This document shows, in pieces, positions 1-64,000 of a DNA stretch of 64,000 nucleotides (positions are counted from its first letter, which is position 1; every line of letters starts with the position of its first letter). Under the pieces are notes generated by a model. That model did not search any database, was not told the DNA's origin, and saw nothing but the letters and a program-made list of their open reading frames with translations. This stretch comes from Candidatus Uhrbacteria bacterium. GTDB lineage: Bacteria; Patescibacteriota; Patescibacteriia; UBA9934; GWF2-40-263. Where the stretch lies: positions 95,073 through 159,072 of the forward strand of contig CAIMOJ010000046.1 in NCBI GenBank assembly GCA_903843045.1, given 5' to 3'. The translations under genes and the position numbers were made by a program.

Positions 1-40
1 GAATATCACAAAATCGGCCGAATAGCAGCTTGGGGATAAC

Positions 41-220
41 TCACAATCTGGCCATCCGCAGTTTGTCGGCGACATCCTTCGGATCGTCGAGCTTGATCGA
101 CTTCACGACGATCTCGACGCGCACCGGCTTGCCGTCTTGAACCACGAGACGCAGCTCCCCGTAGCCCATCGTTTCGATGAGCTGGACGAGGTGTTTCCAT
201 TGTGGCGTGTCTGGGATCAT
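41..220 (-). CDS. DUF2292/YezD-like small protein (59 aa), translationally coupled to TerL (ATGA overlap)
   Basis: Hand-translated minus-strand ORF MIPDTPQWKHLVQLIETMGYGELRLVVQDGKPVRVEIVVKSIKLDDPKDVADKLRMARL. It is just under the 60-aa ORF-track cutoff. The GELRLVVQDGKPVRVE pattern resembles the YezD/DUF2292 family. The listed alternative ORF 6..200 is Arg-rich and looks like a shadow frame. Confidence 0.5.
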   Translation of the reverse strand: MIPDTPQWKHLVQLIETMGYGELRLVVQDGKPVRVEIVVKSIKLDDPKDVADKLRMARL

Positions 221-1665
221 AGCTGGATGATTTGGGGCGTCTCGCCTTGAATCGCGAGGCTGACGGCGTGAACGAAGGCGTCGACCATGTCGTCGTGCTG
301 GCCGTGTGGGAAGGCGAGCAGCTCGGCGAAGAACTCCTCCGGCAGATCGTTTGCGAACTCGACCGTTCCGTTCTCGATGAACGGGAGCACCTGCAAGAAC
401 CGCCGCACCTTGTCTTTGTCGACTGTGATCTCCGACGTCGGGACGTAGGTGTTCTCCGATGGGCCGAGCCGGTCGATCTCCTGCTTGAGCGCCTTCTGGT
501 AGGCCACGGTTTCGATCCCGAACGTCTGGTAGTTGAACGTGCGATGTTTGCGCAGGATCATCCGAACCTGATCCGGGAACGACAGGTGGCCGCGCTCGAT
601 ATCCACGACCGTAAGCCGTCCGGTCTCGATGTTCCGCCAGACCGTTGCCACCGCCGTATAGTCGGCCGTCTCTTTCTCGCTGATGGCCGGATCAGCCGCT
701 CCGAAGGCATCCACGACCTGCGCGAGATTGCCTTCTTCATCCGTTCGCGTCGGCAGCGGCTTCGGCCTGCGTATGATCCAGCTTTCTTTCACTAGCCGCG
801 CCGCCGCAGTGATCGGGATGTTCATATATTCCTGATCGAACACGAGGGCGCCCACCGCGCGACGTTCTTCCGCAAGCCTCTTGAGCGGCCAGAATTGCGG
901 CCAGATGCTTTTACCGTCCTCGATCGCGGAACGCTGGATGCCGCCGAACGTGTTGTAAAACTTCACGAGCGCGGCGTCCGGGTGCAGGATCGTTCCGATC
1001 ATCTTCACCCTGCCGCGCTCTTTATCGCGGGACGGTATGATCACGCCAAAAATCCACCGATCGAGTTTGTCTCGCAATTCCGCGCTGCGCACTGCCTCAT
1101 CATTCTCCACGTCATCAATCACGATCTTGGTCGGCCTGCTCCCCTTGATGTTCACGCCGCGTCCCTTACGCGCTCCACGGGCTACGACGTTGACGCCGTT
1201 TGTCGTCTCGAAATGCTTGTTCGTCCATTTGCGGGACAGGTTTGAATCCGGCGGAACGATGTTGCCATAGACCTTCCGCAGCGCCGCGTTATTTTCAAGT
1301 TCGAACTTGATGCTCTCAAAATGAAACTGCGCTTCGGTAAGCGTGCACGATATGTACAAGATCACCGGCTCAAGCTTGTAGACGATGTCGTGGATGGTGT
1401 CGATCTTCTCCCACGTTGTTTTGGCGTGCCCGCGAGGAAATACGATCGCACTATCAGTCTGTCGCGCGAGTTCACGAATAAGGTCCGCATGGCAATCAGG
1501 GACTTCACCGGCGATCAGATGCGGGAAAAAATATCTACCGAAGATCGGCAGATTGTGCTTCGGCATCAGGCTTTGCCTGATCCACGTCGCCTTTTCCTGA
1601 TCCGGCTCCCTCAGCCTTGCGAGAGCCGCCATCCACGCGTTTATTTTCTTCGTCGTCTTTGTCAT
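217..1665 (-). CDS. Phage terminase large subunit (TerL)
   Basis: 482 aa. Walker A-like VFPRGHAKTT, the ATPase-domain acidic motif KIVIDDVEND, and a C-terminal nuclease DDMVDAF motif typical of TerL. Start uncertain (M1, M12 or M33) because the N-terminus overlaps the upstream TerS-like ORF. Confidence 0.85.
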   Translation of the reverse strand: MTKTTKKINAWMAALARLREPDQEKATWIRQSLMPKHNLPIFGRYFFPHLIAGEVPDCHADLIRELARQTDSAIVFPRGHAKTTWEKIDTIHDIVYKLEPVILYISCTLTEAQFHFESIKFELENNAALRKVYGNIVPPDSNLSRKWTNKHFETTNGVNVVARGARKGRGVNIKGSRPTKIVIDDVENDEAVRSAELRDKLDRWIFGVIIPSRDKERGRVKMIGTILHPDAALVKFYNTFGGIQRSAIEDGKSIWPQFWPLKRLAEERRAVGALVFDQEYMNIPITAAARLVKESWIIRRPKPLPTRTDEEGNLAQVVDAFGAADPAISEKETADYTAVATVWRNIETGRLTVVDIERGHLSFPDQVRMILRKHRTFNYQTFGIETVAYQKALKQEIDRLGPSENTYVPTSEITVDKDKVRRFLQVLPFIENGTVEFANDLPEEFFAELLAFPHGQHDDMVDAFVHAVSLAIQGETPQIIQL

Positions 1666-2071
1666 GGTCGTCGTTGATAAATGGGACCATCAATTCAAGC
1701 GCGCGCTTGCTGAGCGAACAGTCGATCTCCCCCTCGAACTCGAAGGTCTGGTGCTGCGTCGGTTTTCCTATGGCTTGATCGAGAAGCCACTCGATGGACT
1801 TTCCGTCGGGGGACTTCTTATAAACCCTGATCTCGTTGGTCTCGGGATCGGTGACCTGTACGAAGTGCCCCTTAGCCAGCGCTATCTTCGCCTCATACAA
1901 ATCGTCGAAGTGATCCGCGACCTTCTGCATCAGCTGGTTGCGCAACTCCAAACGGATGCGATTCTCTCGGCTGACCGACCCTTTAGGCCTGCCACCATTC
2001 TTCGCATTCTCGCGGTTGGCTTTTATTTGCGCTTCAGTTGCCATAATTGGGATTAAAATCCAATAACCCAA
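1535..2071 (-). CDS. Terminase small subunit-like / HTH DNA-binding protein
   Basis: Probable start at MATEAQIKANRENAKNGGRPKG (ATG at 2044). The NGGRPKG HTH motif is common in TerS and Hin-like proteins, and the gene sits immediately upstream of TerL. The acidic C-terminus overlaps the TerL start by roughly 35-130 nt. Confidence 0.5.
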   Translation of the reverse strand: MGYWILIPIMATEAQIKANRENAKNGGRPKGSVSRENRIRLELRNQLMQKVADHFDDLYEAKIALAKGHFVQVTDPETNEIRVYKKSPDGKSIEWLLDQAIGKPTQHQTFEFEGEIDCSLSKRALELMVPFINDDHDKDDEENKRVDGGSRKAEGAGSGKGDVDQAKPDAEAQSADLR

Positions 2072-2072
2072 T

Positions 2073-3251
2073 TCAAGTGATCATTTCGGCCTTTTTTCCG
2101 GTGTATTTCTCCCACCGTGCAATGATCACGTCGCAGTATCCGGGGTCGATCTCCATCATCCGGCACTTGCGTCCTGCTTGTTCGCAGGCAATCAGGGTGG
2201 TGCCGGAACCGCCGAACAGGTCTAGGACGATGTCACCGGGCACAGACGAGCCGTTAAGCGCCTTCACGACGAGCTGGATCGGCTTCATGGTCGGGTGAAG
2301 ATCGTTGACTGATGGACGCTTCAGCTGCCACACATCGCCTTGATCGCGGTCGCCGCACCAATAGTGCTCGGCACCCTCTTTCCAGCCGTAGAGAATCGGC
2401 TCGTACTGACGCTGATAATCCGCCCGGCCGAGCGTGAAGCGATCCTTCGCCCAGATGATCGTCGTCGACCAATGGCCTCCCAAGCGCAGCCATGCGGACT
2501 GTAACGGACCCCATTCCTTACAGCTCATGCAGATATACGACGCTCCGGCGTTGAATTGGAGGATGTTCTTGATGAAGCCGTCGACGAAGATCTGCCAATC
2601 GCCGTCACTCATTTTGTCGTTAACGATTTTCCGATCCTTGCCCCAGCGCGGGTTGTCATGATTCCCGTAGTCGACGTTGTAAGGCGGATCAGTGAAGACC
2701 ATCCCCGCGCGATCATCGGCCATAAGTCGCTTCACGTCTGCCTCGTCGACGGCGTCCCCGCAGATGAGGGTGTGCTCCCCAAGCCTGTAAAGATCGCCAC
2801 GCTTCGATTTCGGTTCCGCTGGCGGCTCCCCGTCGAAATCATCCTCCTCGCCCTCGATAGCCTTCTTGAGAATCTTGGCTATTTCGGACGGATCGAAACC
2901 GGACAACTTTCGTTCTTCTTCGCTCATTTCTTTCAGCAACGCCACGAGCAGCGCCTCGTCCCATTCGCCCTGAATCCTGTTCAGGGCGAGGTTCAGCGCC
3001 TTCTCTTTCTCCTTCGGGATATCAACCCTGATGACAGGCACCTCTTCGATCCCGAGACGCTTCGCGGCAGCGACCCGCTGGTGTCCGCCGATGATCGTGT
3101 CGTCTTGGTTGATGACGACCGGCTCTACACAGCCGTACTGCTCGAGGCTTCGCATCAGCTTCTCCATCTCGCGGTCGGCCATCTTGCGCGGATTATAAGA
3201 CGCCGGTTTCAGTTCCGTGATTTTCTTGTACTCGATTTGTATCTGATTCAT
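2073..3251 (-). CDS. ParB-like nuclease domain fused to N6-adenine/N4-cytosine DNA methyltransferase
   Basis: Start at MNQIQIEYKKI (ATG at 3251), not the upstream M of the listed ORF. N-terminal ParB/Srx fold (VINQDDTIIGGHQRVAAAKRLG). C-terminal MTase motifs FTDPPYN (motif IV) and LDLFGGSGTTLIACE (SAM binding). This is a typical phage ParB-MTase fusion. Confidence 0.8.
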   Translation of the reverse strand: MNQIQIEYKKITELKPASYNPRKMADREMEKLMRSLEQYGCVEPVVINQDDTIIGGHQRVAAAKRLGIEEVPVIRVDIPKEKEKALNLALNRIQGEWDEALLVALLKEMSEEERKLSGFDPSEIAKILKKAIEGEEDDFDGEPPAEPKSKRGDLYRLGEHTLICGDAVDEADVKRLMADDRAGMVFTDPPYNVDYGNHDNPRWGKDRKIVNDKMSDGDWQIFVDGFIKNILQFNAGASYICMSCKEWGPLQSAWLRLGGHWSTTIIWAKDRFTLGRADYQRQYEPILYGWKEGAEHYWCGDRDQGDVWQLKRPSVNDLHPTMKPIQLVVKALNGSSVPGDIVLDLFGGSGTTLIACEQAGRKCRMMEIDPGYCDVIIARWEKYTGKKAEMIT

Positions 3252-3758
3252 AAAAATTGAAATTGACAACAGAACACCCTTACCGCTATCCTTGAAGCAA
3301 TCGACTCGCTTCGTGATACCAGTTTCGAGGGAGACCCAGGCAAGGGTCTCTTTTCTATATCTCGTTCCCTCTGGAATGCGACCGGGTTGACGGTGTTCAT
3401 GGTTGGTTGCAAGAACCGCAGAGCCAACGATCAGAGCCCGGATTTTTCCCATGGACAGAGGAAGCGAGATTGTCTTCGGCAGCGTTACACCGTTGCCCCC
3501 ATCCAAGGCGACGGAACCTAGAGAGTCCTAGGGGATTTACACTTGCCATTTAGCGATTTGTTTTCCGCAGCCACGCGGTATCGTCGCAGTTTTACGCCCA
3601 GCACCTTTCTCCGATACGTCGGGCGACGCCTTTCTTTTTCTGCTTGCCGGTCCTTTGCGGCACGCCCTCCCACGAACGAGACACAGACCGGCCATTTAGG
3701 ACGATCTGTATTCGGTTCACAGGAGCGCGCACCGGGGCGATTGCTCGCCCGGCGGCGG

Positions 3759-3962
3759 TCAGGACAACTCTTCGATGGCTTCAAGTATGGTTTCGAGCTC
3801 TTTGAATTCGCGCTCGATCTGGTTTTGAACCACCCTTGCCATCCACTTGAGCGACCTGATCTGCCCTTCCTTGCGTTCGCGCATCTCGATCAGGTTCTGG
3901 AGCTGCTGCTCCAGCGTAATCGGCACGACCCGCACTTTGGGCTTGCGCTCATTTGTAAACAT
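3759..3962 (-). CDS. Small coiled-coil protein (67 aa), phage module
   Basis: Strong SD (AGGAGG, 5-nt spacer) before the ATG at 3962. Lies directly downstream of the Sak4-like gene. High heptad/charge content. Confidence 0.45.
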   Translation of the reverse strand: MFTNERKPKVRVVPITLEQQLQNLIEMRERKEGQIRSLKWMARVVQNQIEREFKELETILEAIEELS

Positions 3963-3977
3963 AGGCTCCTCCTAGCG

Positions 3978-5069
3978 TTAGGCTTTACTCATCGAGGCAG
4001 CCGCCTCTGCGAGTTTCTTCTCCACGAACTCGTGCATCTTGTCGATGCCGCCTTCGAGTAACTTAGGATTCTTTCCGGTGATCTCGGTCCAGCTCGGCGT
4101 TGCGAATGCAAACTCGAGCGCGGCGATCTTGTTCTGCTTCATTTCCGCCGTCTGGCCGGGCCACACCTTCGTGAGATAGGCCTCGATCTTTTCAAGGGCG
4201 ATGTCGCGGCGCTTAAGATAGTCGCGCTTGTCGTCCTCCGTTTGAACGAGAGCCGATGCGTCCGCTTCCGCGACGGTAGACCGCTTCATCGGTTCGGAGA
4301 GAATGACCTCCATCGCCGGTTTGAATTGCTCGTAGGTCGGGTTCTCGAAGGACTTGCCATCGAGAAGCGTCGAGCGGTCTTTGATGATCACCGCGCGGCG
4401 CGAGACCTTCTTGATGTCGCCTCCCTCCATTTCCTGAATGCGCTCCATGAGGACCAGAAGGTCAGGCTCGTAAGCGGTTTCGCCTTCCACCTTCATTTTC
4501 ACGCCCGACTTGTAGATTTCGCGCTTGCCGGTTTCTTCGTTGATCTCGTTGTCATACTCGAAGCCAGCGCGGCCAGTCATGATGATGTGGTACGGATCGC
4601 GGACGAAGGGGTCGGAAAACTCCGCCTTCCACGTCGGCTTGATCACGCCCCAGTCCTGAAACTCGAGCCGTGTTCGGTTTTTCTTTTTCTTGTACGCCTC
4701 CGTGAAGTTTTCCCAGATGTGGCTGATCGAATCGACCAGCAGTACGTCGGAAAAACCATCGCGACAGCGTTTCATCGTCTCGGTGAGATCTGCGAGGCTG
4801 CGGCTTTCCTTCAAAACCGCCTCGATCCCATGCTCCGCGAACAGTGGTTTCAAGAACTTGGCTGACATTTCCGTATCGAAGATGACGATTGGCTTCGTCG
4901 AACCGATACGTTTGTGGAGCCCCACAGCGACAAGCGCGGCAGTGTAGGTTTTGCCCGTTCCGGCGAAGCCTTCGAACGCGGCTTTGAAGTACGGTTTTGT
5001 GTTCCCGATCGGGCTGAAGAAGTCGTCGAAGTTGTTTTTGTCGTAGGTCGTCGTTGGTTTGGTTGTCAT
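3978..5069 (-). CDS. Sak4-like RecA-family ATPase (phage recombination/replication AAA domain)
   Basis: 363 aa. Walker A GFAGTGKTYTAALVAV and Walker B VLLVDSISHIW. SD GAGAAAGGA before the ATG. Typical phage single-strand-annealing/recombination-module ATPase. Confidence 0.75.
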   Translation of the reverse strand: MTTKPTTTYDKNNFDDFFSPIGNTKPYFKAAFEGFAGTGKTYTAALVAVGLHKRIGSTKPIVIFDTEMSAKFLKPLFAEHGIEAVLKESRSLADLTETMKRCRDGFSDVLLVDSISHIWENFTEAYKKKKNRTRLEFQDWGVIKPTWKAEFSDPFVRDPYHIIMTGRAGFEYDNEINEETGKREIYKSGVKMKVEGETAYEPDLLVLMERIQEMEGGDIKKVSRRAVIIKDRSTLLDGKSFENPTYEQFKPAMEVILSEPMKRSTVAEADASALVQTEDDKRDYLKRRDIALEKIEAYLTKVWPGQTAEMKQNKIAALEFAFATPSWTEITGKNPKLLEGGIDKMHEFVEKKLAEAAASMSKA

Positions 5070-5299
5070 ATCCTTTCTCGCCTTTCAATGGTGAATAAGC
5101 CTTGGTGGACGGTTCCTCGGCCTCGCGGCAGAGTTCCTTTTCCACCTCGATGTCGTACGGTTCGATCGAACCGCCGAGCGGGTAATCCGCGCTCGGCTCC
5201 TCATGTCCTTTGTCCATATTTCTCCTGTCAGGTTAATTAAACCCCCCGTCTCCTTTTGGCTGGAGCAGCCTTTCGACCTTTAACGGGCTGTGGATAACG

Positions 5300-5330
5300 A
5301 AAAAGCTCGCTTTTTAAGCGAGCTTCTCGT
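5300..5330. terminator. Bidirectional intrinsic terminator downstream of secA
   Basis: Hairpin AAGCTCGC-TTTTTA-AGCGAGCTT flanked by A/T runs, 25 nt past the secA stop on the minus strand. Confidence 0.6.
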
Positions 5331-5355
5331 GGTCTGATTTGCGATTATTTATCCC

Positions 5356-8055
<2,700 letters not shown>

Positions 8056-8111
8056 ATCGAGAGGATTATGCCGGTTTGCTGGGAAAACAGCAAGGGATGG
8101 CAAAACGGTCG

Positions 8112-8140
8112 AAAATCAAAAGAGCCGGATGGCTCTTTGA
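8112..8140. terminator. Intrinsic terminator after hpf
   Basis: Hairpin AGAGCC-GGAT-GGCTCT, with a U-tract on the minus-strand transcript. Confidence 0.5.
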
Positions 8141-8152
8141 TGGTTTTACGGC

Positions 8153-8494
8153 TTATTCCTTGTCCGGCCGCGGGGCGCGCTGCTCGTCCTTGGCGCGATC
8201 CTTGTGCTCGACCAGCTGGCGGCGGACCTCGTCCTTGCAGACGTCGATCGCCTCGTACAGGTCCTCGCGCTCCTCGACCGAGCGGAACAGGTTGCCAAGG
8301 AAGGTCAGGTTGATTTCCGCACGCATGTACGGGCCCTTGTTGTGGTGCTGCGTGCTTTTGCCCACCTCGACCTCGACCATCGCCGCCGCGTCGTAATCGT
8401 CCACGAGCTTCGCAATCGATTCCATGCGCTCGTCGACGTACTGCCGAATCGCGTCGGTAAGCTCGATCGCCGTCGCCTTGATCTTGATTTCCAT
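8153..8494 (-). CDS. hpf: Ribosome hibernation promoting factor (HPF/RaiA), short form
   Basis: Start at MEIKIKATAIELTDAIRQYV (ATG 8494). 113 aa S30AE-family signature. hpf directly upstream of secA as in Firmicutes-like arrangements. Confidence 0.85.
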   Translation of the reverse strand: MEIKIKATAIELTDAIRQYVDERMESIAKLVDDYDAAAMVEVEVGKSTQHHNKGPYMRAEINLTFLGNLFRSVEEREDLYEAIDVCKDEVRRQLVEHKDRAKDEQRAPRPDKE

Positions 8495-8510
8495 ACCTCG
8501 ATCATTAGTT

Positions 8511-9437
8511 TCAGAACCCCAGGTATTGTACCTCTTCCTGCAACTGGATGCCAAACTCGTTTCGCGCCCGCGTTTTTACCAAGGCGACGAGCTGGACCAC
8601 GTCGCTCGCGGTCGCGGAACCGAGGTTCACGATGAAGTTTCCGTGTTCCTCGCTGATCTTCGCGTCGCCGATGCGCGTCCCTTTCAGCCCGAGCTTGTCG
8701 ATGAGCCAGCCGGCAGACAGTCGCCGGCTGGCAGGCATCTCGTGCATAGGTATATCGGCCTTCGCGGAGATTCGTTGCGCTTCCTCTTCCGTCGCGTCAA
8801 AATTCTTAAAAACGCATCCCGCCGATCCGCCGTACAGCGGCTGCGACGCCTTCCGCTTCGCCAGCGTCTCGTCAAGCTTCGCGCGAAGTTCGTCGCGATC
8901 GCCGGGGCTGAGCTCCATCGTGACGGACAGGATGATGTCGGAAGAATGCTTGATCGCGGACTCGCGGTAGGCAAAGAGAAGATCGCCGCGGCCGACGTCG
9001 ACGGTTTGCCCGTCGCGCAGGACGCGAACGGACAAAACGACATCGCCCATCTCCCCGCCGAAGCACCCCGCGTTCCCGCGCACGGCCCCGCCGATCGTTC
9101 CGGGCAGCGAAATCGCCCACTCCATGCCCCTGAGTCCCGAGTCCGCCGTCTGTCGAGCGACCATCGCGGACATGGCGCCAGCCTCCGCGACGACCGTCGG
9201 CCCATCGATCGCGATCTTCCGCATCGCCATCTGAATCACGACTCCCGCGAACCCCTCGTCGTTCGCCAGCGTGTTCGACCCTCCGCCCGTCACGCAAAAC
9301 CCAACCCCCTTCTCCGCCGCGAACGCAATCGCCTCCCGCAATTCTTCCTCCGACCGAACCTCAACGAACCACCGCGCGTTCCCGCCGATGCGAAAGTTAG
9401 TATGCTTCGAAAGCGATTCGTTTTCCTTAAGATTCAT
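8511..9437 (-). CDS. murB: UDP-N-acetylenolpyruvoylglucosamine reductase MurB
   Basis: 308 aa with FAD-binding and MurB C-terminal domains (GGGSNTL, GTIGGAVRGNAGCFG). Confidence 0.9.
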   Translation of the reverse strand: MNLKENESLSKHTNFRIGGNARWFVEVRSEEELREAIAFAAEKGVGFCVTGGGSNTLANDEGFAGVVIQMAMRKIAIDGPTVVAEAGAMSAMVARQTADSGLRGMEWAISLPGTIGGAVRGNAGCFGGEMGDVVLSVRVLRDGQTVDVGRGDLLFAYRESAIKHSSDIILSVTMELSPGDRDELRAKLDETLAKRKASQPLYGGSAGCVFKNFDATEEEAQRISAKADIPMHEMPASRRLSAGWLIDKLGLKGTRIGDAKISEEHGNFIVNLGSATASDVVQLVALVKTRARNEFGIQLQEEVQYLGF

Positions 9438-9849
9438 ACGAAAAATGCACGCGAATCCTGTCCGCCGTAATGGTCAATTCCTCAACGCTCGCCTCGATTT
9501 TCCCAACGACGCCCTCGGAGGCGGCATACAGTCCGCGCAGGTTCGTCTTGCTCGGCAGCACGTGCGCATGCAGATGCGGCTGGCTGCGATACTCCCAGCC
9601 GTTCACAAGGAACATCGGCGTCACGCCATATTCCTTCTTCACTGCGTCCATCGCCAAATTCGCCGCCGTCATAAACGCCCGCGCCTCTTCGGCAGTAAGA
9701 TCCTTCATGTTCTCCGCGTGACGGATCGGAATGATCATGACGTGCCCGTCCTTGATCGGGTGGAGAATTGGTACAACAAATACGTGCGCGTCGGAGTAGA
9801 TGATACGGCTCTTCTCGTTCTCGAAAGCGTTGCAAAGTTCGCAGGGCAT
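9427..9849 (-). CDS. HIT-family hydrolase
   Basis: 140 aa with histidine-triad HLHAHVLP. Overlaps the murB start by 11 nt. Confidence 0.8.
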   Translation of the reverse strand: MPCELCNAFENEKSRIIYSDAHVFVVPILHPIKDGHVMIIPIRHAENMKDLTAEEARAFMTAANLAMDAVKKEYGVTPMFLVNGWEYRSQPHLHAHVLPSKTNLRGLYAASEGVVGKIEASVEELTITADRIRVHFSYES

Positions 9850-9852
9850 AAT

Positions 9853-10326
9853 TCACGATACCGGGCCGGGGAGATACCCAAGCCGCTTGAACAACTCGAC
9901 GGACGGTGGCGTCAGCTTCAGTCGGTTAAGCTCCGCAAGATCCGTCCACGCGTACTCGACGAGATCGTCATTCAGTGAAACCCCGACGTCTTCCGCGTTC
10001 TGATCGCCGAGTACAACTCGATAGACGAAAAACTTCATCTCGCACAAAACCGTTTCGCCCGTGTCCTTCAGCGTCTTCTCACCCATGCCGCCACCCTGAT
10101 CGTCGACGAGTTCGATCGGATACGCGGAAACGTCGATCCCGGTTTCCTCCCGAACCTCACGAATCAACGCGTAGACCTTCTCTTCGCCTGCGTCGATTCC
10201 TCCGCCAGGAATATGCCAGCAGTCCGCATAGACCCCGCCCTTCGACGAATCCTTTCTCCCTTGGAGCAGTTTGCCATCCTTCGACAGGAGAAGCGCGGAA
10301 ACAATGTCGCGGTGGATCGTTCGCAT
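9853..10326 (-). CDS. NUDIX hydrolase
   Basis: Start at MRTIHRDIV (ATG 10326). Nudix box GGGIDAGEEKVYALIREVREETGI. The listed longer N-terminus is a shadow of murC. Confidence 0.8.
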   Translation of the reverse strand: MRTIHRDIVSALLLSKDGKLLQGRKDSSKGGVYADCWHIPGGGIDAGEEKVYALIREVREETGIDVSAYPIELVDDQGGGMGEKTLKDTGETVLCEMKFFVYRVVLGDQNAEDVGVSLNDDLVEYAWTDLAELNRLKLTPPSVELFKRLGYLPGPVS

Positions 10327-10336
10327 AGCAAGACCG

Positions 10337-11692
10337 TTAGTCGACGAGCCTCCGCGCAACCTCGTCGATGTCCCCCGCCCCCTGGACGATGACGACGTCG
10401 CCGTCGCGGACGATCTCTCGCAACGCAGCCTCCGCCTCGTCGAGCCCCGCCGCATACTCGACTCTTCGACTCTTCGACCCTTCGACCCTTCGCACCTCCT
10501 CAACGAGATCCTCGCTCGACACCGCCTCGCTCTCCGTCCGCCCCGCGACGCCATAGATCTCGGCGACGACGATCTCATCCGCGAGGGCGATCGACGCGAC
10601 GAACTCGTCGAACAGCTCGTGGGTTCGGGAGTGCTGGTGCGGCTGGAAGCAGAGGACGATGCGGCGGCCCGGGAAGAACTCGCGGGCGGCTTCGATCGTT
10701 CCCTTGATGGCCGTTGGATGGTGGCCGTAGTCGGAGACAACCTCCGCGCCGTTAAATTGTCCGACGCGCTCGAAGCGACGCCAGATTCCGGTGAAGGACG
10801 AAAGGACGCGCGCGCAGGTTTCGAACGGGACGCCGAGTTCCATGGCGGCGGACGTGGCGGCGAGCGCGTTCATCGCGTTGAACGCTCCGGGGATCTTGAG
10901 TTTCAGCGTCCCTTGGCTCGTCTCGACGGTCTGGATTCCGTCGACGGTCATTCGTGACAGACGTTCGTAGTCCGACGCCCCGTCGAACCCGTACGTCACC
11001 CCGCGGTCGACGATGAGACGATTCGACTGCGCGTCGTCCTTGTTCCACACGGTCAGCCCCTTTCCCTTCAGCTTGTCCACGAACGTCTGGAACGTCTCGC
11101 GAATGTGGTCGACGTCGCGATAAAAGTCGAGATGGTCCGCCTCGATATTCGTGAGCACGATCATCTCCGGGTTGATCTCCAGCATGTTGGCGCGGTACTC
11201 GCACGCCTCGACGACGAAGAAGCGCCCGTTGCCGACGCGGAGGTTGCCAAGCGGAAACGACGGCACGAGCGAGCCGACGATGACCGTCGGATCGTATCCG
11301 GCGGCCTCGAGCATGAGGGCGAGCATCGCGGTGGTCGTCGACTTCCCGTTCGTCCCAGAAACCGCGATCGTGGAATACCCCTTGGACATCGCGCCCAAAA
11401 ACTGCGGGTACGATAATTCCTTCGCCCCGAGCTCGCGGGCACGGACGCGCTCGACGTTCGATTCGACGACCGCCGGGCTATACACGACCAACTGGACCCC
11501 GACCGGCACGTTCGTCGCGTCATGCCCGATCGCGATCGCCACCCCGCGACGCTCAAGATCGTCCGTGATCGCCGACCCCGCCCGATCCGACCCGCTGACT
11601 TTTTTCCCTTTCGCCAAACACCACTTCGCCGCCGCCGAAACCCCAATCCCCCCAACGCCAACGAAATGAATTGTTTCAATTCCCTCAAGCAT
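10337..11692 (-). CDS. murC: UDP-N-acetylmuramate--L-alanine ligase MurC
   Basis: 451 aa with Mur ligase N/M/C domains (GVGGIGVS, GTNGKSTTTAM). Contains an internal GGTCGAAGG tandem repeat encoding RRVEGSKSRRVE. Confidence 0.92.
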   Translation of the reverse strand: MLEGIETIHFVGVGGIGVSAAAKWCLAKGKKVSGSDRAGSAITDDLERRGVAIAIGHDATNVPVGVQLVVYSPAVVESNVERVRARELGAKELSYPQFLGAMSKGYSTIAVSGTNGKSTTTAMLALMLEAAGYDPTVIVGSLVPSFPLGNLRVGNGRFFVVEACEYRANMLEINPEMIVLTNIEADHLDFYRDVDHIRETFQTFVDKLKGKGLTVWNKDDAQSNRLIVDRGVTYGFDGASDYERLSRMTVDGIQTVETSQGTLKLKIPGAFNAMNALAATSAAMELGVPFETCARVLSSFTGIWRRFERVGQFNGAEVVSDYGHHPTAIKGTIEAAREFFPGRRIVLCFQPHQHSRTHELFDEFVASIALADEIVVAEIYGVAGRTESEAVSSEDLVEEVRRVEGSKSRRVEYAAGLDEAEAALREIVRDGDVVIVQGAGDIDEVARRLVD

Positions 11693-11811
11693 AACCCAAG
11701 CATCTTACCGTTCATCCACCATTCGTGGCAATACGTTACATATGTGTAATAAGTAACTAATTCGTTATTCGCAACCCCGCCTCCCCAAATAAAAAGGGCC
11801 ACTGAACACGA

Positions 11812-13092
11812 TCAGCGGCCGTAGGGGAGTTCGATGCGATGGATCTTGCCGCTGACGAGCACGTTCGCCGTGACGTGGTCTTCGCCGTGCGCGATGTTCC
11901 AGGCGTAGGGATAGCCTGAGGTCATCGATGAGCCGGCGACCACGTGTCTTCCGCTCCCGTCCTCGAGGACGTATGCCACGCGGCCGGAGTTGTCGATGCT
12001 GGGCTCGTACGCCATCCCGTGGATGACATCCCGGCGCCCGCCCTTCGTGACGATCATCTCGTTCCGCTGGTTTCCGTCGCTGTCGACGAGGCGGAGATGG
12101 GCCACGAACTGGCTGCCGTCGGGAGACCAGCGCAAGTCACTTTCACGGATGCAGAAATTCCCTTCGTACACGCGCTCGGTCGAGTTCAGCAGGAGCCTTC
12201 GGGAAATGCTGCCGTCCTTCCTCTGGATGCGAAGCAGATTGACGATCGAGCTCGTGTCCGGCGAAGGCCAGACGAAGTCGATCCCCGTGTCCGTCCCGTC
12301 GCGACCCATGTCCGTGAGGACTCCCTCGCGACGGACCCTTCCGTCCTTCCTGACGTCGACCTCGTGCCAGTACGCGTCGCAGTTCCCATCCCGAAGCACG
12401 CACATCATCCGTCCGTGGTACAGGAACGGCTCGACCCGGTCGGCGACGAACGGAAGCGGGTAGATCGGCGGTCCTCCCTCGTCGGCGGAAAGACGCGGAT
12501 CGGTCGGAGGCGGCAGAATCCACGAACGGCGCGTTCCGCTTCCAAGCGGAAGCATGCCGTGCGAAACTCCCCGGTCGTCCATGACGAGCCTGGTCCCCTC
12601 GGGGACGACGACCTCCGTGTCGCGAATGACGTAGCGCCGCTGCCCGTCCCCGAGCGTGCCGATCACGACGGTTCCGAACGGCGAGGGCACGACGGCGTCG
12701 ACCCGATCGAGGCGCGTCACCAGTCGCGGCGCGCAGTGCTTGGTCAGCATCCAGATGCCCCGCGTGCCCCCGTACTCTCCCCACGCCTTCACGGCGCAGT
12801 CGGAATACACGTGCAGAATCATCGCCTCCCCGAAAATGGAACCGGGAAGCGGAAGCTCGGGGCTGGAGTGGACGACGATCGAGCAGGAGCTGCCCATCCG
12901 TCGCGTGACGGCGGCGATGTGCGAGCCGTCCTCGCTCGCTACCAAGTGCCGCTGCGCCAGTCGCTTGTGCAGCTCCGAGGCGAGCAGCGGATACGACGGC
13001 GCGTAGACGAGCTGCGAACGCGTCGGCTCGCGAAGGGAGAGGTGAACGATATCCTGATCGACCGGTCTCGGTCCCTGTTGAATCTTGACCAT
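11812..13092 (-). CDS. Hypothetical protein, probable TolB-like beta-propeller (PD40-like repeats)
   Basis: 426 aa with WSPDGSQF and SIDNSGRVAYVLEDGSG repeats. Strong SD AGGAGG before the ATG at 13092. Confidence 0.55.
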   Translation of the reverse strand: MVKIQQGPRPVDQDIVHLSLREPTRSQLVYAPSYPLLASELHKRLAQRHLVASEDGSHIAAVTRRMGSSCSIVVHSSPELPLPGSIFGEAMILHVYSDCAVKAWGEYGGTRGIWMLTKHCAPRLVTRLDRVDAVVPSPFGTVVIGTLGDGQRRYVIRDTEVVVPEGTRLVMDDRGVSHGMLPLGSGTRRSWILPPPTDPRLSADEGGPPIYPLPFVADRVEPFLYHGRMMCVLRDGNCDAYWHEVDVRKDGRVRREGVLTDMGRDGTDTGIDFVWPSPDTSSIVNLLRIQRKDGSISRRLLLNSTERVYEGNFCIRESDLRWSPDGSQFVAHLRLVDSDGNQRNEMIVTKGGRRDVIHGMAYEPSIDNSGRVAYVLEDGSGRHVVAGSSMTSGYPYAWNIAHGEDHVTANVLVSGKIHRIELPYGR

Positions 13093-13236
13093 TTGTCCTC
13101 CTGCCCACCTTTCGATGGAGCTTTGCCAACCTACGTGGTTTTGCCGAGTTTGTCAAGAAAAAGACCCCGAAGTACACTGTGGCGGTATGTCATAGAGAGC
13201 TCACGATTCCTCATTTCTATTTTTTAACGTCTCTCT

Positions 13237-14481
13237 ATGTTTCTTTCTGATTTCGATCCGGACCTGACCCGCTCCCTCAACGCCGAACTCCGCCGCCAGC
13301 GCGAGGGGCTCGAGATGATCCCGTCCGAAAACTTCGTGTCGCCCGCCGTGCTCGAGGCGCTTGGCTCCGTCGCCACGAACAAGTACGCCGAAGGATACTC
13401 CGGCAAGCGGTACTACGGCGGCTGCGAGTTCATCGACGAGATCGAGGAGCTCGCGATTGCGCGCGCCAAACAGCTGTTCGGCGCCGAGCACGTGAACGTC
13501 CAGCCGCTTTCCGGAGCTCCCGCGAACATCGCCGCCTATTCGGCCATCCTGAAGCCCGGCGACACGGTCCTCGGGATGGACCTCTCGCACGGCGGCCACC
13601 TCACGCACGGCCATCCGGTCACCTTCGTCGCGGGGATCTACAACTTCATTCGATACAAGACCGCCAAGGACGGGACGCTCGACTACGACAACCTCCGGGC
13701 CATGGCGCTCGAGCACAGGCCGAAGCTGATCCTCGTGGGCTACTCGGCCTACTCGCGCGAGATCGACTACGCGAAGGTGAAGGCGATCGCCGACGAGGTT
13801 GGAGCGCTCACCATGGCCGACATCGCGCACATCGCCGGGCTCATCGCGGGCGGAGAAATGGCAAATCCGGTTCCGCTGTTCGACGTGGTTACGACCACCA
13901 CGCACAAAACGCTCCGCGGACCGCGCGGAGGGATGATCATGTGCAAGGAGGCGTTCGCGAAGGCAATCGACAAGGCGGTGTTCCCAGGGCTCCAGGGCGG
14001 TCCGCACGAGAACGCGATCGCGGCGAAGGCCGTTGCGTTCAAGGAGGCGCTCGAGCCGGCATTCCGGGACTATGCTCGGCAGATTCGGTTGAACGCGAAG
14101 GTTCTCGAACAGGAGTTCCGGTCGCGCGGCTACATGCTCGCGTTCGGAGGGACGGACAACCATCTCCTTCTCGTCGACGTGATGGGATCGAAGGGAGTCA
14201 CGGGGCGGAACGCGCAGGAGGCGCTCGACAAGGCCGGGATCACGGTAAACAAGAACGCGATTCCCGACGACGCGCGCGGACCGATGGATCCTTCGGGGAT
14301 TCGGCTGGGAACGCCGGCGGTCACGACGCGCGGAATGAAGGAAGGCGAGATGAAGCTGATCGCGGGATGGATGGACGCCGCAATCGTCCACGCCGGAGAC
14401 GAAGCAAAGCTCGCCTCGATCCGCGCCGAGGTAAAGGAGCTCACAGACAGGTTCCCGTTGTATCCCGGCCTCGCGTACTAA
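13237..14481 (+). CDS. glyA: Serine hydroxymethyltransferase
   Basis: 414 aa with the SHMT signature (PLP-lysine region [16 protein letters not shown]). -35 TTGTCA upstream. Confidence 0.95.
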
Positions 14482-14531
14482 CACGTTTCCCCGACTGCAA
14501 CCGTTCGACAATCCGTGCGATATATACGCAT

Positions 14532-15743
14532 ATGCACGAAATCAAACCAAATTCATCCGCAAAAATCGCTCTCGGCGTCTCAATCGCCGTGATCGTCTTC
14601 GCCCTCGGCGTCGCCGTCGCCCCGGATATCCAAAAGATTCTCCCGAACGTGCCTGATAACGCCGCGCCTCCAGCGACGATCCAGATCGTCTCCGAGGAAT
14701 CCGCGGTCATCGACGCGGTCAAAAAGGCATCCCCCGCGGTCGTCAGCATCATCGCGACCGGCGACGTCCCGAAGCTTGAACGCTGCATGAAGAGCGCGTT
14801 CGGAGGGTTCGGAGGAATGCAGTTCCAAATTCCGTCCACCTGCCAGAACGGAACGGAAAAGCAGCAGCTCAGCGCTGGGTCCGGATATCTCGTCACCGAA
14901 GACGGTTACATCATGACCAACAAGCACGTCGTAAGCGAGGCCGCCGGGACGGAGTACGCGGTCGTGCTGAACGACGACGGCCACAAGGGAAAGAGCGTCG
15001 CCGCGAAGGTGCTCGCGATCGACCCGACGAACGACATCGCCGTCCTAAAGATCGAGGAAACCGGGCTTCCCTTCCTCACGTTCGCGGACTCCGACGCGAT
15101 CCAGGTCGGACAAACCGCCATTGCCATCGGCTATGCGCTCGGACAGTTTGAGAACACGGTCAGCAAGGGCGTCGTCTCCGGCCTGGCCCGTTCGATCAAC
15201 GCGGGTGGTGGCACGTTGGGTTCCGAGCGCCTGTCCGGCATTATCCAGACCGACGCCGCACTCAACCCCGGAAACTCCGGCGGACCGCTGCTCGACATCC
15301 AGGGAAACGTCATCGGCATGAACGTGGCCATGGCAAGCGCGCAAAGCATCGCCTTCGCCCTTCCCGCGAACGACGTGAAGTCCGTGTTCGAAAGCGTGAA
15401 GTCGACGGGCAAGATCGAGCGCGCGTACCTCGGGGTTCGCTACGTCCCGATCGACGCGGATCTTAAGAAGCAGCAGGACCTTGCCTACGACTACGGTGCG
15501 ATCGTCGTCCGCGGCGAGAAGATCACCGACCTCGCCGTCGCCCCGGGCTCCCCGGCCGACAAGGCGGGACTCATTGAAAACGACATCCTTCTCGAGTGGA
15601 ACGGACAGAGGATCGACGAGGATCACGTGATCTCCGACTTGGTGAATCGGGCCAAGGTCGGCGACAGCGTCAGTGTCAAAATCTCGCACAAGGGCGAGGA
15701 GAAGACGGTGACCGTGGTGCTGGCGGCTAGGCCGACGGAATAA
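14532..15743 (+). CDS. HtrA/DegP-family serine protease with PDZ domain
   Basis: Start at MHEIKPNSS. N-terminal TM anchor, trypsin-like catalytic GNSGGPL and a C-terminal PDZ domain. Confidence 0.88.
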   Translation: MHEIKPNSSAKIALGVSIAVIVFALGVAVAPDIQKILPNVPDNAAPPATIQIVSEESAVIDAVKKASPAVVSIIATGDVPKLERCMKSAFGGFGGMQFQIPSTCQNGTEKQQLSAGSGYLVTEDGYIMTNKHVVSEAAGTEYAVVLNDDGHKGKSVAAKVLAIDPTNDIAVLKIEETGLPFLTFADSDAIQVGQTAIAIGYALGQFENTVSKGVVSGLARSINAGGGTLGSERLSGIIQTDAALNPGNSGGPLLDIQGNVIGMNVAMASAQSIAFALPANDVKSVFESVKSTGKIERAYLGVRYVPIDADLKKQQDLAYDYGAIVVRGEKITDLAVAPGSPADKAGLIENDILLEWNGQRIDEDHVISDLVNRAKVGDSVSVKISHKGEEKTVTVVLAARPTE

Positions 15744-15825
15744 GTTTTTGAGAGCATTCGTCGAAAGACGGGTGCTTTTCTTTTTCTTGCCGGAAGGGGT
15801 TTTTTCTGTGGCTGGCTGCCACACC

Positions 15826-16085
15826 GCGTCACTTTCTTTTTGCGGAAAAAGAAAGTAACCAAAGAAAGCCGCCGCCCGGTCGCCGGCCCTGCCGGAGCGA
15901 CCCAGCCAGGCCGCGGAAAGCTGACGGCGGCTTCAGCCGGGCGAGGATTGTCTGAGCGTACGAGCCCGCAGGCGAGAAGCGAGTTCCGCAGCGAGTCAGC
16001 TTTCCGTGGTCTGGCGTAGGAGCGGATGGCCGGGCGGAGCGGTTCTCTTTGGTTACTTTCTCTGTCCGCCAACAGAGAAAGTAAC
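15826..16085. repeat. MITE-like / structured-RNA-like inverted-repeat element (htrA-folD intergenic)
   Basis: Two similar hairpin modules, CTTTCTTTTT-GCGG-AAAAAGAAAGTAAC (around 15826-15858) and CTTTCTCTG-TCCGCCAA-CAGAGAAAGTAAC (around 16056-16085). Long-range imperfect inverted repeat GAAAGTAACCAAAGAAAGCCGCCGCCCGG (15851-15879) versus CCGGGCGGAGCGGTTCTCTTTGGTTACTTTC (16030-16060). These flank a roughly 150-nt GC-rich core. Shadow ORFs on the minus strand here are Arg-rich. Confidence 0.5.
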
Positions 16086-16121
16086 GCGGGTGCAGGGCGC
16101 AGCGCCTGCGGAAAAACACTT

Positions 16122-16150
16122 CAAATTCCGTGACACAAGTCACTTTCCCT
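16122..16150 (+). promoter_or_regulatory. Putative folD promoter (GTGACA-N17-TAACAT)
   Basis: The -10 TAACAT lies about 11 nt before the folD ATG, giving a near-leaderless transcript. Confidence 0.35.
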
Positions 16151-16170
16151 GCTAACATGCGTAGCATCTT

Positions 16171-17037
16171 ATGCTCCACCTCCTCGACGGACGTGCGATC
16201 GGCGCGCGGATCCGTGAAAAAGTGAAGGCGCGCGTCGCGGCAATGGCGGTTTCTCCCGGCCTTGCCGTAATTTTGGTCGGGGACGATCCGGCGTCGCACC
16301 TGTACGACGCGCTTAAGAAAAAAGCTTGCGAGGAGGCCGGGATCCGCTTTGAGCTATTTTTGTACCCAAACGACGAGCCCGAGCAATCGCTGATCGCGAA
16401 GATCGAGGAGCTCAACGCGCGCCACGACGTAACGGGGATCCTGGTCCAGCTCCCCCTCCCGACCCAAAACGCCGACCGTGTCATCGCCGCGATCCGACCG
16501 GATAAGGACGTCGACGGGTTCCATCAGGAAAATCTAAAGGCGCTCCGGGAAGGTCGCCCCGGAATCGTCTCCGCGCTGGCACTCGGCATCATGAAACTCG
16601 TCGACGAGGCAAAGCGAGTTTCCCCTCCTCATAGGGAGGAGGGGTCAGGGGTGGTCGTCGCGCCTCGCGTCGCCATCGTCGGAAGCAACCTCTTCGCCGA
16701 GCCCCTCCGCCACCTCTTCGCGGAACAGCACGCCGACGTCGAGCGCGTCGACCCGAAGGACGACGATCTCGCCGCCAAAACAAAAACCGCGGACGTACTC
16801 GTCGTCGCGGTCGGAAAGCCCGGACTTATCGTCGGTTCGATGGTAAAACCTGGCGCGACCGTCATCGACGTCGGAACGACACGCATGGGAAAACGCATCG
16901 TCGGCGACGTGGACGCCGAGTCCGTCTCATCCGTCGCCGGCGCGCTCAGTCCGGTTCCGGGCGGAGCCGGACCAATGACCGTCGCGATGCTGACGCTGAA
17001 CGTCCTCAAGGCCGCCGAGCTACAAAAAAATCCCTGA
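16171..17037 (+). CDS. folD: Bifunctional methylenetetrahydrofolate dehydrogenase/cyclohydrolase FolD
   Basis: 288 aa FolD with an extra surface-loop peptide VSPPHREEGSGVVV encoded by the palindromic mini-element at 16618-16664. Confidence 0.92.
   Translation: MLHLLDGRAIGARIREKVKARVAAMAVSPGLAVILVGDDPASHLYDALKKKACEEAGIRFELFLYPNDEPEQSLIAKIEELNARHDVTGILVQLPLPTQNADRVIAAIRPDKDVDGFHQENLKALREGRPGIVSALALGIMKLVDEAKRVSPPHREEGSGVVVAPRVAIVGSNLFAEPLRHLFAEQHADVERVDPKDDDLAAKTKTADVLVVAVGKPGLIVGSMVKPGATVIDVGTTRMGKRIVGDVDAESVSSVAGALSPVPGGAGPMTVAMLTLNVLKAAELQKNP
16618..16664 (+). repeat. Intragenic palindromic mini-element, type I, copy 1 (in folD)
   Basis: GTTTCCCCTCCTCATAGGGAGGAGGGGTCAGGGGTGGTCGTCGCGC, with a 9-10-bp perfect hairpin CCCCTCCTC/GAGGAGGGG. 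About 45 of 47 nt identical to the copy at 23036-23083. Confidence 0.8.
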
Positions 17038-17050
17038 CGGGATTTTTTCT
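17023..17050. terminator. Bidirectional intrinsic terminator overlapping the folD stop
   Basis: AAAAAAATCCC-TGAC-GGGATTTTTTT with the folD TGA in the loop. Convergent with the downstream minus-strand gene. Confidence 0.6.
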
Positions 17051-17054
17051 TGCC

Positions 17055-17450
17055 TTACTTCCGGCTCGCCCATCCCGCGACGAGTATCGCGGAGACATTG
17101 ATGAGCTGCCCCCGCAGCGTCGACGGCGAGAAGGCGATCGTCCACGGATATCCGTACACGGGCATCATCAGAAAGGCGGCTCCGACGACGGAAAGGCACA
17201 CCCAGACGGCGGCGACAAGAAACCGCATGCTCCAGTCGTTCTCGGAAACCTTTCGAAAATACAGCCAGGAAAACAGCAGGTATGTCAGCGGAGCCGCGAC
17301 GAACATCGCCATGAACACGAACGGGTTCGGCGCGATCTGGTAAAACGTGTACAGAAGCATCCCGGAAACATAGTTGACCGCAAAGCACGCGAACCAGAAT
17401 CCCAGCATTCGTTTGAGCGAGACGTTGTGGATGTTCATACGCTTAGGCAA
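17055..17450 (-). CDS. Hypothetical small polytopic membrane protein
   Basis: 131 aa with 4 predicted TM helices. Overlaps the permease stop by 8 nt. Start ambiguous (M1/M5/M15). Confidence 0.5.
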   Translation of the reverse strand: MPKRMNIHNVSLKRMLGFWFACFAVNYVSGMLLYTFYQIAPNPFVFMAMFVAAPLTYLLFSWLYFRKVSENDWSMRFLVAAVWVCLSVVGAAFLMMPVYGYPWTIAFSPSTLRGQLINVSAILVAGWASRK

Positions 17451-18588
17451 AATAATGAGCGACGGTCAGGATCATTCCGATCAGGTAGACTCCCGCGACC
17501 GCGAAGGAGCAAATGCGCGGAAGCTCAATGCAGACATGGTCGCGGCAGACCCCGGAGGATCGCATGGACTCGTAGGCTGCCACGATCAGGATGCCGACCC
17601 CGGCCGCGAGCACGGACCCAACGAACCCGATGAGACCGATGAACGAGCGCAGGCCGGCCAGGTAAAGGATCGCGGGCGGAACGAAGGTGAGCGCCCAGGC
17701 CGCGTTTTTGTGAAGGCCCAGATCAAATTGAAACGCATGGCGAAGCGCAATGGACGCGAGGGTGAAGATGGAGAGCACCGAGACGACTGCAAGCGCCGAG
17801 CCAATCGCCTCGAACGTCCCTCCGAGCAGCGGAACGAGCGCGTCAAGCGCGAAGGCGGACGTTCCCGTCCCGGTCGCGGATACGACGGCGAGGGTAAACA
17901 CCGCGTAGATTCCCATCACCCAACCCATTCCAACCATGACCGCGTGCGGTAGCCGCCGATTCGACCCGAGGATTTCCTTCATCTCCGGAATGGCCGCAAC
18001 CCCGCCGTTCAGGGCAAAATAAACGACGCCGTACACGAGAAGGAGCTTATTCCAGTGCGACGGCATCAGGTTCGCCGGATGCGCGACCGAGGACGCGGAA
18101 ATGGCGATGAACGCCAAGAGGAACAGAAGCACGGTGAGAATCGCCACCTCCGCCCGCGAGGCGACCTTCATCCCTCCATAGGAAATGACCGCGACCGTCG
18201 AGAGCACGAACAGGCCGAATGCCGTCTCGGATCCGGACGACGTCGTCCCAAAAAGAAGCGAAAGGAAGCGTCCGCCCGCCATCAGATACGCCGTCAGGCT
18301 CCCCCACACTCCCACCGCGAGCGCAATGAGCCCGAACCGCCCCCAACCCTTTCCCAAATATGCCGAAACGTATCCGGCAAGCCGATGATGGCCGGGGGTA
18401 TGGGCGACGATATCCGTGTACATCAGCAGGAGCAGCGCGTTCAGTCCGCCGAGAACGAGGAGCGCGAGCAAGCCAACGCCGTACCCCGCCTGCGCGAAGG
18501 CGAACGGCAGTCCGAAGATGCCAACGCCGACGATCGATCCGATCATCGTTCCCACGGCGCGTACGAACCGGTTATTGGCAAAATCCAT
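17443..18588 (-). CDS. Aromatic amino acid permease family transporter (Trp/Tyr permease-like)
   Basis: 381 aa with about 11 TM helices. N-terminal SIVGVGIFGLPFAFAQAGYG is typical of the PF03222 family. Confidence 0.8.
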   Translation of the reverse strand: MDFANNRFVRAVGTMIGSIVGVGIFGLPFAFAQAGYGVGLLALLVLGGLNALLLLMYTDIVAHTPGHHRLAGYVSAYLGKGWGRFGLIALAVGVWGSLTAYLMAGGRFLSLLFGTTSSGSETAFGLFVLSTVAVISYGGMKVASRAEVAILTVLLFLLAFIAISASSVAHPANLMPSHWNKLLLVYGVVYFALNGGVAAIPEMKEILGSNRRLPHAVMVGMGWVMGIYAVFTLAVVSATGTGTSAFALDALVPLLGGTFEAIGSALAVVSVLSIFTLASIALRHAFQFDLGLHKNAAWALTFVPPAILYLAGLRSFIGLIGFVGSVLAAGVGILIVAAYESMRSSGVCRDHVCIELPRICSFAVAGVYLIGMILTVAHYFA

Positions 18589-18652
18589 GCACAGATTATA
18601 CCACAGGTTATCCTCTTGTTCACTCTGGCCGGCGTGCTAAGATGCGTTCGAT

Positions 18653-20122
18653 ATGGGCCTTGAGAGACTCCCACCGCAAAACATGGAGGCCGAGCAATCC
18701 CTGCTCGGCTCCCTTCTGATTGACCAGGACGCCATGATCAAGATCGGCGACGTCACGCAGCCCGAGGACTTTTATCGCGACTCGCACCGGCTCATCTATG
18801 ACTGCATGCTCGACCTGAGCGAGCGCCACGAGCCAATCGACATTCTCACGGTCGGAAACCGCCTCGAGGAAAAGGGCAAGCTCCAGCACATCGGCGGCCG
18901 CACCTACCTCGTCGAGCTGTCGAACGCGGTCCCGACCAGCGCGCACATCGTCCACTACGCCCAGATCATCCAGAAGAAGGCTTCCCTTCGACGACTGATC
19001 GAGGCCGCCACGAACATCACCCGGCTCGGCTACGACGAGGAGGGCGACATCGACGAGACGCTCGACGAGGCCGAGCGCACGCTGTTCCGCGTCTCGCAGA
19101 ACCTCACCAAGAACGCCTTCACCCCCATCTCGCGCGTCCTCGCCGAGGCATTCGACCGCATCGACGAGCTCCACCGCGAGCGCGGCAAGCTCCGCGGCGT
19201 CCCGACGGGCTACACCGAGCTCGACGGGCTCCTCGCCGGGCTCCAGAAGTCCGACCTCCTCATCCTGGCCGCGCGTCCTTCCGTGGGAAAGACGTCGCTC
19301 GCCATGGACATCGCCCGCAACGTCGCCCTTCGCGGAAAGGCTCCCGTTGGCGTGTTCTCGCTCGAAATGTCCAAGGAGCAGCTGGTCGACCGTATGATTT
19401 GCGCCGAGGCCGGCGTGGACCTGTGGAAAATGCGTACCGGCCGCCTCTCCGACCGCGACGAGGACTTCCCGCGCATCGGCCACGCGCTCGGCGTGCTCTC
19501 CGAGGCCCCCATCTTCATCGACGACTCGCCGACGCTCACCGTCATGGAGCTTCGCACCAAGGCCCGCCGCATGCAGGCCGAGCACGGCCTCGGGCTTATC
19601 ATCATCGACTACTTGCAGCTGATGGAAGGCCGCAGCAAAAAAGGCGGAGGCAACGACGAGAACCGCGTGCAGGAAGTCTCGGAAATCTCCCGCGGCCTCA
19701 AGCAGATCGCCCGCGAGCTCCGCGTCCCGGTCCTCGCCCTCGCCCAGCTCTCCCGCGCCGTCGAGCAGAACAAGCCGGCCATTCCTCGATTGTCCCACCT
19801 GCGCGACTCCGGCTCCATCGAGCAGGATGCCGACGTGGTGATGTTCATCTACCGCAAGGCGGCGGACCGCAACTACCGCGAGGAGGATCTCGCCCCGGAA
19901 GAAAAGAACATCGCCGAGGTTCACATCGCCAAGCACCGCAACGGCCCGACCGGCATGGTCCGCCTCTTCTTCGATAAGACAAGGACAAGCTTTAAAAACC
20001 TCGACCTCCGCATGGGCGGCAGCAACCAGTACGGCTCCGACATGCCCGTTCCTCCCCCGATGCCGTCCGCTCCCCCTCCGGTTGATCACGGGTTCGTCCC
20101 GCCGCCGGGAGAGATGGTATAA
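18653..20122 (+). CDS. dnaB: Replicative DNA helicase DnaB
   Basis: 489 aa with the DnaB N-domain, Walker A ARPSVGKTSLAM and a Pro-rich C-terminal tail. No intein. -10 TAAGAT upstream. Confidence 0.95.
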   Translation: MGLERLPPQNMEAEQSLLGSLLIDQDAMIKIGDVTQPEDFYRDSHRLIYDCMLDLSERHEPIDILTVGNRLEEKGKLQHIGGRTYLVELSNAVPTSAHIVHYAQIIQKKASLRRLIEAATNITRLGYDEEGDIDETLDEAERTLFRVSQNLTKNAFTPISRVLAEAFDRIDELHRERGKLRGVPTGYTELDGLLAGLQKSDLLILAARPSVGKTSLAMDIARNVALRGKAPVGVFSLEMSKEQLVDRMICAEAGVDLWKMRTGRLSDRDEDFPRIGHALGVLSEAPIFIDDSPTLTVMELRTKARRMQAEHGLGLIIIDYLQLMEGRSKKGGGNDENRVQEVSEISRGLKQIARELRVPVLALAQLSRAVEQNKPAIPRLSHLRDSGSIEQDADVVMFIYRKAADRNYREEDLAPEEKNIAEVHIAKHRNGPTGMVRLFFDKTRTSFKNLDLRMGGSNQYGSDMPVPPPMPSAPPPVDHGFVPPPGEMV

Positions 20123-20150
20123 TATCGTCGCATTAATCTATTACGATCCT

Positions 20151-20453
20151 ATGTTCTCCAAGATCAAAGCCATCAAGGATATCCGCGACCAGGCCAAGAA
20201 CATGCAGTCCGCGCTCGAGGAGGTTGTCTGCACCGGTACCGGAGGAAAGGGCAAGGTGAGCATTTCCATGAACGGCAACCAGCGCATCCTTTCCATCGAC
20301 ATCGACGACGAGCTCATGACGAACAAGCCGGCGCTCAGCCAGGCGCTCATCGAGGCGTTCGGCAACGTGACGAAGGATCTGCAGAAGGAGATGGCAGGAA
20401 AGATGAAGGAGATGGGCGGATTGCAGGATATGATCAAGAGCTTGGGGATGTGA
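20151..20453 (+). CDS. ybaB: Nucleoid-associated protein YbaB/EbfC
   Basis: Start at MFSKIKAIKDIRDQAKNMQ (ATG 20151). 100 aa. Confidence 0.85.
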   Translation: MFSKIKAIKDIRDQAKNMQSALEEVVCTGTGGKGKVSISMNGNQRILSIDIDDELMTNKPALSQALIEAFGNVTKDLQKEMAGKMKEMGGLQDMIKSLGM

Positions 20454-21049
20454 GACGCTTTCCGGAGCCAATACAAAACGCCGTCGCGAGTTTCGCGCGG
20501 CTGCCAGGCGTGGGGCCCAAAACGGCCCTGCGCTTTGTGTATTATTTGCTGAAGCTGCCGAAGCACGACCTCGAGGTGATGGCCCGGTCGGTCGTCGCCC
20601 TCGCCGACATCAAGGTCTGTTCAACCTGCTTCACCTACGGCGAGGCCGAGACCTGCGACATCTGCCGCGACGAGAAGCGCGACAAGGCGATCCTCTGCGT
20701 CGTCGAGGAACCGCGCGACATCTCGACGCTCGAGGCGACGGACGCGTACCGCGGGCACTACCATGTCCTCGGCGGAACGCTTAACCCGATCGAGGGAATC
20801 ACGCCCGACGTTCTGCGCATCAAGGAGCTCGTCGAGCGCATTCGATCGACGGACTCGATCCGCGAGGTGATCCTGGCATTGTCTCCGACCGTTCATGGGG
20901 AGGCGACCATGATGTATCTGACGAAACAGCTGGCGCCGCTGGGACGACGCGTCACGCGGCTGGCGCGCGGCCTGCCGATCGGGGCGAGCTTGGAGTACGC
21001 GGACGAGATTACGCTCGGCGACGCGCTGAAGGGGCGGAGGGACTCGTAA
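20450..21049 (+). CDS. recR: Recombination protein RecR
   Basis: 199 aa with zinc finger C-x2-C...C-x2-C and a Toprim domain. Overlaps ybaB by 4 nt. Confidence 0.92.
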   Translation: MRRFPEPIQNAVASFARLPGVGPKTALRFVYYLLKLPKHDLEVMARSVVALADIKVCSTCFTYGEAETCDICRDEKRDKAILCVVEEPRDISTLEATDAYRGHYHVLGGTLNPIEGITPDVLRIKELVERIRSTDSIREVILALSPTVHGEATMMYLTKQLAPLGRRVTRLARGLPIGASLEYADEITLGDALKGRRDS

Positions 21050-21117
21050 CAGGATACAAAAAAGCCCCGCGCCAGCCCACCATCGGTGAGCCAACGCAGG
21101 GCAAGGGACGAGAGTCG

Positions 21118-21723
21118 TCAGGCGAGCGACGACGACAACAGCATGCGACGGCGCCCGCCAACGTGACGTTGGGGAACCTTCAGGTAGGGAGCATCATGCC
21201 GGCTGACATGAACCTTGCTGGCAAGATCGCACGCGCTCAGACAGCCCGAGCCAAACGACGTGCGAAGGAGGCATTCGGTAATGTCATCGATGCGCCTGCC
21301 AGCGAGATCCGAGCACGTCAGGTACAGGATGGCGTACTCCTCAAGCGACAGGAGACAGACGTCCGGCGTCAGTTCCTCGTGGCTTCTCATGCGATGCGGG
21401 CAGTTCACCGCGGCTTGAGAGAGGAACCAGTACCCGACGTCGCATGGCTCCCACCGGACCTTCTTCCGGGCCGCCTCGTCCGCGACGGTCCAGTCCCTGT
21501 CACAGCCGTGCGATGACATCCATGCCTCGTACGTCAGCTGCGACTCGGGAGGACGGTAGTTGAGGTCGAACTCCAGCCGCTCCCAGTTCATCAGATCCCG
21601 AACGGAGGCGGTCGGTTTCGGAACCGTCACGAACGGGTGGCCGAGACGACGGTAGTTCGCCTCGACGGCGGTGCGACGTTCCTCGGCGCGGTCACGAACG
21701 AATTCATCCAGCTGCGCTTCCAT
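21118..21723 (-). CDS. Hypothetical Cys-rich protein (9 Cys)
   Basis: 201 aa with high GC3 throughout. No recognisable family. Confidence 0.5.
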   Translation of the reverse strand: MEAQLDEFVRDRAEERRTAVEANYRRLGHPFVTVPKPTASVRDLMNWERLEFDLNYRPPESQLTYEAWMSSHGCDRDWTVADEAARKKVRWEPCDVGYWFLSQAAVNCPHRMRSHEELTPDVCLLSLEEYAILYLTCSDLAGRRIDDITECLLRTSFGSGCLSACDLASKVHVSRHDAPYLKVPQRHVGGRRRMLLSSSLA

Positions 21724-21858
21724 GAGCCTTCCAGGAAAATATGTCCGTTTCCGCGCGGGATGCGCGATCTTGGAACGATGGGAAGGTACCCGAAAATGAA
21801 GGATTTGTCAAGAAATCCCGGTTTGTGCGAACAAAAAAAGCCGACCGAGCATGGTCGA

Positions 21859-22107
21859 CTAGTGGACGCACTCATCCCAGGCTTTCGCCTGTATCTCCCG
21901 GGACCGCTGGAGCCGCAGGAGCATGACGAGCTCCTTCACGTGTTCGTTGCGACACCCTTCGAAGAATCGCCTGGACTCCTCGGAATCGTAGCCATACGCG
22001 TGTTCGCGCACGGAGTCGACGTGGATTTCCCACGGGACCTTCTTCTCCGCCTCATCGATCGCCTCGGCCAGCCTCTCATCCGACAGCCGTTCTTCCTGAT
22101 TTGCCAT
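21859..22107 (-). CDS. Hypothetical small acidic protein (82 aa)
   Basis: Canonical -35 TTGACA / N17 / -10 TATTGT and SD AGGAG upstream. Coding-like GC3. Confidence 0.55.
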   Translation of the reverse strand: MANQEERLSDERLAEAIDEAEKKVPWEIHVDSVREHAYGYDSEESRRFFEGCRNEHVKELVMLLRLQRSREIQAKAWDECVH

Positions 22108-22190
22108 TGCCCTGCTCCTAATGGTCGACTGACAATACTTGAAAACCGGCCGATTGTCAACCCAAGCGGCGCCAAAAGAAAATCTCCGCC

Positions 22191-22505
22191 CTAGGCGGAG
22201 ATTTTTTCGATCTTGAGCTTGGTGAACGGCTGGCGGTGACCGACGTGGCGGCGATAGCGCACCTTCGGCTTGTACTTGACCACCAGGATCTTGTCGGCGC
22301 GGCCGTGCTCGACGACGGTGGCCGAAACGACGGCTCCGGTGACGAACGGCGCTCCCACCTTCACGCTCTTGCCTTCCTCGTCGGAGACGAGCATGGCGTC
22401 GAACGCAATGGCCTTGCCCGCTTCGGTCTCCAGCAGCTCAACCTTGAGCTCCTGTCCCTCGCGGACAATGTACTGCTTTCCGCCGGTCTTAATGACTGCG
22501 AACAT
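22191..22505 (-). CDS. rplU: 50S ribosomal protein L21
   Basis: 104 aa, MFAVIKTGGKQY signature. No rpmA immediately downstream. Confidence 0.92.
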   Translation of the reverse strand: MFAVIKTGGKQYIVREGQELKVELLETEAGKAIAFDAMLVSDEEGKSVKVGAPFVTGAVVSATVVEHGRADKILVVKYKPKVRYRRHVGHRQPFTKLKIEKISA

Positions 22506-22587
22506 ATTTCACTCGCGGCTTATCCGTCCCCGTCAGCGACGGGCGATCCTGCCTGCGAACCTAGAGAATTACAGCGGAATAGTACCT

Positions 22588-23100
22588 TTACGGGAGATTG
22601 ATGTCAAGCGATTGGCCTGGTTTCAGGTCATGTTTCAGAGCAAACCCGGCGTTTACCTCCAAAACCTGGTTTATATCGCCGTTTGGCCGAACGCTTGGCG
22701 GATTCATGTCCGTCGAAACAGGCATGGACGGCTCGATTCCGACGACGATCCCGTCGCGCAGCCAGACGATGTCGATCGGAAACTTCATGTCCTTCATCCA
22801 AAACGCCGGGCGGGACAGGCCGTCGAGCATGAACAGCATCCCGCGGTCCGGGTCAAGAAAGATGTGGTCGGAAAGGCCGACGCGCCGTTCCTCGGGAGAA
22901 TCAGCGATTTCGACGGAGACGACGGTTCCGTCGGGGAAATGAACGGTCGGATGCGGGGATTTGAAGCGAATGAACAAGATGGCAATCGCGAGGACGAGGA
23001 AAACGGCGATAGCGACGACTGTCGCAGCTCGACGTTGCGCGACGACCACCCCTACCCCCTCCTCCCTATGAGGAGGGGAAACGATGTTATCGCGGATCAT
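22588..23100 (-). CDS. DUF192 (COG1430) family protein with N-terminal anchor
   Basis: 170 aa with the DUF192 signature FWMKDMKFPIDIVWL. The N-terminus carries the VSPPHREEGVGVVV peptide from mini-element copy 2. Confidence 0.7.
   Translation of the reverse strand: MIRDNIVSPPHREEGVGVVVAQRRAATVVAIAVFLVLAIAILFIRFKSPHPTVHFPDGTVVSVEIADSPEERRVGLSDHIFLDPDRGMLFMLDGLSRPAFWMKDMKFPIDIVWLRDGIVVGIEPSMPVSTDMNPPSVRPNGDINQVLEVNAGFALKHDLKPGQSLDINLP
23036..23083 (-). repeat. Intragenic palindromic mini-element, type I, copy 2 (in the DUF192 gene)
   Basis: The reverse complement reads GTTTCCCCTCCTCATAGGGAGGAGGGGGTAGGGGTGGTCGTCGCGC. Same orientation relative to the coding strand and same frame as copy 1. Confidence 0.8.
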
Positions 23101-24122
23101 ACCGGCTTATCCTGCTTCGACAGAACGATCGCGACGACGAGCATGAGGGCGACGATCGCGGCCAGGGCGATCAGCTTCTCCCTGCTCTGCAGGAACAGCG
23201 CCGAGCAGCCGAAGACGATGGCGACGAGATAGTAGGCCGCGACGATCTGGGTCTGGGTCCATCCGCGGTCGAGGAGGCGGTGGTGGAGATGCTTGCGGTC
23301 GCCCTTGAACACCTGGGACAGTCCTCCCGCTCGGAAGCGACGAACCATGATCCACACGACGTCGAGCATCGGGATCGCGAGGACTAACAATGCCGTCGCG
23401 AGCTTTCCGCCCGAGATCACCGCAAGCGTGCCGACGATAAAGCCGACGAACGTGCTGCCTCCCTCGCCGAGGAAGATCTTGGCGGGATGAAAGTTAAACG
23501 CAAGGAACCCGAGCATCGCGCCGAGGCAAACGGTCGCAAAGGCCGCGACGTCGGGCTGGAAATATGCGGCCGTCGAGGCGAGCAGCAGGACCATCAGCGT
23601 TCCAATCGACGAGACTCCGGTCGCGAGACCGTCGAGGCCGTCGAGGAACTTCGTCGTGTACATCACGACCATGAGCCAGACGAAGACGATGACGTTCGAC
23701 TGCCAGTGCTCGAGAAGGATGACGCCGCCGAACGGGTTCGTGAGCTTCGTGATCTCGATCCCGAGCGCGATCACGATGACGGCCGCGATGACCGGCGCGA
23801 CGATGGCGAACTTCGCGGAAAGGTTGAGCTTGTCGTCGAGGAACCCGCCGACCATGAGGACGGTGCCGCCGAGCAGGAAGCCGACGTAGTGGCGTACGGA
23901 GATGTCGCCGCCGGTCAGCAGATCCGTGCGAAGCAAGAGGACGTCGACGGTCGCGGCGATCGCGAGAAAGATTGCCAGCCCTCCGAGCAGCGGGATCGCC
24001 TTCGCATGGATCTTTCGTCCTCCCGTGGGCCGGTCGACGATCCCGAACCGGATCGCGACGGAACGGACGACGACCGTCGCGACCATCGACAGGAAGAACG
24101 CGCCAAAGAACCAGGAGATCAT
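23097..24122 (-). CDS. Glycosyltransferase family 4 phospho-sugar transferase (WecA/TagO/MraY-like)
   Basis: 341 aa polytopic protein with the D-D...LDGLDGLA motifs of the MraY/WecA superfamily. Confidence 0.85.
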   Translation of the reverse strand: MISWFFGAFFLSMVATVVVRSVAIRFGIVDRPTGGRKIHAKAIPLLGGLAIFLAIAATVDVLLLRTDLLTGGDISVRHYVGFLLGGTVLMVGGFLDDKLNLSAKFAIVAPVIAAVIVIALGIEITKLTNPFGGVILLEHWQSNVIVFVWLMVVMYTTKFLDGLDGLATGVSSIGTLMVLLLASTAAYFQPDVAAFATVCLGAMLGFLAFNFHPAKIFLGEGGSTFVGFIVGTLAVISGGKLATALLVLAIPMLDVVWIMVRRFRAGGLSQVFKGDRKHLHHRLLDRGWTQTQIVAAYYLVAIVFGCSALFLQSREKLIALAAIVALMLVVAIVLSKQDKPV

Positions 24123-26770
24123 AGTGCCGCCCCCTTCTCAATCTCAATCTTTCCTCCGTGATGCAGGACGATCGTGTCGCGACGATTCACGCGCCCTTCG
24201 AGAAGAGCGGTCGCGATCGCGTTGTCGACCTCCTCCTGGATAATGCGGCGCAACGGACGCGCGCCAAACTTCGGGTCGTACCCCTTCGTCGACAGCTCCG
24301 CGACCGCCTCGTCCGTCGCGCGGAACATAATCCCTTTTGCCTCGAGCCGCTCCGCGACCTGCGCGATCATGAGGTAGGTGATCTGTTGAACGTCGTCGGG
24401 CGTCAGCGGATGGAAGACGATGATCCCGTCGAAGCGGTTCAGCAGCTCCGGGCGGTACGTTCCGTGCAGTTCCTCCTCGATGAGGCGCGTCTTCATCTGG
24501 TCGGCCGGGACGCCCTCGGACACGGCCTTCTGAATGTACGCGCTCCCGGCGTTCGAGGTGACGATGATGATCGCGTTCGTGAAGTCGACGACGCGCCCGG
24601 CCGAATCGGTGAGGCGGCCCTCGTCGAACACCTGGAGGAACAGGTTGAGGATGTTCGGGTGCGCCTTCTCGAACTCGTCGAGCAGGATGAGCGAGAACGG
24701 ATTGCGTCGGACGGCCTCGGTCATCAGCCCCGCGTCCCCTCCCGGCGCGCCGATAAGCCGGTAGACGCTCGCCTGGTCCTGGTACTCGCTCATGTCGAAC
24801 CGCAGCATCGCGTTCTCCCCGCCGAAGTACGACGCCGCCACGGCCTTTGCGAGCGCGGTCTTTCCAACGCCGGACGGGCCGAGGAACAGGAAGGTCGAGA
24901 TGGGGCGGTTCTGCGCCCGAAGCTCGGTCCGCGCGCGACGCAGTGCCGAAGCCACGGCCTTCACGGCCTCCTCCTGGCCGATCACGCGCGCGTGGATCGT
25001 CGACTCGAGCGTCAGCAACTTGTCCTTCTCATCGGTGGATACCTGCGTCATCGGGATACCGGTCTTTGCCGCGAGGACCGTTTCCACGTCGTCTCCCGTG
25101 ACGATCGCGTTCTCCCCTCGGGCCTTGAACGCGACGAGCGCGGCCTCCTTGCAGACGCCGATCGCCTTCTTCGGAAGGTAGGAGGCGTGGACGTATCGGT
25201 CAGAGAGAACGACGGACCGCTCGACCGCGTCATACGTAAAGATGACGTTCTGATCGTATTCGATCGCGCCGACCTTCGACTCGACGATGCGGATCGCCTC
25301 GGTCGTATCGGGCTCGGGAACGTTCACGACCTCGAAGACGCGCGAGATCGGCGACCGCTCGACGGTTTGCGCGTATGCCTCGGGGGTCGTGGTCGCGATC
25401 ACGAACGCCATTCGGCGCGTGAGGGCGTCCACGAGGAGCGAGGCGAGTTCCGACCCCGTCTCGACGAGCTGCTCGATGTTCTGCATGACGAGTACGACGT
25501 TCCCCGAGCGTCCGGAGTCGTTCAACACGCCGATAAGTCTCTGCTGCGCCTCGGACGCGTCGACTCCCGAGATGACCGCCGACAGCACGACGCTCACGAG
25601 GCGACGGTCCTGTAGCATCTTCGGAACGTCCTCGCGCACCATCCGTTCGGCCAGCCCGGAAATGAGCGCGGTCTTTCCCACGCCCTCCGGACCCACGAGC
25701 AGAACGCTGCGTCCGCCCCCCTCGATGACGCGCAATAGTTCCTCCATCTCCGCGTCGCGCCCGATGAGCATCGGCAGGCGTCCTCCCACCGCCGCGGTCG
25801 TAAGATCCTCGGAAACGGAATCGAGCGCCGGCGTCTGGATGGCGGTCATGGAGCGGTTCATCGGCCCGGTGGGCTTGAACGCGGCGGCGCGGCGGTACCT
25901 GTCGTACCGCTCCCGGAGCGCGTCCGTGATGCGGATCCATTCGACGACGTTCGAGAGCCGCGCCTCGTCGACCTTCACGTCGTACAGGAGCTCCTGGACG
26001 AACGGGTCGCGACGGTATGCCTCGTAGAATAGTTCGATAGGGGAAACGGACGATCGGTCACGAACGACCGCGTTTTGGAACGCCGCGATCAGGGTCTGCT
26101 CGGCCTCCTCGGAAAAGGTCGGCCCGGGGCCGGTCGGAACGGAAAGCAGGCGGCGGTTGAGCGCGTCGCTTACCGCGTCGAACCGAAGGCCGAGGCGGCC
26201 GAAGACGACCGGAACGTCGCCGTGCGACAACGATGAGATGAACAGGTGCAGCGGCTGGATCGATGCGTGACCGAACGAAGAGGCGAGCTTGTACGCGTCC
26301 TCGACCGTCTTCATCGCGTCCGCGTGGAACAGATCGGCAACGTTGACGCGCTCGCCCTCCGGGATCGTCGAGACAACGCCAGGCACCGCTTCCCCGTGCG
26401 AAATCACCGGCATCTCAACTTTCTTTCGCGTTACCTCGCACATCCGTTGGAAGACAAACGAGGATGACAGCACGAACAGCGAAAACGAGAGCCCCACGAA
26501 GCTCGGACGGAATACCGCGCGCACGAATGCCGTCATTCCACTGGGAATCACGTACAGGTACATCCCCCATCCGAACCAGAGGAAAAATAGGAATGCCGCG
26601 GCCAGGATTCCTGCGCTGATGGCTGTCTGAACCTTTTGTGCCAGCCGCTTCTTCGCGAGCGACGCGTCGTCTAGCCGTTCCGACCAAACAAAAGCCTTCC
26701 CGTCGATGAGGACGCCGGCGCGGGGGGTCGAAGGGATCGGGGGGTTCGAAGGGATCATGTTAAAAAACAA
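24119..26770 (-). CDS. ClpC/ClpA-like two-NBD AAA+ chaperone with N-terminal transmembrane anchor
   Basis: 883 aa. Two predicted TM helices, then two Clp_N repeats, NBD1 (GPEGVGKTAL), a short linker and NBD2 (GPSGVGKTALAKA). The start region contains a GGTCGAAGG-type tandem repeat encoding IPSNPPIPSTP. Confidence 0.85.
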   Translation of the reverse strand: MFFNMIPSNPPIPSTPRAGVLIDGKAFVWSERLDDASLAKKRLAQKVQTAISAGILAAAFLFFLWFGWGMYLYVIPSGMTAFVRAVFRPSFVGLSFSLFVLSSSFVFQRMCEVTRKKVEMPVISHGEAVPGVVSTIPEGERVNVADLFHADAMKTVEDAYKLASSFGHASIQPLHLFISSLSHGDVPVVFGRLGLRFDAVSDALNRRLLSVPTGPGPTFSEEAEQTLIAAFQNAVVRDRSSVSPIELFYEAYRRDPFVQELLYDVKVDEARLSNVVEWIRITDALRERYDRYRRAAAFKPTGPMNRSMTAIQTPALDSVSEDLTTAAVGGRLPMLIGRDAEMEELLRVIEGGGRSVLLVGPEGVGKTALISGLAERMVREDVPKMLQDRRLVSVVLSAVISGVDASEAQQRLIGVLNDSGRSGNVVLVMQNIEQLVETGSELASLLVDALTRRMAFVIATTTPEAYAQTVERSPISRVFEVVNVPEPDTTEAIRIVESKVGAIEYDQNVIFTYDAVERSVVLSDRYVHASYLPKKAIGVCKEAALVAFKARGENAIVTGDDVETVLAAKTGIPMTQVSTDEKDKLLTLESTIHARVIGQEEAVKAVASALRRARTELRAQNRPISTFLFLGPSGVGKTALAKAVAASYFGGENAMLRFDMSEYQDQASVYRLIGAPGGDAGLMTEAVRRNPFSLILLDEFEKAHPNILNLFLQVFDEGRLTDSAGRVVDFTNAIIIVTSNAGSAYIQKAVSEGVPADQMKTRLIEEELHGTYRPELLNRFDGIIVFHPLTPDDVQQITYLMIAQVAERLEAKGIMFRATDEAVAELSTKGYDPKFGARPLRRIIQEEVDNAIATALLEGRVNRRDTIVLHHGGKIEIEKGAAL

Positions 26771-27137
26771 TCAGCCCGACCGCGTGGTAGAGCAAGCCGA
26801 GAATGGCCATCGGAAGGGCAAGGACGTAGACGGCAAGCCCGACGAACGCGGCCGAGGACCAGACGGCAACCGCGCTGCCGCGCACGAAGATCATCGCGAA
26901 ACGCACGCCGAAGCTGATGGCGCGCCCGCTCCATTCCGTGTCGCCGTACATCGGAACAAACAGGTTCCTTACCCACACCCCAAGCGAGAAGCGCTCGGAG
27001 GCGTCCCGGACGAATGTTCGGAACCATGCGGTCATGATGGCAAGGCCGCGCGTGTACCACCACGCCGGAAGCGAGACGATGCCGTCGAATAGTTCCGTGA
27101 GGACGAGACGCAAAACCATATGCGTACAGTTTACCAT
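26760..27137 (-). CDS. Hypothetical small membrane protein
   Basis: Start MVNCTHMVLRLV (or M at 27119), 3 TM helices. Overlaps the clp start by 11 nt. Putative -10 TAAACT upstream. Confidence 0.4.
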   Translation of the reverse strand: MVNCTHMVLRLVLTELFDGIVSLPAWWYTRGLAIMTAWFRTFVRDASERFSLGVWVRNLFVPMYGDTEWSGRAISFGVRFAMIFVRGSAVAVWSSAAFVGLAVYVLALPMAILGLLYHAVGLIVF

Positions 27138-27186
27138 AAATCGATTGCATTGACAGAAGCGCGATAATCGCGTATTCTGCCGGTTC

Positions 27187-27783
27187 GTGCGCGGATCCTC
27201 CGAGCACAACCCAGAGGTTTTCATGCCCCTCCCCGCCTTCTCCCCCTGCCAGCACTTCATACAGGCCGTCCTCCCCGGTCTGATCCACGCGGACGCTTCG
27301 CTCACGCACGTGGTGGCAAGTTACAACCGGATCGGATCCAGAAGGCCCGCGATGCCCGCGGAGATTCTCCGAGCCGACGGGCTGACCTCATTGCTGTTTT
27401 CAGAGCTGACGCTTGGACGGATCCAGACGGACGTCGTCCGGGTCGTTCGGAAGGAATCCGACCCCCTGGTCCCGATGATCGCGACCGTCTACGTCGGCGG
27501 ACGACAGTTTGTCGAGATGATGCAGCTCGTCGTCCTCCTTCGCGAGGCTCGTCCGGACGCCAGGATCGTCGCCATCGCCTGTCCGTGCATCACGACGGAC
27601 CAGGAGGAGACCGTCAGGCGCGGCATCGAGGCCGGCAAGCTCACGGCGGCGGCCTGGAGCGATTGCGGCGGAACGAACATGATCCGCGACATCCATCGCG
27701 CGGTCGAAAAAAACTGGATCTCCGACGAATCGGACATCCAGTTCTCTCACCACTCGACGAATTCCGTCGACCTTGGCGCCTAG
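27187..27783 (+). CDS. Hypothetical protein
   Basis: 198 aa (start possibly MPLPAFSP at 27223). Divergent from the 26760 gene. The opposite-strand ORF is a shadow of tgt. Confidence 0.4.
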   Translation: MRGSSEHNPEVFMPLPAFSPCQHFIQAVLPGLIHADASLTHVVASYNRIGSRRPAMPAEILRADGLTSLLFSELTLGRIQTDVVRVVRKESDPLVPMIATVYVGGRQFVEMMQLVVLLREARPDARIVAIACPCITTDQEETVRRGIEAGKLTAAAWSDCGGTNMIRDIHRAVEKNWISDESDIQFSHHSTNSVDLGA

Positions 27784-27785
27784 CC

Positions 27786-28901
27786 TTAGGCGCTTTTTTC
27801 TTTTCTCAGTTCCTCCATCAGCCTCAGGTAAAACCGCAGGTTGTGGATCGTCGCCAGCCGCATGGCCAGCATCTCGCCGACCGAGAACAGGTGTCGGAGA
27901 TACGCCCGCGAGACGGTCTTGCACGTCGAGCAGTCGCACCACGCGTCCACCGGCGACTCGTCGAACGTACTGGCCTCGCCGGTCACGTTGAGCTTCTTGT
28001 AGAAATCGGTGGGCCGCTTCGAGAAGTCGATCGTCGTCGGATCCTGAGCCCAGGTGAACAGCGTGCCGTGCCGCGCGTTTCGCGTCGGGATCACGCAGTC
28101 GAACATGTCCACGCCGAGCGAGACGTAATGCACGATCTCCTCCGGCATCCCCCCGCCCATGAAATACCGCGGCTTGTCCGCCGGCATCTTGTCGCAGATG
28201 AACTCCGCGATCCGATACGCGTCCTCCCGCTTCTCCCCGACGGACAGTCCGCCGATCGCATACCCGTCGAACCCGATCTCGACGAGCCCCTCGACCGACT
28301 TCTCGCGAAGGTCCTCGTGCGTCCCGCCCTGGACGATCCCGAACAGATTCTGTCCTGGCGGCAGCGCATCCTTGCACCGCCTCGCCCATCGCAGCGACAG
28401 CTCCATCGCCTGCTCGTACCGCTCGCGCGTCGAGTCGCCGGCCGCGACGTCGTCGAACTGCATCACGATGTCGGACCCGATCGCCGCCTGCATCTGCATC
28501 GACAACTCCGGAGTCAAATGGATCCGCTTCCCATCGATGTGCGACTGGAACGTCACGCCATCCTCGTTCGTCTTGTTCATCTTCGACAGGCTGAAGACCT
28601 GATAGCCACCTGAGTCCGTGATGATCGGCTTGTTCCAACCCATCAGGTGATGGAGACCTCCAAGTTTCTCCATTCCCTCCAACCCCGGACGCAGCAACAG
28701 ATGATACGTGTTCGACAAAACGATCGACGCGCCAAGCGCTTCGACATCCGCCGACGACAGCGTCTTCACCGCCCCCTTGGTCGCGATCGGCATAAAGCAG
28801 GGCGTCTCGACGATTCCATGTGGAAGGGTCAGGCGTCCGCGTCGGGATTTTCCGTTGGTTGAGAGAAGTTCGAACACAGAGAATTTCAAATTGATCAACA
28901 T
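27786..28901 (-). CDS. tgt: Queuine tRNA-ribosyltransferase (tRNA-guanine transglycosylase)
   Basis: 371 aa with the TGT signature (RRGRLTLPHG...ETPCFMP) and zinc site CDCSTC...H. Confidence 0.92.
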   Translation of the reverse strand: MLINLKFSVFELLSTNGKSRRGRLTLPHGIVETPCFMPIATKGAVKTLSSADVEALGASIVLSNTYHLLLRPGLEGMEKLGGLHHLMGWNKPIITDSGGYQVFSLSKMNKTNEDGVTFQSHIDGKRIHLTPELSMQMQAAIGSDIVMQFDDVAAGDSTRERYEQAMELSLRWARRCKDALPPGQNLFGIVQGGTHEDLREKSVEGLVEIGFDGYAIGGLSVGEKREDAYRIAEFICDKMPADKPRYFMGGGMPEEIVHYVSLGVDMFDCVIPTRNARHGTLFTWAQDPTTIDFSKRPTDFYKKLNVTGEASTFDESPVDAWCDCSTCKTVSRAYLRHLFSVGEMLAMRLATIHNLRFYLRLMEELRKEKSA

Positions 28902-28968
28902 ACCTCACGGCTGCAAGGTAAGTTGAACTGTCCAACATACCTTGCAGCCGTGAGGTATGTTGGACAGT
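28889..28968 (-). promoter_or_regulatory. Mutually exclusive hairpins sequestering the tgt SD/AUG (dnaJ-tgt junction)
   Basis: Perfect 25-bp inverted repeat CAACATACCTCACGGCTGCAAGGTA (28896-28920) / TACCTTGCAGCCGTGAGGTATGTTG (28938-28962). In the minus-strand transcript this puts the tgt AUG and the GAGG inside the 3' arm. An alternative 16-bp hairpin AACTGTCCAACATACC/GGTATGTTGGACAGTT uses the 5' arm. Confidence 0.5.
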
Positions 28969-30045
28969 TTACTGTAGCAGGTGGAGCTCTTCCAGCAGCT
29001 TCCGCTGCTCCTTCGACAACTTCGTGGGCGTCACGACTTGAACAATGAACACGTGATCGCCACGACCGTTTCCTGCCGGGACGCCTTTGCCGCGGACACG
29101 GATTTCCGTTCCCGACTGTGTGCCGGGTTCAATCTCGAGTTTCCACTTTCCGTCGATGATCTCCGTATCCACCGTCGCGCCGAGCGCGGCCTGCGTGAAG
29201 CCGAGATTGAGCGACGAGTAAATCGTCGAACCCTCGCGCTCGAAGCGCGTGTCGTTCTTCACGTGGAGACGGACGAACAGGTCGCCCGTTTGTCCCCCGC
29301 GGATCGCCTCGCCGCCGCCGCGAACGCGGAGGGTGTTGCCGTTCTCGACGCCGGACGGGATATGGACCGTCAGCGTCTTTTTTCCGCGGACGATCCCATC
29401 GCCGTGGCACGCCTTGCAGTTCGTCGACGGAACCTTTCCCTCGCCGCGGCACGTTCCGCACGCGACCTTGGACTGGAACGTTCCAAGAATCGTGCGCTGC
29501 TGGACCACCTTCACGCCCTTTCCGCCGCAGTCGTCGCAGTCCCTCATCTTCGTCCCCGGCTCGGCTCCCTTGCCGTCGCATTTCTCGCACGCGTCGAACT
29601 TCGACAGGTGCAATTCCTTGTCGACGCCAAAGATTGAATCCTTGAACGTAAGCTCGGCATCGACCTGGATGTCGTTCCCCCGCGGCGCGGCATGACGACC
29701 TCCTCCCCCGCCGAACATGTTCCCGAACATCTCGCCCAAATCCTCGAACCCACCGCCGCCCTGGAACCCAGAGAAATCAAACCCTCCAAACCCCTGGCCA
29801 CCGCCGAATCCCTGCCCCCCTCCCGGGCTTCCATCAAACGCGGCCGACCCGAACTGGTCGTACTTCTTGCGCTTCTCCGCGTCGCCCACCACCTGGTACG
29901 CCTCGTTGATCTCCTTGAACTTCGCCTCGTCCCCCGTCGGCTTGTCGGGATGATACTGGTGCGCCAGCTTCCGGAACGCAGCCTTAATCTCATCCTGCGA
30001 CGCGGACTTGGAGACGCCGAGCAAATTGTAGAAATCTTTGGCCAT
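28969..30045 (-). CDS. dnaJ: Chaperone DnaJ
   Basis: 358 aa with the J domain (HPD), G/F-rich region and four CxxCxGxG zinc repeats. Confidence 0.95.
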   Translation of the reverse strand: MAKDFYNLLGVSKSASQDEIKAAFRKLAHQYHPDKPTGDEAKFKEINEAYQVVGDAEKRKKYDQFGSAAFDGSPGGGQGFGGGQGFGGFDFSGFQGGGGFEDLGEMFGNMFGGGGGRHAAPRGNDIQVDAELTFKDSIFGVDKELHLSKFDACEKCDGKGAEPGTKMRDCDDCGGKGVKVVQQRTILGTFQSKVACGTCRGEGKVPSTNCKACHGDGIVRGKKTLTVHIPSGVENGNTLRVRGGGEAIRGGQTGDLFVRLHVKNDTRFEREGSTIYSSLNLGFTQAALGATVDTEIIDGKWKLEIEPGTQSGTEIRVRGKGVPAGNGRGDHVFIVQVVTPTKLSKEQRKLLEELHLLQ

Positions 30046-30049
30046 AGGT

Positions 30050-30295
30050 TCAATGTCCTCCTCCGCCGCGGTGAATCGACAGCATCAAGAGCTCGATCAT
30101 CAGTCCGACAAAGAGGACCACGATCACCAGCGTCGCGAGATGCCACTGCGCGATGCCATACAACGAGTGGACCGACTTCGAACACGAAGACGGGGGCGGG
30201 ATCATCCCGCCCGCCGTCTTCACGCATCCTTCCTGAGATTCCGCGAACGCGACGATCTGCTCGTCAAACGACCGCGCCACGTGCGTCTGAGTCAT
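30050..30295 (-). CDS. Small membrane protein (81 aa) between dnaK and dnaJ
   Basis: ATG 2 nt after the dnaK stop. High GC3. One strong TM helix (WHLATLVIVVLFVGLMIELLMLSI). Ends GGGGH 5 nt before the dnaJ ATG. Confidence 0.5.
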   Translation of the reverse strand: MTQTHVARSFDEQIVAFAESQEGCVKTAGGMIPPPSSCSKSVHSLYGIAQWHLATLVIVVLFVGLMIELLMLSIHRGGGGH

Positions 30296-30297
30296 AT

Positions 30298-32181
30298 TTA
30301 TTTCTCTTCGGCCTTCGCGTCAATCGGCTCATCGTTCGTCTTTTCCTCCGAACCCTTGGCCCCCTCGGAACCCTCGGTCCCCTTATTCTCGTACATCTTC
30401 GCCCCAACCTTCTGCGCCGCGTCCGACAGCGTGTCCGCGGCCTTCTTGATGGCCTCGTGGTCGTCGCCGTCCTTCACAGCCTTCAGCGCCGCGATCTTTT
30501 CCTCGATGTCCTTCTTTTCCTCGTCGGTCGCCTTGTCGCCGGCGTCCTTCATCATCTTCTCGGCGGTATAGATCATGTTGTCCGCCAGGTTGCGATGCTC
30601 GATCATCTCCTTCTTCTTCTTGTCCTCGTCGGCATGCTCCTCGGCATCGCGCTTCATGCGCTCGATCTCGTCCTTGGAGAGGCCGGTCGACGCGGTAATC
30701 GTGATCTGCTGGCTCTTGCCGGTGCCTTTGTCCGTCGCAGAGACGTTCAGGATTCCGTTCGCGTCGATGTCGAACTTCACCTCCACCTGCGGCACGCCGC
30801 GCGGCGCCATCGGGATTCCGGAGAGGGTGAAGTGTCCGAGCGGCTTGTTGTCCGCGGCCATCTCGCGCTCGCCCTGGAGAACGACGATTTCGACGGACGA
30901 CTGGTTGTCCGCGGCCGTCGAGAAGACCATCGCCTTCGACGTCGGGATCGTGGTGTTGCGCTCGATCAGCTTCGTCGACACGCCGCCCATCGTCTCGATG
31001 CCGAGCGACAGCGGGGTCACGTCGAGCAGGAGCACGTCCTTCACCTCGCCCTGCAGCACGCCGCCCTGAACCGCCGCGCCGACCGCGACCACCTCGTCCG
31101 GGTTCACCGTGATGTTCGGCTTCTTGCCAAAGAAATCCTCCACGGCCTTCTGCACCATCGGCATGCGCGTCATTCCGCCCACCATGACGATCTCGTTGAT
31201 GTCGCCCTTGTCCATCTTTGCGTCCGCAAGCGCCTTCTTCACCGGACCGAGCGTCTTTTCCACGAGCGGGCGAACGAGCTCTTCCAGTTTCGATCGCGAC
31301 AGCGAAAGCGACAGATGCTTCGGGCCGTTGGCGTCCGACGTGATGAACGGCTGGTTGACCTCCGTCTGCTGGGCCGTCGACAATTCAATCTTGGCACGCT
31401 CGGCGGCATCCTTGATGCGCTGCAGCGCGAGCGGATCCTTTCCGAGGTCGATTCCCTCGGCCTTTCGGAACTCGTCCACGATCCAATCGATAATACAGCG
31501 GTCGAAGTCATCTCCGCCAAGGTGCGTGTCGCCGTTGGTCGACTTCACTTCGACGGTGTCAGCGGAAACGTCGAGCACGGAAACGTCGAACGTTCCGCCC
31601 CCGAGGTCGTACACCATCACCTGCTCGCCCTTCTTCTTGTCGAATCCGTAGGCAAGCGCGGCAGCCGTCGGCTCGTTGATGATGCGCAGAACTTCGAGTC
31701 CGGCGATTTCGCCCGCAACCTTGGTCGCGGCGCGCTGGGCGTCGTCGAAGTACGCCGGAACGGTGATGACCGCCTGCGTGATCTTCTCCCCGAGCTTCTC
31801 CTCCGCGTCCGCCTTGAGCTTCCCAAGGATCATCGCCGAGATCTCCTCCGGCGTGTAATCCGTTCCCGACATGGTAATCGCGATCCCGTCGCCCTTCTTC
31901 ACGATCTTGTACGGCATCGTCTTCATGTCGCGCTGCACCTCGGCGTCGTCAAACCGGCGGCCGATCAGACGCTTGATCGAAAACAGCGTGCTCTCCGCGT
32001 TCGTCACGGCCTGACGCTTCGCAGGTGCTCCAACGAGACGCTCGCCCGTCTTCGTCACGGCGACCATCGAGGGAGTCGTCCGCGCGCCTTCGCGATTTTC
32101 CAAAACCTTCGGCTGTCCGCCTTCAATGATGGACATGCACGAGTTCGTCGTTCCAAGGTCGATTCCAAGAATCTTTGCCAT
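30298..32181 (-). CDS. dnaK: Chaperone DnaK (Hsp70)
   Basis: 627 aa with the Hsp70 signatures IDLGTTNS and DLGGGTFD. Confidence 0.97.
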
Positions 32182-32191
32182 AAAAATATTG

Positions 32192-32677
32192 TTATTTGTT
32201 TACGATGACCTTCCCCGGCCTCACGATCTTGCCTCCCATCTTCCATCCGCGCGCGACGACCTCGACGATCGCGTTCGGGGCGACCTTCTCGTCCGCTCGC
32301 TCGCCGACCGCGTCGTGCAGGTTCGCGTCGAACGGGTCTCCGACTTCGCCGAACGGTTCCACCCCCATCTGGAGAAGGACCTCGTCGAGCTGGGTCTGGA
32401 CGAACAGGATGCCCATGAGCCAGTTCTTCAGCTTCGCGTCGATCCCCTCCGGGACGAACTTCACGGCGGTGTCGAAGTTGTCGATCACCGGGATGATCCG
32501 GCTTGCCGCGTCGGCCGTGGCCGCCGCGCGCATCTCGACGCGCTCGCGTCCCTGCTCCTTCTTCAGGTTGTCGTAATCCGCGAGGGCGCGTTTCCATCCC
32601 GCAAGATACTCGGCTGCCTTGTCCTCGACAGGTGTCTCGACAGTCGGCTCGACCGTCACGTCTTGTTCGTCGCTCAT
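32192..32677 (-). CDS. grpE: Nucleotide exchange factor GrpE
   Basis: Start at MSDEQDVTV (ATG 32677), overlapping the hrcA stop. GrpE coiled-coil plus beta domain. Confidence 0.9.
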
Positions 32678-33387
32678 AGAGAATCGTCTAGAATTTCTTG
32701 AATGTCCGTAACGAGTCCGAGGTTCCTCCCATAGTCCATCCGCATGGGGCCGATCAATCCGAGGATGCCAATCTGTCCGTTTGGCAGCCGACACTTCACC
32801 ATCACCGCGCTCATGTCCTTGCCGAACGGGTTCTCGCTGCCGATGAGAACCTGCGGCTCGCTCGTCATGCGGTCGAACACCTCGCCGACCAGCTGGTCGA
32901 AGCGGTCGAGCATCCGGGAAAGTTCCTGGACGACCACGATGTCGCTGAAGTCGGGTTTGCCCACGAGGTTGGCGACGCCCGAGTAATAGCTGTTGCGCGG
33001 ATCGACCGCGACGATCGCCATCTCGCCCGACAGCTCCATGAGCGTCCGGGCCAGGTCGCGCATGTCGGGCTCTCCGGCTCCGGTCGAGCGGCCGTCCGCG
33101 ACCGACTTCCGGAGCTGGTCGCTGGCCGCGTGTCCGGGCTCCGCGGACACGAAGTTCTGGAGATAGTAGACGTACGCCCTCTCGGTGGGTATCCGTCCGG
33201 CCGACGTGTGCGGCTGGACGATGAATCCCGCATCCTCGAGCGCGGCCATCTCGCTGCGGATGGTGGCGGGCGACACGTTGCTCCCCGACAGCTCCGCGAC
33301 CAGGCGAGACCCGACCGGTTGCGCCGATCGGATATACTCGTCCACGATCGCCTTCAAAATGGCCTCTTGCCGTGGTTCCAGACGCAT
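32674..33387 (-). CDS. hrcA: Heat-inducible transcription repressor HrcA (short form)
   Basis: 237 aa. N-terminal winged helix ILKAIVDEYIRSAQPVGSR...SPATIRSEMAALE. Confidence 0.9.
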   Translation of the reverse strand: MRLEPRQEAILKAIVDEYIRSAQPVGSRLVAELSGSNVSPATIRSEMAALEDAGFIVQPHTSAGRIPTERAYVYYLQNFVSAEPGHAASDQLRKSVADGRSTGAGEPDMRDLARTLMELSGEMAIVAVDPRNSYYSGVANLVGKPDFSDIVVVQELSRMLDRFDQLVGEVFDRMTSEPQVLIGSENPFGKDMSAVMVKCRLPNGQIGILGLIGPMRMDYGRNLGLVTDIQEILDDSL

Positions 33388-33397
33388 AAAATCAAAA

Positions 33398-33424
33398 TTA
33401 GCACTCTCATTGTACGAGTGCTAA
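33398..33424 (-). promoter_or_regulatory. CIRCE operator (TTAGCACTC-N9-GAGTGCTAA) with embedded -10
   Basis: Perfect consensus inverted repeat 11 nt upstream of the hrcA ATG. -35 TTGACA at 33431-33436 and -10 TACAAT inside the N9 spacer. Confidence 0.9.
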
Positions 33425-33460
33425 TTCATCGTGTCAAGGCTGAGAAAAACGGCATGCGCG

Positions 33461-35119
33461 CTATCGGTCCAAGGCCAGTTTCTGCCAGGACAAACGTCGC
33501 GTTTTCTTTTCTGACAGCAACTCGCGCAACTTCTCTCCCCCGAGCACCGTCGGAATGATCACGAACGTCGCACCGGCCGCGTAACACTTCTCAGCCTCGT
33601 CCTTCGTCCGCGCCGACACGACGGCCGTTCCGGCGAATTTCTCGCCGCGAAGATAACCGAGAATCTCGAGCGAAACGCTCACGTCCGGAATGGTCGACAC
33701 GATGAACTTCGCGCGCTCGACCCCGATCTCCTCGAGAAAGCTGTCGTCGCCCGCGTCGCCGTAAATGGCCGGGATGCCGACCGCGGTGAGGTCGCGAATC
33801 ACGATCGGGTCGAAGTCGACCACCGCGAACGGCTGGCGCAGTTCCTCGAGCGCGGAAAGGGCCGCCGTGCCGATGTCGTGCAGGCCGAAGAGATACGTCT
33901 TCACCTCCGGATGGACGACCTTGTGCTCGCGCGAAAGCGACCGTGCCGGCTCCATGAATCGAAACACCGGGCGAAGGATGTCATAGATGGCCGCGTTATG
34001 CTGGATGACGAGCGACGAGGTAGCGATCGTCACGAGCCCGACTGTCGTCGCAAGCGTGAGAATCGACGGATCGATATGGCCGAGCGCAATTCCCGCCGCG
34101 ATCACGATGAACGAGAACTCGGAGATCTGCGCGGCCGTGGTCCCGGAAAGGAACCCTGTGCGCGGATGGTAGCCGAGCGCGCGCATCACGAGCATGGCAA
34201 GGATCGGGTTGCCAACGAGGACGTAGAGCGAGAAGACGATCGTCGGAACGACGAGCGAGCCGACGGACGAGACGTTGAGGTGCGTTCCGAGGACCACGAA
34301 GAAGATCAGCAGGAAGAAGTCGCGCAACGACCGGATGCGCGCGCCGATCTCGCGTTCGAACACCGTTCCCGAAAGCGTTATCCCGGCGATGAGCGCGCCC
34401 ATCTCCACGCCGAATCCGAACCAGACAAGCAGTCCGGCGATGAGAAAGCACCAGGCGACGGAGAAGACGAACAGGAGCTCCTGCGACTTGGCTGCGTATG
34501 CGACGAGACGCGGGACGACGTATGCGGACACGACCATCAGGACGGGGACGAGGAATGCGATCTTGATCAGCGTCTGCGCGATGATATCCGGCAGGCTTGC
34601 CCCGCTCCCGATGGCGCCGAGGCCGAGCAGGATGAACATGGCGATGAAGTCCTGCACGAGGAGGAACCCCACGCTGATGCGCCCGTACAGCGTGTTGAGC
34701 TCGTCCTTGTCCGACAGCAGCTTCACGATCACGATCGTGCTCGAGAACGAGAACGCGACCGCCACGTACAGCGACGTAACTGTCGTGAGCCCGACGAGAC
34801 GTCCGATCACGAACCCAACCACCGACGTCACGAGAACCTGCCCGACCCCCGTCGCAAGCGCGATCCCGCCCACGTCCTTCATCCGCCGCCAGTTCAGCCC
34901 GAGCCCGACCGTGAACAGCAGGAAGGCGACGCCAATCTTCGACAGAGCCTCAAACGTCTCCGGATTTTTCGTCAGCGCGAACACGCTCGGCCCCACGAGA
35001 ATTCCCGTCACGATATACGCGATCACGAGCGGAAGTCGCAAACGCGAAACCACCATCGCGAGCGATGCCGCGAGGACGACGACGGTTCCGATCTCAAAAA
35101 ACAATTCCTGCAGGAGCAT
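33461..35119 (-). CDS. Kef-type K+/H+ antiporter (CPA2) with C-terminal RCK/TrkA-N domain
   Basis: Start at MLLQELFFEIGT (ATG 35119). About 12 TM helices plus a Rossmann-like domain (LFGLHDIGTAA). -10 TATACT upstream. Confidence 0.85.
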   Translation of the reverse strand: MLLQELFFEIGTVVVLAASLAMVVSRLRLPLVIAYIVTGILVGPSVFALTKNPETFEALSKIGVAFLLFTVGLGLNWRRMKDVGGIALATGVGQVLVTSVVGFVIGRLVGLTTVTSLYVAVAFSFSSTIVIVKLLSDKDELNTLYGRISVGFLLVQDFIAMFILLGLGAIGSGASLPDIIAQTLIKIAFLVPVLMVVSAYVVPRLVAYAAKSQELLFVFSVAWCFLIAGLLVWFGFGVEMGALIAGITLSGTVFEREIGARIRSLRDFFLLIFFVVLGTHLNVSSVGSLVVPTIVFSLYVLVGNPILAMLVMRALGYHPRTGFLSGTTAAQISEFSFIVIAAGIALGHIDPSILTLATTVGLVTIATSSLVIQHNAAIYDILRPVFRFMEPARSLSREHKVVHPEVKTYLFGLHDIGTAALSALEELRQPFAVVDFDPIVIRDLTAVGIPAIYGDAGDDSFLEEIGVERAKFIVSTIPDVSVSLEILGYLRGEKFAGTAVVSARTKDEAEKCYAAGATFVIIPTVLGGEKLRELLSEKKTRRLSWQKLALDR

Positions 35120-35169
35120 ATTGACAGTATAGCATTTTTCCCCTACGGTGCGCGACACCCGAGACAATC

Positions 35170-36024
35170 ATGCCGCTGCTCATCGTCCTCTTCTATCAGC
35201 TCGTTCTTTTTCCCATCTTCTACCTGGCCGTCGTTCGCCTCGCGAGCACGGCTCCTGCCGATGCCGTCGATCCCGTTTCCCATTTCTCATCGACCGGACG
35301 CGCCTGCGCGCTCCCAGGATGGGCCGTCACGCTCGGCGCGATGACTCTCGTCCTTGCAATCATCGTCTGGCTCGTGGAGACATAGCCGGACTTCTCGAAG
35401 GCGCTCGACCGCTGGGGCACGATCCTCGTCCTCGGCGCGTTCCTCGGCGGAGTCTTTTCGCCCAAGACAACCTGGACCAGGCTCGCGCTGGGGTACGCGG
35501 CCGCCTACGCGCTCTTCGAGGGAGTGCGCGCCTGGACGAACTGGCTGACGCTGGAAATGCTCGGGTTCGCGGTCTGCGGCATCGGAATCCTGCTCTTTCG
35601 CCAGATCCGGACGCGGTTCCTTTCCTACGGGTCCGTCGGCATGATGCTCTATGACGTCATCAACGTCTTCGGAACGAAGCTGATGCTCCGCATCGTCCCG
35701 GACACATCGGACACGACGTCCATGGCACCAACCCTGGCCGGAACATTCTCCATCCCGATGTCCCTGAGCCTTTCCTCGGACGCGTCCGTCAGCCTCGGCT
35801 TCGGCGACATCGTCATCCCCGGACTCTGGGTGATGGCAGCGGCGCGGACGACCGATCGCCCGACGCGCGCCGTCCTCTGGACCGTTGCCGGAATCTCCGT
35901 CGCGCACGTGGTCACCCTCGGCGTCCTGATCGCCTCACAGGTTCCGCTCCCCGCCCTGCTCTTCCTCCTCCCCGGCGCCGCCGCCGGCTACTGGATCGGC
36001 ACCCACCCTCCGCACACCCGCTAA
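35170..36024 (+). pseudogene. Presenilin/SPP-like (A22 family GxGD) intramembrane aspartyl protease interrupted by an in-frame TAG at 35383-35385
   Basis: The two listed ORFs (35170-35385 and 35524-36024) are in the same frame. The 47 codons after the TAG have high GC3 and no start codon. The joined product has 9 TM helices with YD (MMLYDVINVF), GxGD (LGFGDIVIPG) and PAL (PLPALLFLLPG) motifs. Confidence 0.55.
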
Positions 36025-36113
36025 ACCGGGTGTTTTTTCTTCTTCGCCCGTTCCGTCAGGACGATCGGCAACGTCCTTGAGTCGCAGAGTCGTTGCGTGT
36101 AGGATGCTTGCAT

Positions 36114-36782
36114 ATGTTCACAGGAATCGTAAAAGGACTCGGAACGGTCGTCTCGGGCCACGCGCGGCCGGGACTCGTCAGCTTCACCGTCGAAATGCCC
36201 GCGGGATACGCGGACGGCTTACAAATCGGCGCGTCCGTCGCCATCGACGGGGTTTGCCTGACCGTCACCGACATGTACCCCTCTCCTTCACAAGGAGAGG
36301 GACAGGGTGAGGTCATCGCCTCGGCGTCCTTCGACGCGATGCAGGAAACGCTCGAACGAACGACCATCGGCGCGCTCGTCGAAGGTTCTCGCGTCAACGT
36401 CGAGCGATCCTATCGCGTCGGCGACGAGGTCGGCGGACACATCGTCTCCGGCCACGTCACCGGAACGGCCGATATCGTCGCGATCGACGCGCCGGAAAAC
36501 AACCACGTCATCACCTTCCGCGTCCCGCCGGAATGGATGAAGTACATCCTCCCCAAAGGATTCGTCGCCCTCGACGGATGCTCGCTCACCATCGTCGACG
36601 TCAACCGAACCGATTCGACCTTCACCGTCTGGCTCATCCCCGAGACGCTCCGAATGACAACCTTCGGCTTCAAGAAACCAGGCGACAAAGTAAACCTCGA
36701 GATCGATTCGAAGACCCAAACCATCGTCGACACCGTAGAATCTTTCCTATCCGTACATCCCCAGATCCGTAATTCGTACTAA
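36114..36782 (+). CDS. ribE: Riboflavin synthase alpha subunit
   Basis: Start at MFTGIVKGLG. Two lumazine-binding repeats. Carries the extra peptide YPSPSQGEGQGEV encoded by mini-element copy 3. Confidence 0.9.
   Translation: MFTGIVKGLGTVVSGHARPGLVSFTVEMPAGYADGLQIGASVAIDGVCLTVTDMYPSPSQGEGQGEVIASASFDAMQETLERTTIGALVEGSRVNVERSYRVGDEVGGHIVSGHVTGTADIVAIDAPENNHVITFRVPPEWMKYILPKGFVALDGCSLTIVDVNRTDSTFTVWLIPETLRMTTFGFKKPGDKVNLEIDSKTQTIVDTVESFLSVHPQIRNSY
36278..36314 (+). repeat. Intragenic palindromic mini-element, type II, copy 3 (in ribE)
   Basis: CCCCTCTCCTTCACAAGGAGAGGGACAGGGTGAGGTC with a 10-bp hairpin CCCTCTCCTT/AAGGAGAGGG. 36 of 37 nt identical to the copy at 51840-51876. Confidence 0.8.
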
Positions 36783-36791
36783 AAAATCCGT

Positions 36792-37193
36792 ATGAGAAAT
36801 ATCGCCATCGTCCTCGGCTCGTTCCACACGAAGGAGGTCTCGGAGATGCTCGACGAGGCCAAGCAGACCGCGGCCGAGCTCGGGCTCAACATCGTCGAGC
36901 TCGTATGGGTCCCGGGATCCATCGAGAAGCCGCTCGCGCTCAAGCGCCTGCTGATGCGCAGCGATATCCACGGCTGCGTGGCGCTCGGCATCATCGAGCG
37001 CGGCGCCACCAAGCATGGCCTCGTGATGGGCGAGGTGGTGTACGACGCCATCATCCGCCTCATGCTCGAATTCATGAAGCCCATCGGCCTCGGCATCCTC
37101 GGGCCGGAGATCGACCCGGAACAGATCGAACCCCGCCTTCGCCCGTACGCCCGCGCCGCGGTGGAAGCGACGGCCAAGATGATGGTCGTATGA
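36792..37193 (+). CDS. ribH: 6,7-dimethyl-8-ribityllumazine synthase
   Basis: 133 aa, lumazine synthase fold. Confidence 0.92.
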   Translation: MRNIAIVLGSFHTKEVSEMLDEAKQTAAELGLNIVELVWVPGSIEKPLALKRLLMRSDIHGCVALGIIERGATKHGLVMGEVVYDAIIRLMLEFMKPIGLGILGPEIDPEQIEPRLRPYARAAVEATAKMMVV

Positions 37194-38674
37194 TCGACGA
37201 CGACGGGTCCGTCCCGATGATCGTCGGAGCCGGCGTGATGCTTGGCGCGCTGTTTTACGGCTTGGTTTGGAGTTCGAACGGACTGGGAATCAACGCGTTT
37301 CTGATGCAGATCGCGTTCGTGGCCGCCATCGCCTGGCTCACGCGTCGAGCGGGCCGAACCCTTCCCCGCGAGGCGTGGGTTGCGGCGGCTTTCTCGCTGG
37401 CATTCGCGGGAACCTTTGCGATATGGACGTCCGACCTTGCGCTGGGCGTCGCGTTCGTCTGCCTCATGGTGTCGGAGGCGGCGTTCATTCTCTACGCCAT
37501 CGGCCATCACTTTGAATTCCACCACCCCGCGCTCTTTGCCCACGCCGCGTTCGTCATGACGCCCATCCATGCCCTCGGACGGCTCGGCATCTTCCGTCAC
37601 CTTCCGCTCCCAAGCCGCGCCCCGGCGCAAACGCGATCAATCGTGGTGGGCCTTCTCGCGCTTGTCCCGGTCCTGCTCGTCTTCGGAACCCTGTTCGCAT
37701 CCGCGGATCCCCTGTTCGGAGACTACGTGCGGAGTGTCCTAAATTTCTCCTCCGTTCCAGACTGGACGAGATACGCCGTTGGAACCCTCTTCTGGTCCGT
37801 CGCGTTCGCGTCCCTGCTCGGCCTCGCGTTTTGGAAACGGGAAACGTTCGCGTCGCACGTCCGGCCGAGTCCGCAGTGGCACGTCGAAAGCAACGTCGTT
37901 CTCTGCGGAGTCATCGGCCTGTTCGCGCTCTTTATCGCCGTCCAGGCAACCTACCTGTTCGGCGGCGAAGCGGCGTTCCTTGCCACCGACTATACCTTTT
38001 CCGAGTACGCCCGCCGCGGTTTCAACGAGCTCGTAACCGTCGCGACGATCGTTCTGTTCCTCTTCCTCAGCCTGCGCTACCTCCACGGCGATCGCGCGTC
38101 AAACATCCTGAGAGTTCTGTATGGCGTCCTCTTCGGCGAGACCCTGCTCGTCCTTCTCTCCGCGATCATCCGCATGAACCTGTACGTGGACGCCTACGGC
38201 TATACCGCGGCAAGGCTGTTCGCCTACGCGTTCCTTACGGCCGTCGCGACCCTCATCGTCGTCGCCTTCGTCCACGTCCTGCGCAACGAGCCCCAGCCGC
38301 GATTTATCCGGCAAGGACTGGTCGTCACCGGAATCTTCGCCCTTGCGTTCGTCGTCTCCGCCCCGGACGCACTGTCCATGAGCCTGAACGAGAACCGCTT
38401 CCGCCAGAACGGAGGAATCAGCCTGCTGGATATTATCTACGCGTCCGAGGAGGCATACCCGGTCATGCGCTCCATGGAAGCGCGCGGCATCGTCGCGTAC
38501 GATCTCGGGCCGTCGCAGGAGCTGACGGATACGGAAGTAAACGCGGAATTCCCCAGCCCCCAACCGGACTGGCGCCAATGGAACTTCTCAAAATCCCGCA
38601 TTGATCCGTCGAAACCCTATCCCTGGCTTGGCTGCGTAACCCCCGAATGCACGGCGACCGAAGCCCAGCCTTGA
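37190..38674 (+). CDS. Hypothetical polytopic membrane protein (DUF4153/DUF4173-like)
   Basis: Start at MIDDDGSVP, with an ATGA overlap on the ribH stop. About 12 TM helices and a C-terminal extracytoplasmic tail. Confidence 0.6.
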   Translation: MIDDDGSVPMIVGAGVMLGALFYGLVWSSNGLGINAFLMQIAFVAAIAWLTRRAGRTLPREAWVAAAFSLAFAGTFAIWTSDLALGVAFVCLMVSEAAFILYAIGHHFEFHHPALFAHAAFVMTPIHALGRLGIFRHLPLPSRAPAQTRSIVVGLLALVPVLLVFGTLFASADPLFGDYVRSVLNFSSVPDWTRYAVGTLFWSVAFASLLGLAFWKRETFASHVRPSPQWHVESNVVLCGVIGLFALFIAVQATYLFGGEAAFLATDYTFSEYARRGFNELVTVATIVLFLFLSLRYLHGDRASNILRVLYGVLFGETLLVLLSAIIRMNLYVDAYGYTAARLFAYAFLTAVATLIVVAFVHVLRNEPQPRFIRQGLVVTGIFALAFVVSAPDALSMSLNENRFRQNGGISLLDIIYASEEAYPVMRSMEARGIVAYDLGPSQELTDTEVNAEFPSPQPDWRQWNFSKSRIDPSKPYPWLGCVTPECTATEAQP

Positions 38675-38727
38675 TCAATCTGAGCGGGCATGATATTCTC
38701 TCGCCACGAGAAACTATCAGCCCAAAC

Positions 38728-38802
38728 GGCCCCATCGTCTAGCGGCTAGGACGGCTCCCTCTCACGGAGCAAACCCGGGTTCGATTCCCGGTGAGGTCAC
38801 CA
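38728..38802 (+). tRNA. tRNA-Glu (anticodon CUC)
   Basis: Cloverleaf read by hand. Acceptor GGCCCCA/UGAGGUC with one C-A mismatch. D-stem GTCT/GGAC. Anticodon stem GCTCC/GGAGC with loop CTCTCAC. T-arm CCGGG-TTCGATT-CCCGG. Discriminator A and encoded CCA. Confidence 0.8.
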
Positions 38803-38805
38803 AAA

Positions 38806-38836
38806 ATCCCCACGCAACTGCGTGGGGATTTTTGCT
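38806..38836 (+). terminator. Intrinsic terminator after tRNA-Glu
   Basis: ATCCCCACGC-AACT-GCGTGGGGAT followed by TTTTG. Confidence 0.7.
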
Positions 38837-38846
38837 TAGAAAGCGG

Positions 38847-39152
38847 TTATGACACAAGGTACCCGATCGCCGCCGTGACAACATTCATCACCACCCCCGT
38901 GGCAAACGCCAGCGCCCGGCGATCCCGGAACATCAGCCCAAGGACAATCCCCTCGAACGCCGCGACGCATGCTTCCGATAGGAACCAGTTCGCGTGCAAA
39001 ACGAAGATCATCTGCCAGACGATCGGATGCGAGACCATGTTGACCCCGACCACGACCAAGGTCACCCGCCGCCAGTCCTCCTGCCGCAGGAGGACGAGGG
39101 CGACGGGCAGCTCGACGGCGACCGTCAGGATGAGATACGTTATTTCTTCCAT
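38847..39152 (-). CDS. Hypothetical small membrane protein (101 aa)
   Basis: 3 TM helices. Last gene of a minus-strand surface-protein operon. Confidence 0.45.
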   Translation of the reverse strand: MEEITYLILTVAVELPVALVLLRQEDWRRVTLVVVGVNMVSHPIVWQMIFVLHANWFLSEACVAAFEGIVLGLMFRDRRALAFATGVVMNVVTAAIGYLVS

Positions 39153-39907
39153 GCCTTTGTGGCGAGAACCAGGATCGCGGCGCCCATGACGACGATGGCG
39201 ATCCAGAAGGGCGTCGAGGAGGAATTGGTGGAATCGGCGACGGGCGCGGGAACAATGATCGGGGTTGCCGCGACGGGTACCGTGTCGGTAGCGGGCTGGA
39301 CGGTCGTCGCGACGACGGGAGTCGCGGTCCGAACGGTCGGAAGCGCGGGGCCGCTCACGAGCTTCGCGGTCGCGTCATAGCGGGACTCGCTCACGAAGTG
39401 CGCGGTGAACTGCGCGTCCGTCAGCTGGTCGATATGATACGTCCAGACGATGTAGACGGCTGGATTCGAATCCGGGAGAGCGCCGTTCACAAGTTCTGTC
39501 TTTAAAGACTTTCCCTCTCCCGTACCGGTCGCAACGATCAGGTACTGCTTGTTTTCGGGAAGTTTGTCCCACATGTCGCCCTGCTCCCCGCTTGGATCGT
39601 CCTTGTGCGCGATTAACGACTGATTGCTTTTCTTGACGGCAACGAACGGAGGCAAGTCGGAGGTCGGATGCCCATTGGAAGCAATGTCCTTCTGAACGGG
39701 AGCGACCGCGTCCTTCGCCAGCGTCAAGGACGGTCCGAACCGCCAGCTCATGGTCGCGTAAACGTCGTATCCCGGATAATCCGCAAGGTTATCAAACTCC
39801 GCGTGCGTAGAATACTCGTGCGTTCCCGGATCCGGCGCGATGTCGGCCTTCGCGGCAAACGGCAGAATGGTCGCGCCAATGAGCAGAATTGAAAGGAGAT
39901 ATTTCAT
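39140..39907 (-). CDS. Hypothetical secreted/cell-surface protein with C-terminal T/P-rich linker and TM anchor
   Basis: Signal peptide MKYLLSILLIGATILPFAAKA, then PTVRTATPVVATTVQPATDTVPVAATP and a C-terminal TM segment. Confidence 0.55.
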   Translation of the reverse strand: MKYLLSILLIGATILPFAAKADIAPDPGTHEYSTHAEFDNLADYPGYDVYATMSWRFGPSLTLAKDAVAPVQKDIASNGHPTSDLPPFVAVKKSNQSLIAHKDDPSGEQGDMWDKLPENKQYLIVATGTGEGKSLKTELVNGALPDSNPAVYIVWTYHIDQLTDAQFTAHFVSESRYDATAKLVSGPALPTVRTATPVVATTVQPATDTVPVAATPIIVPAPVADSTNSSSTPFWIAIVVMGAAILVLATKAWKK

Positions 39908-39918
39908 AGGATTGTTCG

Positions 39919-40659
39919 TTACCGGTTTTTAATCTTCAGCGTCGACGCGATGTCCGTCATGGCCGCCAGCGCCTTGGTCAGCTCGGCGCTGCCCTTGACC
40001 GGAAAGTCGTTCACGACCTTGCCGTCGTAGGCCATGGTAACGACGAGGGCCGGATTCTGGCCGGGGACGTAATCGTTAAAGTACCCGTTGCCCGGGCTCG
40101 TCAGGTACGAGAAGAACCAGACGGTCTTCCCGTTCGTCGGAACCGAGCATCCGGCGCGGGCGTCGTCGGGTCCCACGAAATTGTCGACGCGCGAGAAGCT
40201 GTCGTGCGCGGGCGTCGTCTCCCTCGTGCCGCACTCGCCCGGCCAGTCGGTCACCACCGCGTCCGCGCTGGGCGCTCCCATCGCGATCTCGGCGAACCGC
40301 CCTCCCTCCACGCCGCTCGCCTGCGACGCGTTCACGTTGATGTACAGGATCCACTTTCCATTCGTCACGTTGACGCCGGCAGTGGTCGCGGCTTGCTTGG
40401 CGGTCCAGCCGGCGGGGACGGTCAACGTCAGATCGGCGGTATCATAGACGGTCCCCTTCTTTGCCGAGGCATCCGTCGCGGTGACGGCAGGCGACGTCGG
40501 AACGACCTTCGGATCGGAAGGCGCTACCGCGGACGAAACCGTCGCGTTAACCTGCGACGGACGCTGACGGCGGACGTTCCACGCGGGATAGGAGACGGCC
40601 GCCCCGACGAGAATAAGCGCAACAACCGCGATACCGATCGTCTGTGTCCGATTTGACAT
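39919..40659 (-). CDS. Hypothetical membrane-anchored extracytoplasmic protein
   Basis: Start at MSNRTQTIGIAVVALILVGAAV (ATG 40659). Signal anchor plus a 220-aa domain. The upstream part of the listed ORF is Arg-rich shadow. Confidence 0.55.
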   Translation of the reverse strand: MSNRTQTIGIAVVALILVGAAVSYPAWNVRRQRPSQVNATVSSAVAPSDPKVVPTSPAVTATDASAKKGTVYDTADLTLTVPAGWTAKQAATTAGVNVTNGKWILYINVNASQASGVEGGRFAEIAMGAPSADAVVTDWPGECGTRETTPAHDSFSRVDNFVGPDDARAGCSVPTNGKTVWFFSYLTSPGNGYFNDYVPGQNPALVVTMAYDGKVVNDFPVKGSAELTKALAAMTDIASTLKIKNR

Positions 40660-40811
40660 AGCACCAGATAAGTCACTCAGCGTGGGACTCTCCATTGAGT
40701 GTGGGCTACATCGGCCAGAAGCACAAGGACATTGACGTTCCGCGCACGGTCGACCATTCGGTTGCCCGGGATTCGGCGGGGTTGTTTCCTTTTCAACAAA
40801 AAAACGACGAT

Positions 40812-41735
40812 TCACGCGTCGAGCGTGGTCGCCGTCAGGCCGATGACGAGGTAGTCCGCGAGGGTGCAGTCGGGGGTCGGGTCGAACGTGCGGTACGCTT
40901 CCACGATCTCGGGGCCGTCCGCCACGATGCGGTCCTCGTCGAACGGGACGCCGGAGAACGCCTCGAGGACGCCCGGGGCGAGAGTTCCGTCGCGAATGAG
41001 CGCCCGGAGGATCTTTGCCCAGACGTCCGTGAACGATCCCACGAACTCGGCAAGCTCCTTGTACGCGATTCCAGCCTTGCGCGCGTGATGGGCCGCCCAG
41101 AGAAAATGCCCGCTCCACGACACGAGCTTCTCCGCCTCGTCGTCGACGACCGGGTGCGCGCCGGATTCCATCAGCGACGAGAACGGGTCGACGGCGGCGC
41201 ACAGGAGATCGATCGCGTCCGCGAGCGTGTCCGGATTCTCGGACCATTCGCGCTCCACGAACTCGTTGTCGTCCAGGTCTCCCGCGAGCATCGCGGACAC
41301 GTCCATCAGCCGTAGAAGGAGCTGCTCGTACGCGAGGTGCGCGTCCTGGACGGGATCGTCCGTGGCGCGAATCAGCGACGGAACGGAAGACAGCCGGCGC
41401 AGGAAGCGCGTCATCTCCGGGAGCGTATAGCGCAGCCCGAGCTCCCAAACTTCGCCCGCGATCAGGAGGCCGAACAGGTGGTCGGCCGGATCCGGAAGCG
41501 CCGACGCGATCTCTCCCGCCGCCTCGATCCACCCCTCGAACATCGGCCGGCCCGGCGTCGCCGCGCATGGAGCGCTTGCGTACCGCGCCAGCATCGCCCG
41601 CATGGGGTCGACCGGGTGCGTCCACGAGTGCGCGACCGCGGACAGCCGGTCCTGAAGCCACTCGAACCGGGCGTGGTCGGATGGGAATTCCCCGCCCCGG
41701 ACCTGCGTCGCATATCCCTCGATTTCCTTTGACAT
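40812..41735 (-). CDS. Hypothetical cytoplasmic protein
   Basis: Start at MSKEIEGYATQ (ATG 41735). 308 aa, coding-like GC3. Confidence 0.5.
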   Translation of the reverse strand: MSKEIEGYATQVRGGEFPSDHARFEWLQDRLSAVAHSWTHPVDPMRAMLARYASAPCAATPGRPMFEGWIEAAGEIASALPDPADHLFGLLIAGEVWELGLRYTLPEMTRFLRRLSSVPSLIRATDDPVQDAHLAYEQLLLRLMDVSAMLAGDLDDNEFVEREWSENPDTLADAIDLLCAAVDPFSSLMESGAHPVVDDEAEKLVSWSGHFLWAAHHARKAGIAYKELAEFVGSFTDVWAKILRALIRDGTLAPGVLEAFSGVPFDEDRIVADGPEIVEAYRTFDPTPDCTLADYLVIGLTATTLDA

Positions 41736-41848
41736 TCGTACCTCCGACGTGAGAGTAGACGAGGAAATCCCCTGCGTCAAGAATCGGGTGCCGCTCCTTG
41801 ACGCATCTTCGATTTCCCTCTACCCTACGCGGACACACGGAGCCTCGC

Positions 41849-42442
41849 ATGGCAATCATCGTAGACGCGTGCCCCGCGGAGGCGGGATGGCGCTATCGCC
41901 TCAGGGACACGCAGACGGCACGGTACGTGACCGACGGGACCGGCGCGGTCGAGATCACGGCGGAAATCAAGGCCATGATGGAATGGGGCGGAGTCCAGGA
42001 AAGCCCGGACGCGAATGCCGTCCTGAACCGGTGGCTGAACCTGGCACGTACGCGCGGCAGCAGCGACCTCTCGAAGAAGGCCGTGGAGCCCGCGGACAGG
42101 AAGTGACAGGCGCCGACGGAGACGGATCCGCCGGCCGGACCGCTCCGCTACGCCATCCGGTCGGCAGCCGTTGCTGGACAAATCGTCCAGGGCATCCTGA
42201 ACACCCAGATTGCCGAATGGACGTCCCGTCTCTCCCCCGAGGCGGCCGCGTTCCTGGGAACGTCCTTCGTCATTCCAGAGCTCCTGCGCGGCCCCGGCAC
42301 GGCGGTAATCCGTGCCCGCATCGGCTCGCATGCCGACACGCAGAAGCTCGTCACGGAAATCACCCTCGCCTTGCCCGAGATCGTCTCCGTCGAAACCGAA
42401 TGCGTCGACGATACCATCTCCTTCGTCTTCCGCCTGCGCTAG
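41849..42442 (+). pseudogene. Hypothetical protein gene with an in-frame TGA at 42104-42106 (85 + 111 codons)
   Basis: -35 TTGACG / -10 TACCCT / SD GGAG before ATG 41849. After the TGA the same frame continues for 111 high-GC3 codons with no ATG, GTG or TTG start until close to its end. It ends with TAG at 42440-42442, followed by a terminator-like hairpin. Confidence 0.5.
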
Positions 42443-42522
42443 CGCACGGCGGTTTTTTCTTGACGCTGATTGGGAAATCGTCTAACGTCCCGGCACGATC
42501 AACCACTCACCGGGAGCCAGCG

Positions 42523-43158
42523 ATGAAACTTCTCAGTCCGTTCTTTGACCAGGAAGGCAAGGCGGCGATCATGGGGCTGCGGGACGGGAAAAAATACACC
42601 GCGTTCGTCGTGCACGGCAAGGACGCGGCGCGTCACGTCGTCGCGCGCCACGCGGCAGCCGGCGACCGGCATTGGGAGATGCTCTCGCTCGTCGAGAACT
42701 CGCCGCTTCCCGGGCTGGCCGTCCTCGAGACGGAAATCGTCGACGGAGGGTCGGCGGAAATCGTGCACAGTGCGCTCGCGACGTTCGACGAGTTCGTGGG
42801 TCGGAACGCGCGCATCGACGAGACGGAAGAGGAGACGGCGCTCGCGGGCATCCAGCTGGCGTTCACCAGGCGCGGAAAGAGATCGGGAGGACTCCTGGCC
42901 TATCGGGATCCCGAGCGGAATTCCCACGTGTTCGCCTTCTGCGCGAAGCGCCAGGCGCGAAAGCACGTGCGCCAGCAGCTGATCTGGCTCGACAAGGAAC
43001 CATGCACCGCCATCTCCCAGAACGTCGAGGAGAGCGACCTTGACGACCAGCCACCCGTCAACGCCAACCCCGCGCGGCGCGAGGTCCACATCGTCGGCGA
43101 TCTCGCCACTCGCATCCGCATGGGACTCTACCTCCGAGCGACCAGGACGAAGCTCTGA
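42523..43158 (+). CDS. Hypothetical protein (211 aa)
   Basis: -35 TTGACG / N17 / -10 TAACGT / SD GGGAG before ATG 42523. Terminator GCACCGA-TCGT-TCGGTGC plus a T-tract at 43162-43188. Confidence 0.55.
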   Translation: MKLLSPFFDQEGKAAIMGLRDGKKYTAFVVHGKDAARHVVARHAAAGDRHWEMLSLVENSPLPGLAVLETEIVDGGSAEIVHSALATFDEFVGRNARIDETEEETALAGIQLAFTRRGKRSGGLLAYRDPERNSHVFAFCAKRQARKHVRQQLIWLDKEPCTAISQNVEESDLDDQPPVNANPARREVHIVGDLATRIRMGLYLRATRTKL

Positions 43159-43233
43159 CCCGCACCGATCGTTCGGTGCGTTTTTTATTGGAATGTGCTA
43201 TCGTTTAAGCATTGAAATCGCTCATCCACCCAT

Positions 43234-43764
43234 ATGCGATCCTCTCCATCCCCAAAGCCGCCAGGATTCTGGGAAAACCTGAAAAACGCTCCCGGCGACC
43301 TGATGAAGGAAATCAAGGGGGTCGTCGCGCCGAAGCCGAAGGAGTCTCCGCCGCAGACGACCACGGCCGAATTGAACCGTCAGGAGAAAACAACCGCAAA
43401 ATATCAGGCGCTCCACGCTGCCGACCAGCAGAAAAACGCCCCGGCAATCGACGCGATACGCAACCGGTGGAACCCGCCGCCCATGCGCCCCGTTGAGGCT
43501 CGGCGTCAACGGTCGGCCGTAGAGCAGGACATGGAAGACTCATTCAACGCGACGCCTGCGGGAAGAGAGGTCGGCGCCGCGGTCAAGGCCGGGACGATGG
43601 ACACGCGACCGCTTACTGCGGACGAGATGAGGAGCCGTGACACGAAACGCATGCTCCTCGACGCGCTGCCCGCGGCCAAGACGAAAGCGGATCAGGATCG
43701 TATCTACGCCCAGCTATACGCGCAAAAAGGCAAGCAGGCCGGCGGACAACATCCGAATCTATAA
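43234..43764 (+). CDS. Hypothetical low-complexity/disordered protein (176 aa)
   Basis: Long ORF, Lys/Pro/Ala-rich. A terminator follows it. Confidence 0.45.
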   Translation: MRSSPSPKPPGFWENLKNAPGDLMKEIKGVVAPKPKESPPQTTTAELNRQEKTTAKYQALHAADQQKNAPAIDAIRNRWNPPPMRPVEARRQRSAVEQDMEDSFNATPAGREVGAAVKAGTMDTRPLTADEMRSRDTKRMLLDALPAAKTKADQDRIYAQLYAQKGKQAGGQHPNL

Positions 43765-43765
43765 A

Positions 43766-43797
43766 AAACAGGCACGGGTCAGACCCGTGCCTTTGTG
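43766..43797. terminator. Bidirectional intrinsic terminator
   Basis: AGGCACGGGTC-AGA-CCCGTGCCT flanked by A6 and TTTG. Sits between convergent genes. Confidence 0.55.
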
Positions 43798-44210
43798 ATT
43801 TCCGCTTCGACGATGCGGATGATGTCCATGATGTGCGACATGGGCTTGAAGACCTCGGCGATTCGATGGTCGGCGAAGTACCCGTCGGGGAGGGTTTCGC
43901 GAAACTCCGGCCCGCCGCCATGAACGAGAATGAACGCGATGCGCCGCGCCCGCAGCGTCGGCTCGATCGTCGCGTGGATCGCGATTCCCGTCTCGCCGGA
44001 CAGCGTCTGGTCGCACAGCACGGCGACCACGTCGTCGTGCGCGTCGAGGAGCGCGCAAAGCTGCTCCCCGGACGATCCGGCGGAAGTCGAGAATCGTCCT
44101 TCCATTGCCAGAACGGTCGCGAAGATTTCGCAGATCAGTTGCTCGTCGTCAATCAACAGAACGCGCCCCAAGATGCACTCCTGTCCGGTTGGACAGGATA
44201 ATTGCACCAC
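43779..44210 (-). CDS. Single-domain response regulator (CheY-like receiver)
   Basis: 143 aa with LLIDDE and VLCDQ acidic-pocket/phospho-acceptor motifs. Confidence 0.75.
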   Translation of the reverse strand: MVQLSCPTGQECILGRVLLIDDEQLICEIFATVLAMEGRFSTSAGSSGEQLCALLDAHDDVVAVLCDQTLSGETGIAIHATIEPTLRARRIAFILVHGGGPEFRETLPDGYFADHRIAEVFKPMSHIMDIIRIVEAEITKARV

Positions 44211-44225
44211 GGTTCGCGAAAATAT

Positions 44226-45524
44226 TCAAGCCGCTTCCACCCACGCCCCGTACTGGCGAACGAGCAGTTCCTCCGCCCGCAGCGGCTCGGCCATCAGGTC
44301 CTTCACGACCTTTTCCATCCGTGCGCTCTGCGAACCCTTCACGAGCACGATGTCGCCCTTCTTCACGTTGAAGTCCAGCCATCTCCCCGCCTCGACCGAC
44401 GTCGCGAAGAACTCGACGTTGTGCTCGTCCATCCCGGCCTCGATGGCGCCGCGGCGCGTGTCGCGGCCCTCCTCGTTCACGCAGACGAGAATGTCCGCGA
44501 CCTCGGCGGCGCGCATGCCGAGAAGACGGTGCTCATTTTCGGAGTAGCGGCCGAGCTCGGCCATCTTGCCGAGGACGGCGATGCGACGCGCGTTTTCGTC
44601 GGGAGAGAAAAATCGAAGGACCTCTAGGGCGGAAGCCATCGAGGCGGGCGCGGCGTTATAGGAATCGTCGAGGAGGAGCGTCTCCTTGATGCCCGGCAGC
44701 GGGCGCATGCGTCCGGCCTGGGGTTGGAGCGTTCGGAGCGCGGCGACGATCTCGGAGAGCGGCATGCCGAAGTGTCGTCCGACCGCGGCGGCCGCGAGGG
44801 CGGCGCAGGCCTGGCCGCGGCCGAGGAGGTTTGGCAGGGAGACCTCGGCGCGCTCGTCGCCAACGACGAGGTCGAAGTGGATCTCGCAGAACGGCTCGTC
44901 GGACTGGCAGCGGAGAACGTCGTGCGTCTCGACGTGATAGTTTTCGGCGCGGACGTCGAGGCCTTCCGAGAACCCGTAGGTGACGACGGTTCCGTCGCCT
45001 CGTTCCGCAATCACGAGCGGGTCGTCGCCATTCAAAATCGCGACTCCTCCCCTCTTGAGATGACGGACGATTCCCGCCTTCTCGTGGGCGAGCGCCTCGA
45101 TCGAATCGAAATATTCCGCGTGGACCGGCGAGACGGCCGTGAAGACGGCCACGTCGGGCGGGGCGATCTTGCAGAGCGCGTCCATGTCGCCGGGACGGTC
45201 GATGCCGTACTCGAGCGCGAGGAGGTTCGGATACTTTGCGCGCGGGAGCAGCCAGAGCGCCTTGGCCCGGGCAAGGATGCCCAGCCAGCCCAGAATCGAC
45301 GAACCCGCGGTCTTTTCGCCGACGATCGTCAGCGGGACGCCGAACTCGTTGTTGTAGTTCTCCTCCGGAGACCGAACGACAAACCGACCGTCCAGGACGG
45401 CCGCGATCGCGTTTCGCGTCGAAGTCTTTCCGACCGACCCCGTCACGGCGACGACGGTCGGACGGTAGCGACGAAGGGTCATGCGGGCATGGAAGGCGAG
45501 CAACGATTGGATGAGATATTTCAT
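44226..45524 (-). CDS. murF: UDP-N-acetylmuramoyl-tripeptide--D-alanyl-D-alanine ligase MurF
   Basis: Start at MKYLIQSLLAF (ATG 45524). Mur ligase P-loop VTGSVGKTST. Confidence 0.9.
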   Translation of the reverse strand: MKYLIQSLLAFHARMTLRRYRPTVVAVTGSVGKTSTRNAIAAVLDGRFVVRSPEENYNNEFGVPLTIVGEKTAGSSILGWLGILARAKALWLLPRAKYPNLLALEYGIDRPGDMDALCKIAPPDVAVFTAVSPVHAEYFDSIEALAHEKAGIVRHLKRGGVAILNGDDPLVIAERGDGTVVTYGFSEGLDVRAENYHVETHDVLRCQSDEPFCEIHFDLVVGDERAEVSLPNLLGRGQACAALAAAAVGRHFGMPLSEIVAALRTLQPQAGRMRPLPGIKETLLLDDSYNAAPASMASALEVLRFFSPDENARRIAVLGKMAELGRYSENEHRLLGMRAAEVADILVCVNEEGRDTRRGAIEAGMDEHNVEFFATSVEAGRWLDFNVKKGDIVLVKGSQSARMEKVVKDLMAEPLRAEELLVRQYGAWVEAA

Positions 45525-45544
45525 AGGGTTATGGGGTCCGGAGG

Positions 45545-45592
45545 GTCGAAGGTTCGAAGAGCCGCGGTTCTTCGAACCTTCGACCCTATCCT
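45545..45592. repeat. GGTCGAAGG-family palindrome (18-bp stem hairpin) between ftsI and murF
   Basis: GGGTCGAAGGTTCGAAGAGCCGCGGTTCTTCGAACCTTCGACCC. The same core motif occurs at 10452-10500 and 26718-26760. Confidence 0.5.
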
Positions 45593-45605
45593 CCCTTCTC
45601 ACCCC

Positions 45606-47372
45606 TCAGAGAGGCCGCTCCGGCGGCACTTCGAAATATTGAAGAAGAAACTTCGCGATGTCCCCGAACAGCGGCGCGGCGGACGACTCGGCCCAGGTGA
45701 CGTCGCGCGGATGGTCGATGCGGACGATCATGACGAACCGCGGATTGTTCACCGGGCCGAACCCCGCGAACGAGCCGATCGTCGAGTCAAGCTCGTACCC
45801 GCCGCCGTCCGAACGCGCGACCTGCGCCGTGCCGGTCTTTCCGCCGATGTAATACCCCGGCACGCCCGCCTTCTTTCCGTGCCCGTTTTCGACGACGGAG
45901 ACAAGCATCGCTCCCAGCAGGCTCGCGGTCTTCGGCTGGACGACGCGGCGCACCTCCTGCGGAACGCGCGGATCGTGCGTCCCGTCCGGCTTCACCACGT
46001 CCTCGACGACATACGGCCGCATCAGCATCCCGTTGTTCGCAAGCGCGCCGTACGCCGCCACCATCTGAACCGGCGTGACCGTGATCCCCTGCCCGAACGA
46101 CGCGGTCGCCGCGTAAATCTCCTGTCCGATATCGAGCGACGCGATCGTACCCGACGACTCGGTTTCCATCTCCAATCCCGTTCGGACGCCGAACCCGAAG
46201 TTCTTCACGTACTCGACGAACTTTTCCATTCCCATCTGTCGCATCGAGTACACCATGCCCGTATTCACCGATTCCTCCAGCACGGTCGTCATGTCGATCA
46301 GCCCGTACACCTTGTTCTGCGCGTTCCGGATCGGCCTCGGCCATCCGCTCACCATCACCTCGCCCGTGTCCGTGAACGTGGTCGTGGGCGTCACGGCCCC
46401 GGTATCGACGGCCGCGGCCATCGTGATTGCCTTGAAGATGGATCCCGGCTCGTAGGAGTTGAAGATGGCAGGATTGTTGAAGGAATCGGTGGAAGGAGCA
46501 TTGCGATAATCGCCAGGCTCAAAGTCTGGCGACCCGCACATGGCAAGAATCTTGCCCGTTTTCGGCTCCATGACGATCACGCTTCCGCCGTCCGCCCCGT
46601 GCCGCGCCACGGCCTCCTTCAGCTTGGTGCACGCCTCGTACTGAATCGTGCGGTCTATCGTCAATACCACGTCGGACCCGTTCACCGCCGGCTCGATCGA
46701 GCGCTCCCCGACCGCGATCAAGCGCCCCGCGATGTCGCGCTCGCTGCGTAGGAACCCGGGAGTACCCGTCAGCTCCTGGTTGAAGTATCCCTCGATCCCG
46801 TACTTTCCGGTCATGGTCCCGTCCTCCGACGACCCGACGAACCCCGTCACCTGCCCTCCGAGCCCGGACTCGGGATACAGGCGTCCTTCCTCCCGGATAA
46901 AGTAGATACCGGGTAACTTCAGCGCGATGAGTTCCGAGAGCTTGTCCTCCTTCACGTTGCGCATGATCGGCTCGTAGGGGTCGGTATGCACGTCGAGGTG
47001 CGTCGCAATCGTCTTGACCTTGTCCGCGTCGAACCCGAACAGCGCCCCGAGCTTGTCGGCCGTCCCGATCGCATCCACGACCTTTCGCGGGTCGGCATAC
47101 ACGAACGAAACCTGCTGAACCGTCGCGATCGGAACGAGCGAGCCGTCCTTCATGTCATGGATCAGGATATCGCCGCGGCTCGGGAACAGTTCCTTGAAAA
47201 TCTCATGCTGGCCCGAGGCAAGCGCCACGTACGTGTCGTGGTCGAGCACCTGGAGCACGAACAGCTTCAGCGTGATCGCCACCGCAAACGCAACCATTCC
47301 GTAACGAATGGCATTCATGCGCCACTCGTTGTTTCCCTGCGACAGTGAGGATCCTCGTCGGTGTCGTGTCAT
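45606..47372 (-). CDS. ftsI: Peptidoglycan D,D-transpeptidase FtsI/PBP2-like (class B PBP)
   Basis: Start at MTRHRRGSS (ATG 47372). N-terminal TM, PBP dimerisation domain, and transpeptidase motifs SIFK, SVN and KTGT. Confidence 0.9.
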   Translation of the reverse strand: MTRHRRGSSLSQGNNEWRMNAIRYGMVAFAVAITLKLFVLQVLDHDTYVALASGQHEIFKELFPSRGDILIHDMKDGSLVPIATVQQVSFVYADPRKVVDAIGTADKLGALFGFDADKVKTIATHLDVHTDPYEPIMRNVKEDKLSELIALKLPGIYFIREEGRLYPESGLGGQVTGFVGSSEDGTMTGKYGIEGYFNQELTGTPGFLRSERDIAGRLIAVGERSIEPAVNGSDVVLTIDRTIQYEACTKLKEAVARHGADGGSVIVMEPKTGKILAMCGSPDFEPGDYRNAPSTDSFNNPAIFNSYEPGSIFKAITMAAAVDTGAVTPTTTFTDTGEVMVSGWPRPIRNAQNKVYGLIDMTTVLEESVNTGMVYSMRQMGMEKFVEYVKNFGFGVRTGLEMETESSGTIASLDIGQEIYAATASFGQGITVTPVQMVAAYGALANNGMLMRPYVVEDVVKPDGTHDPRVPQEVRRVVQPKTASLLGAMLVSVVENGHGKKAGVPGYYIGGKTGTAQVARSDGGGYELDSTIGSFAGFGPVNNPRFVMIVRIDHPRDVTWAESSAAPLFGDIAKFLLQYFEVPPERPL

Positions 47373-47373
47373 A

Positions 47374-48606
47374 TCATTGTCCGAGCCCAAAGCCAAAGAG
47401 CGATCCGGTCCCGCTTGGATTCTGTCCGTTCAGAACCTCCTCGCCGTCGCTTTTCCCATCGCCGTCCGTGTCCGCCTTGTTCGGGTTCGTCCCGTAGAAC
47501 GCCTCGACGATCGCGGAAAGCCCGTCATTGTCCGCGTCGTCCGTCGCGTTCGTTGTCTCCACGGGAAGGTGCGCCGCGTCGTTCGTGACAAGCGCGGTCG
47601 CCGGTCTGCCCGCCATATCCGCCGACGATTCCAGCGAGCCGATCATCGCGTTCGCGATCGACGAGAAGCCGACGGTCTTCTTCGAACCCGGCACCTCGCC
47701 ACCGTAGGGAGCGTTGAAATCCGAAAGATTTACGAGAACGTCGACGGTCGCCTTCGTCTTCGGTTCCTCCGCAACCGTCCCAGCGACCTGAAACCGATAG
47801 AGCAGATGGTCGGTCGTCCCGATCCAAAGCCGAACCTTCAGCGATTCCAGCTGCTTGGCCCGAGACTCGACGATCACCCGTTCCGCGTCGTTCGGCTCGC
47901 GATTTTCCTTCGCGCGAATCTCGTCCGCCAGAAACGCCCGAATCGCGTCCGGGTCGAACCGCGCCTCGATCACCCGCGTCGCATGCGCGTCGACGATCTC
48001 GGTCACGTCGTCGTACCGAACGAGAAAGACGTCCGCGACGGAAAGGAGGTCACGCAGGCGAAGGATCGCGTCGTCCGTCCAGGGAGTCGCGGGTTCGAGG
48101 TACGAGGACGTCGCAGGCAACGAGACGATCGGCGCGTCCAGACCCGGCAGCACGGAACCCCACTTCGGCAATTCCCCATCCGCGAAGGAGACCCACGTTT
48201 CCTTCGACGAAAAGTCCACGCCGGGAACGTTCGGTCCCGGCGGCGAGTACGTCAGGTACGTCGTCCCGCCCTTCGTCCTCAGCTCGCCGGACAGGTCCGC
48301 GTACTCCTTCGACGTCTTCAGCCGGAACAGCCGAAACTTCGTATCCTGCTGAATGGACGGCAGACCCGAAAGGTCCATCTGCCCGACGAGATAGAGCGAC
48401 GTCGCCACCCGGGCCTTCCCCTCACCCCGCGTCCAGGAAAACGCCGACCGCTCCCGAACGGTCTGAACCTTCGACATCGCCCGCAGCATCCGCGGAATCT
48501 CGGCCTCGGGCCGAAACTTCATGAAGACCACGTAAACCGCGAAGACGACGATCAAAACGAAAAGCACGGCGGAGGCGATAAAGTAGAGGGCGCGGCGGCC
48601 GTTCAT
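47374..48606 (-). CDS. Hypothetical bitopic membrane protein with C-terminal thrombospondin-type-3-like Ca-binding repeats
   Basis: N-terminal TM (ALYFIASAVLFVLIVVFAVYVV) and a C-terminal DADNDG / DTDGDGKSDGEE region. Sits in the FtsL position upstream of ftsI. Start ATG 48606 (or GTG 48615). Confidence 0.55.
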   Translation of the reverse strand: MNGRRALYFIASAVLFVLIVVFAVYVVFMKFRPEAEIPRMLRAMSKVQTVRERSAFSWTRGEGKARVATSLYLVGQMDLSGLPSIQQDTKFRLFRLKTSKEYADLSGELRTKGGTTYLTYSPPGPNVPGVDFSSKETWVSFADGELPKWGSVLPGLDAPIVSLPATSSYLEPATPWTDDAILRLRDLLSVADVFLVRYDDVTEIVDAHATRVIEARFDPDAIRAFLADEIRAKENREPNDAERVIVESRAKQLESLKVRLWIGTTDHLLYRFQVAGTVAEEPKTKATVDVLVNLSDFNAPYGGEVPGSKKTVGFSSIANAMIGSLESSADMAGRPATALVTNDAAHLPVETTNATDDADNDGLSAIVEAFYGTNPNKADTDGDGKSDGEEVLNGQNPSGTGSLFGFGLGQ

Positions 48607-48624
48607 ATTGCCCACAGTATACTA

Positions 48625-48663
48625 AAAATCCCCGGTCTCTGGAACTCAGAGACCGGGGATTTG
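48625..48663. terminator. Intrinsic terminator (bidirectional-capable)
   Basis: ATCCCCGGTCTC-TGGAACTCA-GAGACCGGGGAT, with a U-tract on the minus transcript after the 48668 gene. Confidence 0.6.
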
Positions 48664-48667
48664 TCCA

Positions 48668-49114
48668 CTATTCGACCAATACGACATCTTCCTCACCGAC
48701 GACGACCCCGACGAACGTCATCACGTCGCCCGTGCTGTCGTTGCGAACGAGACGGATGCGCTCGCCACCGGAGGACTCGTAGTCCGAGAAGCCGTAGCGC
48801 TCGTCGCTGTCCACCGGGCAGTCTCCCTCCGCATCGGTGACGGAACCGACGTCCTCGTACGAGAACTCGTATTCCTTCCCCTGCCAGCCGATGGTCTCGT
48901 TCTCCGGCTCCAGCGCCTCGTCAAGCTGGCGGTAAAACATCAGTTCCTCGTCGCTCGGCGAAATGGCCAGCATCGCCCCGTCCGCCTGGAACAGCCAGAT
49001 CAGCGCATCCCCGCCTTCCAAGGTAACGGATGCCTTTCCAGAATAGGTGAACGGTTCGTTGGAAATTGTGAGCTCGGAGTCCGGCTCGAGGGTCAAAAGC
49101 GCGTCGATCTTCAT
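48668..49114 (-). CDS. Hypothetical acidic protein (148 aa; DUF4178-like, tentative)
   Basis: Start at MKIDALLTLEPDS (ATG 49114). -35 TTGGCG / -10 TATAAT upstream. The listed longer ORF is a shadow of truD. Confidence 0.5.
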   Translation of the reverse strand: MKIDALLTLEPDSELTISNEPFTYSGKASVTLEGGDALIWLFQADGAMLAISPSDEELMFYRQLDEALEPENETIGWQGKEYEFSYEDVGSVTDAEGDCPVDSDERYGFSDYESSGGERIRLVRNDSTGDVMTFVGVVVGEEDVVLVE

Positions 49115-49228
49115 AAAGGGCTGGCTGATTGAATAACAATCGGGATTATAACAGGATATCTGAAATCGCCAAGAGGGGGCATGCGATGGTAGAATACTGT
49201 CAACACTTACTCGCGAGACGAACGACGT

Positions 49229-50644
49229 ATGGCGACATCCCACGCGGACCACGAGGTCTGGCAGAAAGAGCAGAATTTCATCTCGCAAAAGCGCAAGGAG
49301 AACCGAGAGCTGTTCGCGTCGTCGGACAAGGGCGCGTTCGATCTGTATGATCGAATCGGCATCACGTCGCATCCGCCGCAGCTGCCGAAGGGGTACGTGA
49401 AATATTCGCCGCTCGACTTCATCGTCGAGGAAATCCGTCCGGACGGAACGCTCATGACCGTCGACGGCCAGCCCGCCGTGCCGGAGACGCCCGACGGCGA
49501 GGGGACGATTTACGCGGATCTCACCAAGCTTGGCATCTCGACGCTCGACGCGGTCCAGCGCATGACCGACGTGCTTGGGGTTCCCCAGGACAAGATCGGC
49601 TACGCGGGAATCAAGGACGCGGTCGCGCTTACGGCGCAGCGAATCAGCGTCCGCGGAGGGTCGCTTGAGGCCGTGAAGAATCTCGCGATCACCGGCTGCC
49701 AGTTTCGACAGGTGGTCGACGGCAAGGGCGTGATCTCGACCGGCAACCTGAAGGGGAATCGGTTCACCCTTCTCATCCGCACGGAAGGCGAGCCCGACAA
49801 GGAGGCGTTCGCCGCGGCGATCGAGCTGGTGAAGACGCGGGGCGTGATGAACTACTACGGCACGCAGCGCTTCGGCACGCCGCGGTTTCTCGCCCACCTG
49901 TTCGGCGCGCACATCATGCGCGGCGACCTCGAATCGCTCATCAAGGCGTACCTCATGCAGCCGAGCCCGTACGAGCTCCCGTTCTACGCCAACATCCGGG
50001 CCGAGGCGGCCGCGGCGTATGGCGACTTTGCAAAGATGCAGACGATCATGGGAGTGCTCCCCTACTCGTTCCGCTACGAGCTCCAGATGCTCGAGGAGCT
50101 CGTCAAGAACCCGACGGGCTTCGAGGCGGCCATGAACCGCACGCAAAAGCAGGCGGACCTCTGGGCCCGCGCCTACGCCAGCTATCTCACCAACCTCATC
50201 CTCGCCGACGCGGAAAAAAACGGAACCAAGCTCCCGGACCGCATCCCGCTCCTCATCACGCAGGAACCGGAGGCGAAGCAGTTTTACGCGTCGTGGCTCA
50301 AACAGCACGGAACGGAGAGGTACATGGAGAACCTGAGAAAGTACCGGTTCATCAACGTGGGAAAGAACCAGACCATCGAGCCCGTCATCCGCCCGACGGT
50401 CCATGATTACAAGTTCGTCCCCGAGGGAATCGTCATCTCGTTCGACCTTCCGAAGGGCGCCTACGCGACAACGATCCTGATGTACCTGTTCGACTCCGTC
50501 AGCGGAACGCCGATTCCGGAATGGATGAACACGGCCGAGGTCGACACCAAGGAACTCCTCGGCACCGGCTCGCTCCGCCACGTCCGCGAACAATTTGCCG
50601 GGGAGATCGTTTCGGCGATGGCGAACAAGACGGACGACGAGTAG
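49229..50644 (+). CDS. truD: tRNA pseudouridine(13) synthase TruD
   Basis: 471 aa with catalytic-Asp motif GIKDAVALTAQRIS and NYYGTQRFG. Extended -10 TGgTAGAAT upstream. Confidence 0.88.
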   Translation: MATSHADHEVWQKEQNFISQKRKENRELFASSDKGAFDLYDRIGITSHPPQLPKGYVKYSPLDFIVEEIRPDGTLMTVDGQPAVPETPDGEGTIYADLTKLGISTLDAVQRMTDVLGVPQDKIGYAGIKDAVALTAQRISVRGGSLEAVKNLAITGCQFRQVVDGKGVISTGNLKGNRFTLLIRTEGEPDKEAFAAAIELVKTRGVMNYYGTQRFGTPRFLAHLFGAHIMRGDLESLIKAYLMQPSPYELPFYANIRAEAAAAYGDFAKMQTIMGVLPYSFRYELQMLEELVKNPTGFEAAMNRTQKQADLWARAYASYLTNLILADAEKNGTKLPDRIPLLITQEPEAKQFYASWLKQHGTERYMENLRKYRFINVGKNQTIEPVIRPTVHDYKFVPEGIVISFDLPKGAYATTILMYLFDSVSGTPIPEWMNTAEVDTKELLGTGSLRHVREQFAGEIVSAMANKTDDE

Positions 50645-50752
50645 GCCGAAAAAACAAAGAGACCCCGGGCAACGCGGAGATCGAGACGAGCACCGTGTGC
50701 TCGGGATCTCTTTGTTGCCACGGGGTCAGGGACCTCGCAGCGGGGCCGCGGG

Positions 50753-51466
50753 TCAGACGCGCTCGTAGCTCAGGCCGGTCTCGCTGAAGCTGAGCTTCTT
50801 GACGGTCGCGGGAGGCAGGCCGTCGACTCGGTGGCTGAGGTTCAGCGTGACGCTGCCGTTCGGGTTCGAGAACCCATGAACGTGCTCATACGCGCTGGCC
50901 AGGACGGCGTCGATCTCGCCCTGCATCGCGGGTGAAACCGAGAAGGGCACCGCCTCTTCGCCCTTGCTGTACCAGAGCTTGAGCTGGCACATCTTGTCGC
51001 CGGTCTTGTGCTCGATGTAGACCCGCTCGAGAACGTAGCCGGCGGCGAGCAGCTCCGCGGGAACCTCGGAGAGCAGGCCGAGCGCGAGCCCGTCCGTCCC
51101 CCAGATCTTGGTCCCGCTGTCCGCCTGGACGTTGCCGGAGCCATCGACGCGCAGGCCGTTACCGGAGCCATTGGCCTGTGCCTCTGCCATGCGCGCGTTC
51201 GCCTGCTCTTGCATCTTGCCGACGGACTTCTCCCTCAGCTCGACACCAGTCCGCATGAGCCGGCCCGCGGCCTTCTCGTTGATGCGGAGGTTGATGCCGA
51301 AGGACGTGGGAGCGATTGAGAAATTGTACACGGTCACCTCAAGGAAATATGCCCGGGTTGGGCGGTCACGACGTCCAGGAATGGAAACGGCGCTAGATTC
51401 ATGGTCGTTTTCTCCGTGGTGGAAAATGACTGCGAGTCTTGCGCCGCTTTCAATCGGGTGGATCAT
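50753..51466 (-). CDS. Hypothetical protein
   Basis: 237 aa. -35 TTGACA / N17 / -10 TATTCT sits about 20 nt before the ATG at 51466 (short leader). Alternative start MRTGVELREK at 51256. Confidence 0.45.
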   Translation of the reverse strand: MIHPIESGARLAVIFHHGENDHESSAVSIPGRRDRPTRAYFLEVTVYNFSIAPTSFGINLRINEKAAGRLMRTGVELREKSVGKMQEQANARMAEAQANGSGNGLRVDGSGNVQADSGTKIWGTDGLALGLLSEVPAELLAAGYVLERVYIEHKTGDKMCQLKLWYSKGEEAVPFSVSPAMQGEIDAVLASAYEHVHGFSNPNGSVTLNLSHRVDGLPPATVKKLSFSETGLSYERV

Positions 51467-51529
51467 CGTCGGAAAAGAAGAATACCACCTTTTGGAGGTT
51501 TTGTCAAGTGATCGATGGTCAGATTACGC

Positions 51530-52066
51530 TTATCTCACGTATAAATAGAGCTTTGCCGCCCCAGGCATCTCGTCGACTTTCGTGGGATTCCAATCCGGAA
51601 TTGGCCAGACGAACGAGACGAGTCGCGCTCCCGGTTTCAGTTCCGCTTCCAGTTTTGGGCGGATTTTTTCGTAGGTTTCAGGGAGAAGAAAGAGATATAC
51701 CGCGTCGGCGTCGCGAAGGTCGTAGGCGAACGCGTTGCCAAGGACGAAGCGGGTGTTCCAGGAACGCGTGATGATTCGACGGATCTGCGCGGCGATCCAC
51801 TGGATAATCGAGAGCTCGACGCCGACGGCGATGATCTTAGACCTCACCCTGTCCCTCTCCTTTTGAAGGAGAGGGGAGCTTAGAGCGAGGACGACCCTTC
51901 CGTCCCCGCAGCCGAGCTCGACGAATTTCTCCCCGTCCTTCAAATCCAACAGCCGTCGAATGCGCTCGATGTCCCGCTTGAACGTGGGAACCCAGGGCGC
52001 GCCCGAGGCGGAGGCGTAGGCGAGGGAAAAGAGGAGAATGAGGATTGGGATCCAGAGGAGGGACAT
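51530..52066 (-). CDS. Membrane-anchored class I SAM-dependent methyltransferase
   Basis: N-terminal TM, SAM motif I VELGCGDGRVV. Contains the extra peptide SSPLLQKERDRVRS encoded by mini-element copy 4. Paralog of the 59870-60412 gene. Confidence 0.7.
   Translation of the reverse strand: MSLLWIPILILLFSLAYASASGAPWVPTFKRDIERIRRLLDLKDGEKFVELGCGDGRVVLALSSPLLQKERDRVRSKIIAVGVELSIIQWIAAQIRRIITRSWNTRFVLGNAFAYDLRDADAVYLFLLPETYEKIRPKLEAELKPGARLVSFVWPIPDWNPTKVDEMPGAAKLYLYVR
51840..51876 (-). repeat. Intragenic palindromic mini-element, type II, copy 4 (in the methyltransferase gene)
   Basis: The reverse complement reads CCCCTCTCCTTCAAAAGGAGAGGGACAGGGTGAGGTC. It is translated in a different frame from copy 3. 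Confidence 0.8.
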
Positions 52067-52146
52067 AGCGGGCGTATTTTACCACGCATTCCCGTCTCTT
52101 GCGCGAAAAACGACATTCGGGTATTATTCTCCTCGCAAAGGGAAAT

Positions 52147-52281
52147 CGGGCTGTGGCGCAGATGGTAGCGCGCTTCGCGAGGGAGTGCAGGCGCAGAGAG
52201 GAGCCAACTGCTTGGCTCCGAACCGCCGGAACGGGCATGGCGTTATGCATCAGCATAGCCATGCACGGAAGAGGCCGTGGG
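52147..52281 (+). pseudogene. Scrambled partial tRNA-Pro copy (5' half 31 nt + 87-nt unrelated insert + 15-nt 3' fragment)
   Basis: 52147-52177 CGGGCTGTGGCGCAGATGGTAGCGCGCTTCG is identical to nt 1-31 of the intact tRNA-Pro. 52267-52281 GGAAGAGGCCGTGGG matches its anticodon-stem 3' side through the T-stem 5' side. The intervening 87 nt (52178-52264) contain the local hairpins GGAGCC...GGCTCC and GCATGGC...GCCATGC. No T-loop or acceptor 3' strand is present. Confidence 0.5.
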
Positions 52282-52297
52282 GGAAAATCGAATTAGT

Positions 52298-52373
52298 CGG
52301 GCTGTGGCGCAGATGGTAGCGCGCTTCGTTCGGGACGAAGAGGCCGTGGGTTCAAATCCCGCCAGCCCGACCA
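52298..52373 (+). tRNA. tRNA-Pro (anticodon CGG)
   Basis: Acceptor CGGGCTG/CAGCCCG, D-stem GCGC/GCGC, anticodon stem CTTCG/CGAAG with loop TTCGGGA, T-arm GTGGG-TTCAAAT-CCCGC, discriminator A, CCA encoded. Confidence 0.85.
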
Positions 52374-52374
52374 C

Positions 52375-52407
52375 AAAGAGACTGTCGCAAGACAGTCTCT
52401 TTGTTTT
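52375..52407 (+). terminator. Intrinsic terminator after tRNA-Pro
   Basis: AAAGAGACTGTC-GCAA-GACAGTCTCTTT followed by GTTTT. Confidence 0.75.
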
Positions 52408-52414
52408 GCACTCC

Positions 52415-53398
52415 CTAGTAATCGATCCCTTCCCGCGCCTGCACCCCGCTGTAAAAATAATGCTTTCTTAATCTCATCTCCGTCACCAGATGCGCGTGGT
52501 CGAAGAACGCGTCCGGCGCGTTGCGGCCCGTCAGGACGACCTCGGTCTTCTCCGGTTTCTCGTCGAGGACGGACAAGACGGATTCGACGGACAACATCTT
52601 CAAATCGGTCGTCGAGTTGATCTCGTCGAGCACGACCAAGTCGTATCCCTCCGCGAACATCCTGCGAACCTCCTCGAGCCCGCGAGCCGCCTCGTCGCGA
52701 TCGATTTGCTGGATCGAGAAGTCGAACCGGTTCGTCACCGGATCGATGCGGTCGCGGCCCGTGGCGACGTATGCGGTGCCGACGCGATCGAGAATCGTCC
52801 GCTCCGAGTAGTGCGTATTCCCGCCCTTGTCGAAGAACACGATCCCGACCTTTTTTCCCGCCCCGGCAGCACGCACCGCCTCGCCGATTGCCGCGGTTGT
52901 CTTTCCCTTTCCGTTTCCCGTAAACAGTTGGATCAGTCCCAACCCCTGCCGCCCCACGATCGCCTTGTCCGCCGCGACGACGATCCCCTCGCTCTTGCGA
53001 TACGCGTCGACGACCTCCGCGATATGCCACGCCTCGATCTTTGCGCCGCGCGGATCGATCCAATCGTAGGAGACGTGCTCGTTCGACAGGACGATCTCGA
53101 CCTCGCCGACGGGAACGACGAAGTACAGGCAGAGGACGTATTCGACCTGGCTTGCCGTCTCGCTCAATTCCAACCCGTGGTAAATGCGTCGTCCCGCGAA
53201 GAACGGCTGGATCCCGGCCACGTCCAGGTCGAGCCCGGTCTCCTCGCGCAGTTCGCGCCGCAGTCCGTCGTGCGTCCCTTCCCCGGCGTCCATCCGCCCG
53301 CCCGGAAGGTCTTCCTTCCCGTTCGCGAGCCGCAGCATCAGGATCTTTCCGTGCGGATTGACGAGCAGCGCCTTGTTCGACACGTACATTTTTTCCAT
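52415..53398 (-). CDS. NUDIX hydrolase fused to cob(I)alamin adenosyltransferase (CobA/CobO/BtuR family)
   Basis: N-terminal Nudix box GGRMDAGEGTHDGLRRELREETGL. C-terminal P-loop QLFTGNGKGKTTAAIGEAVRAAG and VLDEI. Start MEKMY at 53398 (alternatives 53389, or GTG 53416). Confidence 0.8.
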   Translation of the reverse strand: MEKMYVSNKALLVNPHGKILMLRLANGKEDLPGGRMDAGEGTHDGLRRELREETGLDLDVAGIQPFFAGRRIYHGLELSETASQVEYVLCLYFVVPVGEVEIVLSNEHVSYDWIDPRGAKIEAWHIAEVVDAYRKSEGIVVAADKAIVGRQGLGLIQLFTGNGKGKTTAAIGEAVRAAGAGKKVGIVFFDKGGNTHYSERTILDRVGTAYVATGRDRIDPVTNRFDFSIQQIDRDEAARGLEEVRRMFAEGYDLVVLDEINSTTDLKMLSVESVLSVLDEKPEKTEVVLTGRNAPDAFFDHAHLVTEMRLRKHYFYSGVQAREGIDY

Positions 53399-53420
53399 AC
53401 GCCAACATGCTATCACGCCG

Positions 53421-53449
53421 TTGACATCCGGGCCAAAATGGCGTATGTT
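53421..53449 (+). promoter_or_regulatory. Sigma70-like promoter TTGACA-N17-TATGTT with SD AAGGAGA
   Basis: Sits immediately upstream of ATG 53479, divergent from the cobO fusion gene. Confidence 0.5.
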
Positions 53450-53478
53450 CGTGGCGGCATTTCGCCAAGGAGAAGTTC

Positions 53479-54243
53479 ATGCGTGGATTCTGTCTGTTGC
53501 CAGGGACCGTCAAGGGCGAGGCGTGCACGGTGCGCGTCCATCCGCTCAATCCGAACGCCGAGTACTTCGGCCCTCCCATTCCTCCGGAAATGAACGAGCT
53601 GTTCGAACGCACGCTGGACGCGACCGTCTCCGAGCTCGGAGGACCGCGGGTTGGCGGCGGGCGTCACGTCGAGGTCCGTCTCATCGACGAGTGGCTCGAG
53701 ACGAACTCGCGCCCGGGGCTTCGCAGGCTGTACGGCGGCGAGCCGCCCGCGCCGTTCAAGTACGAGCTGGCGAGACTCAAGCACTACATGAACGGCTGGA
53801 CGCGCGAGACTGACATCAAGGTCGGCTCCAAGGCGTTCATCTGGATCAAGGAGACGGGCGACATCCCGTGGCTCCACCGCGTACCCGATCAGCTCCCGTC
53901 CGCGTTCCCCCGCTACCCGCACGCGCAGACGGTGGGCTTCTGGGAGGCACGCATCGAGGCGATCAGCAAGCCCGCGGAAGGAATTCTCGTCCGCAAGGTG
54001 CGCGCCGTGCTCACCGACCTGCGCATCCGCAACCACGAGAACAGCGCCGTCGCCGTACTGCACGGACAGGAGCCCTGGATCGACTACACGGTGACGCTCG
54101 CCGCGAACGAGACCCTCGCCGCCATGGGCGAAGCCTGGGGCGCGCTCGGCGACTGGACCGAGGCAAGGACGCGCGGAATCAAGGTTCCCCGCTGGCTCCA
54201 GGACGTGGGCGAGCAGATCTGGGACCCGGACGACCTCCTCTAA
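53479..54243 (+). CDS. Hypothetical protein A (254 aa) of the orphan cluster
   Basis: Own promoter and SD. Terminator AGCCCCGAC-TCCG-GTCGGGGCT plus a T-tract at 54243-54270. No recognisable domain. Confidence 0.55.
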   Translation: MRGFCLLPGTVKGEACTVRVHPLNPNAEYFGPPIPPEMNELFERTLDATVSELGGPRVGGGRHVEVRLIDEWLETNSRPGLRRLYGGEPPAPFKYELARLKHYMNGWTRETDIKVGSKAFIWIKETGDIPWLHRVPDQLPSAFPRYPHAQTVGFWEARIEAISKPAEGILVRKVRAVLTDLRIRNHENSAVAVLHGQEPWIDYTVTLAANETLAAMGEAWGALGDWTEARTRGIKVPRWLQDVGEQIWDPDDLL

Positions 54244-54317
54244 GCCCCGACTCCGGTCGGGGCTCTTTTCATTGACAATCGGGAAAATTCCTGTCACGAT
54301 CTCCCTCGGAGAGTCAC

Positions 54318-54737
54318 ATGGCAAACATCGTATCGGACCGACTGCTGTGCGCCATCGGCCGCGCGCCCGGGACCGATCCGCCCCCGGATACGTTTCGAGA
54401 AGGGTCGCACAGGGAGCAGTTCCGCGCCGAGTGGGATGGCGATATCCCACTGGCAGTCGCAAACGTAGCCCTCGCGCTCGAGATCGCCCGCCGCAGGATT
54501 TTCACGCGCGTCATCCTCGACGTCCTGAGGGCGTCCTCGACCTCGCAGATTCCCCCGATGGCGAAACGACAGCACTTGGAAAAGCGCAAGCTCGTCCGCG
54601 GAGAGATCATCGACGGGCTTGGCCACTGGGACGTCGCTCCCGCCGGCCACGAGCTCCTTCGTTCCTCCGCAATCGTCGCGACGATCCCCGAGGAGACGAT
54701 CCGCGCCATCCTTGCTCGCCACGGAATGGCAGCCTGA
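54318..54737 (+). CDS. Hypothetical protein B (139 aa) of the orphan cluster
   Basis: Preceded by TTTCATTGACA (-35 TTGACA at 54273-54278). Terminator GACGACCG-AACC-CCGGTCGT plus T6 at 54736-54761. Confidence 0.5.
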   Translation: MANIVSDRLLCAIGRAPGTDPPPDTFREGSHREQFRAEWDGDIPLAVANVALALEIARRRIFTRVILDVLRASSTSQIPPMAKRQHLEKRKLVRGEIIDGLGHWDVAPAGHELLRSSAIVATIPEETIRAILARHGMAA

Positions 54738-54824
54738 CGACCGAACCCCGGTCGTTTTTTCATTGACAGGATTGAATTTCCATGCCAGCATATTCGCGCA
54801 ACGCCATGACAAGGAGATCGAGCC

Positions 54825-55430
54825 ATGGGCAGTCCACTCAGCCTCACGGAATTCAAGCGGATCAAGAGACAGCACGGGCAAAAGGTCGCGGAAGCGGCAA
54901 ACCGGGGGGAGTACGCGCATCTTGTGCGACAGATTCGGACCCCCCTCACGGTGTCCGGCCCCGATTTTGAGGAGGTCGAGCGTCCGCCTCGCCAGGAGAG
55001 ACCGGAACGTCCATCCGTCGAAAGGACGGCGCGTCCGTTCATGGTTCGACCGAACCCCTTCCCGACCGAAGCGGTTCCTGAAGTTCCCAAGAAGGAGACG
55101 ATCGTCGAGGTACCAAAGCCGAGCCGACCGATCCTGAACCCCATCCAGGCGCGGTTCGCCGCCATCGCCTGGAACGTCCAGGGGCAGCTGAGGCGCCCGC
55201 CGACCAAGGCCGAGCTCGAGGTCATCCGGGAGAGGATCTTCTTCGGAGGGAACTTCTTCGGAGCGATGAGCGCGCTCGAGCGTCTCGGCGCCGTCGCCCG
55301 CGACGACGACGGCGACAGCATCCGCTACCGCGTCCACGAGCCGCGAACGGCGGCCCTGCAGCCAAGCGACTACAAGATCGTCCGCGCGGCCGTGACGGGC
55401 GTCACGAACGAAAGCGACGAGCCCGCTTGA
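54825..55430 (+). CDS. Hypothetical protein C (201 aa, Pro/Glu/Arg-rich middle) of the orphan cluster
   Basis: Preceded by TTTTCATTGACA (54764-54769) and SD AAGGAGA. Confidence 0.5.
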   Translation: MGSPLSLTEFKRIKRQHGQKVAEAANRGEYAHLVRQIRTPLTVSGPDFEEVERPPRQERPERPSVERTARPFMVRPNPFPTEAVPEVPKKETIVEVPKPSRPILNPIQARFAAIAWNVQGQLRRPPTKAELEVIRERIFFGGNFFGAMSALERLGAVARDDDGDSIRYRVHEPRTAALQPSDYKIVRAAVTGVTNESDEPA

Positions 55431-55819
55431 CTCGAACGGCGTTTCCGAAGACAATTGTCCTGCCAGCCATCCGCTCCCGCCACACCCCGAGGTTCTCCGC
55501 CATGCCCCTGCCCCCGCAAACGTTCGCCCCCACGCCCGAGCCGCTCACCAAGCTCACCTATCTGCTCCTGTGCCGCCTGTGCGACGACCACGACGCCGTC
55601 GTCGTCCCGCGCGACCTGTTGCTCAGCCATATCGCCCGGTGGTCGCTCATCGACAACCCCGCCGGCACGCTCGATCACCTGCGACGCAACAAGGTCGTCG
55701 TTGAGCTGAACGACGGCCGCGTCCGCGTCCGCCGCCCGAAGCGCGATCTCAAGAGCCTTCCCGGCTCGCTTCCGCACAACTGGCTCCTGCTCCTCCGTGG
55801 AACGACGGCCACCCTCTGA
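55427..55819 (+). CDS. Hypothetical protein D (up to 130 aa) of the orphan cluster
   Basis: Overlaps gene C by 4 nt. Alternative internal start MPLPPQTF at 55499. Terminator GACGACC-AATC-GGTCGTC plus T8 at 55818-55846. Confidence 0.4.
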   Translation: MTRTAFPKTIVLPAIRSRHTPRFSAMPLPPQTFAPTPEPLTKLTYLLLCRLCDDHDAVVVPRDLLLSHIARWSLIDNPAGTLDHLRRNKVVVELNDGRVRVRRPKRDLKSLPGSLPHNWLLLLRGTTATL

Positions 55820-55963
55820 CGACCAATCGGTCGTCCTTTTTTTTCGGCCTGCGGGCTTCTGCGAATAACGTATGAGCTGCCAATCACACAAATTGCTACG
55901 GATTGCCACGAATACAAAAGGCCGGGGGAATACCCTCGGCCTTTCTTTTCGTCAGCGGTTGGA

Positions 55964-58900
55964 TCAGCTACATCCCGACGTGCTTCCGCAATTCAGACAC
56001 TTGTAACACGCGGCGTTGCGCACCATCATGGAGCCGCAGGTGTCGCAGGCCGGGGCGTCGGAGTGGTTGTCGAACGTGCCGGTGAGGGACGGCGCCTTGG
56101 TCGCGGCCTTCGGGGCGGCGGCGAACAGGTCGATCTGGGCGTTCGGAACGGAAGTGACGGCGTCGGACCCGTGGAGCTTTCCCTCCAGTTCCTTCATTTC
56201 GTCGACGACCACGTCCTCGACCACGTTGATCCCGACGGCGCGCTGGGCCTCGACCGAGAGGAACTTCATCGCCATCCAGCGGAAGATGTAATCCACGATG
56301 GACTTGGCGATGCGGATGTTCGGGTTGGTGGTGTATCCGCTCGGCTCGAAGCGCATGTGCACGTACTTGTTCACGAACACCTGCAACGGAACGCCGTACT
56401 GAAGCCCCACGGAAATGCTCGCCGCGAACGCGTCCATCAGGCCGGAGATGACCGAGCCCTCCTTCGCCATCGTGATGAAGATCTCGCCCGGCGTGCCGTC
56501 GTCGTACAGGCCGACGGTGATGTATCCCTCGTGATTGCCCACGGAGAACTTGTGCGTGATGGCGCGGCGCTCGTCCGGAAGGCGTCGGCGCTTGGCCTTG
56601 TACTCGTCCGTGACGACCGCGGCGGCGACGGGCTTGGGTGCCTCGACGGTCTCAACGGCCTTCGCTACCTCCTCCGCGTTCTGTTTCTTCGCGTCCTTTT
56701 CCTTGCTCGTCGTCAGCGCCTGCTGTCGCTTCGAACCGTCGCGATAGATCGCAATCGCCTTCAGCCCGAGCTTCCAGCCTTCCATGTACACCTTTTCGAT
56801 ATCCTCCACCGTCGCCTCGTGGGGCATGTTGACCGTCTTCGAGATGGCACCAGAGATGAACGGCTGCACGGCAGCCATCATGCGGACGTGGCCCATGTAC
56901 TGGATGGTACGCGTCCCCTGCGCGGCCTTGAAGGCACAGTCGAACACCGGGAGGTGCTCGGCGCGGATGTGCGGCGCGCCCTCGATGGTGTCGGCCTTGT
57001 CGATGTACTCCAAGATCTCGCGGATCTCCGTCTCGGTGTAGCCGAGGCGGTGCAGTCCTTCCGGCACGGTCTGGTTCACGATCTTCATCATGCCGCCGCC
57101 CACGAGCCACTTGTACTTCACGAGCGCGATGTCCGGCTCGATGCCGGTCGTGTCGCAGTCCATAAGGAACCCGATGGTTCCGGTCGGGGCGAGCACGGAG
57201 ATCTGCGCGTTGCGGAGGCCGTGGACCGACGCGTGCGAGACGACGTTGTCCCACGCCTTGCGCGCCTCGAACAGGATGTCGGACGGGACGCCCGACGTCG
57301 TGATCTGGTACGCCGCGTCGCGATGCATGCGCATCACCTCGAGGCAGGGCGCCTCGTTCTTCTTAAATCCCGCGAACGGGCCGATCTTCTCCGCGATCTT
57401 CGACGACTGGAAGTAGCTGTGGCCGCTCTGCAGCGCCGTGATGGTCGCCGCGAGGTTGCGACCTTCCTCGGAATCGTACGGGAGGCCGAAGCTCATGAGA
57501 AGCGCGCCGAGGTTCGCGTAGCCGATGCCGAGCGGGCGGTAGTCGAACGAGTTCTGCTCGATGGCCGGGGTCGGATAGCTCGAGGATCCCACGACGATCT
57601 CCATCGCCGTGATGATGATCTCGTTCGCCTTCTTGAACGAGTCGACGTCGAACACCTGCTCGCCGTTCACCACCTTGCGATACTTCATCAGGTTGAGCGA
57701 CGCCAGGTTGCACGCCGTGTCGTCGAGGAACATGTACTCGCTGCACGGGTTCGACGCGTTGATGCGGTCGGTGTTCTTGCAGGTGTGCCACTTGTTGACG
57801 GTGGTGTCGTACTGCATCCCCGGGTCGCCGCACAGCCAGGTGGCCTCGGCGGCCGCGCGCATGACCTCGCGGGCCTTGTACGTGAGCGAGGGCTTGCCGG
57901 TGGTCACCTCGTGCGTGGTCCAATCGCCGTCGGCCTCCACGGCGAACATGAAGTCGTCGGTGACACGGACGGAGTTATTGGCGTTCTGGAAATAGATCGA
58001 CGAGTAGGCAGCGCCGTCCATGGAGCCGTCGTATCCGGCGTCCATCAGCGCCCAGGCCTTCTTCTCTTCCTCCAGCTTGCAGGTGATGAACTCCATGATG
58101 TCCGGGTGGTCGGCGTTCAGGATGACCATCTTGGCCGCGCGGCGCGTCTTGCCGCCGCTCTTGATGACGCCGGCGAACGCGTCGAGCCCCTTCATGAAGC
58201 TCACCGGGCCCGAGGCCTTGCCGTTCGATCCGCCCATGTATTCCTGGCGCGAACGAAGCTTGGAAAGGTTGGAGCCCGCTCCCGAGCCGCCCTTGAACAG
58301 CATTCCCTCGGTGACGGCGAGGTTGAGAATCGAGCGCATGTCATCCTGCACCGAGTTGATGAAACAGGCCGAGCACTGCGGATGCGGGTTCACGCCCACG
58401 TTGAACCAGACCGGCGAGTTAAACGCGGCCATCTGGTTGGCGAGCAGGTGCGTGAGCTCGGCCTCGAAGACATCGGCGTCCTCAGCGGTTTGGAAGTACG
58501 CCTCGTTGCGTCCCCAGTTGGAGATGGTCACGGCCACGCGCGAAACGAGCTGCTTCACGGAAAACTCGCGGTCGGGAGCGCCGACCTTGCCGCGAAAATA
58601 TTTCGAGACGACGATGTTCGTGGCGGTCTGCGTCCAGGTCTTCGGAACCTCCACGGCCAGCTGCTCGAACACGGTCGCGCCCTTCTCGTTCGTGATGCGG
58701 GCGTCGCGGCGCTCCCATTCGATCTGGTCGTACGGGTGCATCCCCGGCTTCGTGTAGTAGCGGCCGACCGAGATCCCATGGCCGAACGTCGGCTGCTTGG
58801 CGCGGCGCGCCTCGACGGTGCGGAACGAAAGATAGCGCTTGGCGGCATGCGACAGGTTGTGGTCGATGAACGTCAGGTTCACGGCCTCGCGCACGTCCGA

Positions 58901-59173
58901 AAATCCCGGGGTGCTGTGGCCGTCGAACACGGCCGTAAGCCGGGAGACGACGCTCGCGGAAACGGTCCGCGCGAGCCGCTCGTCCTTGATCCCCGCCGAC
59001 TGCATGGCGGCAAGAACGGAGCGGTATAGCTTTCCCGCGTCGAACGACTGCTCGGAACCGTCGCGTTTTTTCAGGGCCTTGAGCGACGTAACAAATTCCC
59101 AGACGGCATCGGAGACGCCCTGGGCCGGAGCGATCGTCGGACGAACGGACGTAGCAACGAGGGGTTCGGACAT
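55964..59173 (-). CDS. nrdJ: Adenosylcobalamin-dependent ribonucleotide reductase (class II, NrdJ)
   Basis: 1069 aa. Class II RNR motifs: the thiyl-radical Cys loop around NPCSE and the B12-binding region. C-terminal Cys-rich zinc ribbon CDTCGSMMVRNAACYKCLNCGS. No intein seen. Confidence 0.93.
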   Translation of the reverse strand: MSEPLVATSVRPTIAPAQGVSDAVWEFVTSLKALKKRDGSEQSFDAGKLYRSVLAAMQSAGIKDERLARTVSASVVSRLTAVFDGHSTPGFSDVREAVNLTFIDHNLSHAAKRYLSFRTVEARRAKQPTFGHGISVGRYYTKPGMHPYDQIEWERRDARITNEKGATVFEQLAVEVPKTWTQTATNIVVSKYFRGKVGAPDREFSVKQLVSRVAVTISNWGRNEAYFQTAEDADVFEAELTHLLANQMAAFNSPVWFNVGVNPHPQCSACFINSVQDDMRSILNLAVTEGMLFKGGSGAGSNLSKLRSRQEYMGGSNGKASGPVSFMKGLDAFAGVIKSGGKTRRAAKMVILNADHPDIMEFITCKLEEEKKAWALMDAGYDGSMDGAAYSSIYFQNANNSVRVTDDFMFAVEADGDWTTHEVTTGKPSLTYKAREVMRAAAEATWLCGDPGMQYDTTVNKWHTCKNTDRINASNPCSEYMFLDDTACNLASLNLMKYRKVVNGEQVFDVDSFKKANEIIITAMEIVVGSSSYPTPAIEQNSFDYRPLGIGYANLGALLMSFGLPYDSEEGRNLAATITALQSGHSYFQSSKIAEKIGPFAGFKKNEAPCLEVMRMHRDAAYQITTSGVPSDILFEARKAWDNVVSHASVHGLRNAQISVLAPTGTIGFLMDCDTTGIEPDIALVKYKWLVGGGMMKIVNQTVPEGLHRLGYTETEIREILEYIDKADTIEGAPHIRAEHLPVFDCAFKAAQGTRTIQYMGHVRMMAAVQPFISGAISKTVNMPHEATVEDIEKVYMEGWKLGLKAIAIYRDGSKRQQALTTSKEKDAKKQNAEEVAKAVETVEAPKPVAAAVVTDEYKAKRRRLPDERRAITHKFSVGNHEGYITVGLYDDGTPGEIFITMAKEGSVISGLMDAFAASISVGLQYGVPLQVFVNKYVHMRFEPSGYTTNPNIRIAKSIVDYIFRWMAMKFLSVEAQRAVGINVVEDVVVDEMKELEGKLHGSDAVTSVPNAQIDLFAAAPKAATKAPSLTGTFDNHSDAPACDTCGSMMVRNAACYKCLNCGSTSGCS

Positions 59174-59228
59174 AGGAACGAAATGAAGGGAAAAATGTCG
59201 GATAAAAAAGAGGCACGGAACGCCCCAC

Positions 59229-59274
59229 CCACTACATCTAGTGGTATGTCTCTATTTTATGCCACAAGATGTGG
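59229..59274 (-). promoter_or_regulatory. Tandem NrdR-box-like palindromes upstream of nrdJ
   Basis: On the minus strand, box 1 CCACATCTTGTGG and box 2 CCACTAGATGTAGTGG (close to the NrdR consensus aCACTAtATaTAGTGt). Centre-to-centre spacing about 31.5 bp. TAAAAT -10-like element between the boxes. Box 2 lies 56 nt upstream of the ATG. Confidence 0.45.
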
Positions 59275-59301
59275 GGTTGCAAGGGTCGGTTATCCACACG
59301 A

Positions 59302-59868
59302 TCAAAACCCCAGCGTTAGGTTGATCGCCTGCTTCTGGGCGGGTTTCTGGGCGAAGTCCACGGGGATCGCCTTACGCCCCCCAAGCCGGTCCTCGTAGGC
59401 CAAAGCGCCATATTTCAAGCCGTATTCGTACACGCCCTTGGTTACCCGGACGTCGTCGAGGCAATACTTCTTGATCTTCTCGATTTCCCCCTGCTGGTAC
59501 CACTCCACGGCCTGCAGCCCGTGGCCGCTCTTCCCCACCCCGAGGCAGGTCTGCGCCACGTGGTCGAGCTTCAGCCGGAACCCGATGGACTTCTTGATTT
59601 CCTCCAGGATATCAAGCTGCGGGAGCTGGAATAGGTCGCCCGGATAGTAGTTATTCAATATCGGAATGTCGAATCCCTTGGAATTGTACCCGATCATCCG
59701 CCCGCCGTGCTCCAGCCGCGGCCAGAGCTTCGGCAGCTCCGCCTCCGTATAGGCCACATACTCGTCCGTCTCATAAAAATACACGCCGACGATCGACGCG
59801 CGCATCAACGAATAGTCCGCTCCCGCGGCGGTGGTTGTCTCGATGTCGAAGACGATCTCGTTGCTCAT
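59302..59868 (-). CDS. DEDDh 3'-5' exonuclease (DnaQ/RNase T-like)
   Basis: Start at MSNEIVFDIETTT (ATG 59868), an Exo I motif. 188 aa. Confidence 0.75.
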   Translation of the reverse strand: MSNEIVFDIETTTAAGADYSLMRASIVGVYFYETDEYVAYTEAELPKLWPRLEHGGRMIGYNSKGFDIPILNNYYPGDLFQLPQLDILEEIKKSIGFRLKLDHVAQTCLGVGKSGHGLQAVEWYQQGEIEKIKKYCLDDVRVTKGVYEYGLKYGALAYEDRLGGRKAIPVDFAQKPAQKQAINLTLGF

Positions 59869-59869
59869 A

Positions 59870-60412
59870 TTACAGTTCGTATAGGAATACCGTCTCGCTG
59901 CCAATCTTTTCTCTCCCGGTCTCTTTCAGCGTCGGAAACGGGAAGGTGCGCGAAACGACTCTCGTTCGGGCAGGATACCGTTTTTTCAGGATTGGCTCAA
60001 GGCGGGCATTGAGCTCGGGAAAGAGGTAGGAAAAAATAACGTCGGCATCGGGGAGATCAACCTTGAGCATGCTGCCACGCGCAAACGTCGCCGTTTCCGA
60101 CAGACCGAGAGAGCGCGCGCGCAGATTCGAAAACCAGTACAGCGACCACTGCGTCTCGATCCCGTGGCCGGTCGCCCCGAAGTCGCGCGCCGCGTCGATG
60201 ACGGTCGATCCGTCCCCGCTCCCCGCGTCGAGCATCCGTTCGCCCGGCTTCAGCCCGGCCAGTTGCAGCATCCTCTTCGTTTTCCACCGCGGCGTCCGAA
60301 CCCAGGGAACGGACGTGAAGGCGACGAGGTGCCAGTGAATCATGAACAGCATCGCGGCCAGCAGGATCAGCTGAATCAGAAGGATGAGGAACAGCGCGAT
60401 GGATTGCGGCAT
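59870..60412 (-). CDS. Membrane-anchored class I SAM-dependent methyltransferase (paralog of 51530-52066)
   Basis: N-terminal TM, VPWVRT, LDAGSGDGSTVID and PGARVVS, aligning with the other copy at about 35-40% identity. Confidence 0.65.
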   Translation of the reverse strand: MPQSIALFLILLIQLILLAAMLFMIHWHLVAFTSVPWVRTPRWKTKRMLQLAGLKPGERMLDAGSGDGSTVIDAARDFGATGHGIETQWSLYWFSNLRARSLGLSETATFARGSMLKVDLPDADVIFSYLFPELNARLEPILKKRYPARTRVVSRTFPFPTLKETGREKIGSETVFLYEL

Positions 60413-60430
60413 AGTGTTTTCACGGGGACG

Positions 60431-61279
60431 TCAGTCCCGCTTGTTCGAAACTGCCGCGGCCGCCTTCCCGACCCCTTCGCTCCAGGCAGAATCCGCACGG
60501 GGCATGGCCGCGAGCCTCTCGACCGTCGTCCCGAGTTGAATCGCAACGGAGGCCTCGTGGATCATCTCGCCGGCGCGGTCCGCGACGATCTGGCACCCCA
60601 CGACCTTGCGCGTCTTCGGGTGCGCGACGATCTTCACGAGACCGGTCGCGACCTTTTCCGCGACCGCTCGCGGCAGCGTCGAAACGTCGCACCGGCCCAC
60701 GAGCGCGCCGCCGAACCTTGCCTTCGCCTCCGCGGCCGTGAGTCCCGCCGTCGCGACCTCGGTGTGAACGAACGCGACGCGGACCAAGGACGGATCAACG
60801 GGCTTGCCCGTGCGTCCCGCCGCCAGCACGACCGCCTCGAGCGCGTGCGTCTCGACCGTGGCGCCGGACCGTACCCTCAGTCCGTATACCGCCCCTGTCG
60901 CGTTGATGGCCTCGAGAATTTCCGCGGACGTCGCGACCTCGATCCCCAGCCGGGCAAGCCGAGCGCCTGCGACCGCGGAAATCTCCCGGTCGACGCGCGG
61001 CAGCACGTTCGCCTCCCGCTCCACGAGCAGGACGCGCGTCCCGAGCGACGCGAACAGCGCCGCGATCTCGCATCCCGTCGACCCCGCGCCGATGACCGCC
61101 ATCGTCTTCGGCAGCCGCTTGAGCGACAACGCGTCCCTCGCGCGCAACAAGTGAATCGTCTCGATGCCGGGAATGCCCGGCACGATCTCCTCGCGTCCGG
61201 CCGCGACCGCGCGCTCCGCCTTCGCGCGAAGGATTCTCGCGAGCGGCACGTCCAAAAAATCCATGGTGGGTTGCGACAT
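60431..61279 (-). pseudogene. Pyridine nucleotide-disulfide oxidoreductase fragment (Lpd/MerA/GR family) lacking the N-terminal FAD/redox-Cys domain
   Basis: 282 aa covering only the NAD-binding domain (MAVIGAGSTGCEIA) and dimerisation domain. The ATG is 1 nt after the upstream GH stop. It could also be an expressed truncated protein. Confidence 0.55.
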
Positions 61280-61280
61280 A

Positions 61281-62297
61281 CTAGCGCGATGAGAATATCC
61301 GCCTCGCCTCGTTCCACAGTCCCGGATCCCCGTGCTTCTTCAGCCAAAACCACCACTCCGCGCCCCAGAGGTTCGTCTCGGAAATGCCCGTGCGCGCGGC
61401 GAAGGCGACGTTCTCGGCGAGGTCGCGCGGGGTAAAGTAGGTCGCCCACTCGGCCGGGGCATTGTTCGCGATCGGCTCGCCGAACCAGGGTTCGGCCTGC
61501 AGTTCGGAAATGCCCACCTCGCCTGCGAACGGCCTGACGGCAAGGGCGCGGACGCGATAGACCCAGGCGGGAATCGGATAGTGGAAATAGCCGAACGTGG
61601 GGCTCCACGTGGTGCGGTAGAGCGAGATCCCGAGATCGTCGACGGGACCCGCGACGGGAAGCCATGCCTCCAGTTCCCCGCTGACCGTCGCCGCGATCGG
61701 GTGTCTGCCATCGGTTTGGCGAACGAGATCAATCTCGCGCCGCCACTCGGTCGCGTCGGGCTTCGGACACACGCCGAAGTCGAACAGCGGCTCGTTCTCC
61801 ACCTGCCAGCGAGAGAGCGCGGGACTGTTCTGATAGCGCGTAACGACGCCCCCGAGAAATGCCTCCAACGCCTCGTACCGCTTCGGGGCGTCGCCAGCCT
61901 CGGCCCAGTCCGGAACGAAGCATTCCGGCCACCGCGGCACTTTCATCCCAATCGCCAGCGTCACCGAAGCTCCGCGTTTCTCCGCCTCGCCCATCATCCA
62001 GTCCACGTCGTCCCAATGAAACTCGCCTTGGCGCGGCTCCACGTCCGACCAGTACACCGGAATTCGAAACCGTCGCACGCCGACGTCGTCCAGCAGCGCC
62101 GTAAACGTCTCCCGCGAATCCAGCCCAAGCTCCCGCGCGTGAATCGTAGAAAACGTCACGCCCAACTTCTGTCGCGCCGGCACCTCCGCCCAAACCGCCA
62201 ACCCAAACGCCGCCGCAACGATCAAAAATCCGACGGCAACGTGCCTCTTTTCGTATTTCGTTACTTTCGTAATATGTTTCGCACTTCGTAACCTCAT
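61281..62297 (-). CDS. Membrane-anchored glycoside hydrolase, GH clan A (GH5-like)
   Basis: Start at MRLRSAKHI (ATG 62297). Signal anchor VAVGFLIVAAAFGLAVWA and catalytic NEP motif WQVENEPLFDF. The listed longer N-terminus (TTG start) is an Arg-rich shadow. Confidence 0.65.
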   Translation of the reverse strand: MRLRSAKHITKVTKYEKRHVAVGFLIVAAAFGLAVWAEVPARQKLGVTFSTIHARELGLDSRETFTALLDDVGVRRFRIPVYWSDVEPRQGEFHWDDVDWMMGEAEKRGASVTLAIGMKVPRWPECFVPDWAEAGDAPKRYEALEAFLGGVVTRYQNSPALSRWQVENEPLFDFGVCPKPDATEWRREIDLVRQTDGRHPIAATVSGELEAWLPVAGPVDDLGISLYRTTWSPTFGYFHYPIPAWVYRVRALAVRPFAGEVGISELQAEPWFGEPIANNAPAEWATYFTPRDLAENVAFAARTGISETNLWGAEWWFWLKKHGDPGLWNEARRIFSSR

Positions 62298-62319
62298 CGC
62301 CCTTCGTACCCACCCGTGC

Positions 62320-63897
62320 CTAGATCTCTTCTTTTTTCTCCCGCAGAAACGCCAGCCATCCCTCCACCATGCTGATCGCCGCCTTGAACGGCGCCTCCAC
62401 GATGAAGTCAAAGAAGAAGATGAACACGTTCACCCGCGGGGCCCGGAGCGCGACCCAGCGGCCGGCGCGGATCATCGGGAGGAACAGGATGTCCGCGATC
62501 GTCCCGACGATGCCGACGCGCGTCTCCACCACCATCAGCTCGCGGCGCGTGTTGCGGATCTTCAGGCCGAAGAAGGTGACGAGCGAGAGGAAGAACACGA
62601 AGAAGAAGATCGAGAGCGGGTTGAAGTCGAACGAGTGCAGGATCGTCGCGATCACCGTGATCGTGAACAGGAACATCACGGCGTAAATCGCGTTGAACAC
62701 GATGCCGAGCGTTCCGCGCGACCAGGGCCGGCGCATCTTGTACGTGAACCCGACGTTATCGCCGATTCCGAGGAACGCGTGCGCCTCGTGGATGATCGCC
62801 TCCGTGTTCGCCGCCTCCGGGATGCGCGCGGTCAGTCCGATGATGCCGAGCATCGTCGGGTGGAAGATGATGTTCACGAGCAACGGCGTAATGTTCGTCG
62901 TCTTCAGCACGAGCCGCTCGTATGGGAACTCGATGATGAGCGCGAGCGCCATCTTGGTAATGAACAGGAACAGCACGGCGCGCACGACCGAGTTGCGCAG
63001 GCGCGCCTTGAACTTGTCGTAGCGCTGCGACGCGAACAGCGAGACGCGGGAATCGATCTCGCCCACGTTGTGCGCCGTCACGTACTCGGCGAACTTCTTC
63101 GGATTTTCCTCGGCCGCGTCGCGGATGACATGGAAGACGATGGCGTGCCGGCGCACGATCATGTACAGCGCGTCCTGGCCCGGATGCTGGATGGAGCGCT
63201 CCACCTGGTCGATCATCCGCGTCAGCTCCTCGGCCGTCACGGCTTTCGCGACATGCTCGCCCGACTTGGTCCAGTCGGGATGGAACAGCGCGAACACGCG
63301 GAATCGCAGCGTCGCGAGGTTCGACTTGAGAACCGCGCGGTGAACGGCAATGTACAGCTGAAGGTCTCGATCCTGCTCGCCGATCACGTCGCTGTTCCAC
63401 GACAGCCGCTGCTTCAGCTCCGCGTACGCGAAGCTGGCCACCGCCTCGTCCACGATCGGAGGCGACATCACGTATTCGACCTCCGTCGACACGACGTCAA
63501 GCAGCCAGTCGTGCGAGCGCTGGCCTTCCTTCGTCGTGTGCGTCGCGGCCACGAAGAGCGGCTGGTACTTGTCGAGGATCGCCGCGAGCGTGCCGACCTT
63601 GGACTCGGGGATCGCCTTGTTCGGAAGGTACCGCGCCCAGATCAGCTCGCGCAACAAATCGGCTGCGAGCGCCGCGCTCTCAACCTCCCCAAGCTTGCGC
63701 TTCAAAATCCGACGGATCGCGTTCCGGCGAAGCAAATGTTCCTCGTCGTACTCCAACGAGTTCCGAATCGTCTCGTACACCGACGCGGCCGCCGAGACGG
63801 TCTCGGACACGGTCAGAAGCTCGCCCTCGGGCTTCGTCTCGGCGAGCTCGTGAGCCTTCTCAATCGCTCCGAGAAGAAATTCAAGCGGTTTATCCAT
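62320..63897 (-). CDS. Hypothetical protein with large cytoplasmic N-domain and C-terminal polytopic membrane domain
   Basis: 525 aa, 5-6 C-terminal TM helices. No recognisable family. Confidence 0.55.
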   Translation of the reverse strand: MDKPLEFLLGAIEKAHELAETKPEGELLTVSETVSAAASVYETIRNSLEYDEEHLLRRNAIRRILKRKLGEVESAALAADLLRELIWARYLPNKAIPESKVGTLAAILDKYQPLFVAATHTTKEGQRSHDWLLDVVSTEVEYVMSPPIVDEAVASFAYAELKQRLSWNSDVIGEQDRDLQLYIAVHRAVLKSNLATLRFRVFALFHPDWTKSGEHVAKAVTAEELTRMIDQVERSIQHPGQDALYMIVRRHAIVFHVIRDAAEENPKKFAEYVTAHNVGEIDSRVSLFASQRYDKFKARLRNSVVRAVLFLFITKMALALIIEFPYERLVLKTTNITPLLVNIIFHPTMLGIIGLTARIPEAANTEAIIHEAHAFLGIGDNVGFTYKMRRPWSRGTLGIVFNAIYAVMFLFTITVIATILHSFDFNPLSIFFFVFFLSLVTFFGLKIRNTRRELMVVETRVGIVGTIADILFLPMIRAGRWVALRAPRVNVFIFFFDFIVEAPFKAAISMVEGWLAFLREKKEEI

Positions 63898-63906
63898 AGA
63901 AAAATT

Positions 63907-64000
63907 TTACACGATCAGCGGCAGCGGCTGGATCTCGCTGATTCTTCCGAGCACGATGTCCTCGATGCGGTACGTTCCGTGCGTCGGCGCCTCCACGTAG
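63907..64000 (-). CDS. 3' end of an unidentified CDS (partial, runs off the window)
   Basis: The minus-strand frame ends ...YVEAPTHGTYRIEDIVLGRISEIQPLPLIV then TAA (63907-63909). High GC3. Confidence 0.4.
   Translation of the reverse strand, partial: YVEAPTHGTYRIEDIVLGRISEIQPLPLIV

What the first reader, a model, noticed from the sequence alone, without database searches (positions are those of the whole stretch)
41849..42442. Second coding region interrupted by an in-frame stop (TGA at 42104-42106) only 7 kb from the TAG-interrupted gene
A well-signalled gene (TTGACG / TACCCT / GGAG, ATG 41849) reaches TGA after 85 codons. The same frame then continues for 111 strongly coding-like codons (GC3 about 85%) with no ATG, GTG or TTG start until close to its end. 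It finishes with TAG followed by a terminator hairpin. Other genes in the window use TGA as a normal stop, so recoding is not genome-wide. Two internal stops of different kinds in neighbouring non-essential genes suggest either local sequence-quality problems or ongoing gene decay. Stop-codon read-through is the less likely alternative.
Basis: seen in the sequence. Interest (0 to 1): 0.5.

Follow-up and report, generated by a model that had tools for sequence, protein, structure and literature searches.

The report
Recent nonsense mutation in Uhrbacteria gene
A small gene of unknown function in an uncultured Candidatus Uhrbacteria-like bacterium was cut short by a single G-to-A change that turned a conserved tryptophan codon into a stop codon; this is ordinary, recent gene decay, not recoding or a sequencing error.

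Summary
An ORF starts at ATG 41849 and meets TGA at 42104-42106. The same frame then runs 111 more codons with an unchanged coding signature to TAG 42440-42442.

Relatives settle the interpretation. The family is tiny (13 representatives among 1.84 billion proteins), and the members aligned over their full length are single polypeptides of 185-217 aa. Eleven of 12 homologs have Trp at the stop position. Both relatives read at DNA level, including one about 97.5% identical, have TGG there. So the stop is a TGG->TGA (Trp86->opal) transition.

It is not an assembly error. The exact 85-aa product is indexed in 32 blocks of public assemblies, and two independent contigs are 100% identical to the window over 20 kb and 13.5 kb.

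Other readings fail:
- No SECIS-like structure follows the TGA.
- TGA is the commonest normal stop in the window.
- The only canonical start downstream is 22 codons before the end.

The nearest relative carries an independent CAG->TAG at codon 50. The TAG in the peptidase A22B-like gene 6.5 kb upstream is likewise TGG->TAG. The pN/pS ratio (0.23) shows no relaxation yet, so the lesions are recent.

Verdict: an ordinary nonsense pseudogene or truncation. Low-level Trp-restoring read-through is the only rival not excluded.

The parts
41798..41826 (+). Promoter-like element: -35 TTGACG (41798-41803), 17-nt spacer, -10 TACCCT (41821-41826)
   Evidence: Read. TTGACG is conserved in L003 and in the 58%-identical relative L001, whose second hexamer is TATCCT. 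Not called by the simple consensus scan. Function is inferred.
41839..41851 (+). Shine-Dalgarno-like GGAG (41839-41842) and start codon ATG (41849-41851)
   Evidence: Of the 11 homologs that have their N-terminus, 10 begin MA(I/V/L) or MGI at this ATG and one begins MPL.
41849..42103 (+). Codons 1-85. This is the part still translated; in the model of the intact homolog it forms a beta-hairpin, two helices and part of the connecting segment.
   Evidence: The exact 85-aa product is present in many public assemblies.
42104..42106 (+). Premature opal stop TGA, derived from TGG (Trp86) by a G->A transition at 42106
   Evidence: L003 (about 97.5% nt identity) and L001 have TGG here. Trp occupies this column in 11 of 12 homologs.
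42107..42439 (+). Codons 87-197. This former coding sequence is now downstream of the stop; it is still intact and coding-like, with no usable start codon.
   Evidence: GC3 is 0.82. It is homologous to residues 87-199 of intact proteins. The only canonical in-frame start is TTG 42371. pN/pS against L003 is 0.25.
42440..42442 (+). Original stop codon TAG of the full-length gene
   Evidence: L003 also ends with TAG here; L001 ends with TGA at the aligned position.
42430..42458 (+). Intrinsic-terminator-like hairpin (42430-42452, with the TAG in the loop) followed by TTTTTT (42453-42458)
   Evidence: Folds at -14.8 kcal/mol, z = -2.9, with 2 of 200 shuffles as good. The stem and T-run are conserved in L001.
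35170..36024 (+). Companion case: a peptidase A22B-like (signal-peptide-peptidase/presenilin-type) membrane protein gene interrupted by TAG at 35383-35385, derived from TGG
   Evidence: The intact 287-aa homolog P0015 (80% identity) has Trp there. Its DNA (L007) reads TGG. Pfam PF04258 matches the downstream part.

Best explanation
This is one gene of about 197 codons. It belongs to a very small family of unknown function whose only taxonomically labelled member is a Candidatus Uhrbacteria MAG. A single G->A transition turned the conserved Trp86 codon TGG into the opal stop TGA. The allele is fixed in a clonal population that was sampled and assembled many times. Ribosomes now terminate after 85 residues. 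The remaining 111 codons have no start codon of their own and are no longer translated, apart from background read-through. They still look like coding sequence only because too little time has passed for further mutations to accumulate. In the model of an intact homolog the two halves form one confidently packed unit, so the 85-aa product most likely has lost the protein's function. That last step is inferred. The event is part of ordinary, ongoing inactivation of accessory genes in this lineage by GC->AT transitions.
For: Shown directly:
- Intact single-ORF homologs exist: P0002 (199 aa, 58% identity, 99% coverage), L006 in a Candidatus Uhrbacteria MAG (55% identity, residues 1-197), and further members of 185-217 aa.
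- Trp occupies the stop column in 11 of 12 homologs, and the DNA of L003 and L001 reads TGG.
- The allele is reproducible. The 85-aa product is indexed in 32 blocks of the collection, with 18 contigs read. L004 and L005, from different samples, are 100.000% identical to the window over 20,258 and 13,551 bases.
- No intact close allele was found. The search of 5.8 billion proteins returned no full-length protein with 90% identity or more.
- There is no independent start for the downstream part.
- TGA is a normal stop in the window: 24 of 57 coding-like ORFs end with it, 9 of them as TGAC.
- No significant RNA structure follows the stop (z = -1.36), and Rfam finds nothing there.

Context for decay:
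- The closest relative, L003, carries an independent CAG->TAG at codon 50 of the same gene.
- The A22B-like gene 6.5 kb upstream carries TGG->TAG.
- A pyridine-nucleotide-disulphide oxidoreductase ORF at 60431-61279 lacks about the first 100 profile positions.

Structure: the AF2 model of the intact homolog has pLDDT 92.7 and pTM 0.80, with no low-confidence linker around residue 86.
Against: - pN/pS between the window and L003 is 0.23 for the whole gene and 0.25 for the part after the stop. Neighbouring genes range from 0.13 to 0.50. No relaxed constraint is visible, which is expected if the lesion is very recent but also fits continued function. Only 15 substitutions were counted, so power is low.
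- Two independent nonsense alleles among 17 differences in one 197-codon gene is more than neutrality predicts (about 0.5 expected, since 3% of possible changes give a stop). This could mean selection for loss, or tolerance through read-through.
- The L003 allele rests on a single contig.
- No expression or protein data are available.
Confidence: 0.8

Rival explanations
1. Leaky stop. The UGA is read through at a useful rate by near-cognate tRNA-Trp(CCA), which inserts Trp and regenerates the wild-type 197-aa protein. The gene would then be a down-tuned but functional allele, and the downstream codons would remain under selection.
For: - The stop replaces exactly the amino acid that near-cognate decoding of UGA would insert (Trp).
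- pN/pS of the downstream part is 0.25, not visibly relaxed.
- The stop signal is UGA-C, which from my own knowledge of E. coli work (Poole et al. 1995) is a weak four-base termination signal.
- tRNA-Trp(CCA) gives background UGA read-through in E. coli, and more with 4-bp anticodon-stem variants (PMC13092985).
- In L003 the TAG replaces CAG (Gln), again a near-cognate relationship.
Against: - TGG->TGA and CAG->TAG are simply the commonest transition routes to a stop codon, so the match between stop and restored amino acid is expected by chance.
- Only 4 TGG, 6 CAG and 1 CAA codons supply the 17 stop-creating transitions in this gene.
- TGAC ends 8 other coding-like ORFs in the window as an ordinary stop.
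- There is no stimulatory structure downstream.
- The stop is not conserved in any relative.
- From general knowledge, background read-through in bacteria is usually a few percent or less.
- The tRNA-Trp gene is not in the window, so it could not be inspected.
Confidence: 0.1
2. Adaptive loss. Inactivating this gene is favoured by selection in this lineage, for instance because the product is costly or is targeted by a phage or host, so independent knock-out alleles rose to fixation in sister strains.
For: - Two independent nonsense alleles exist in strains only 2.5% apart: TGA86 in the window lineage and TAG50 in L003.
- The other substitutions still show past constraint (pN/pS 0.23).
- No intact close allele was found in 5.8 billion proteins.
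- The gene is far more divergent between relatives (55% aa identity to L006) than the flanking housekeeping genes (91-93% nt identity).
- It borders a variable island next to tRNA-Glu.
Against: - The sample is two events. A Poisson chance of two or more nonsense changes among 17 under neutrality is about 0.09 (my arithmetic).
- The L003 allele comes from a single contig.
- No defence or phage family matches the gene or its neighbours at a convincing level.
- This is a refinement of the best explanation, with the same molecular event and a different evolutionary cause, rather than a true alternative.
Confidence: 0.06
3. Sequencing or assembly error. The true base at 42106 is G and the gene is intact.
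For: None specific. It was raised because two in-frame stops lie within 7 kb.
Against: - The identical 85-aa product was called on at least 18 contigs and is indexed in 32 blocks of the collection.
- Contigs from two other samples are 100% identical to the window over 20 kb and 13.5 kb.
- The other stop (TAG 35383) lies inside the 20-kb identical stretch.
Confidence: 0.02
4. Recoding of UGA, either as selenocysteine or through an alternative genetic code (table 4 UGA=Trp, or table 25 UGA=Gly as in some other candidate phyla).
For: The UGA sits at a Trp column, as it would under table 4. From general knowledge, some Candidate Phyla Radiation lineages use table 25.
Against: - TGA terminates 24 of 57 coding-like ORFs in the window.
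- Gene calls made with the standard code give normal domain-bearing proteins.
- No SECIS-like hairpin is present (z = -1.36; no Rfam hit).
- Homologs have Trp at this position, not Cys or Sec.
- Only two in-frame stops were found in 64 kb.
Confidence: 0.01
5. Two independent genes. The downstream 111 codons are a separate gene with a non-canonical start.
For: The downstream part keeps a full coding signature.
Against: - All homologs aligned over their full length encode both parts as one polypeptide.
- The only ATG/GTG/TTG in frame is at codon 175, and no Shine-Dalgarno-like sequence precedes any ATC/ATT/CTG candidate.
- The model shows one packed unit (pTM 0.80).
Confidence: 0.01

Closest known systems
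Bacterial pseudogenes created by a single nonsense mutation (recent unitary pseudogenes, as catalogued in many bacterial genomes)
   Same: One base change converts a sense codon of a conserved residue into a stop. Intact orthologs exist in relatives. The downstream codons are still undamaged. Other genes in the same genome show similar lesions.
   Different: The host is an uncultured Candidatus Uhrbacteria-like bacterium known only from metagenome assemblies. The gene family is tiny and uncharacterised. A sister strain carries a second, independent nonsense allele in the same gene.
Natural UGA read-through by tRNA-Trp(CCA) in bacteria, including 4-bp anticodon-stem variants (PMC13092985)
   Same: A UGA at a Trp position, which near-cognate decoding would restore to the wild-type residue.
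   Different: There is no evidence here of enhanced read-through. TGA, and TGAC in particular, is used as an ordinary stop by many neighbouring genes. The stop is not conserved in relatives. The tRNA-Trp gene could not be examined.
Selenocysteine insertion at UGA (bacterial selenoproteins such as formate dehydrogenase H)
   Same: An in-frame UGA inside a coding region.
   Different: No SECIS-like hairpin lies directly downstream. Homologs carry Trp rather than Cys or Sec. There is no redox motif.
UGA reassignment (table 4, UGA=Trp; table 25, UGA=Gly in Gracilibacteria and Absconditabacteria)
   Same: An in-frame UGA in a gene of a Candidate Phyla Radiation-type bacterium.
   Different: In a recoded genome nearly every gene carries in-frame TGA and TGA is not used as a stop. 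Here TGA is the most frequent stop codon, and only this one gene has it in frame.

Membership tests
Nonsense-mutation pseudogene / truncated allele | Relatives encode the two parts as one uninterrupted ORF | tested here: met
   P0002 is 199 aa with 99% coverage. L006 covers residues 1-197. Ten of the twelve aligned homologs are full-length proteins of 185-217 aa; two are shorter or partial.
Nonsense-mutation pseudogene / truncated allele | The stop aligns with a sense codon one base change away | tested here: met
   The window has TGA where L003 and L001 have TGG. Trp occupies the column in 11 of 12 homologs.
Nonsense-mutation pseudogene / truncated allele | The stop is real, meaning reproducible in independent data | tested here: met
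   The product is indexed in 32 blocks with 18 contigs read. L004 and L005 are 100% identical to the window. Raw reads were not available.
Nonsense-mutation pseudogene / truncated allele | No independent translation start for the downstream part | tested here: met
   The only canonical in-frame start is TTG at codon 175.
Nonsense-mutation pseudogene / truncated allele | Relaxed selection or further lesions after the stop | tested here: inconclusive
   pN/pS is 0.25 downstream against 0.21 upstream and 0.13-0.50 in neighbouring genes, from only 15 substitutions. This is compatible with a very recent event.
Nonsense-mutation pseudogene / truncated allele | Full-length protein is no longer made | not testable with these tools
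   Needs proteomics, ribosome profiling or a reporter assay.
Selenoprotein gene (UGA = Sec) | SECIS hairpin directly downstream of the UGA | tested here: not met
   The fold of 42095-42175 has z = -1.36, and 27 of 200 shuffles fold as well. There is no Rfam hit.
Selenoprotein gene (UGA = Sec) | Cys or Sec at the aligned position in homologs | tested here: not met
   Homologs have Trp in 11 of 12 cases and Pro in one.
Selenoprotein gene (UGA = Sec) | selA, selB, selC and selD present in the genome | not testable with these tools
   Only a 64-kb window is available. No tRNA-Sec was found in it.
Genome-wide UGA reassignment (tables 4 / 25) | TGA is not used as a terminator and is frequent in frame inside genes | tested here: not met
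   TGA ends 24 of 57 coding-like ORFs. A scan for in-frame stops with coding signal on both sides found only this TGA, plus a normal gene junction at 60431.
Programmed stop-codon read-through | The stop codon is conserved in relatives | tested here: not met
   All relatives have a sense codon at this position.
Programmed stop-codon read-through | A stimulatory context or structure distinguishes it from ordinary stops | tested here: not met
   There is no significant downstream structure. The TGAC context is shared with 8 ordinary gene ends in the window.
Programmed stop-codon read-through | Measured read-through product | not testable with these tools
   Needs an experiment.

The most novel reading that the evidence does not exclude
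The premature UGA, and the UAG in the sister strain, are tolerated or even favoured. One route is Trp/Gln-restoring near-cognate read-through that keeps a low dose of full-length protein, so the downstream codons stay under selection. The other is repeated positive selection for knocking out this fast-evolving, lineage-restricted gene at the edge of a variable island. Either would make it a natural example of dosage tuning or adaptive loss by nonsense alleles in a Candidate Phyla Radiation bacterium.
Probability: 0.12. Interest if true: 0.45.

Novelty: new member of a known kind. Interest (0 to 1): 0.15.

Why it matters
There are three practical consequences.

- **Annotation.** The 85-aa ORF and the unannotated 333 bases after it should be recorded as one disrupted gene, not as a small gene plus an intergenic gap.
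- **Data quality.** The case shows that in-frame stops in this metagenome-derived genome are real population alleles, not assembly noise.
- **Lineage biology.** The 64-kb window holds two nonsense-disrupted genes (this one and the TGG->TAG peptidase gene) and a 5'-truncated oxidoreductase remnant, and the closest relative carries an independent nonsense allele of this gene. This gives a small view of accessory genes being lost in an Uhrbacteria-like lineage.

The finding does not reveal a new mechanism.

Tried and rejected
- **Known families.** Pfam and NCBIfam give no family for either half of the gene or for its neighbours. PADLOC has no hit for this gene; PHROGs gives one marginal hit (E 0.004, over 15 residues) and the PDB sequence profile one borderline hit to a designed repeat protein (E 0.0011).
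- **Annotated records.** Megablast of 38000-46000 against annotated plasmid and phage records finds no match.
- **JGI metagenomes.** An exact-pattern scan around the stop with N at the third codon base found 0 matches. A protein-pattern scan also found no relatives.
- **IMG/VR viral contigs.** No relatives.
- **SECIS or other RNA elements.** Nothing found.
- **Suppressor tRNA in the window.** None. The window holds only tRNA-Glu(CUC), tRNA-Pro(CGG) and a dubious 95-nt 'tRNA-Ile' call.
- **Other in-frame stops.** My GC3-based scan returned mostly antisense-frame artefacts. After filtering for GC1 > GC2, only the target and the normal gene junction at 60431 remained. The scan missed the TAG at 35383, which I found from the gene calls.
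- **Literature.** Searches for in-frame stops in Uhrbacteria or Patescibacteria returned nothing relevant.

Full report
**1. The observation**

ATG at 41849 opens a frame that reaches TGA at 42104-42106 after 85 codons. The same frame continues for 111 codons to TAG at 42440-42442.

GC content by codon position is 0.62/0.52/0.86 before the TGA and 0.66/0.51/0.82 after it (sliding windows). The typical coding signature of this 62% GC sequence therefore crosses the stop unchanged.

After the TGA the only in-frame ATG, GTG or TTG is TTG 42371, at codon 175, which is 22 codons before the end. The long 469-aa ORF in another frame (41749-43158) does not have the coding signature in this stretch. It is the real frame only from ATG 42523 onward, which is the next gene (211 aa).

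There are -35 TTGACG (41798-41803), -10 TACCCT (41821-41826) and GGAG (41839-41842). TTGACG is conserved in a relative only 58% identical at protein level, where the second hexamer reads TATCCT and the GGAG position reads AGGT. The terminator hairpin at 42430-42452 has the TAG in its loop and a U-run after it. It folds at -14.8 kcal/mol with z = -2.9. The simple consensus scanners called neither the promoter nor the terminator. I attribute the terminator miss to a bulge in the stem.

**2. What it is**

Neither half matches any Pfam or NCBIfam family.

A search of 5.8 billion proteins with the joined 197-aa translation returned two proteins. P0002 is an intact 199-aa protein with 58% identity and 99% coverage. 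P0001 is a 119-aa fragment with 94% identity.

An exhaustive HMMER search of 1.84 billion cluster representatives found only 13 family members. The ten aligned over their full length are single polypeptides of 185-217 aa covering both halves. The shorter entries are the two L003 fragments and one 157-aa partial protein.

A species-representative genome scan found one locus, in a MAG labelled Candidatus Uhrbacteria (L006, JBAXQK010000019.1). It has an intact homolog covering residues 1-197. L006 is 91-93% identical in DNA to the window across the dnaK-grpE-hrcA-Na/H exchanger region. The window therefore comes from a close relative of that organism, a member of the Candidate Phyla Radiation.

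In the 13-sequence alignment the column of the stop codon holds Trp in 11 of 12 homologs, followed by a conserved Arg. At DNA level, the closest relative L003 (about 97.5% identical over 2,575 bases, with no gaps) and the more distant L001 both read TGG where the window reads TGA. The stop is therefore a TGG->TGA transition, Trp86->opal.

**3. It is not an error**

The exact 85-aa truncated product is indexed in 32 blocks of the public assembly collection, and 18 contigs were read. The two contigs shown come from different samples (ERZ27313436 and ERZ27313425). They are 100.000% identical to the window over 20,258 and 13,551 bases.

The allele is thus fixed in a clonal population that was assembled independently many times. 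No intact allele of 90% identity or more exists in the protein collection.

**4. Recoding and split-gene readings**

- TGA ends 24 of 57 coding-like ORFs in the window, 9 of them in the same TGAC context. TGA is therefore an ordinary terminator here, and there is no genome-wide reassignment.
- The 81 nt around and after the stop fold no better than shuffles (z = -1.36). A permissive Rfam scan finds nothing. Homologs have Trp, not Cys or Sec. Selenocysteine is therefore excluded.
- No suppressor tRNA lies in the window.
- The downstream part has no start codon.
- An AlphaFold2 model of the intact homolog P0002, built from an 11-sequence alignment, is confident throughout (pLDDT 92.7, pTM 0.80). 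It shows no disordered linker near residue 86. The two halves are predicted to form one unit rather than two independent proteins.

**5. Context: other lesions**

- The closest relative, L003, keeps TGG at codon 86 but has CAG->TAG at codon 50 of the same gene. Gene callers split it into 49-aa and 119-aa pieces. This is an independent nonsense allele, although it is known from one contig only.
- The 'TAG-interrupted gene' 6.5 kb upstream is a peptidase A22B-like membrane protein gene (35170-36024) with TAG at 35383-35385. Its intact, 80%-identical 287-aa homolog has Trp there, and that homolog's DNA reads TGG. This stop is again a single G->A change in a Trp codon.
- A pyridine-nucleotide-disulphide oxidoreductase ORF at 60431-61279 lacks about the first 100 positions of its domain profile and abuts the next gene. 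It looks like a 5'-truncated remnant.

**6. Age and selection**

Between the window and L003 the gene has 9 synonymous and 6 non-synonymous differences besides the two nonsense changes. pN/pS is 0.23 overall, 0.21 before the stop and 0.25 after it. The neighbouring genes range from 0.13 to 0.50.

There is no sign of relaxed constraint. With pS of about 0.06 and 15 substitutions, this only says that the gene was constrained for most of the divergence and that both nonsense changes are recent.

Three percent of possible single-base changes in this gene create a stop: 53 of 1,773 changes, and 17 of 591 transitions. Two nonsense changes among 17 differences is therefore somewhat more than the roughly 0.5 expected under neutrality. 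That keeps two minor readings alive: selection for loss, and tolerance through read-through.

**7. Mechanism and rivals**

- **Best explanation (confidence about 0.8).** This is a recent, fixed opal nonsense mutation. Translation ends at residue 85, the last 111 codons are silent and still pristine, and function is probably lost. The loss of function is inferred from the single-unit model.
- **Leaky stop (about 0.1).** UGA is the stop that tRNA-Trp(CCA) can misread, which would rebuild the wild-type protein. Background UGA read-through by tRNA-Trp occurs in E. coli and is enhanced by 4-bp anticodon-stem variants (PMC13092985). However, TGG->TGA is simply the commonest way to make an opal codon. 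The context is shared with ordinary stops, no relative conserves the stop, and the tRNA-Trp gene is outside the window.
- **Adaptive loss (about 0.06).** This is the same molecular event with a selective cause.
- **Others (0.02 or less each).** These are sequencing error, Sec or code change, and two separate genes.

**8. The gene itself**

The gene is much more divergent between relatives (55-58% aa identity) than the flanking housekeeping genes. It lies at the edge of a variable segment next to tRNA-Glu. Its downstream neighbours, the 211-aa and 176-aa proteins, are present in L006 and in the close relatives L003-L005, but not in L001.

**9. Comparison with what is known, and verdict**

This is a standard nonsense pseudogene or truncated allele in an uncharacterised, lineage-restricted gene of an uncultured bacterium. 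It fails the defining tests for selenoprotein genes, alternative genetic codes and programmed read-through. It meets every computationally testable criterion for a recent nonsense pseudogene except detectable relaxation of selection, which is inconclusive.

Novelty is a new member of a known kind. Interest is low (0.15). The main value is correct annotation, plus the reassurance that the in-frame stops in this assembly are biological.

Noticed in passing
window 35170-36024 (TAG at 35383-35385): A peptidase A22B-like (signal-peptide-peptidase/presenilin-type) membrane protein gene is interrupted by TAG. An intact 80%-identical homolog (P0015, on L007) has Trp/TGG there, so this is a second G->A nonsense mutation in a Trp codon. 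The relatives L006 and L001 lack the gene altogether.
   Followed up: yes
L003 1-2575 (corresponds to window 40879-43453); codon 50 of the target gene: The closest relative (97.5% nt identity, same sample as L001) has TGG at codon 86 but CAG->TAG at codon 50 of the same gene. This is an independent nonsense allele, seen on a single contig only.
   Followed up: partly
window 38728-41735, compared with L006 9235-10000 and L001 4231-6107: The segment between tRNA-Glu(CUC) (38728-38802) and the target gene is variable. The window has four minus-strand genes of unknown function (101, 255, 258 and 307 aa). L006 has only a '23S rRNA intervening sequence protein'-type gene there. L001 has that gene, a 53-aa ORF and a 308-aa gene. 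The window also carries a DUF4153 gene (37190-38674) that L006 lacks. This looks like a tRNA-adjacent variable island.
   Followed up: partly
window 60431-61279 (- strand): The pyridine-nucleotide-disulphide oxidoreductase ORF (282 aa) matches its Pfam domain only from profile position 105 onward. It directly abuts a glycosyl-hydrolase-like gene (61281-62411). It seems to lack the N-terminal FAD-binding part and may be a 5'-truncated remnant.
   Followed up: partly
window 49858-49952 (- strand): ARAGORN calls a 95-nt 'tRNA-Ile(GAU)' inside the TruD gene (49229-50644, + strand). Rfam's tRNA model does not find it at gathering score, so it is probably a false positive.
   Followed up: no
window 42523-43158 and 43234-43764: The two downstream genes (211 aa, with a sub-threshold S4-domain hit at E 0.006, and 176 aa) have no family assignment. 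They are present next to the target in L006 and in the close relatives L003-L005, but not in L001, and may be functionally linked to it.
   Followed up: no
window 39919-41859 (- strand) and 41749-43158 (+ strand): These two very long ORFs (646 and 469 aa) are mostly high-GC artefacts. Their Arg/Pro/Gly-rich translations overlap the real genes in other frames, and only part of each coincides with a real gene. ORF length alone is misleading in this sequence.
   Followed up: partly

What the first reader, a model, noticed from the sequence alone, without database searches (positions are those of the whole stretch)
52147..52373. Scrambled partial duplicate of tRNA-Pro immediately upstream of the intact tRNA-Pro(CGG)
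The first 31 nt of tRNA-Pro (acceptor 5' strand through the anticodon-stem 5' strand) are repeated exactly 151 nt upstream. A 15-nt piece of the 3' half (GGAAGAGGCCGTGGG) reappears 16 nt before the intact gene. The 87 nt in between are unrelated and hairpin-rich. This looks like a recombination scar, for example from integration or excision of a mobile element that used the tRNA-Pro anticodon-stem region as its att core. The locus is flanked by lineage-specific genes (an orphan cluster on one side, a methyltransferase with a mini-element on the other).
Basis: seen in the sequence. Interest (0 to 1): 0.5.

Follow-up and report, generated by a model that had tools for sequence, protein, structure and literature searches.

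The report
Conserved pseudo-tRNA leader before tRNA-Pro
A 151-base insertion made of a broken tRNA-Pro copy plus two hairpins sits between the promoter and the working tRNA-Pro gene in a small clade of Uhrbacteria (CPR bacteria), and about 100 of its bases are conserved as tightly as the tRNA itself, so it is probably a functional leader rather than a dead recombination scar.

Summary
The repeat is real. The first 31 nt of tRNA-Pro(CGG) (32 nt with the preceding T) recur exactly 151 nt upstream. A 14-nt piece of the 3' half, not 15, recurs 16 nt before the gene.

A related Uhrbacteria genome (L012) has the same neighbours, promoter and terminator but no insertion, so the 151 bp were added. Four sequence-distinct lineages carry the insertion at the same place. 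No island or integrase lies between fragment and gene, and both flanking genes are widely conserved.

The upstream copy is not a tRNA. It lacks the 3' strands of the T and acceptor stems, and ARAGORN with intron search does not call it.

Conservation inside the insertion is uneven. Among the four lineages, 48% of fourfold-degenerate sites in the neighbouring gene vary. Only 3% of the 5' copy and 3.5% of the 57-nt core vary, while 52% of the tail does. The second hairpin varies at 27% of its positions and keeps pairing through two compensatory changes.

My best reading is an old recombination or duplication product that is now a transcribed, structured 5' leader of pre-tRNA-Pro. Its function is unknown. 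The integration-scar idea is partly supported for origin only. Interest is moderate.

The parts
52099..52127 (+). Putative sigma-70-type promoter of the tRNA-Pro transcript: -35 TTGCGC (52099-52104), 17-nt spacer, -10 TATTAT (52122-52127). It lies upstream of the partial copy.
   Evidence: Read from the sequence. The block is conserved in all five aligned loci, including empty-site L012 (A1). A similar -10 followed by TCTC..CGC precedes tRNA-Glu at about 38690-38715. The consensus scanner did not call it (8 of 12 matches, threshold 9). Assignment is inferred.
52146..52177 (+). Upstream direct-repeat copy: T plus the first 31 nt of tRNA-Pro (5' strand of the acceptor stem, D arm, 5' strand of the anticodon stem).
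   Evidence: Exact match (D2). Only 1 of 31 columns varies among the four lineages, against 48% of neutral sites.
52178..52184 (+). Diverged anticodon-loop remnant CGAGGGA (the tRNA has TTCGGGA). The universal U33 is lost.
   Evidence: D2. Invariant in the four lineages.
52185..52231 (+). Invariant core of the insert: closing stem GGCG/CGCC (52190-52193 with 52224-52227) around hairpin 1, GGAGCCAA-CTGC-TTGGCTCC (52200-52219).
   Evidence: Folding. With the loop remnant, only 2 of 57 columns vary (p=2e-9 against fourfold sites). It is unique in the window and in the 16 other loci searched.
52232..52267 (+). Hairpin 2 (main stem 52235-52264). Its sequence varies but its pairing is kept.
   Evidence: Hairpin alone has a z-score of -4.6. 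L013 has C-G to U-A and A-U to G-C compensatory changes, and a G.A to C-G gain is shared with L017. There is one disruption in L017.
52268..52281 (+). 14-nt exact copy of tRNA positions 40-53 (3' strand of the anticodon stem, variable loop, 5' strand of the T stem). The first 10 nt are conserved and the T-stem part is not.
   Evidence: for the match. Alignments A1 and A2. One search finds the linker at 0 of 12 variable columns.
52282..52297 (+). T-loop-like remnant and junction tail (GGAAAATCGAATTAGT). It evolves neutrally and contains no 3' strand of the T stem or acceptor stem.
   Evidence: D5. In one search, 11 of 21 columns vary (52%), matching the neutral rate.
52298..52373 (+). Intact tRNA-Pro(CGG) with encoded CCA.
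   Evidence: ARAGORN and Rfam RF00005 at 67.3 bits. The sequence is identical in L002, L009-L014, L017 and L021.
52373..52408 (+). Intrinsic terminator hairpin (14-bp perfect stem, loop GCAA, T run), here called type A.
   Evidence: I11. It is conserved in L012 and L013, and in L017 with a compensatory change at its base. L021 has a different terminator, type B.

Best explanation
A single old event added 151 bp at the 5' end of the tRNA-Pro(CGG) gene. It happened in the ancestor of a small clade of Candidatus Uhrbacteria (CPR/Patescibacteria). The event was a duplication or a homology-anchored recombination within the tRNA gene.

The added piece is a truncated pseudo-tRNA-Pro. It keeps positions 1-31, a decayed anticodon loop, the 3' strand of the anticodon stem and the variable loop. 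It then fades out in the T loop. An 81-nt two-hairpin module sits in its anticodon loop.

The only conserved promoter lies upstream of this piece and the only terminator lies after the intact tRNA. So the piece must be transcribed as a leader of about 160 nt on pre-tRNA-Pro and cut off by RNase P (inferred).

About 100 of its 151 nt have since been held almost invariant, and hairpin 2 has kept its pairing, while the tail drifted at the neutral rate (shown). I therefore think the scar has been taken over as a structured leader RNA. It most likely acts in cis on the folding, processing or stability of pre-tRNA-Pro(CGG). Alternatively it is released as a small RNA that carries a tRNA-Pro 5' half. 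The molecular function itself is not shown.
For: Insertion rather than ancestral state:
- L012 has the same methyltransferase, promoter, tRNA, terminator and NUDIX-CobO order without the 151 bp.

Age and vertical inheritance:
- Four distinct versions exist: the window (=L001), L021, L013 (=L014) and L017.
- In a neighbour-joining tree of the adjacent methyltransferase they span a clade to which L012 is an outgroup.
- Fourfold-site divergence from the window is 5-18% (L021), 17-24% (L013) and 37% (L017).

Constraint, as variable columns:
- Fourfold sites of the methyltransferase: 37 of 77.
- 5' copy: 1 of 31 (p=2e-6).
- Loop remnant plus core: 2 of 57 (p=2e-9).
- Linker: 0 of 12.
- Hairpin 2: 8 of 30.
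- Tail: 11 of 21.
A neutral tail lying between a frozen core and the tRNA argues against recent transfer of the whole block.

Structure:
- The insert folds into two hairpins with z=-3.8.
- Hairpin 2 has two compensatory pairs plus one gained pair.

Not protein-coding:
- All codon positions of the core are invariant.
- Reading frames through the leader differ in their stops, and L021 has a frameshift.

Transcription:
- The conserved -35/-10 block lies upstream of the partial copy in both filled and empty loci.
- The tail just before the intact tRNA is variable.
Against: - There are only four sequences from one narrow clade.
- The covariation is thin. Both double changes are in L013, and 40 of 500 column shuffles reach the same score.
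- Hairpin 1 and its closing stem never vary, so they say nothing about RNA structure.
- The closest relative, L021, has two uncompensated changes in the core, including an A.C mismatch in hairpin 1, despite low neutral divergence.
- The loci are mosaics. L013 is 96% identical in CobO but 81% in the methyltransferase. L021 is 99% and 92%, with a swapped terminator. Recombination could therefore distort the neutral yardstick.
- The 5' copy and linker could be kept identical by gene conversion from the adjacent tRNA.
- There are no transcript data and no known RNA family.
- The promoter is below the scanner's threshold.
- The whole leader does not fold better than shuffles (z=-1.1).
Confidence: 0.5

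Rival explanations
1. It is a neutral recombination scar. Three origins are possible: (a) the attL/attR remnant of an integrative element that used the anticodon region of tRNA-Pro and was later almost entirely deleted; (b) homology-facilitated illegitimate recombination with incoming tRNA-Pro DNA; or (c) a decayed tandem duplicate. On this view the low divergence of the core comes from gene conversion and recombinational spread among closely related lineages, not from function.
For: - A 32-bp direct repeat flanks the insertion, and an empty site exists.
- The 5'-fragment-upstream configuration matches a minority island class.
- L002 has an independent 107-bp insertion with a 21-nt 3' tRNA repeat at the same gene.
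- Small toxin-antitoxin genes are inserted at this locus in relatives.
- Identity around the tRNA is clearly mosaic.
- L021 shows uncompensated core changes.
- Homology-facilitated illegitimate recombination is a documented route for short insertions (PMC3240628, listed).
Against: - A neutral scar should diverge evenly. Here the tail (52% variable) and hairpin 2 (27%) sit between a frozen core (3.5%) and the tRNA.
- The core has no second copy that could act as a donor for gene conversion.
- There is no integrase within 10 kb on either side.
- The tRNA half and the core have no match in viral contigs, and the insert has none in phage or plasmid records.
- CPR genomes are small and deletion-prone (established knowledge), yet the 151 bp persisted across lineages that are 37% diverged at neutral sites.
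Confidence: 0.3
2. The conserved core works at the DNA level. It could be an operator for a regulator of the tRNA-Pro or methyltransferase promoter, or an attachment site still used by a mobile element that is absent from these assemblies. Hairpins 1 and 2 would then be dyad-symmetric binding sites.
For: - Hairpin 1 is a perfect 8-bp inverted repeat with a 4-bp spacer, and hairpin 2 is an imperfect palindrome.
- Complete invariance of both stems and loops in the core is what a protein-contact surface gives.
- The site lies just downstream of a promoter.
Against: - The invariant stretch is about 100 nt, far longer than a typical operator.
- The hairpin-2 changes preserve complementarity rather than sequence. 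That pattern is expected for RNA or single-stranded DNA, not for a double-stranded recognition site.
- No regulator or recombinase gene is linked to the locus.
Confidence: 0.1
3. The leader encodes a small peptide. One candidate is the 44-codon frame that starts at the ATG in the D-loop copy. Another is a leader peptide behind the Shine-Dalgarno-like GAGAGGAG that reads CCG-CCG, the codons decoded by tRNA-Pro(CGG). That peptide could couple translation to tRNA-Pro supply.
For: - Frames remain open through most of the leader in several lineages.
- The invariant core contains GAGAGGAG followed by CTG/TTG and the string GAA-CCG-CCG-GAA.
Against: - The fourfold positions of every frame are invariant in the core, so the constraint is on nucleotides, not amino acids.
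- Where the sequence does vary, the changes are mostly nonsynonymous.
- Stop positions differ between lineages, L021 is frameshifted, and L021 loses the TTG start.
- There is no terminator/antiterminator pair in the leader.
Confidence: 0.03
4. The upstream copy is a functional intron-containing, split or permuted tRNA gene.
For: - The insert sits exactly in the anticodon loop, after position 38.
- Patescibacteria often carry group I introns in tRNA anticodon loops (PMC13011429).
Against: - The copy has no 3' strand for the T stem or the acceptor stem.
- ARAGORN with introns up to 300 nt and lowered thresholds calls only the intact gene.
- There is no Rfam group I or other hit at E<=10.
- Bacterial tRNA group I introns are 184-894 nt, whereas this insert is 81 nt.
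- U33 is lost.
Confidence: 0.02

Closest known systems
tDNA-fragment signature of integrated genomic islands (Islander; class with a 5' fragment and an anticodon-centred crossover)
   Same: An intact tRNA gene has a cognate end fragment on the correct side and in the same orientation. The repeat ends in the anticodon stem. An empty site exists in a relative.
   Different: Only 120 bp lie between fragment and gene, with no integrase and no cargo. The interval contains further collinear tRNA-like pieces. It is fixed and conserved across lineages rather than variable.
Degenerate, integrase-less island remnants flanked by att sites (CIME-like elements; from my own knowledge, not tested against a reference)
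   Same: It is a short interval bounded by direct repeats of a tRNA-gene end, with the recombination module gone.
   Different: CIMEs are kilobase-scale and are not known to be under purifying selection. Here the interior is more conserved than synonymous sites of the neighbouring gene.
Insertions made by homology-facilitated illegitimate recombination (PMC3240628)
   Same: A short foreign segment is joined next to a homologous anchor (the tRNA), producing a partial duplication. Sister lineage L002 combines two terminator alleles in just this way.
   Different: The mechanism cannot be demonstrated from sequence, and it does not explain the later conservation.
Regulatory RNAs cut out of tRNA precursor spacers, e.g. 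the E. coli 3'ETS-leuZ sponge (own knowledge; papers listed were not read)
   Same: The RNA would be made as part of a tRNA precursor and released by tRNA-processing nucleases. No separate promoter is needed.
   Different: This one is a 5' leader, is partly derived from a tRNA pseudogene, occurs in CPR bacteria, and has no known target or chaperone. Neither release nor stability has been shown.
Group I introns in the anticodon loops of Patescibacteria tRNA genes (PMC13011429)
   Same: Same phylum, and the foreign sequence is also inserted in a tRNA anticodon loop.
   Different: The insert is 81 nt against at least 184 nt. It has no group I core. The host copy is truncated and cannot form a tRNA. 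An intact intron-less gene follows it.

Membership tests
Integrated genomic island / prophage at a tRNA gene | An intact tDNA plus a cognate end fragment, in the same orientation, with a 5' fragment upstream | tested here: met
   The 31/32-nt exact 5' fragment at 52146-52177 lies upstream of the gene at 52298-52373 on the same strand. The configuration rule is taken from PMC4383910.
Integrated genomic island / prophage at a tRNA gene | A tyrosine integrase gene within or overlapping the interval | tested here: not met
   The interval is 120 bp. No integrase family appears among the called genes within 10 kb on either side or among the ten neighbouring ORFs scanned against Pfam.
Integrated genomic island / prophage at a tRNA gene | An interval of kilobase size with cargo that is present or absent among relatives | tested here: not met
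   Relatives either lack the 151 bp (L012) or carry the same 149-151 bp with nothing else (L013, L017, L021).
Integrated genomic island / prophage at a tRNA gene | A matching attP in a phage or plasmid | tested here: not met
   The tRNA 5' half and the core have no exact match in viral contigs. The 120-nt insert has no blastn match in phage or plasmid records. The rest of this genome could not be searched.
Intron-containing tRNA (group I intron in the anticodon loop) | A complete cloverleaf once the insert is removed | tested here: not met
   The 3' strands of the T and acceptor stems are absent (alignment). ARAGORN run with -i0,300 at thresholds down to ps80 calls only the intact gene.
Intron-containing tRNA (group I intron in the anticodon loop) | A group I catalytic core, with length of at least about 184 nt | tested here: not met
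   The insert is 81 nt. There is no Rfam hit other than tRNA at E<=10. The length range comes from PMC13011429.
MITE / REP-like repeated palindromic element | Multiple copies per genome | tested here: inconclusive
   There is a single copy in the 64-kb window and none elsewhere in the 16 other loci searched. The rest of the genome was not available.
MITE / REP-like repeated palindromic element | Terminal inverted repeats and a target-site duplication | tested here: inconclusive
   The ends read GTGCA...TGCAC (5 bp perfect, 8 of 9 with one indel). There is no clear target-site duplication. The L013 change breaks end-to-end pairing but keeps hairpin 2.
Functional structured non-coding RNA | Conservation well above the neutral rate | tested here: met
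   The core varies at 2 of 57 columns and the 5' copy at 1 of 31, against 37 of 77 fourfold sites (p=2e-9 and 2e-6). The tail, at 11 of 21, is neutral.
Functional structured non-coding RNA | Statistically supported covariation in helices | tested here: inconclusive
   Two pairs have changes on both sides, both in L013. In the control, 40 of 500 shuffles reach this level. Slid registers give none.
Functional structured non-coding RNA | Membership of a described RNA family | tested here: not met
   There is no Rfam family at the gathering threshold or at E<=10 apart from the tRNA itself.
tRNA-precursor-derived small RNA (spacer-derived, 3'ETS-leuZ-like) | Co-transcription with the tRNA and release by RNase P or RNase E | not testable with these tools
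   This is only inferred, from the conserved promoter upstream of the partial copy and the single terminator after the tRNA.

The most novel reading that the evidence does not exclude
The leader is an undescribed, clade-specific non-coding RNA built from a tRNA-Pro pseudogene. It would be a structured RNA of about 160 nt, carrying a tRNA-Pro 5' half and an invariant 57-nt core, made on the same transcript as tRNA-Pro(CGG). It would tune the supply or maturation of that tRNA, or act in trans after RNase P releases it. The Shine-Dalgarno-like GAGAGGAG and the CCG-CCG string in the invariant core would be part of how it senses or acts.
Probability: 0.3. Interest if true: 0.6.

Novelty: new variant of a known kind. 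Interest (0 to 1): 0.4.

Why it matters
tRNA-gene fragments are normally read as dead footprints of mobile elements. In this case the footprint appears to have been kept and put to use, in bacteria whose very small genomes usually shed useless DNA.

If the leader is a working RNA, it would be an example of a new regulatory or processing element arising from a tRNA pseudogene. It would also be an unusual case of a bacterial tRNA gene carrying a long, conserved, structured 5' leader.

The locus also documents that tRNA-Pro(CGG) is a recombination hotspot in Uhrbacteria. Relatives show a 5' scar, a 3' scar, a gene inversion, toxin-antitoxin insertions and mosaic flanks.

The clade is narrow and the function is unproven, so the wider impact is moderate.

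Tried and rejected
- **Intron-containing tRNA.** ARAGORN with intron search and relaxed thresholds gave nothing on the upstream copy. At ps70 it gave only a junk call on the opposite strand.
- **Known RNA family.** Rfam at the gathering threshold and at E<=10 found only the tRNA.
- **Group I intron remnant.** The insert is too short and has no catalytic core.
- **Repeated mini-element.** I tried pattern search with 3 mismatches, blastn-short, and a covariance model of core plus hairpin 2. All found only the four orthologous copies.
- **Phage or plasmid origin.** No hits.
- **Small ORFs.** Three forward frames were compared in four lineages and none is conserved as a protein.
- **Pairing of the core with mature tRNA-Pro.** RNAduplex gave a long GC-driven duplex that only 1.7% of shuffles matched. 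I regard this as uninformative because both partners are strongly self-folded.
- **Inverted repeat.** The repeat between 52182-52201 and the CobO 3' end at 52428-52447 is 80% over 20 nt. That is no better than many chance pairs in the same list.
- **More variants of the leader.** L015, L016, L018, L019, L020, L022 and L003-L005 turned out to lack an adjacent tRNA-Pro or to end before it.
- **Syntax errors.** Two literature searches and one paper look-up failed on term syntax.

Full report
**1. The observation**

ARAGORN and Rfam agree on one intact tRNA-Pro(CGG) at 52298-52373. It scores 67.3 bits and has an encoded CCA. Its first 31 nt recur exactly at 52147-52177, 151 nt upstream. They occur nowhere else in the window. 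With the preceding T the direct repeat is 32 nt (D2).

The exact shared string is 14 nt, GAAGAGGCCGTGGG, at 52268-52281. The 15-mer quoted begins with a G where the tRNA has C.

The similarity is also wider than described. The 7 nt after the 31-mer (CGAGGGA) are a decayed anticodon loop; the tRNA has TTCGGGA. The 3' piece runs on into a T-loop-like GGAAAATC, matching 19 of 22 positions (D2 and D5).

The upstream unit is therefore a collinear but broken tRNA-Pro copy. It has positions 1-38, then about 81 unrelated nt (52185-52265), then positions 39 to about 61. The 3' strands of the T and acceptor stems are missing. The 81-nt insert folds into two stable hairpins (z=-3.8; 0 of 200 shuffles fold as well).

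**2. Source organism and neighbours**

The adjacent 178-aa gene (51530-52066, minus strand) is a class I SAM-dependent methyltransferase. It has 944 homologues, and those that carry a name are labelled Candidatus Uhrbacteria or Patescibacteria. On the other side lies a NUDIX-CobO (corrinoid adenosyltransferase) fusion (52415-53416, minus strand). It has 621 homologues at E<=1e-40, many labelled Uhrbacteria.

So the window comes from a CPR bacterium, and the immediate flanks are conserved genes, not lineage-specific ones. No integrase or transposase family appears among the called genes within 10 kb on either side.

**3. Relatives: empty and filled sites**

I fetched loci through homologues of the two flanking proteins and through one exact-pattern scan each of the genome and metagenome collections.

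L012 (Ca. Uhrbacteria nzgw368) has the same methyltransferase, promoter, tRNA-Pro, terminator and NUDIX-CobO order. Its promoter block runs straight into the tRNA. This is the empty site.

Four sequence-distinct filled sites carry the same 149-151-bp unit at the same place:
- the window, which is identical to ENA contig L001;
- L021;
- L013, which is identical to L014 (Ca. Uhrbacteria ELA555 and a JGI contig);
- L017 (GCA_021733565.1).

In a neighbour-joining tree of the methyltransferase, the filled loci span a clade to which L012 is an outgroup. This fits one gain followed by vertical descent.

Other relatives show that the locus is recombination-prone:
- L002 has toxin-antitoxin genes between the methyltransferase and the tRNA. 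Downstream of the intact tRNA it has a second terminator allele, a GC-rich palindrome, a 21-nt 3' tRNA fragment and then the ancestral terminator.
- L006, L009 and L011 have the tRNA in the opposite orientation relative to the two genes.
- Several relatives have lost the adjacency altogether.
- Identity is mosaic. L013 is 96% identical to the window in CobO but 81% in the methyltransferase. L021 is 99% and 92%, and carries the other terminator allele.

**4. Not a tRNA, intron or known RNA**

ARAGORN with intron search (0-300 nt) and thresholds lowered to ps80 calls only the intact gene. Rfam finds nothing but the tRNA at E<=10.

Group I introns are common in Patescibacteria tRNA anticodon loops, but they are 184-894 nt long (PMC13011429). 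This insert is 81 nt, and its host copy cannot form a cloverleaf.

**5. Not a visible mobile element**

The core is unique in the window. A covariance model of core plus hairpin 2 finds only the four orthologous copies in about 135 kb of window and relatives. The tRNA half and the core have no match in viral contigs, and the insert has none in phage or plasmid records.

The configuration of a 5' fragment upstream, with the repeat ending in the anticodon stem, is a legitimate but rare island signature: 159 of 3919 islands. The same definition requires an integrase and kilobases of cargo (PMC4383910). Here the interval is 120 bp.

**6. The unexpected result: uneven conservation**

I compared the four filled lineages column by column.

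| Segment | Variable columns | Share | p against fourfold sites |
|---|---|---|---|
| Fourfold sites of the neighbouring methyltransferase | 37 of 77 | 48% | reference |
| 5' copy | 1 of 31 | 3% | 2e-6 |
| Loop remnant plus core | 2 of 57 | 3.5% | 2e-9 |
| Linker (3' anticodon stem and variable loop) | 0 of 12 | 0% | 9e-4 |
| Hairpin 2 | 8 of 30 | 27% | 0.035 |
| T-stem-like piece plus tail | 11 of 21 | 52% | 0.72 |

Pairwise fourfold divergence from the window reaches 37% for L017, yet its 5' copy plus loop remnant plus core differ at 1 of 88 positions. The tail lies between the frozen core and the tRNA and evolves neutrally. That makes a recent lateral transfer of the whole block unlikely.

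In hairpin 2, L013 differs from the window at seven positions. Six of them are pairing partners: C-G to U-A, A-U to G-C, and a G.A mismatch turned into C-G. L017 has one disruptive change.

The formal covariation test is weak with four sequences (40 of 500 shuffles). I treat hairpin 2 as suggestive only.

The constraint is on nucleotides, not on a protein. Every codon position of the core is invariant in all frames. The open frames differ in their stops, and L021 is frameshifted.

**7. Transcription (inferred)**

A block reading TTGCGC-17 nt-TATTAT (52099-52127), followed by TCTCCTCGCAA, is conserved in filled and empty loci alike. It resembles the region upstream of the window's tRNA-Glu. The consensus scanner did not pass it, as it matches 8 of 12 positions.

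The sequence just before the intact tRNA is variable and has no comparable block. The only terminator follows the intact tRNA (I11). If the tRNA is expressed, the pseudo-tRNA unit should therefore be its 5' leader, removed by RNase P. In the folded 271-nt precursor the intact tRNA still forms its cloverleaf.

**8. Interpretation**

Origin. A recombination or duplication event within the tRNA gene is well supported. Whether it was integrase-mediated, homology-facilitated illegitimate recombination (PMC3240628) or a tandem duplication with a later insertion cannot be decided from sequence.

Present state. The best-supported reading is that the scar has been taken over as a structured leader RNA. 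About 100 nt are held nearly invariant and one helix is maintained. I put this at about 0.5.

The main rival is a neutral scar whose conservation is an artefact of gene conversion and recombination among close relatives. I put it at about 0.3. It is helped by the mosaic flanks and by two uncompensated core changes in L021. It is hurt by the neutral tail and by the lack of any donor copy for the core.

A DNA-level protein-binding or attachment site is at about 0.1. A small peptide and a functional split or intron-containing tRNA are both unlikely.

**9. Comparison and novelty**

The locus works like the tDNA-fragment footprints of integrative elements in its origin. It may work like spacer-derived RNAs of tRNA operons in its present role. 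It is not a member of any tested family. It fails the integrase, cargo and attP criteria for islands, the cloverleaf and core criteria for intron-bearing tRNAs, and it has no Rfam family.

I rate it a new variant of a known kind, of moderate interest. The clade is narrow, the sample is four sequences, and no expression data exist.

Noticed in passing
window 49858-49952 (- strand): ARAGORN calls a 95-nt 'tRNA-Ile(GAT)' with the anticodon at position 38. It lies inside the TruD pseudouridine synthase gene (49229-50644, + strand). Rfam gives no tRNA there, so it is probably a false positive. The same call appears in L001.
   Followed up: partly
L002 4150-4400 (- strand): A sister lineage carries a different scar at the same tRNA-Pro gene. 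The order is intact tRNA, type-B terminator, a GC-rich perfect palindrome (cccgccgtcgggcggg/cccgcccgacggcggg), a 21-nt 3' tRNA fragment, then the ancestral type-A terminator. This amounts to a 107-bp insertion with a 21-nt direct repeat.
   Followed up: partly
L002 4508-4996; L006 5558-5981; L007 1174-1597: Small toxin-antitoxin-like genes (HigB-like, HicA, DUF7387) sit next to the methyltransferase in relatives. In L002 they lie between the methyltransferase and tRNA-Pro, so this neighbourhood is an insertion hotspot.
   Followed up: no
L006, L009, L011 versus window 52066-52415: The tRNA-Pro gene sits next to the methyltransferase across Uhrbacteria, and CobO lies on its other side in most of these loci. 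Its orientation is flipped in L006, L009 and L011 relative to the window, L012, L013 and L017. This points to an inversion of the tRNA cassette alone.
   Followed up: no
window 51530-53416 versus L013 and L021: Identity on the two sides of the tRNA is mosaic. L013 is 96% identical in CobO but 81% in the methyltransferase. L021 is 99% in the methyltransferase but 92% in CobO and has a different terminator allele. Homologous-recombination breakpoints seem to fall at or near the tRNA.
   Followed up: partly
L009 4350-4840: Several copies of short palindromic repeats (e.g. TTCCTAGCCACTTTAGTGGCGTTCAGAA and TTCCTAGGGACTTTAGTCCC) surround tRNA-Pro and reach into the methyltransferase gene. They look like a REP/MITE-type element. 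The record is labelled Gammaproteobacteria, but its genes are Uhrbacteria-like.
   Followed up: no
window 38680-38727 and 52099-52140: The two tRNA genes in the window (Glu and Pro) share a promoter-like layout: TTGnnn, 17 nt, a TAT-rich -10, then TCTC(C)TCGC. This may be the local tRNA promoter and discriminator consensus for this CPR lineage.
   Followed up: no
window 52195-52231: The invariant core contains a Shine-Dalgarno-like GAGAGGAG and, 20 nt later, GAA-CCG-CCG-GAA. CCG is the codon read by tRNA-Pro(CGG). No conserved ORF links the two, so this may be coincidence.
   Followed up: partly
window 52415-53416 (- strand); L006 2807-3382; L017 396-785: NUDIX and CobO are fused in this clade. 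They occur as CobO alone in L006 and L010, and L017 has a stand-alone NUDIX gene beside the tRNA. This is domain fission or fusion within Uhrbacteria.
   Followed up: no
window 53479-55830: Four ORFs without a Pfam family lie between CobO and the class II ribonucleotide reductase (called in L001 at 105, 201, 139 and 254 aa). Their content differs in L002 and L006, so this is a variable segment one gene away from the tRNA.
   Followed up: no

Follow-up and report, generated by a model that had tools for sequence, protein, structure and literature searches.

Four lineage-specific genes between nrdJ and cobO of a Candidatus Uhrbacteria genome: a candidate array of largely independent accessory cassettes

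The 64 kb of DNA analyzed here (hereafter the window) come from an uncultivated Candidatus Uhrbacteria bacterium, a member of the CPR, and contain 2.5 kb wedged between nrdJ, which encodes a B12-dependent ribonucleotide reductase, and cobO, which encodes a corrinoid adenosyltransferase; the four genes found there, termed A to D, are best read from their sequence as largely independently transcribed accessory cassettes that may have been reshuffled at conserved junctions. We regard this account of architecture and evolution as probable, and the further proposal that some of the products bind DNA as considerably more doubtful. CPR bacteria have tiny genomes with a large share of genes lacking known relatives, whose origin, turnover and expression are poorly understood.

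The earlier note had placed four ORFs here, which proved correct: all lie on the same strand, and an independent gene caller run on the matching ENA contig returned products of 254, 139, 201 and 105 AA, the last one replacing the up to 130 AA given before for D. Their GC3 (0.79-0.89) is like that of the neighbor genes, the GC pattern by codon position is correct for coding sequence, and comparison with a relative of 93-95% nucleotide identity gave dN/dS values of 0.27 (A), 0.12 (B), 0.38 (C) and 0 (D). The MAG Candidatus Uhrbacteria ELA555, whose nrdJ is 97% identical to that of the window, differs in D by 7 synonymous and 0 nonsynonymous changes. Thus A to D are genuine coding genes with host-like GC3 and not recent imports. 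The features of the region, as read from the sequence, are the following.

53407..53436, minus strand: possible divergent promoter of cobO, -35 TTGGCC (53436-53431), 18-nt spacer, possible TG-extended -10 TAGCAT (53412-53407) 8 nt before the cobO ATG at 53398
53421..53449, plus strand: promoter of A, -35 TTGACA (53421-53426), 17-nt spacer, -10 TATGTT (53444-53449); 10/12 consensus matches
53479..54243, plus strand: gene A, 254 AA; ribosome-binding site AAGGAGA at 53467-53473
54243..54270, plus strand: intrinsic terminator of A, 9-bp stem with 7 GC pairs, then CTTTTC
54265..54290, plus strand: left copy of the repeated junction, T-tract, CATTGACA, spacer ...GAAAATTCC; bounds the B cassette
54272..54300, plus strand: promoter of B, -35 TTGACA (54272-54277), 17-nt spacer, TGt + CACGAT (54292-54300)
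54318..54737, plus strand: gene B, 139 AA; ribosome-binding site GGAGAG at 54308-54313
54736..54761, plus strand: intrinsic terminator of B, stem GACGACCG/CGGTCGTT, then T-tract; the stem begins with the stop codon TGA
54756..54781, plus strand: right copy of the repeated junction, T-tract, CATTGACA, spacer ...GAATTTCC
54763..54791, plus strand: promoter of C, -35 TTGACA (54763-54768), 17-nt spacer, TGc + CAGCAT (54783-54791)
54825..55430, plus strand: gene C, 201 AA; ribosome-binding site AAGGAGA at 54811-54817
54975..54985, plus strand: approximate recombination breakpoint within C, at the linker start, placed by the identity shift against L087
55427..55455, plus strand: promoter-like site of D, -35 TTGACT (55427-55432), 17-nt spacer, -10 GACAAT (55450-55455); 9/12 matches
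55502..55819, plus strand: gene D, 105 AA; GAGG at 55489-55492
55818..55845, plus strand: intrinsic terminator of D, GACGACC-AATC-GGTCGTC, then CTTTTTTTT
55917..55944, strand not assigned: strong two-way hairpin, 12 pairs; -25.8 kcal/mol on the minus strand, z -5.1

At the sequence level each of the four genes is preceded by its own TTGACA or TTGACT, a 17-nt spacer and a -10-like hexamer. B and C have weak -10 hexamers (CACGAT and CAGCAT, respectively), each preceded by TGn. The hairpins with T-tract of A, B and D begin at the stop codon or within 1 nt of it, and their folding energies are -19.9 kcal/mol for A (54243-54264, z -5.0), -12.0 for B (54736-54756, z -2.0) and -11.6 for D (55818-55835, z -2.9); the B and D terminators are 74% identical over 27 nt (repeat family D7). 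At the sequence level, a sigma-70-type promoter, a Shine-Dalgarno site and an intrinsic terminator make A and B one monocistronic unit each. The clean terminators that had been claimed for A, B and C hold for the first two and fail for the third, since the sequence after C folds no better than its shuffles (z +0.87), whereas the AAGGAGA sites described for A and C are both in place. The C stop codon lies inside the TTGACT hexamer of the D promoter-like site, and the two genes are 71 nt apart, with this site between them; as no terminator intervenes, read-through from C into D is possible, and C, which has its own promoter, is probably transcribed into D. D keeps the terminator attributed to it and probably loses the overlap with C: its start is most likely the ATG at 55502 rather than the overlapping TTG at 55427, because the gene call places it there and the homologs in L003, L087 and L088 all start at the equivalent MP(L/S)..PPQ. 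Such modularity is more concentrated here than elsewhere in the window: a terminator stands at the end of three of the four cluster genes compared with ~8-9 of ~59 other window genes, and 3 of the ~11 promoter-positioned exact TTGACA hexamers of the window fall within these 2.4 kb. TTGACA-17-TAnnnT appears to be the usual promoter form of this genome.

These signals are conserved among relatives. The A promoter region shows only 1 change in ~80 nt against the 93% relatives, TTGAC[AC]-17-TAnnnT is found upstream of the A orthologs of L007, L045, L020, L085 and L005 (a recognizable promoter in five of the six orthologs examined), and a GC-rich hairpin followed by a T-run, terminator-like by reading of the sequence, stands at the end of every A ortholog examined. 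For B, the -35, TG and -10 are unchanged in L082 and L083, variation being found in the n of TGn and in the UTR, and the sole change in its terminator among relatives is in the loop. The C promoter is kept in L082, L083, L087 and L088, while TTGACT and GAAGACAAT of the D site are kept in L087 and L088. A GACGACC...GGTCGTC-T(n) hairpin similar to that of D follows the D homolog of L003, and a related shorter one follows the C homolog of L004. Taking the A-B and B-C spacers together, none of the 8 substitutions against the 93% relatives affects a -35, TG, -10 or ribosome-binding site; one lies in a loop and one in a stem, where in our reading a C to T change opposite G keeps a wobble pair.

The junctions themselves are repeated. 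TTTCATTGACA occurs in exactly two copies in the 64 kb window, directly 3' of the A and B terminators, and at both the T-tract leads directly into CATTGACA; therefore a ~25-nt sequence of terminator tail and promoter recurs between units. The previous statement that each terminator runs into TTT(T)CATTGACA is accordingly right for two junctions (A and B) and wrong for the third, C having no terminator.

Whole units differ among the relatives. The gene order of the window is found in L082, L083 and L087, only A in L007, L084 and L085, A-C-D in L088, B-C-terminator-nrdJ with no D in L004, and only D, beside the 3' end of tRNA-Pro, in L003. Homologs of B were found in L082 and L083 (93%), L087 (90%) and as a C-terminal fragment in L004 (38%), and those of D in L002 (100% AA identity), L003 (51%) and L088 (46%), besides the start of one in L087. 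L088 lacks B exactly between the two homologous promoter/joint copies, and its junction is a hybrid of the copies at 54265..54290 and 54756..54781 with one hybrid promoter. In the same locus the A terminator is 88-92% identical to that of the window, whereas the A ORF is only 38-66% identical in nucleotides; this A allele (47% identical) lies between ~90%-identical joints. Moreover, identity between the window and L087 is 97-100% from 54746 to ~54975, inside C, and then falls to 52-80%, while L087 and L088 are 60-76% identical in the 5' part and 85-95% across the C-terminal domain of C. The segment of L087 that diverges comprises the C linker, the C-terminal domain and the start of D, of which the contig holds only the first 20 residues. 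From these comparisons we infer that the conserved joints may act as recombination sites at which whole units are gained, lost or replaced. The recombination reading leans on two short contigs assembled from short reads (L087, 1667 nt; L088, 1894 nt), for which chimeric assembly is possible, and purifying selection on promoters and terminators, instead of recombination, could account in part for the high conservation of the joints.

The comparison of gene neighborhoods across relatives, which had been proposed as a check, supports a variable accessory module: in 14 loci cobO lies downstream of nrdJ on the same strand with a gap of 0-110 bp, and in 17 other loci the gap is wider (0.15-5.6 kb). 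In other lineages the wider gaps contain unrelated inserts, with genes for a PaaX-like regulator, an Mrr nuclease, an IS200 transposase, HD, Fic-like and TerC proteins, xanthine dehydrogenase and a large surface protein. On balance, with odds somewhat better than even, we take the nrdJ-cobO joint as a recurrently disrupted spot of Uhrbacteria genomes, and the present region as a small array of lineage-specific accessory genes that accumulated there. Integration hotspots or variable regions between core genes have been described in many bacterial chromosomes, and the likeness lies in the constant flanks and in a content that varies by lineage and includes nuclease, transposase and regulator genes. 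The differences are a strongly reduced CPR genome, tiny inserts of 0.5-5.6 kb, family-less small genes in the lineage of the window, and an exchange that seemingly takes place at promoter/terminator joints and not at att sites. The hairpin at 55917..55944 may both terminate the convergent nrdJ, which is on the minus strand, and act as a backstop behind the cluster; together with the cluster terminators, this hairpin downstream of the nrdJ stop would insulate nrdJ from read-through.

As claimed earlier, A-D have no recognizable domains: Pfam, PHROG and PADLOC gave no match at E<=0.01, PADLOC-DB 2.0 no family even at E<=1, NCBIfam a single sub-threshold match (to D), and IMG/VR, the GenBank phages and BFVD no match. 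B, C and D, restricted to the closest relatives, had no significant match in any library or phage search; for A the description as an orphan is too strong (see below). The C family comprises five proteins in the 5.8 billion searched. C consists of a short N-terminal helical domain (residues 1-40), a low-confidence linker rich in Pro, Arg and Glu (~42-104) and a C-terminal domain (106-170) with the order helix-helix-helix-strand-strand; in the AF2 model pLDDT is 73-85 at the N-terminus and 51-63 in the C-terminal domain. No Pfam domain of any kind was found in C, nor, by inspection, a hydrophobic signal-like stretch at its N-terminus. A profile of the C-terminal domain gave 3 matches at E<=0.001 among 1.84 billion representatives, the third with only 4.4e-04 and in a 5152-AA protein.

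A weak likeness to small winged-helix DNA-binding modules is seen in B, in D and in the C-terminal domain of C. These three share with the MarR, ArsR and LexA N-terminal winged-helix factors the size (105-139 AA, or a domain of ~100 AA), a putative helix-helix-helix-hairpin order in C, and in each a Gly/Asp-rich hairpin after a recognition-helix-like stretch; they differ from these factors in having no significant sequence or fold match and in belonging to families essentially confined to one Uhrbacteria lineage. The recognition-helix/wing stretch of C matched the ArsR-type regulator Rv0081 at a sub-threshold E of 1.1, hhalign placed D, C and proteins of L005 and L033 in register at the helix-wing stretch (non-significant), and D weakly resembles a 186-AA ORF beside the A homolog of L005 (pairwise E 0.009). 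Profile-profile comparisons among B, C and D gave probabilities <4%, and searches of Pfam, NCBIfam and PDB sequences returned no significant winged-helix match, with nothing for B or D. Among the roles first offered, a regulatory one would be the most compatible with these weak features, but the assignment failed every statistical test run. Their most likely role would be that of small DNA-binding or regulatory proteins, forming a set with strain-to-strain differences in specificity, and we hold this functional part as tentative.

The same mosaic could be understood as a specificity or immunity module (anti-phage defense, a toxin-immunity pair or repressor-type immunity), where the C-terminal domain of C and D form a cognate pair under balancing selection and A and B are further components. 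The sharp boundaries and the deeply diverged alleles between conserved joints agree with it, as does the extent of the L087 segment from the C linker into D, with only part of D on the contig. The assemblies of relatives break in C or between C and D (L082 near the C end, L083 inside C, L002 starting at D), which fits strain heterogeneity, and defense-type genes (Mrr, Fic-like) occupy the same spot in other lineages. Against it, apart from the PADLOC, Pfam and PHROG results, the searches returned neither phage similarity nor any domain of enzymatic, toxin or secretion type, the genes are under short-term purifying selection, and A stands alone in several lineages. The terminators between A and B and between B and C, which leave only the C/D pair without one, argue against a classical operon-type toxin-antitoxin pair, and no type II toxin or antitoxin family was matched by A-D in Pfam or PADLOC. 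An abrupt identity switch inside C is observed, as in polymorphic toxin/immunity systems, yet the C-terminal variants are homologous (~58% identical) and not swapped for unrelated ones, and C, with 201 AA, showed neither a secretion/delivery nor a toxin domain in Pfam. We thus consider this module unlikely. Of the candidate accessory module first proposed, the accessory and variable nature and the largely independent expression units stand, and no specific link to defense or toxin-antitoxin systems was found. A bolder version, equally a long shot, would make the nrdJ-cobO joint a new strain-specificity locus, in which family-less DNA-binding-like proteins and a tandem-barrel protein are carried by promoter-to-promoter cassettes exchanged at the repeated terminator-promoter joint, with diverged alleles (types of A; the C-terminal domain of C with D) under balancing selection, that is, a new CPR system of defense, immunity or host interaction.

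A belongs to a very small family found only in Uhrbacteria and has two ~100-AA beta-rich domains in tandem plus C-terminal helices; it is no strict orphan but a conserved, fast-evolving gene specific to the clade. Modeling suggests two small beta-barrels from a duplicated domain, and A may be a cytoplasmic protein. The closest structural neighbors of the model are tandem Tudor-like barrels, which are generic small-barrel fold matches; A would resemble tandem Tudor/SAWADEE/PWWP ("Royal family") proteins and SH3-like barrel pairs in the internal duplication of a ~100-AA beta-rich domain, and has in addition the conserved aromatic residues Y95, W155 and Y203. In part of the clade A seems to have been passed on vertically and kept for long; in most lineages examined it adjoins cobO, and wherever adjacent (the window, L082, L083, L007, L084, L085, L088, L045, L015 and L020) it lies on the opposite strand from cobO, with start codons ~80 nt apart in the window. 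There cobO seems to use its own promoter, since the insert separates it from nrdJ, and this putative promoter would overlap that of A back to back; A orthologs keep the motif GGGyMAAAA found in the spacer of the A promoter, and its reverse complement reads TTGACC or TTTACC. Hence A could be tied to cobalamin handling, for example by regulating or assisting cobO or nrdJ, with B-D as unrelated later additions. Gene order is the whole basis of this proposal: many Uhrbacteria with nrdJ-cobO have no A at this spot, L010 and L005 carry A with no cobO beside it, the searches of A showed neither a cobalamin-binding nor a regulator domain, and its fold matches are generic small barrels, all of which makes it quite improbable.

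That a prophage or integrative element once lay here and left moron-like genes beside tRNA-Pro as its remnant is, in our view, very improbable. Phage morons, known from lambdoid phages and others, are autonomous promoter-gene-terminator units inserted among conserved genes, and the layout resembles them: A and B each carry a sigma-70-type promoter and an intrinsic terminator of their own, D a promoter-like site and a terminator (C lacks the latter), and the units lie between genes that are adjacent in related genomes and are present or absent one by one. Unlike morons, A-D are located in a CPR chromosome, flanked by cobO-nudix and nrdJ, with no phage genes near and no viral similarity, A is old and seemingly vertical, and the units share a repeated joint as apparent exchange site. 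A truncated tRNA-Pro duplicate 150 bp upstream of the intact gene, and an IS200-type transposase in the nrdJ-cobO spacer of L032, also speak for mobility. Nevertheless, neither an integrase, phage or plasmid gene between tRNA-Pro and nrdJ nor direct, att-like repeats flanking A-D were found, contrary to a tRNA-linked island, and codon usage is host-like. Moreover, tRNA-Pro(CGG) adjoins cobO in several relatives, both with and without the full insert; the adjacency is conserved and therefore no mark of insertion. The earlier note was right to place the cluster between cobO-nudix and nrdJ; the proximity of tRNA-Pro gives no hint of an integrated element.

That the ORFs are chance frames in GC-rich DNA or decaying sequence, as the missing domains and the long spurious ORFs common on both strands here might suggest, is strongly disfavored by dN/dS values well below 1, the correct codon-position pattern, homologs kept at 25-50% identity with shared invariant residues, and conserved promoters, ribosome-binding sites and terminators.

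As largely independent cassettes, A-D make the locus a clean, small example of how genes without known relatives can be held as largely self-sufficient transcription units between functionally linked core genes. Should the mosaic pattern be untrue, the region would be four hypothetical genes with tidy expression signals. If it holds in long-read genomes, it would provide a simple route of cassette exchange in reduced genomes, with no att site or integron machinery, and A, and the pair formed by the C-terminal domain of C and D, would be candidates for strain-specific functions.

The spacer between cobO and nrdJ holds four real genes on the plus strand, A to D. An independent gene caller, run on the matching ENA contig, gives products of 254, 139, 201 and 105 amino acids (AA), and their GC content at codon position 3 (0.79-0.89) and position 2 (0.45-0.50) is like that of the neighbours nrdJ and cobO. 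When compared with MAG ELA555 (contigs L082 and L002, 93-95% DNA identity), dN/dS was 0.27 for A, 0.12 for B and 0.38 for C, while D displayed 0 nonsynonymous and 7 synonymous changes (dN/dS 0); the flanking genes cobO and nrdJ gave 0.08 and 0.09 against the same relative. The overlap of D with C proposed in the earlier note is probably wrong, since the gene call starts D at ATG 55502 and the D homologs of the related contigs L003, L087 and L088 all begin at the equivalent Met.

Genes and hairpins of the cluster, in window coordinates
53479-54243, plus strand: gene A, 254 AA
54243-54264, plus strand: terminator-like hairpin of A, with T-tract (-19.9 kcal/mol, z -5.0)
54318-54737, plus strand: gene B, 139 AA
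54736-54756, plus strand: terminator-like hairpin of B, with T-tract (-12.0 kcal/mol, z -2.0)
54825-55430, plus strand: gene C, 201 AA
from ATG 55502, plus strand: gene D, 105 AA according to the independent gene caller
55818-55835, plus strand: terminator-like hairpin of D, with T-tract (-11.6 kcal/mol, z -2.9)
55917-55944, both strands: strong two-way hairpin closely following the stop codon of convergent nrdJ

The hairpins of A, B and D begin at the stop codon or at most 1 nt from it. After C, where a further terminator had been described, there is none: the post-stop sequence shows no folding advantage over shuffles (z +0.87), and the TGA stop of C falls within TTGACT (55427-55432), the -35-like hexamer of the promoter-like site of D. 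Likewise, TTTCATTGACA is present in exactly two copies in the 64 kb, directly after the A and B terminators, so the third such junction reported previously does not exist. Using a stringent definition, gene-end terminators were detected for three of the four genes in the cluster and for about 8-9 of about 59 other genes in the window. Exact TTGACA occurs 16 times in the window (11 intergenic); approximately 11 of these copies precede a gene start by 37-90 nt (several are followed, after 17 nt, by TAnnnT), and three of the promoter-positioned copies belong to the A-D cluster. Judging from this placement, TTGACA is clearly the usual -35 element of the genome. The clustering of TTGACA together with the terminator counts supports the modular promoter-gene-terminator layout that had been postulated, which is genuine and exceeds the local background in density. 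L082 and L083 show 8 substitutions in the A-B and B-C spacers, none of them in a -35, TG, -10 or ribosome-binding site (RBS) element.

The sequence itself shows A and B as independent monocistronic units, C with a promoter of its own but lacking a terminator, and D with both a separate promoter-like site and a terminator. The C transcript probably reads through into D, each terminator T-tract may also form the upstream border of the following promoter, and the terminators of the cluster may shield the convergent nrdJ against read-through; the hairpin at 55917-55944 would terminate nrdJ itself. Two palindromes, TGACA-N14-TGTCA in the B promoter and GACAATTGTC in the D promoter, were rejected as operators, since they are not enriched in the window and L087 and L088 do not retain them, and Rfam found no RNA family within the cluster. 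A 22-nt inverted repeat (91% complementary) has its arms in the 3' part of C (55293-55314, encoding VARDDDG) and in the 5' part of D (55594-55615, encoding AVVVPRD); the arms could pair around the D start in a read-through transcript, or may equally be due to chance in GC-rich coding DNA.

The most informative result was that related genomes differ from the window by whole units (primes indicate the counterparts of A to D).

Arrangement of the units in loci and contigs of relatives
L007, L084 and L085: A only, between cobO and nrdJ
L082 with L002, L083 and L087: gene order of the window
L004: B', terminator, C', terminator, nrdJ; without D
L003: 3' end of tRNA-Pro, CATTGACA promoter, D', terminator, nrdJ
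L088: cobO, A', C', D'; without B

At the contig end of L003 (7790-7899), tandem 18-nt units (ACGGCGGGGTCCCGCCCG) merge into the tRNA-Pro 3' end; these repeats are probably an assembly artefact, and therefore the location of tRNA-Pro next to D in this contig should be read with care.

The A'-C' junction of L088 is a hybrid of the A-B and B-C junctions of the window: on the left (A terminator, T-tract, TTGACA, ATCGGGAAA) it corresponds to the former, on the right (TTCC ATGCCAGCAT ... AAGGAG) to the latter. B with its own -10, its terminator and the next -35 forms a 491-nt unit flanked by homologous terminator-tail/promoter copies at 54265-54290 and 54756-54781, and the hybrid junction indicates that the unit is bounded by these two copies of the joint, such that one intact promoter would remain after either insertion or deletion of B.

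Identity also changes abruptly along L087 and L088, which are short short-read contigs and possible chimeras, although their segments do not merely copy the window type. Between the window and L088 it is 80-94% across the 5' end of cobO and the promoter of A, then 38-66% in the A ORF (with a few higher values; the proteins share 47%), 88-92% across the terminator of A and the following promoter, and 48-86% beyond, mostly 50-80%. L087 shares 80-98% with the window over A and B and 97-100% from 54746 to ~54975 (promoter and N-terminal domain of C), falling then to 52-80%; between L087 and L088, the 5' part of C shows 60-76% and its C-terminal domain 85-95%. Recombination at the conserved joints and within the linker of C would give such a mosaic, the repeated joints possibly mediating gain, loss and replacement of units, and selection on promoters and terminators probably contributes to the conservation of the joints. 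This mosaic, allele-rich pattern is a signal typical of defence or immunity loci, making it possible that A to D form a locus of this type, but nothing links them to any known defence or immunity system.

The place where the cassettes lie is itself variable. The best match of nrdJ is from a Candidatus Uhrbacteria MAG (97% identity), and the next ~40 are Uhrbacteria or Patescibacteria by title, except ~10 records labelled otherwise. In relatives cobO is usually found 3' of nrdJ on the same strand, a pairing that makes sense because CobO produces the adenosylcobalamin that NrdJ requires; 14 loci have a gap of 0-110 bp and 17 others one of 0.15-5.6 kb. Contents of the larger gaps are unrelated, including a PaaX-like regulator (L012), a Mrr-type nuclease (L024), an IS200-type transposase with ribH (L032), HD, Fic-like and TerC genes (L020), xanthine-dehydrogenase genes (L037), a 1176-AA surface protein (L013) and a stand-alone Nudix gene (L036, L043), which argues that the nrdJ-cobO joint is a recurrent insertion and breakpoint spot. 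The version in the window is a 2.55 kb insert on the opposite strand. An element integrated at tRNA-Pro was rejected, since the adjacency of tRNA-Pro(CGG) to cobO is conserved in several relatives and neither an integrase nor a flanking repeat was found around the insert.

Other features of this neighbourhood were recorded. Upstream of tRNA-Pro (52298-52373), a truncated tRNA-Pro(CGG) duplicate at 52146-52289 repeats the initial 31 nt and, after an insert of ~88 nt, 14 nt from the T-arm region; it lacks the 3' end, is preceded by a promoter-like TTGCGC-17-TATTAT, and shares its 5' segment with the 93% relative L082. The minus-strand cobO (52415-53398) is fused to an N-terminal Nudix domain, as in L008, L013, L015 and L020; in L036 and L043 the Nudix gene is separate, before cobO, and other relatives match the cobO part only, with little room between nrdJ and cobO. 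A ~37-nt palindromic element (GACCTCACCCTGTCCCTCTCCTTTTGAAGGAGAGGGG), of which shuffles predict no copies, lies at 51839-51876 and 36265-36305 inside two different protein-coding genes (a 178-AA gene at 51530-52066 and a gene at 36093-36782), with a related copy inside nrdJ of L003 (6527-6564); it looks like a small repeat inserted into coding sequence. The Rfam match to whalefall-1 at 51851-51892 is weak and below threshold. The tRNA-Ile(GAT) at 49858-49952 was called at 95 nt and has its anticodon at position 38; this unusual length may reflect an insertion or intron.

A word-indexed search of 5.8 billion proteins with A matched only A itself. An iterative search of ORFs downstream of nrdJ in related genomes retrieved homologs in L005, L007, L045, L015, L020 and L010, all on the opposite strand to nrdJ. 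The nrdJ-cobO spacer houses five of these six, and A is opposite in strand to cobO wherever cobO is adjacent. The family profile recovered 7 of the 5.8 billion proteins, both named ones from Uhrbacteria, so A, previously regarded as an orphan, belongs to a small family. The alignment displays a ~100-AA unit, GxxCxIxI ... DxRI ... GxEPPxxYxV, in two tandem copies, the N- and C-terminal halves of A matching by hhalign with a probability of 97.9% (E 3e-13). A TTGAC[AC]-17-TAnnnT promoter with an AGGAG-type RBS is kept in the orthologs (promoter recognisable in 5/6 examined), and those examined end in a terminator-like hairpin and T-run. These features together argue that A is a long-lived, fast-evolving, monocistronic gene of part of the clade. 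In the window its promoter overlaps, on the opposite strand, a plausible cobO promoter (minus strand; TTGGCC and, after 18 nt, a TG-extended TAGCAT that lies 8 nt ahead of the cobO start codon). Pfam scans of all family members gave scattered chance matches only, and BFVD no viral fold match; A might be a two-barrel cytoplasmic protein, at most tentatively Tudor-like, possibly linked to cobO via the shared control region.

The absence of recognisable domains in A to D was confirmed, as nothing usable was found in Pfam, PHROGs, NCBIfam or PADLOC. PDB sequence and profile searches gave nothing significant, and weak matches (XkdT-like baseplate protein, ribosomal protein L23, clusterin, viral 3D polymerase) were treated as chance. 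The word-indexed search of 5.8 billion proteins returned five relatives of C, in which a conserved helical N-terminal part is joined by a Pro/Arg/Glu-rich linker, variable in length, to a C-terminal domain. When the latter was searched with full HMMER against 1.84 billion representatives, three matches reached E<=0.001, only two of them convincing, the third being a 5152-AA protein (E 4.4e-04). The model of this domain has the helix-helix-helix-strand-strand order typical of winged helices at a pLDDT of only 51-63, and the only sequence hint is a below-threshold match of its helix-wing stretch to the ArsR-type regulator Rv0081 (E 1.1). By eye, B and D have a recognition-helix and Gly/Asp-hairpin pattern similar to C, and hhalign placed D in register with C and with L005 and L033 proteins at the helix-wing stretch, never significantly. 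These hints make small winged-helix DNA-binding proteins the most likely, tentative reading of B, C and D, which might be regulators with strain-specific variants. B, C and D are not claimed as paralogs, their mutual similarity being non-significant by BLASTP and hhalign, and local jackhmmer found no paralogs of B, the C halves or D among ORFs of the window and the Uhrbacteria loci compared. In the same spacer, L033 (13186-14648) encodes two paralogous ~240-AA proteins (27% mutual identity), one with a below-threshold MarR_2 match (E 0.006) and both with an N-terminal pattern that is D-like by eye.

As compared with known systems, the layout works like that of chromosomal variable hotspots. 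It also works like that of phage morons, but A to D have no phage context, and neither IMG/VR pattern scans nor tblastn against GenBank phages found viral similarity; they thus do not qualify as morons. Nor do they belong among toxin-antitoxin systems, PADLOC defence systems, polymorphic toxins or tRNA islands by the membership tests applied. A literature search found nothing on this locus. The accessory module suggested in the earlier note is upheld by the differences in whole units among relatives: A to D are lineage-specific accessory cassettes of a CPR genome, encoding protein families without assigned function, and the pattern of probable recombination at these cassettes is an interesting feature of the locus.
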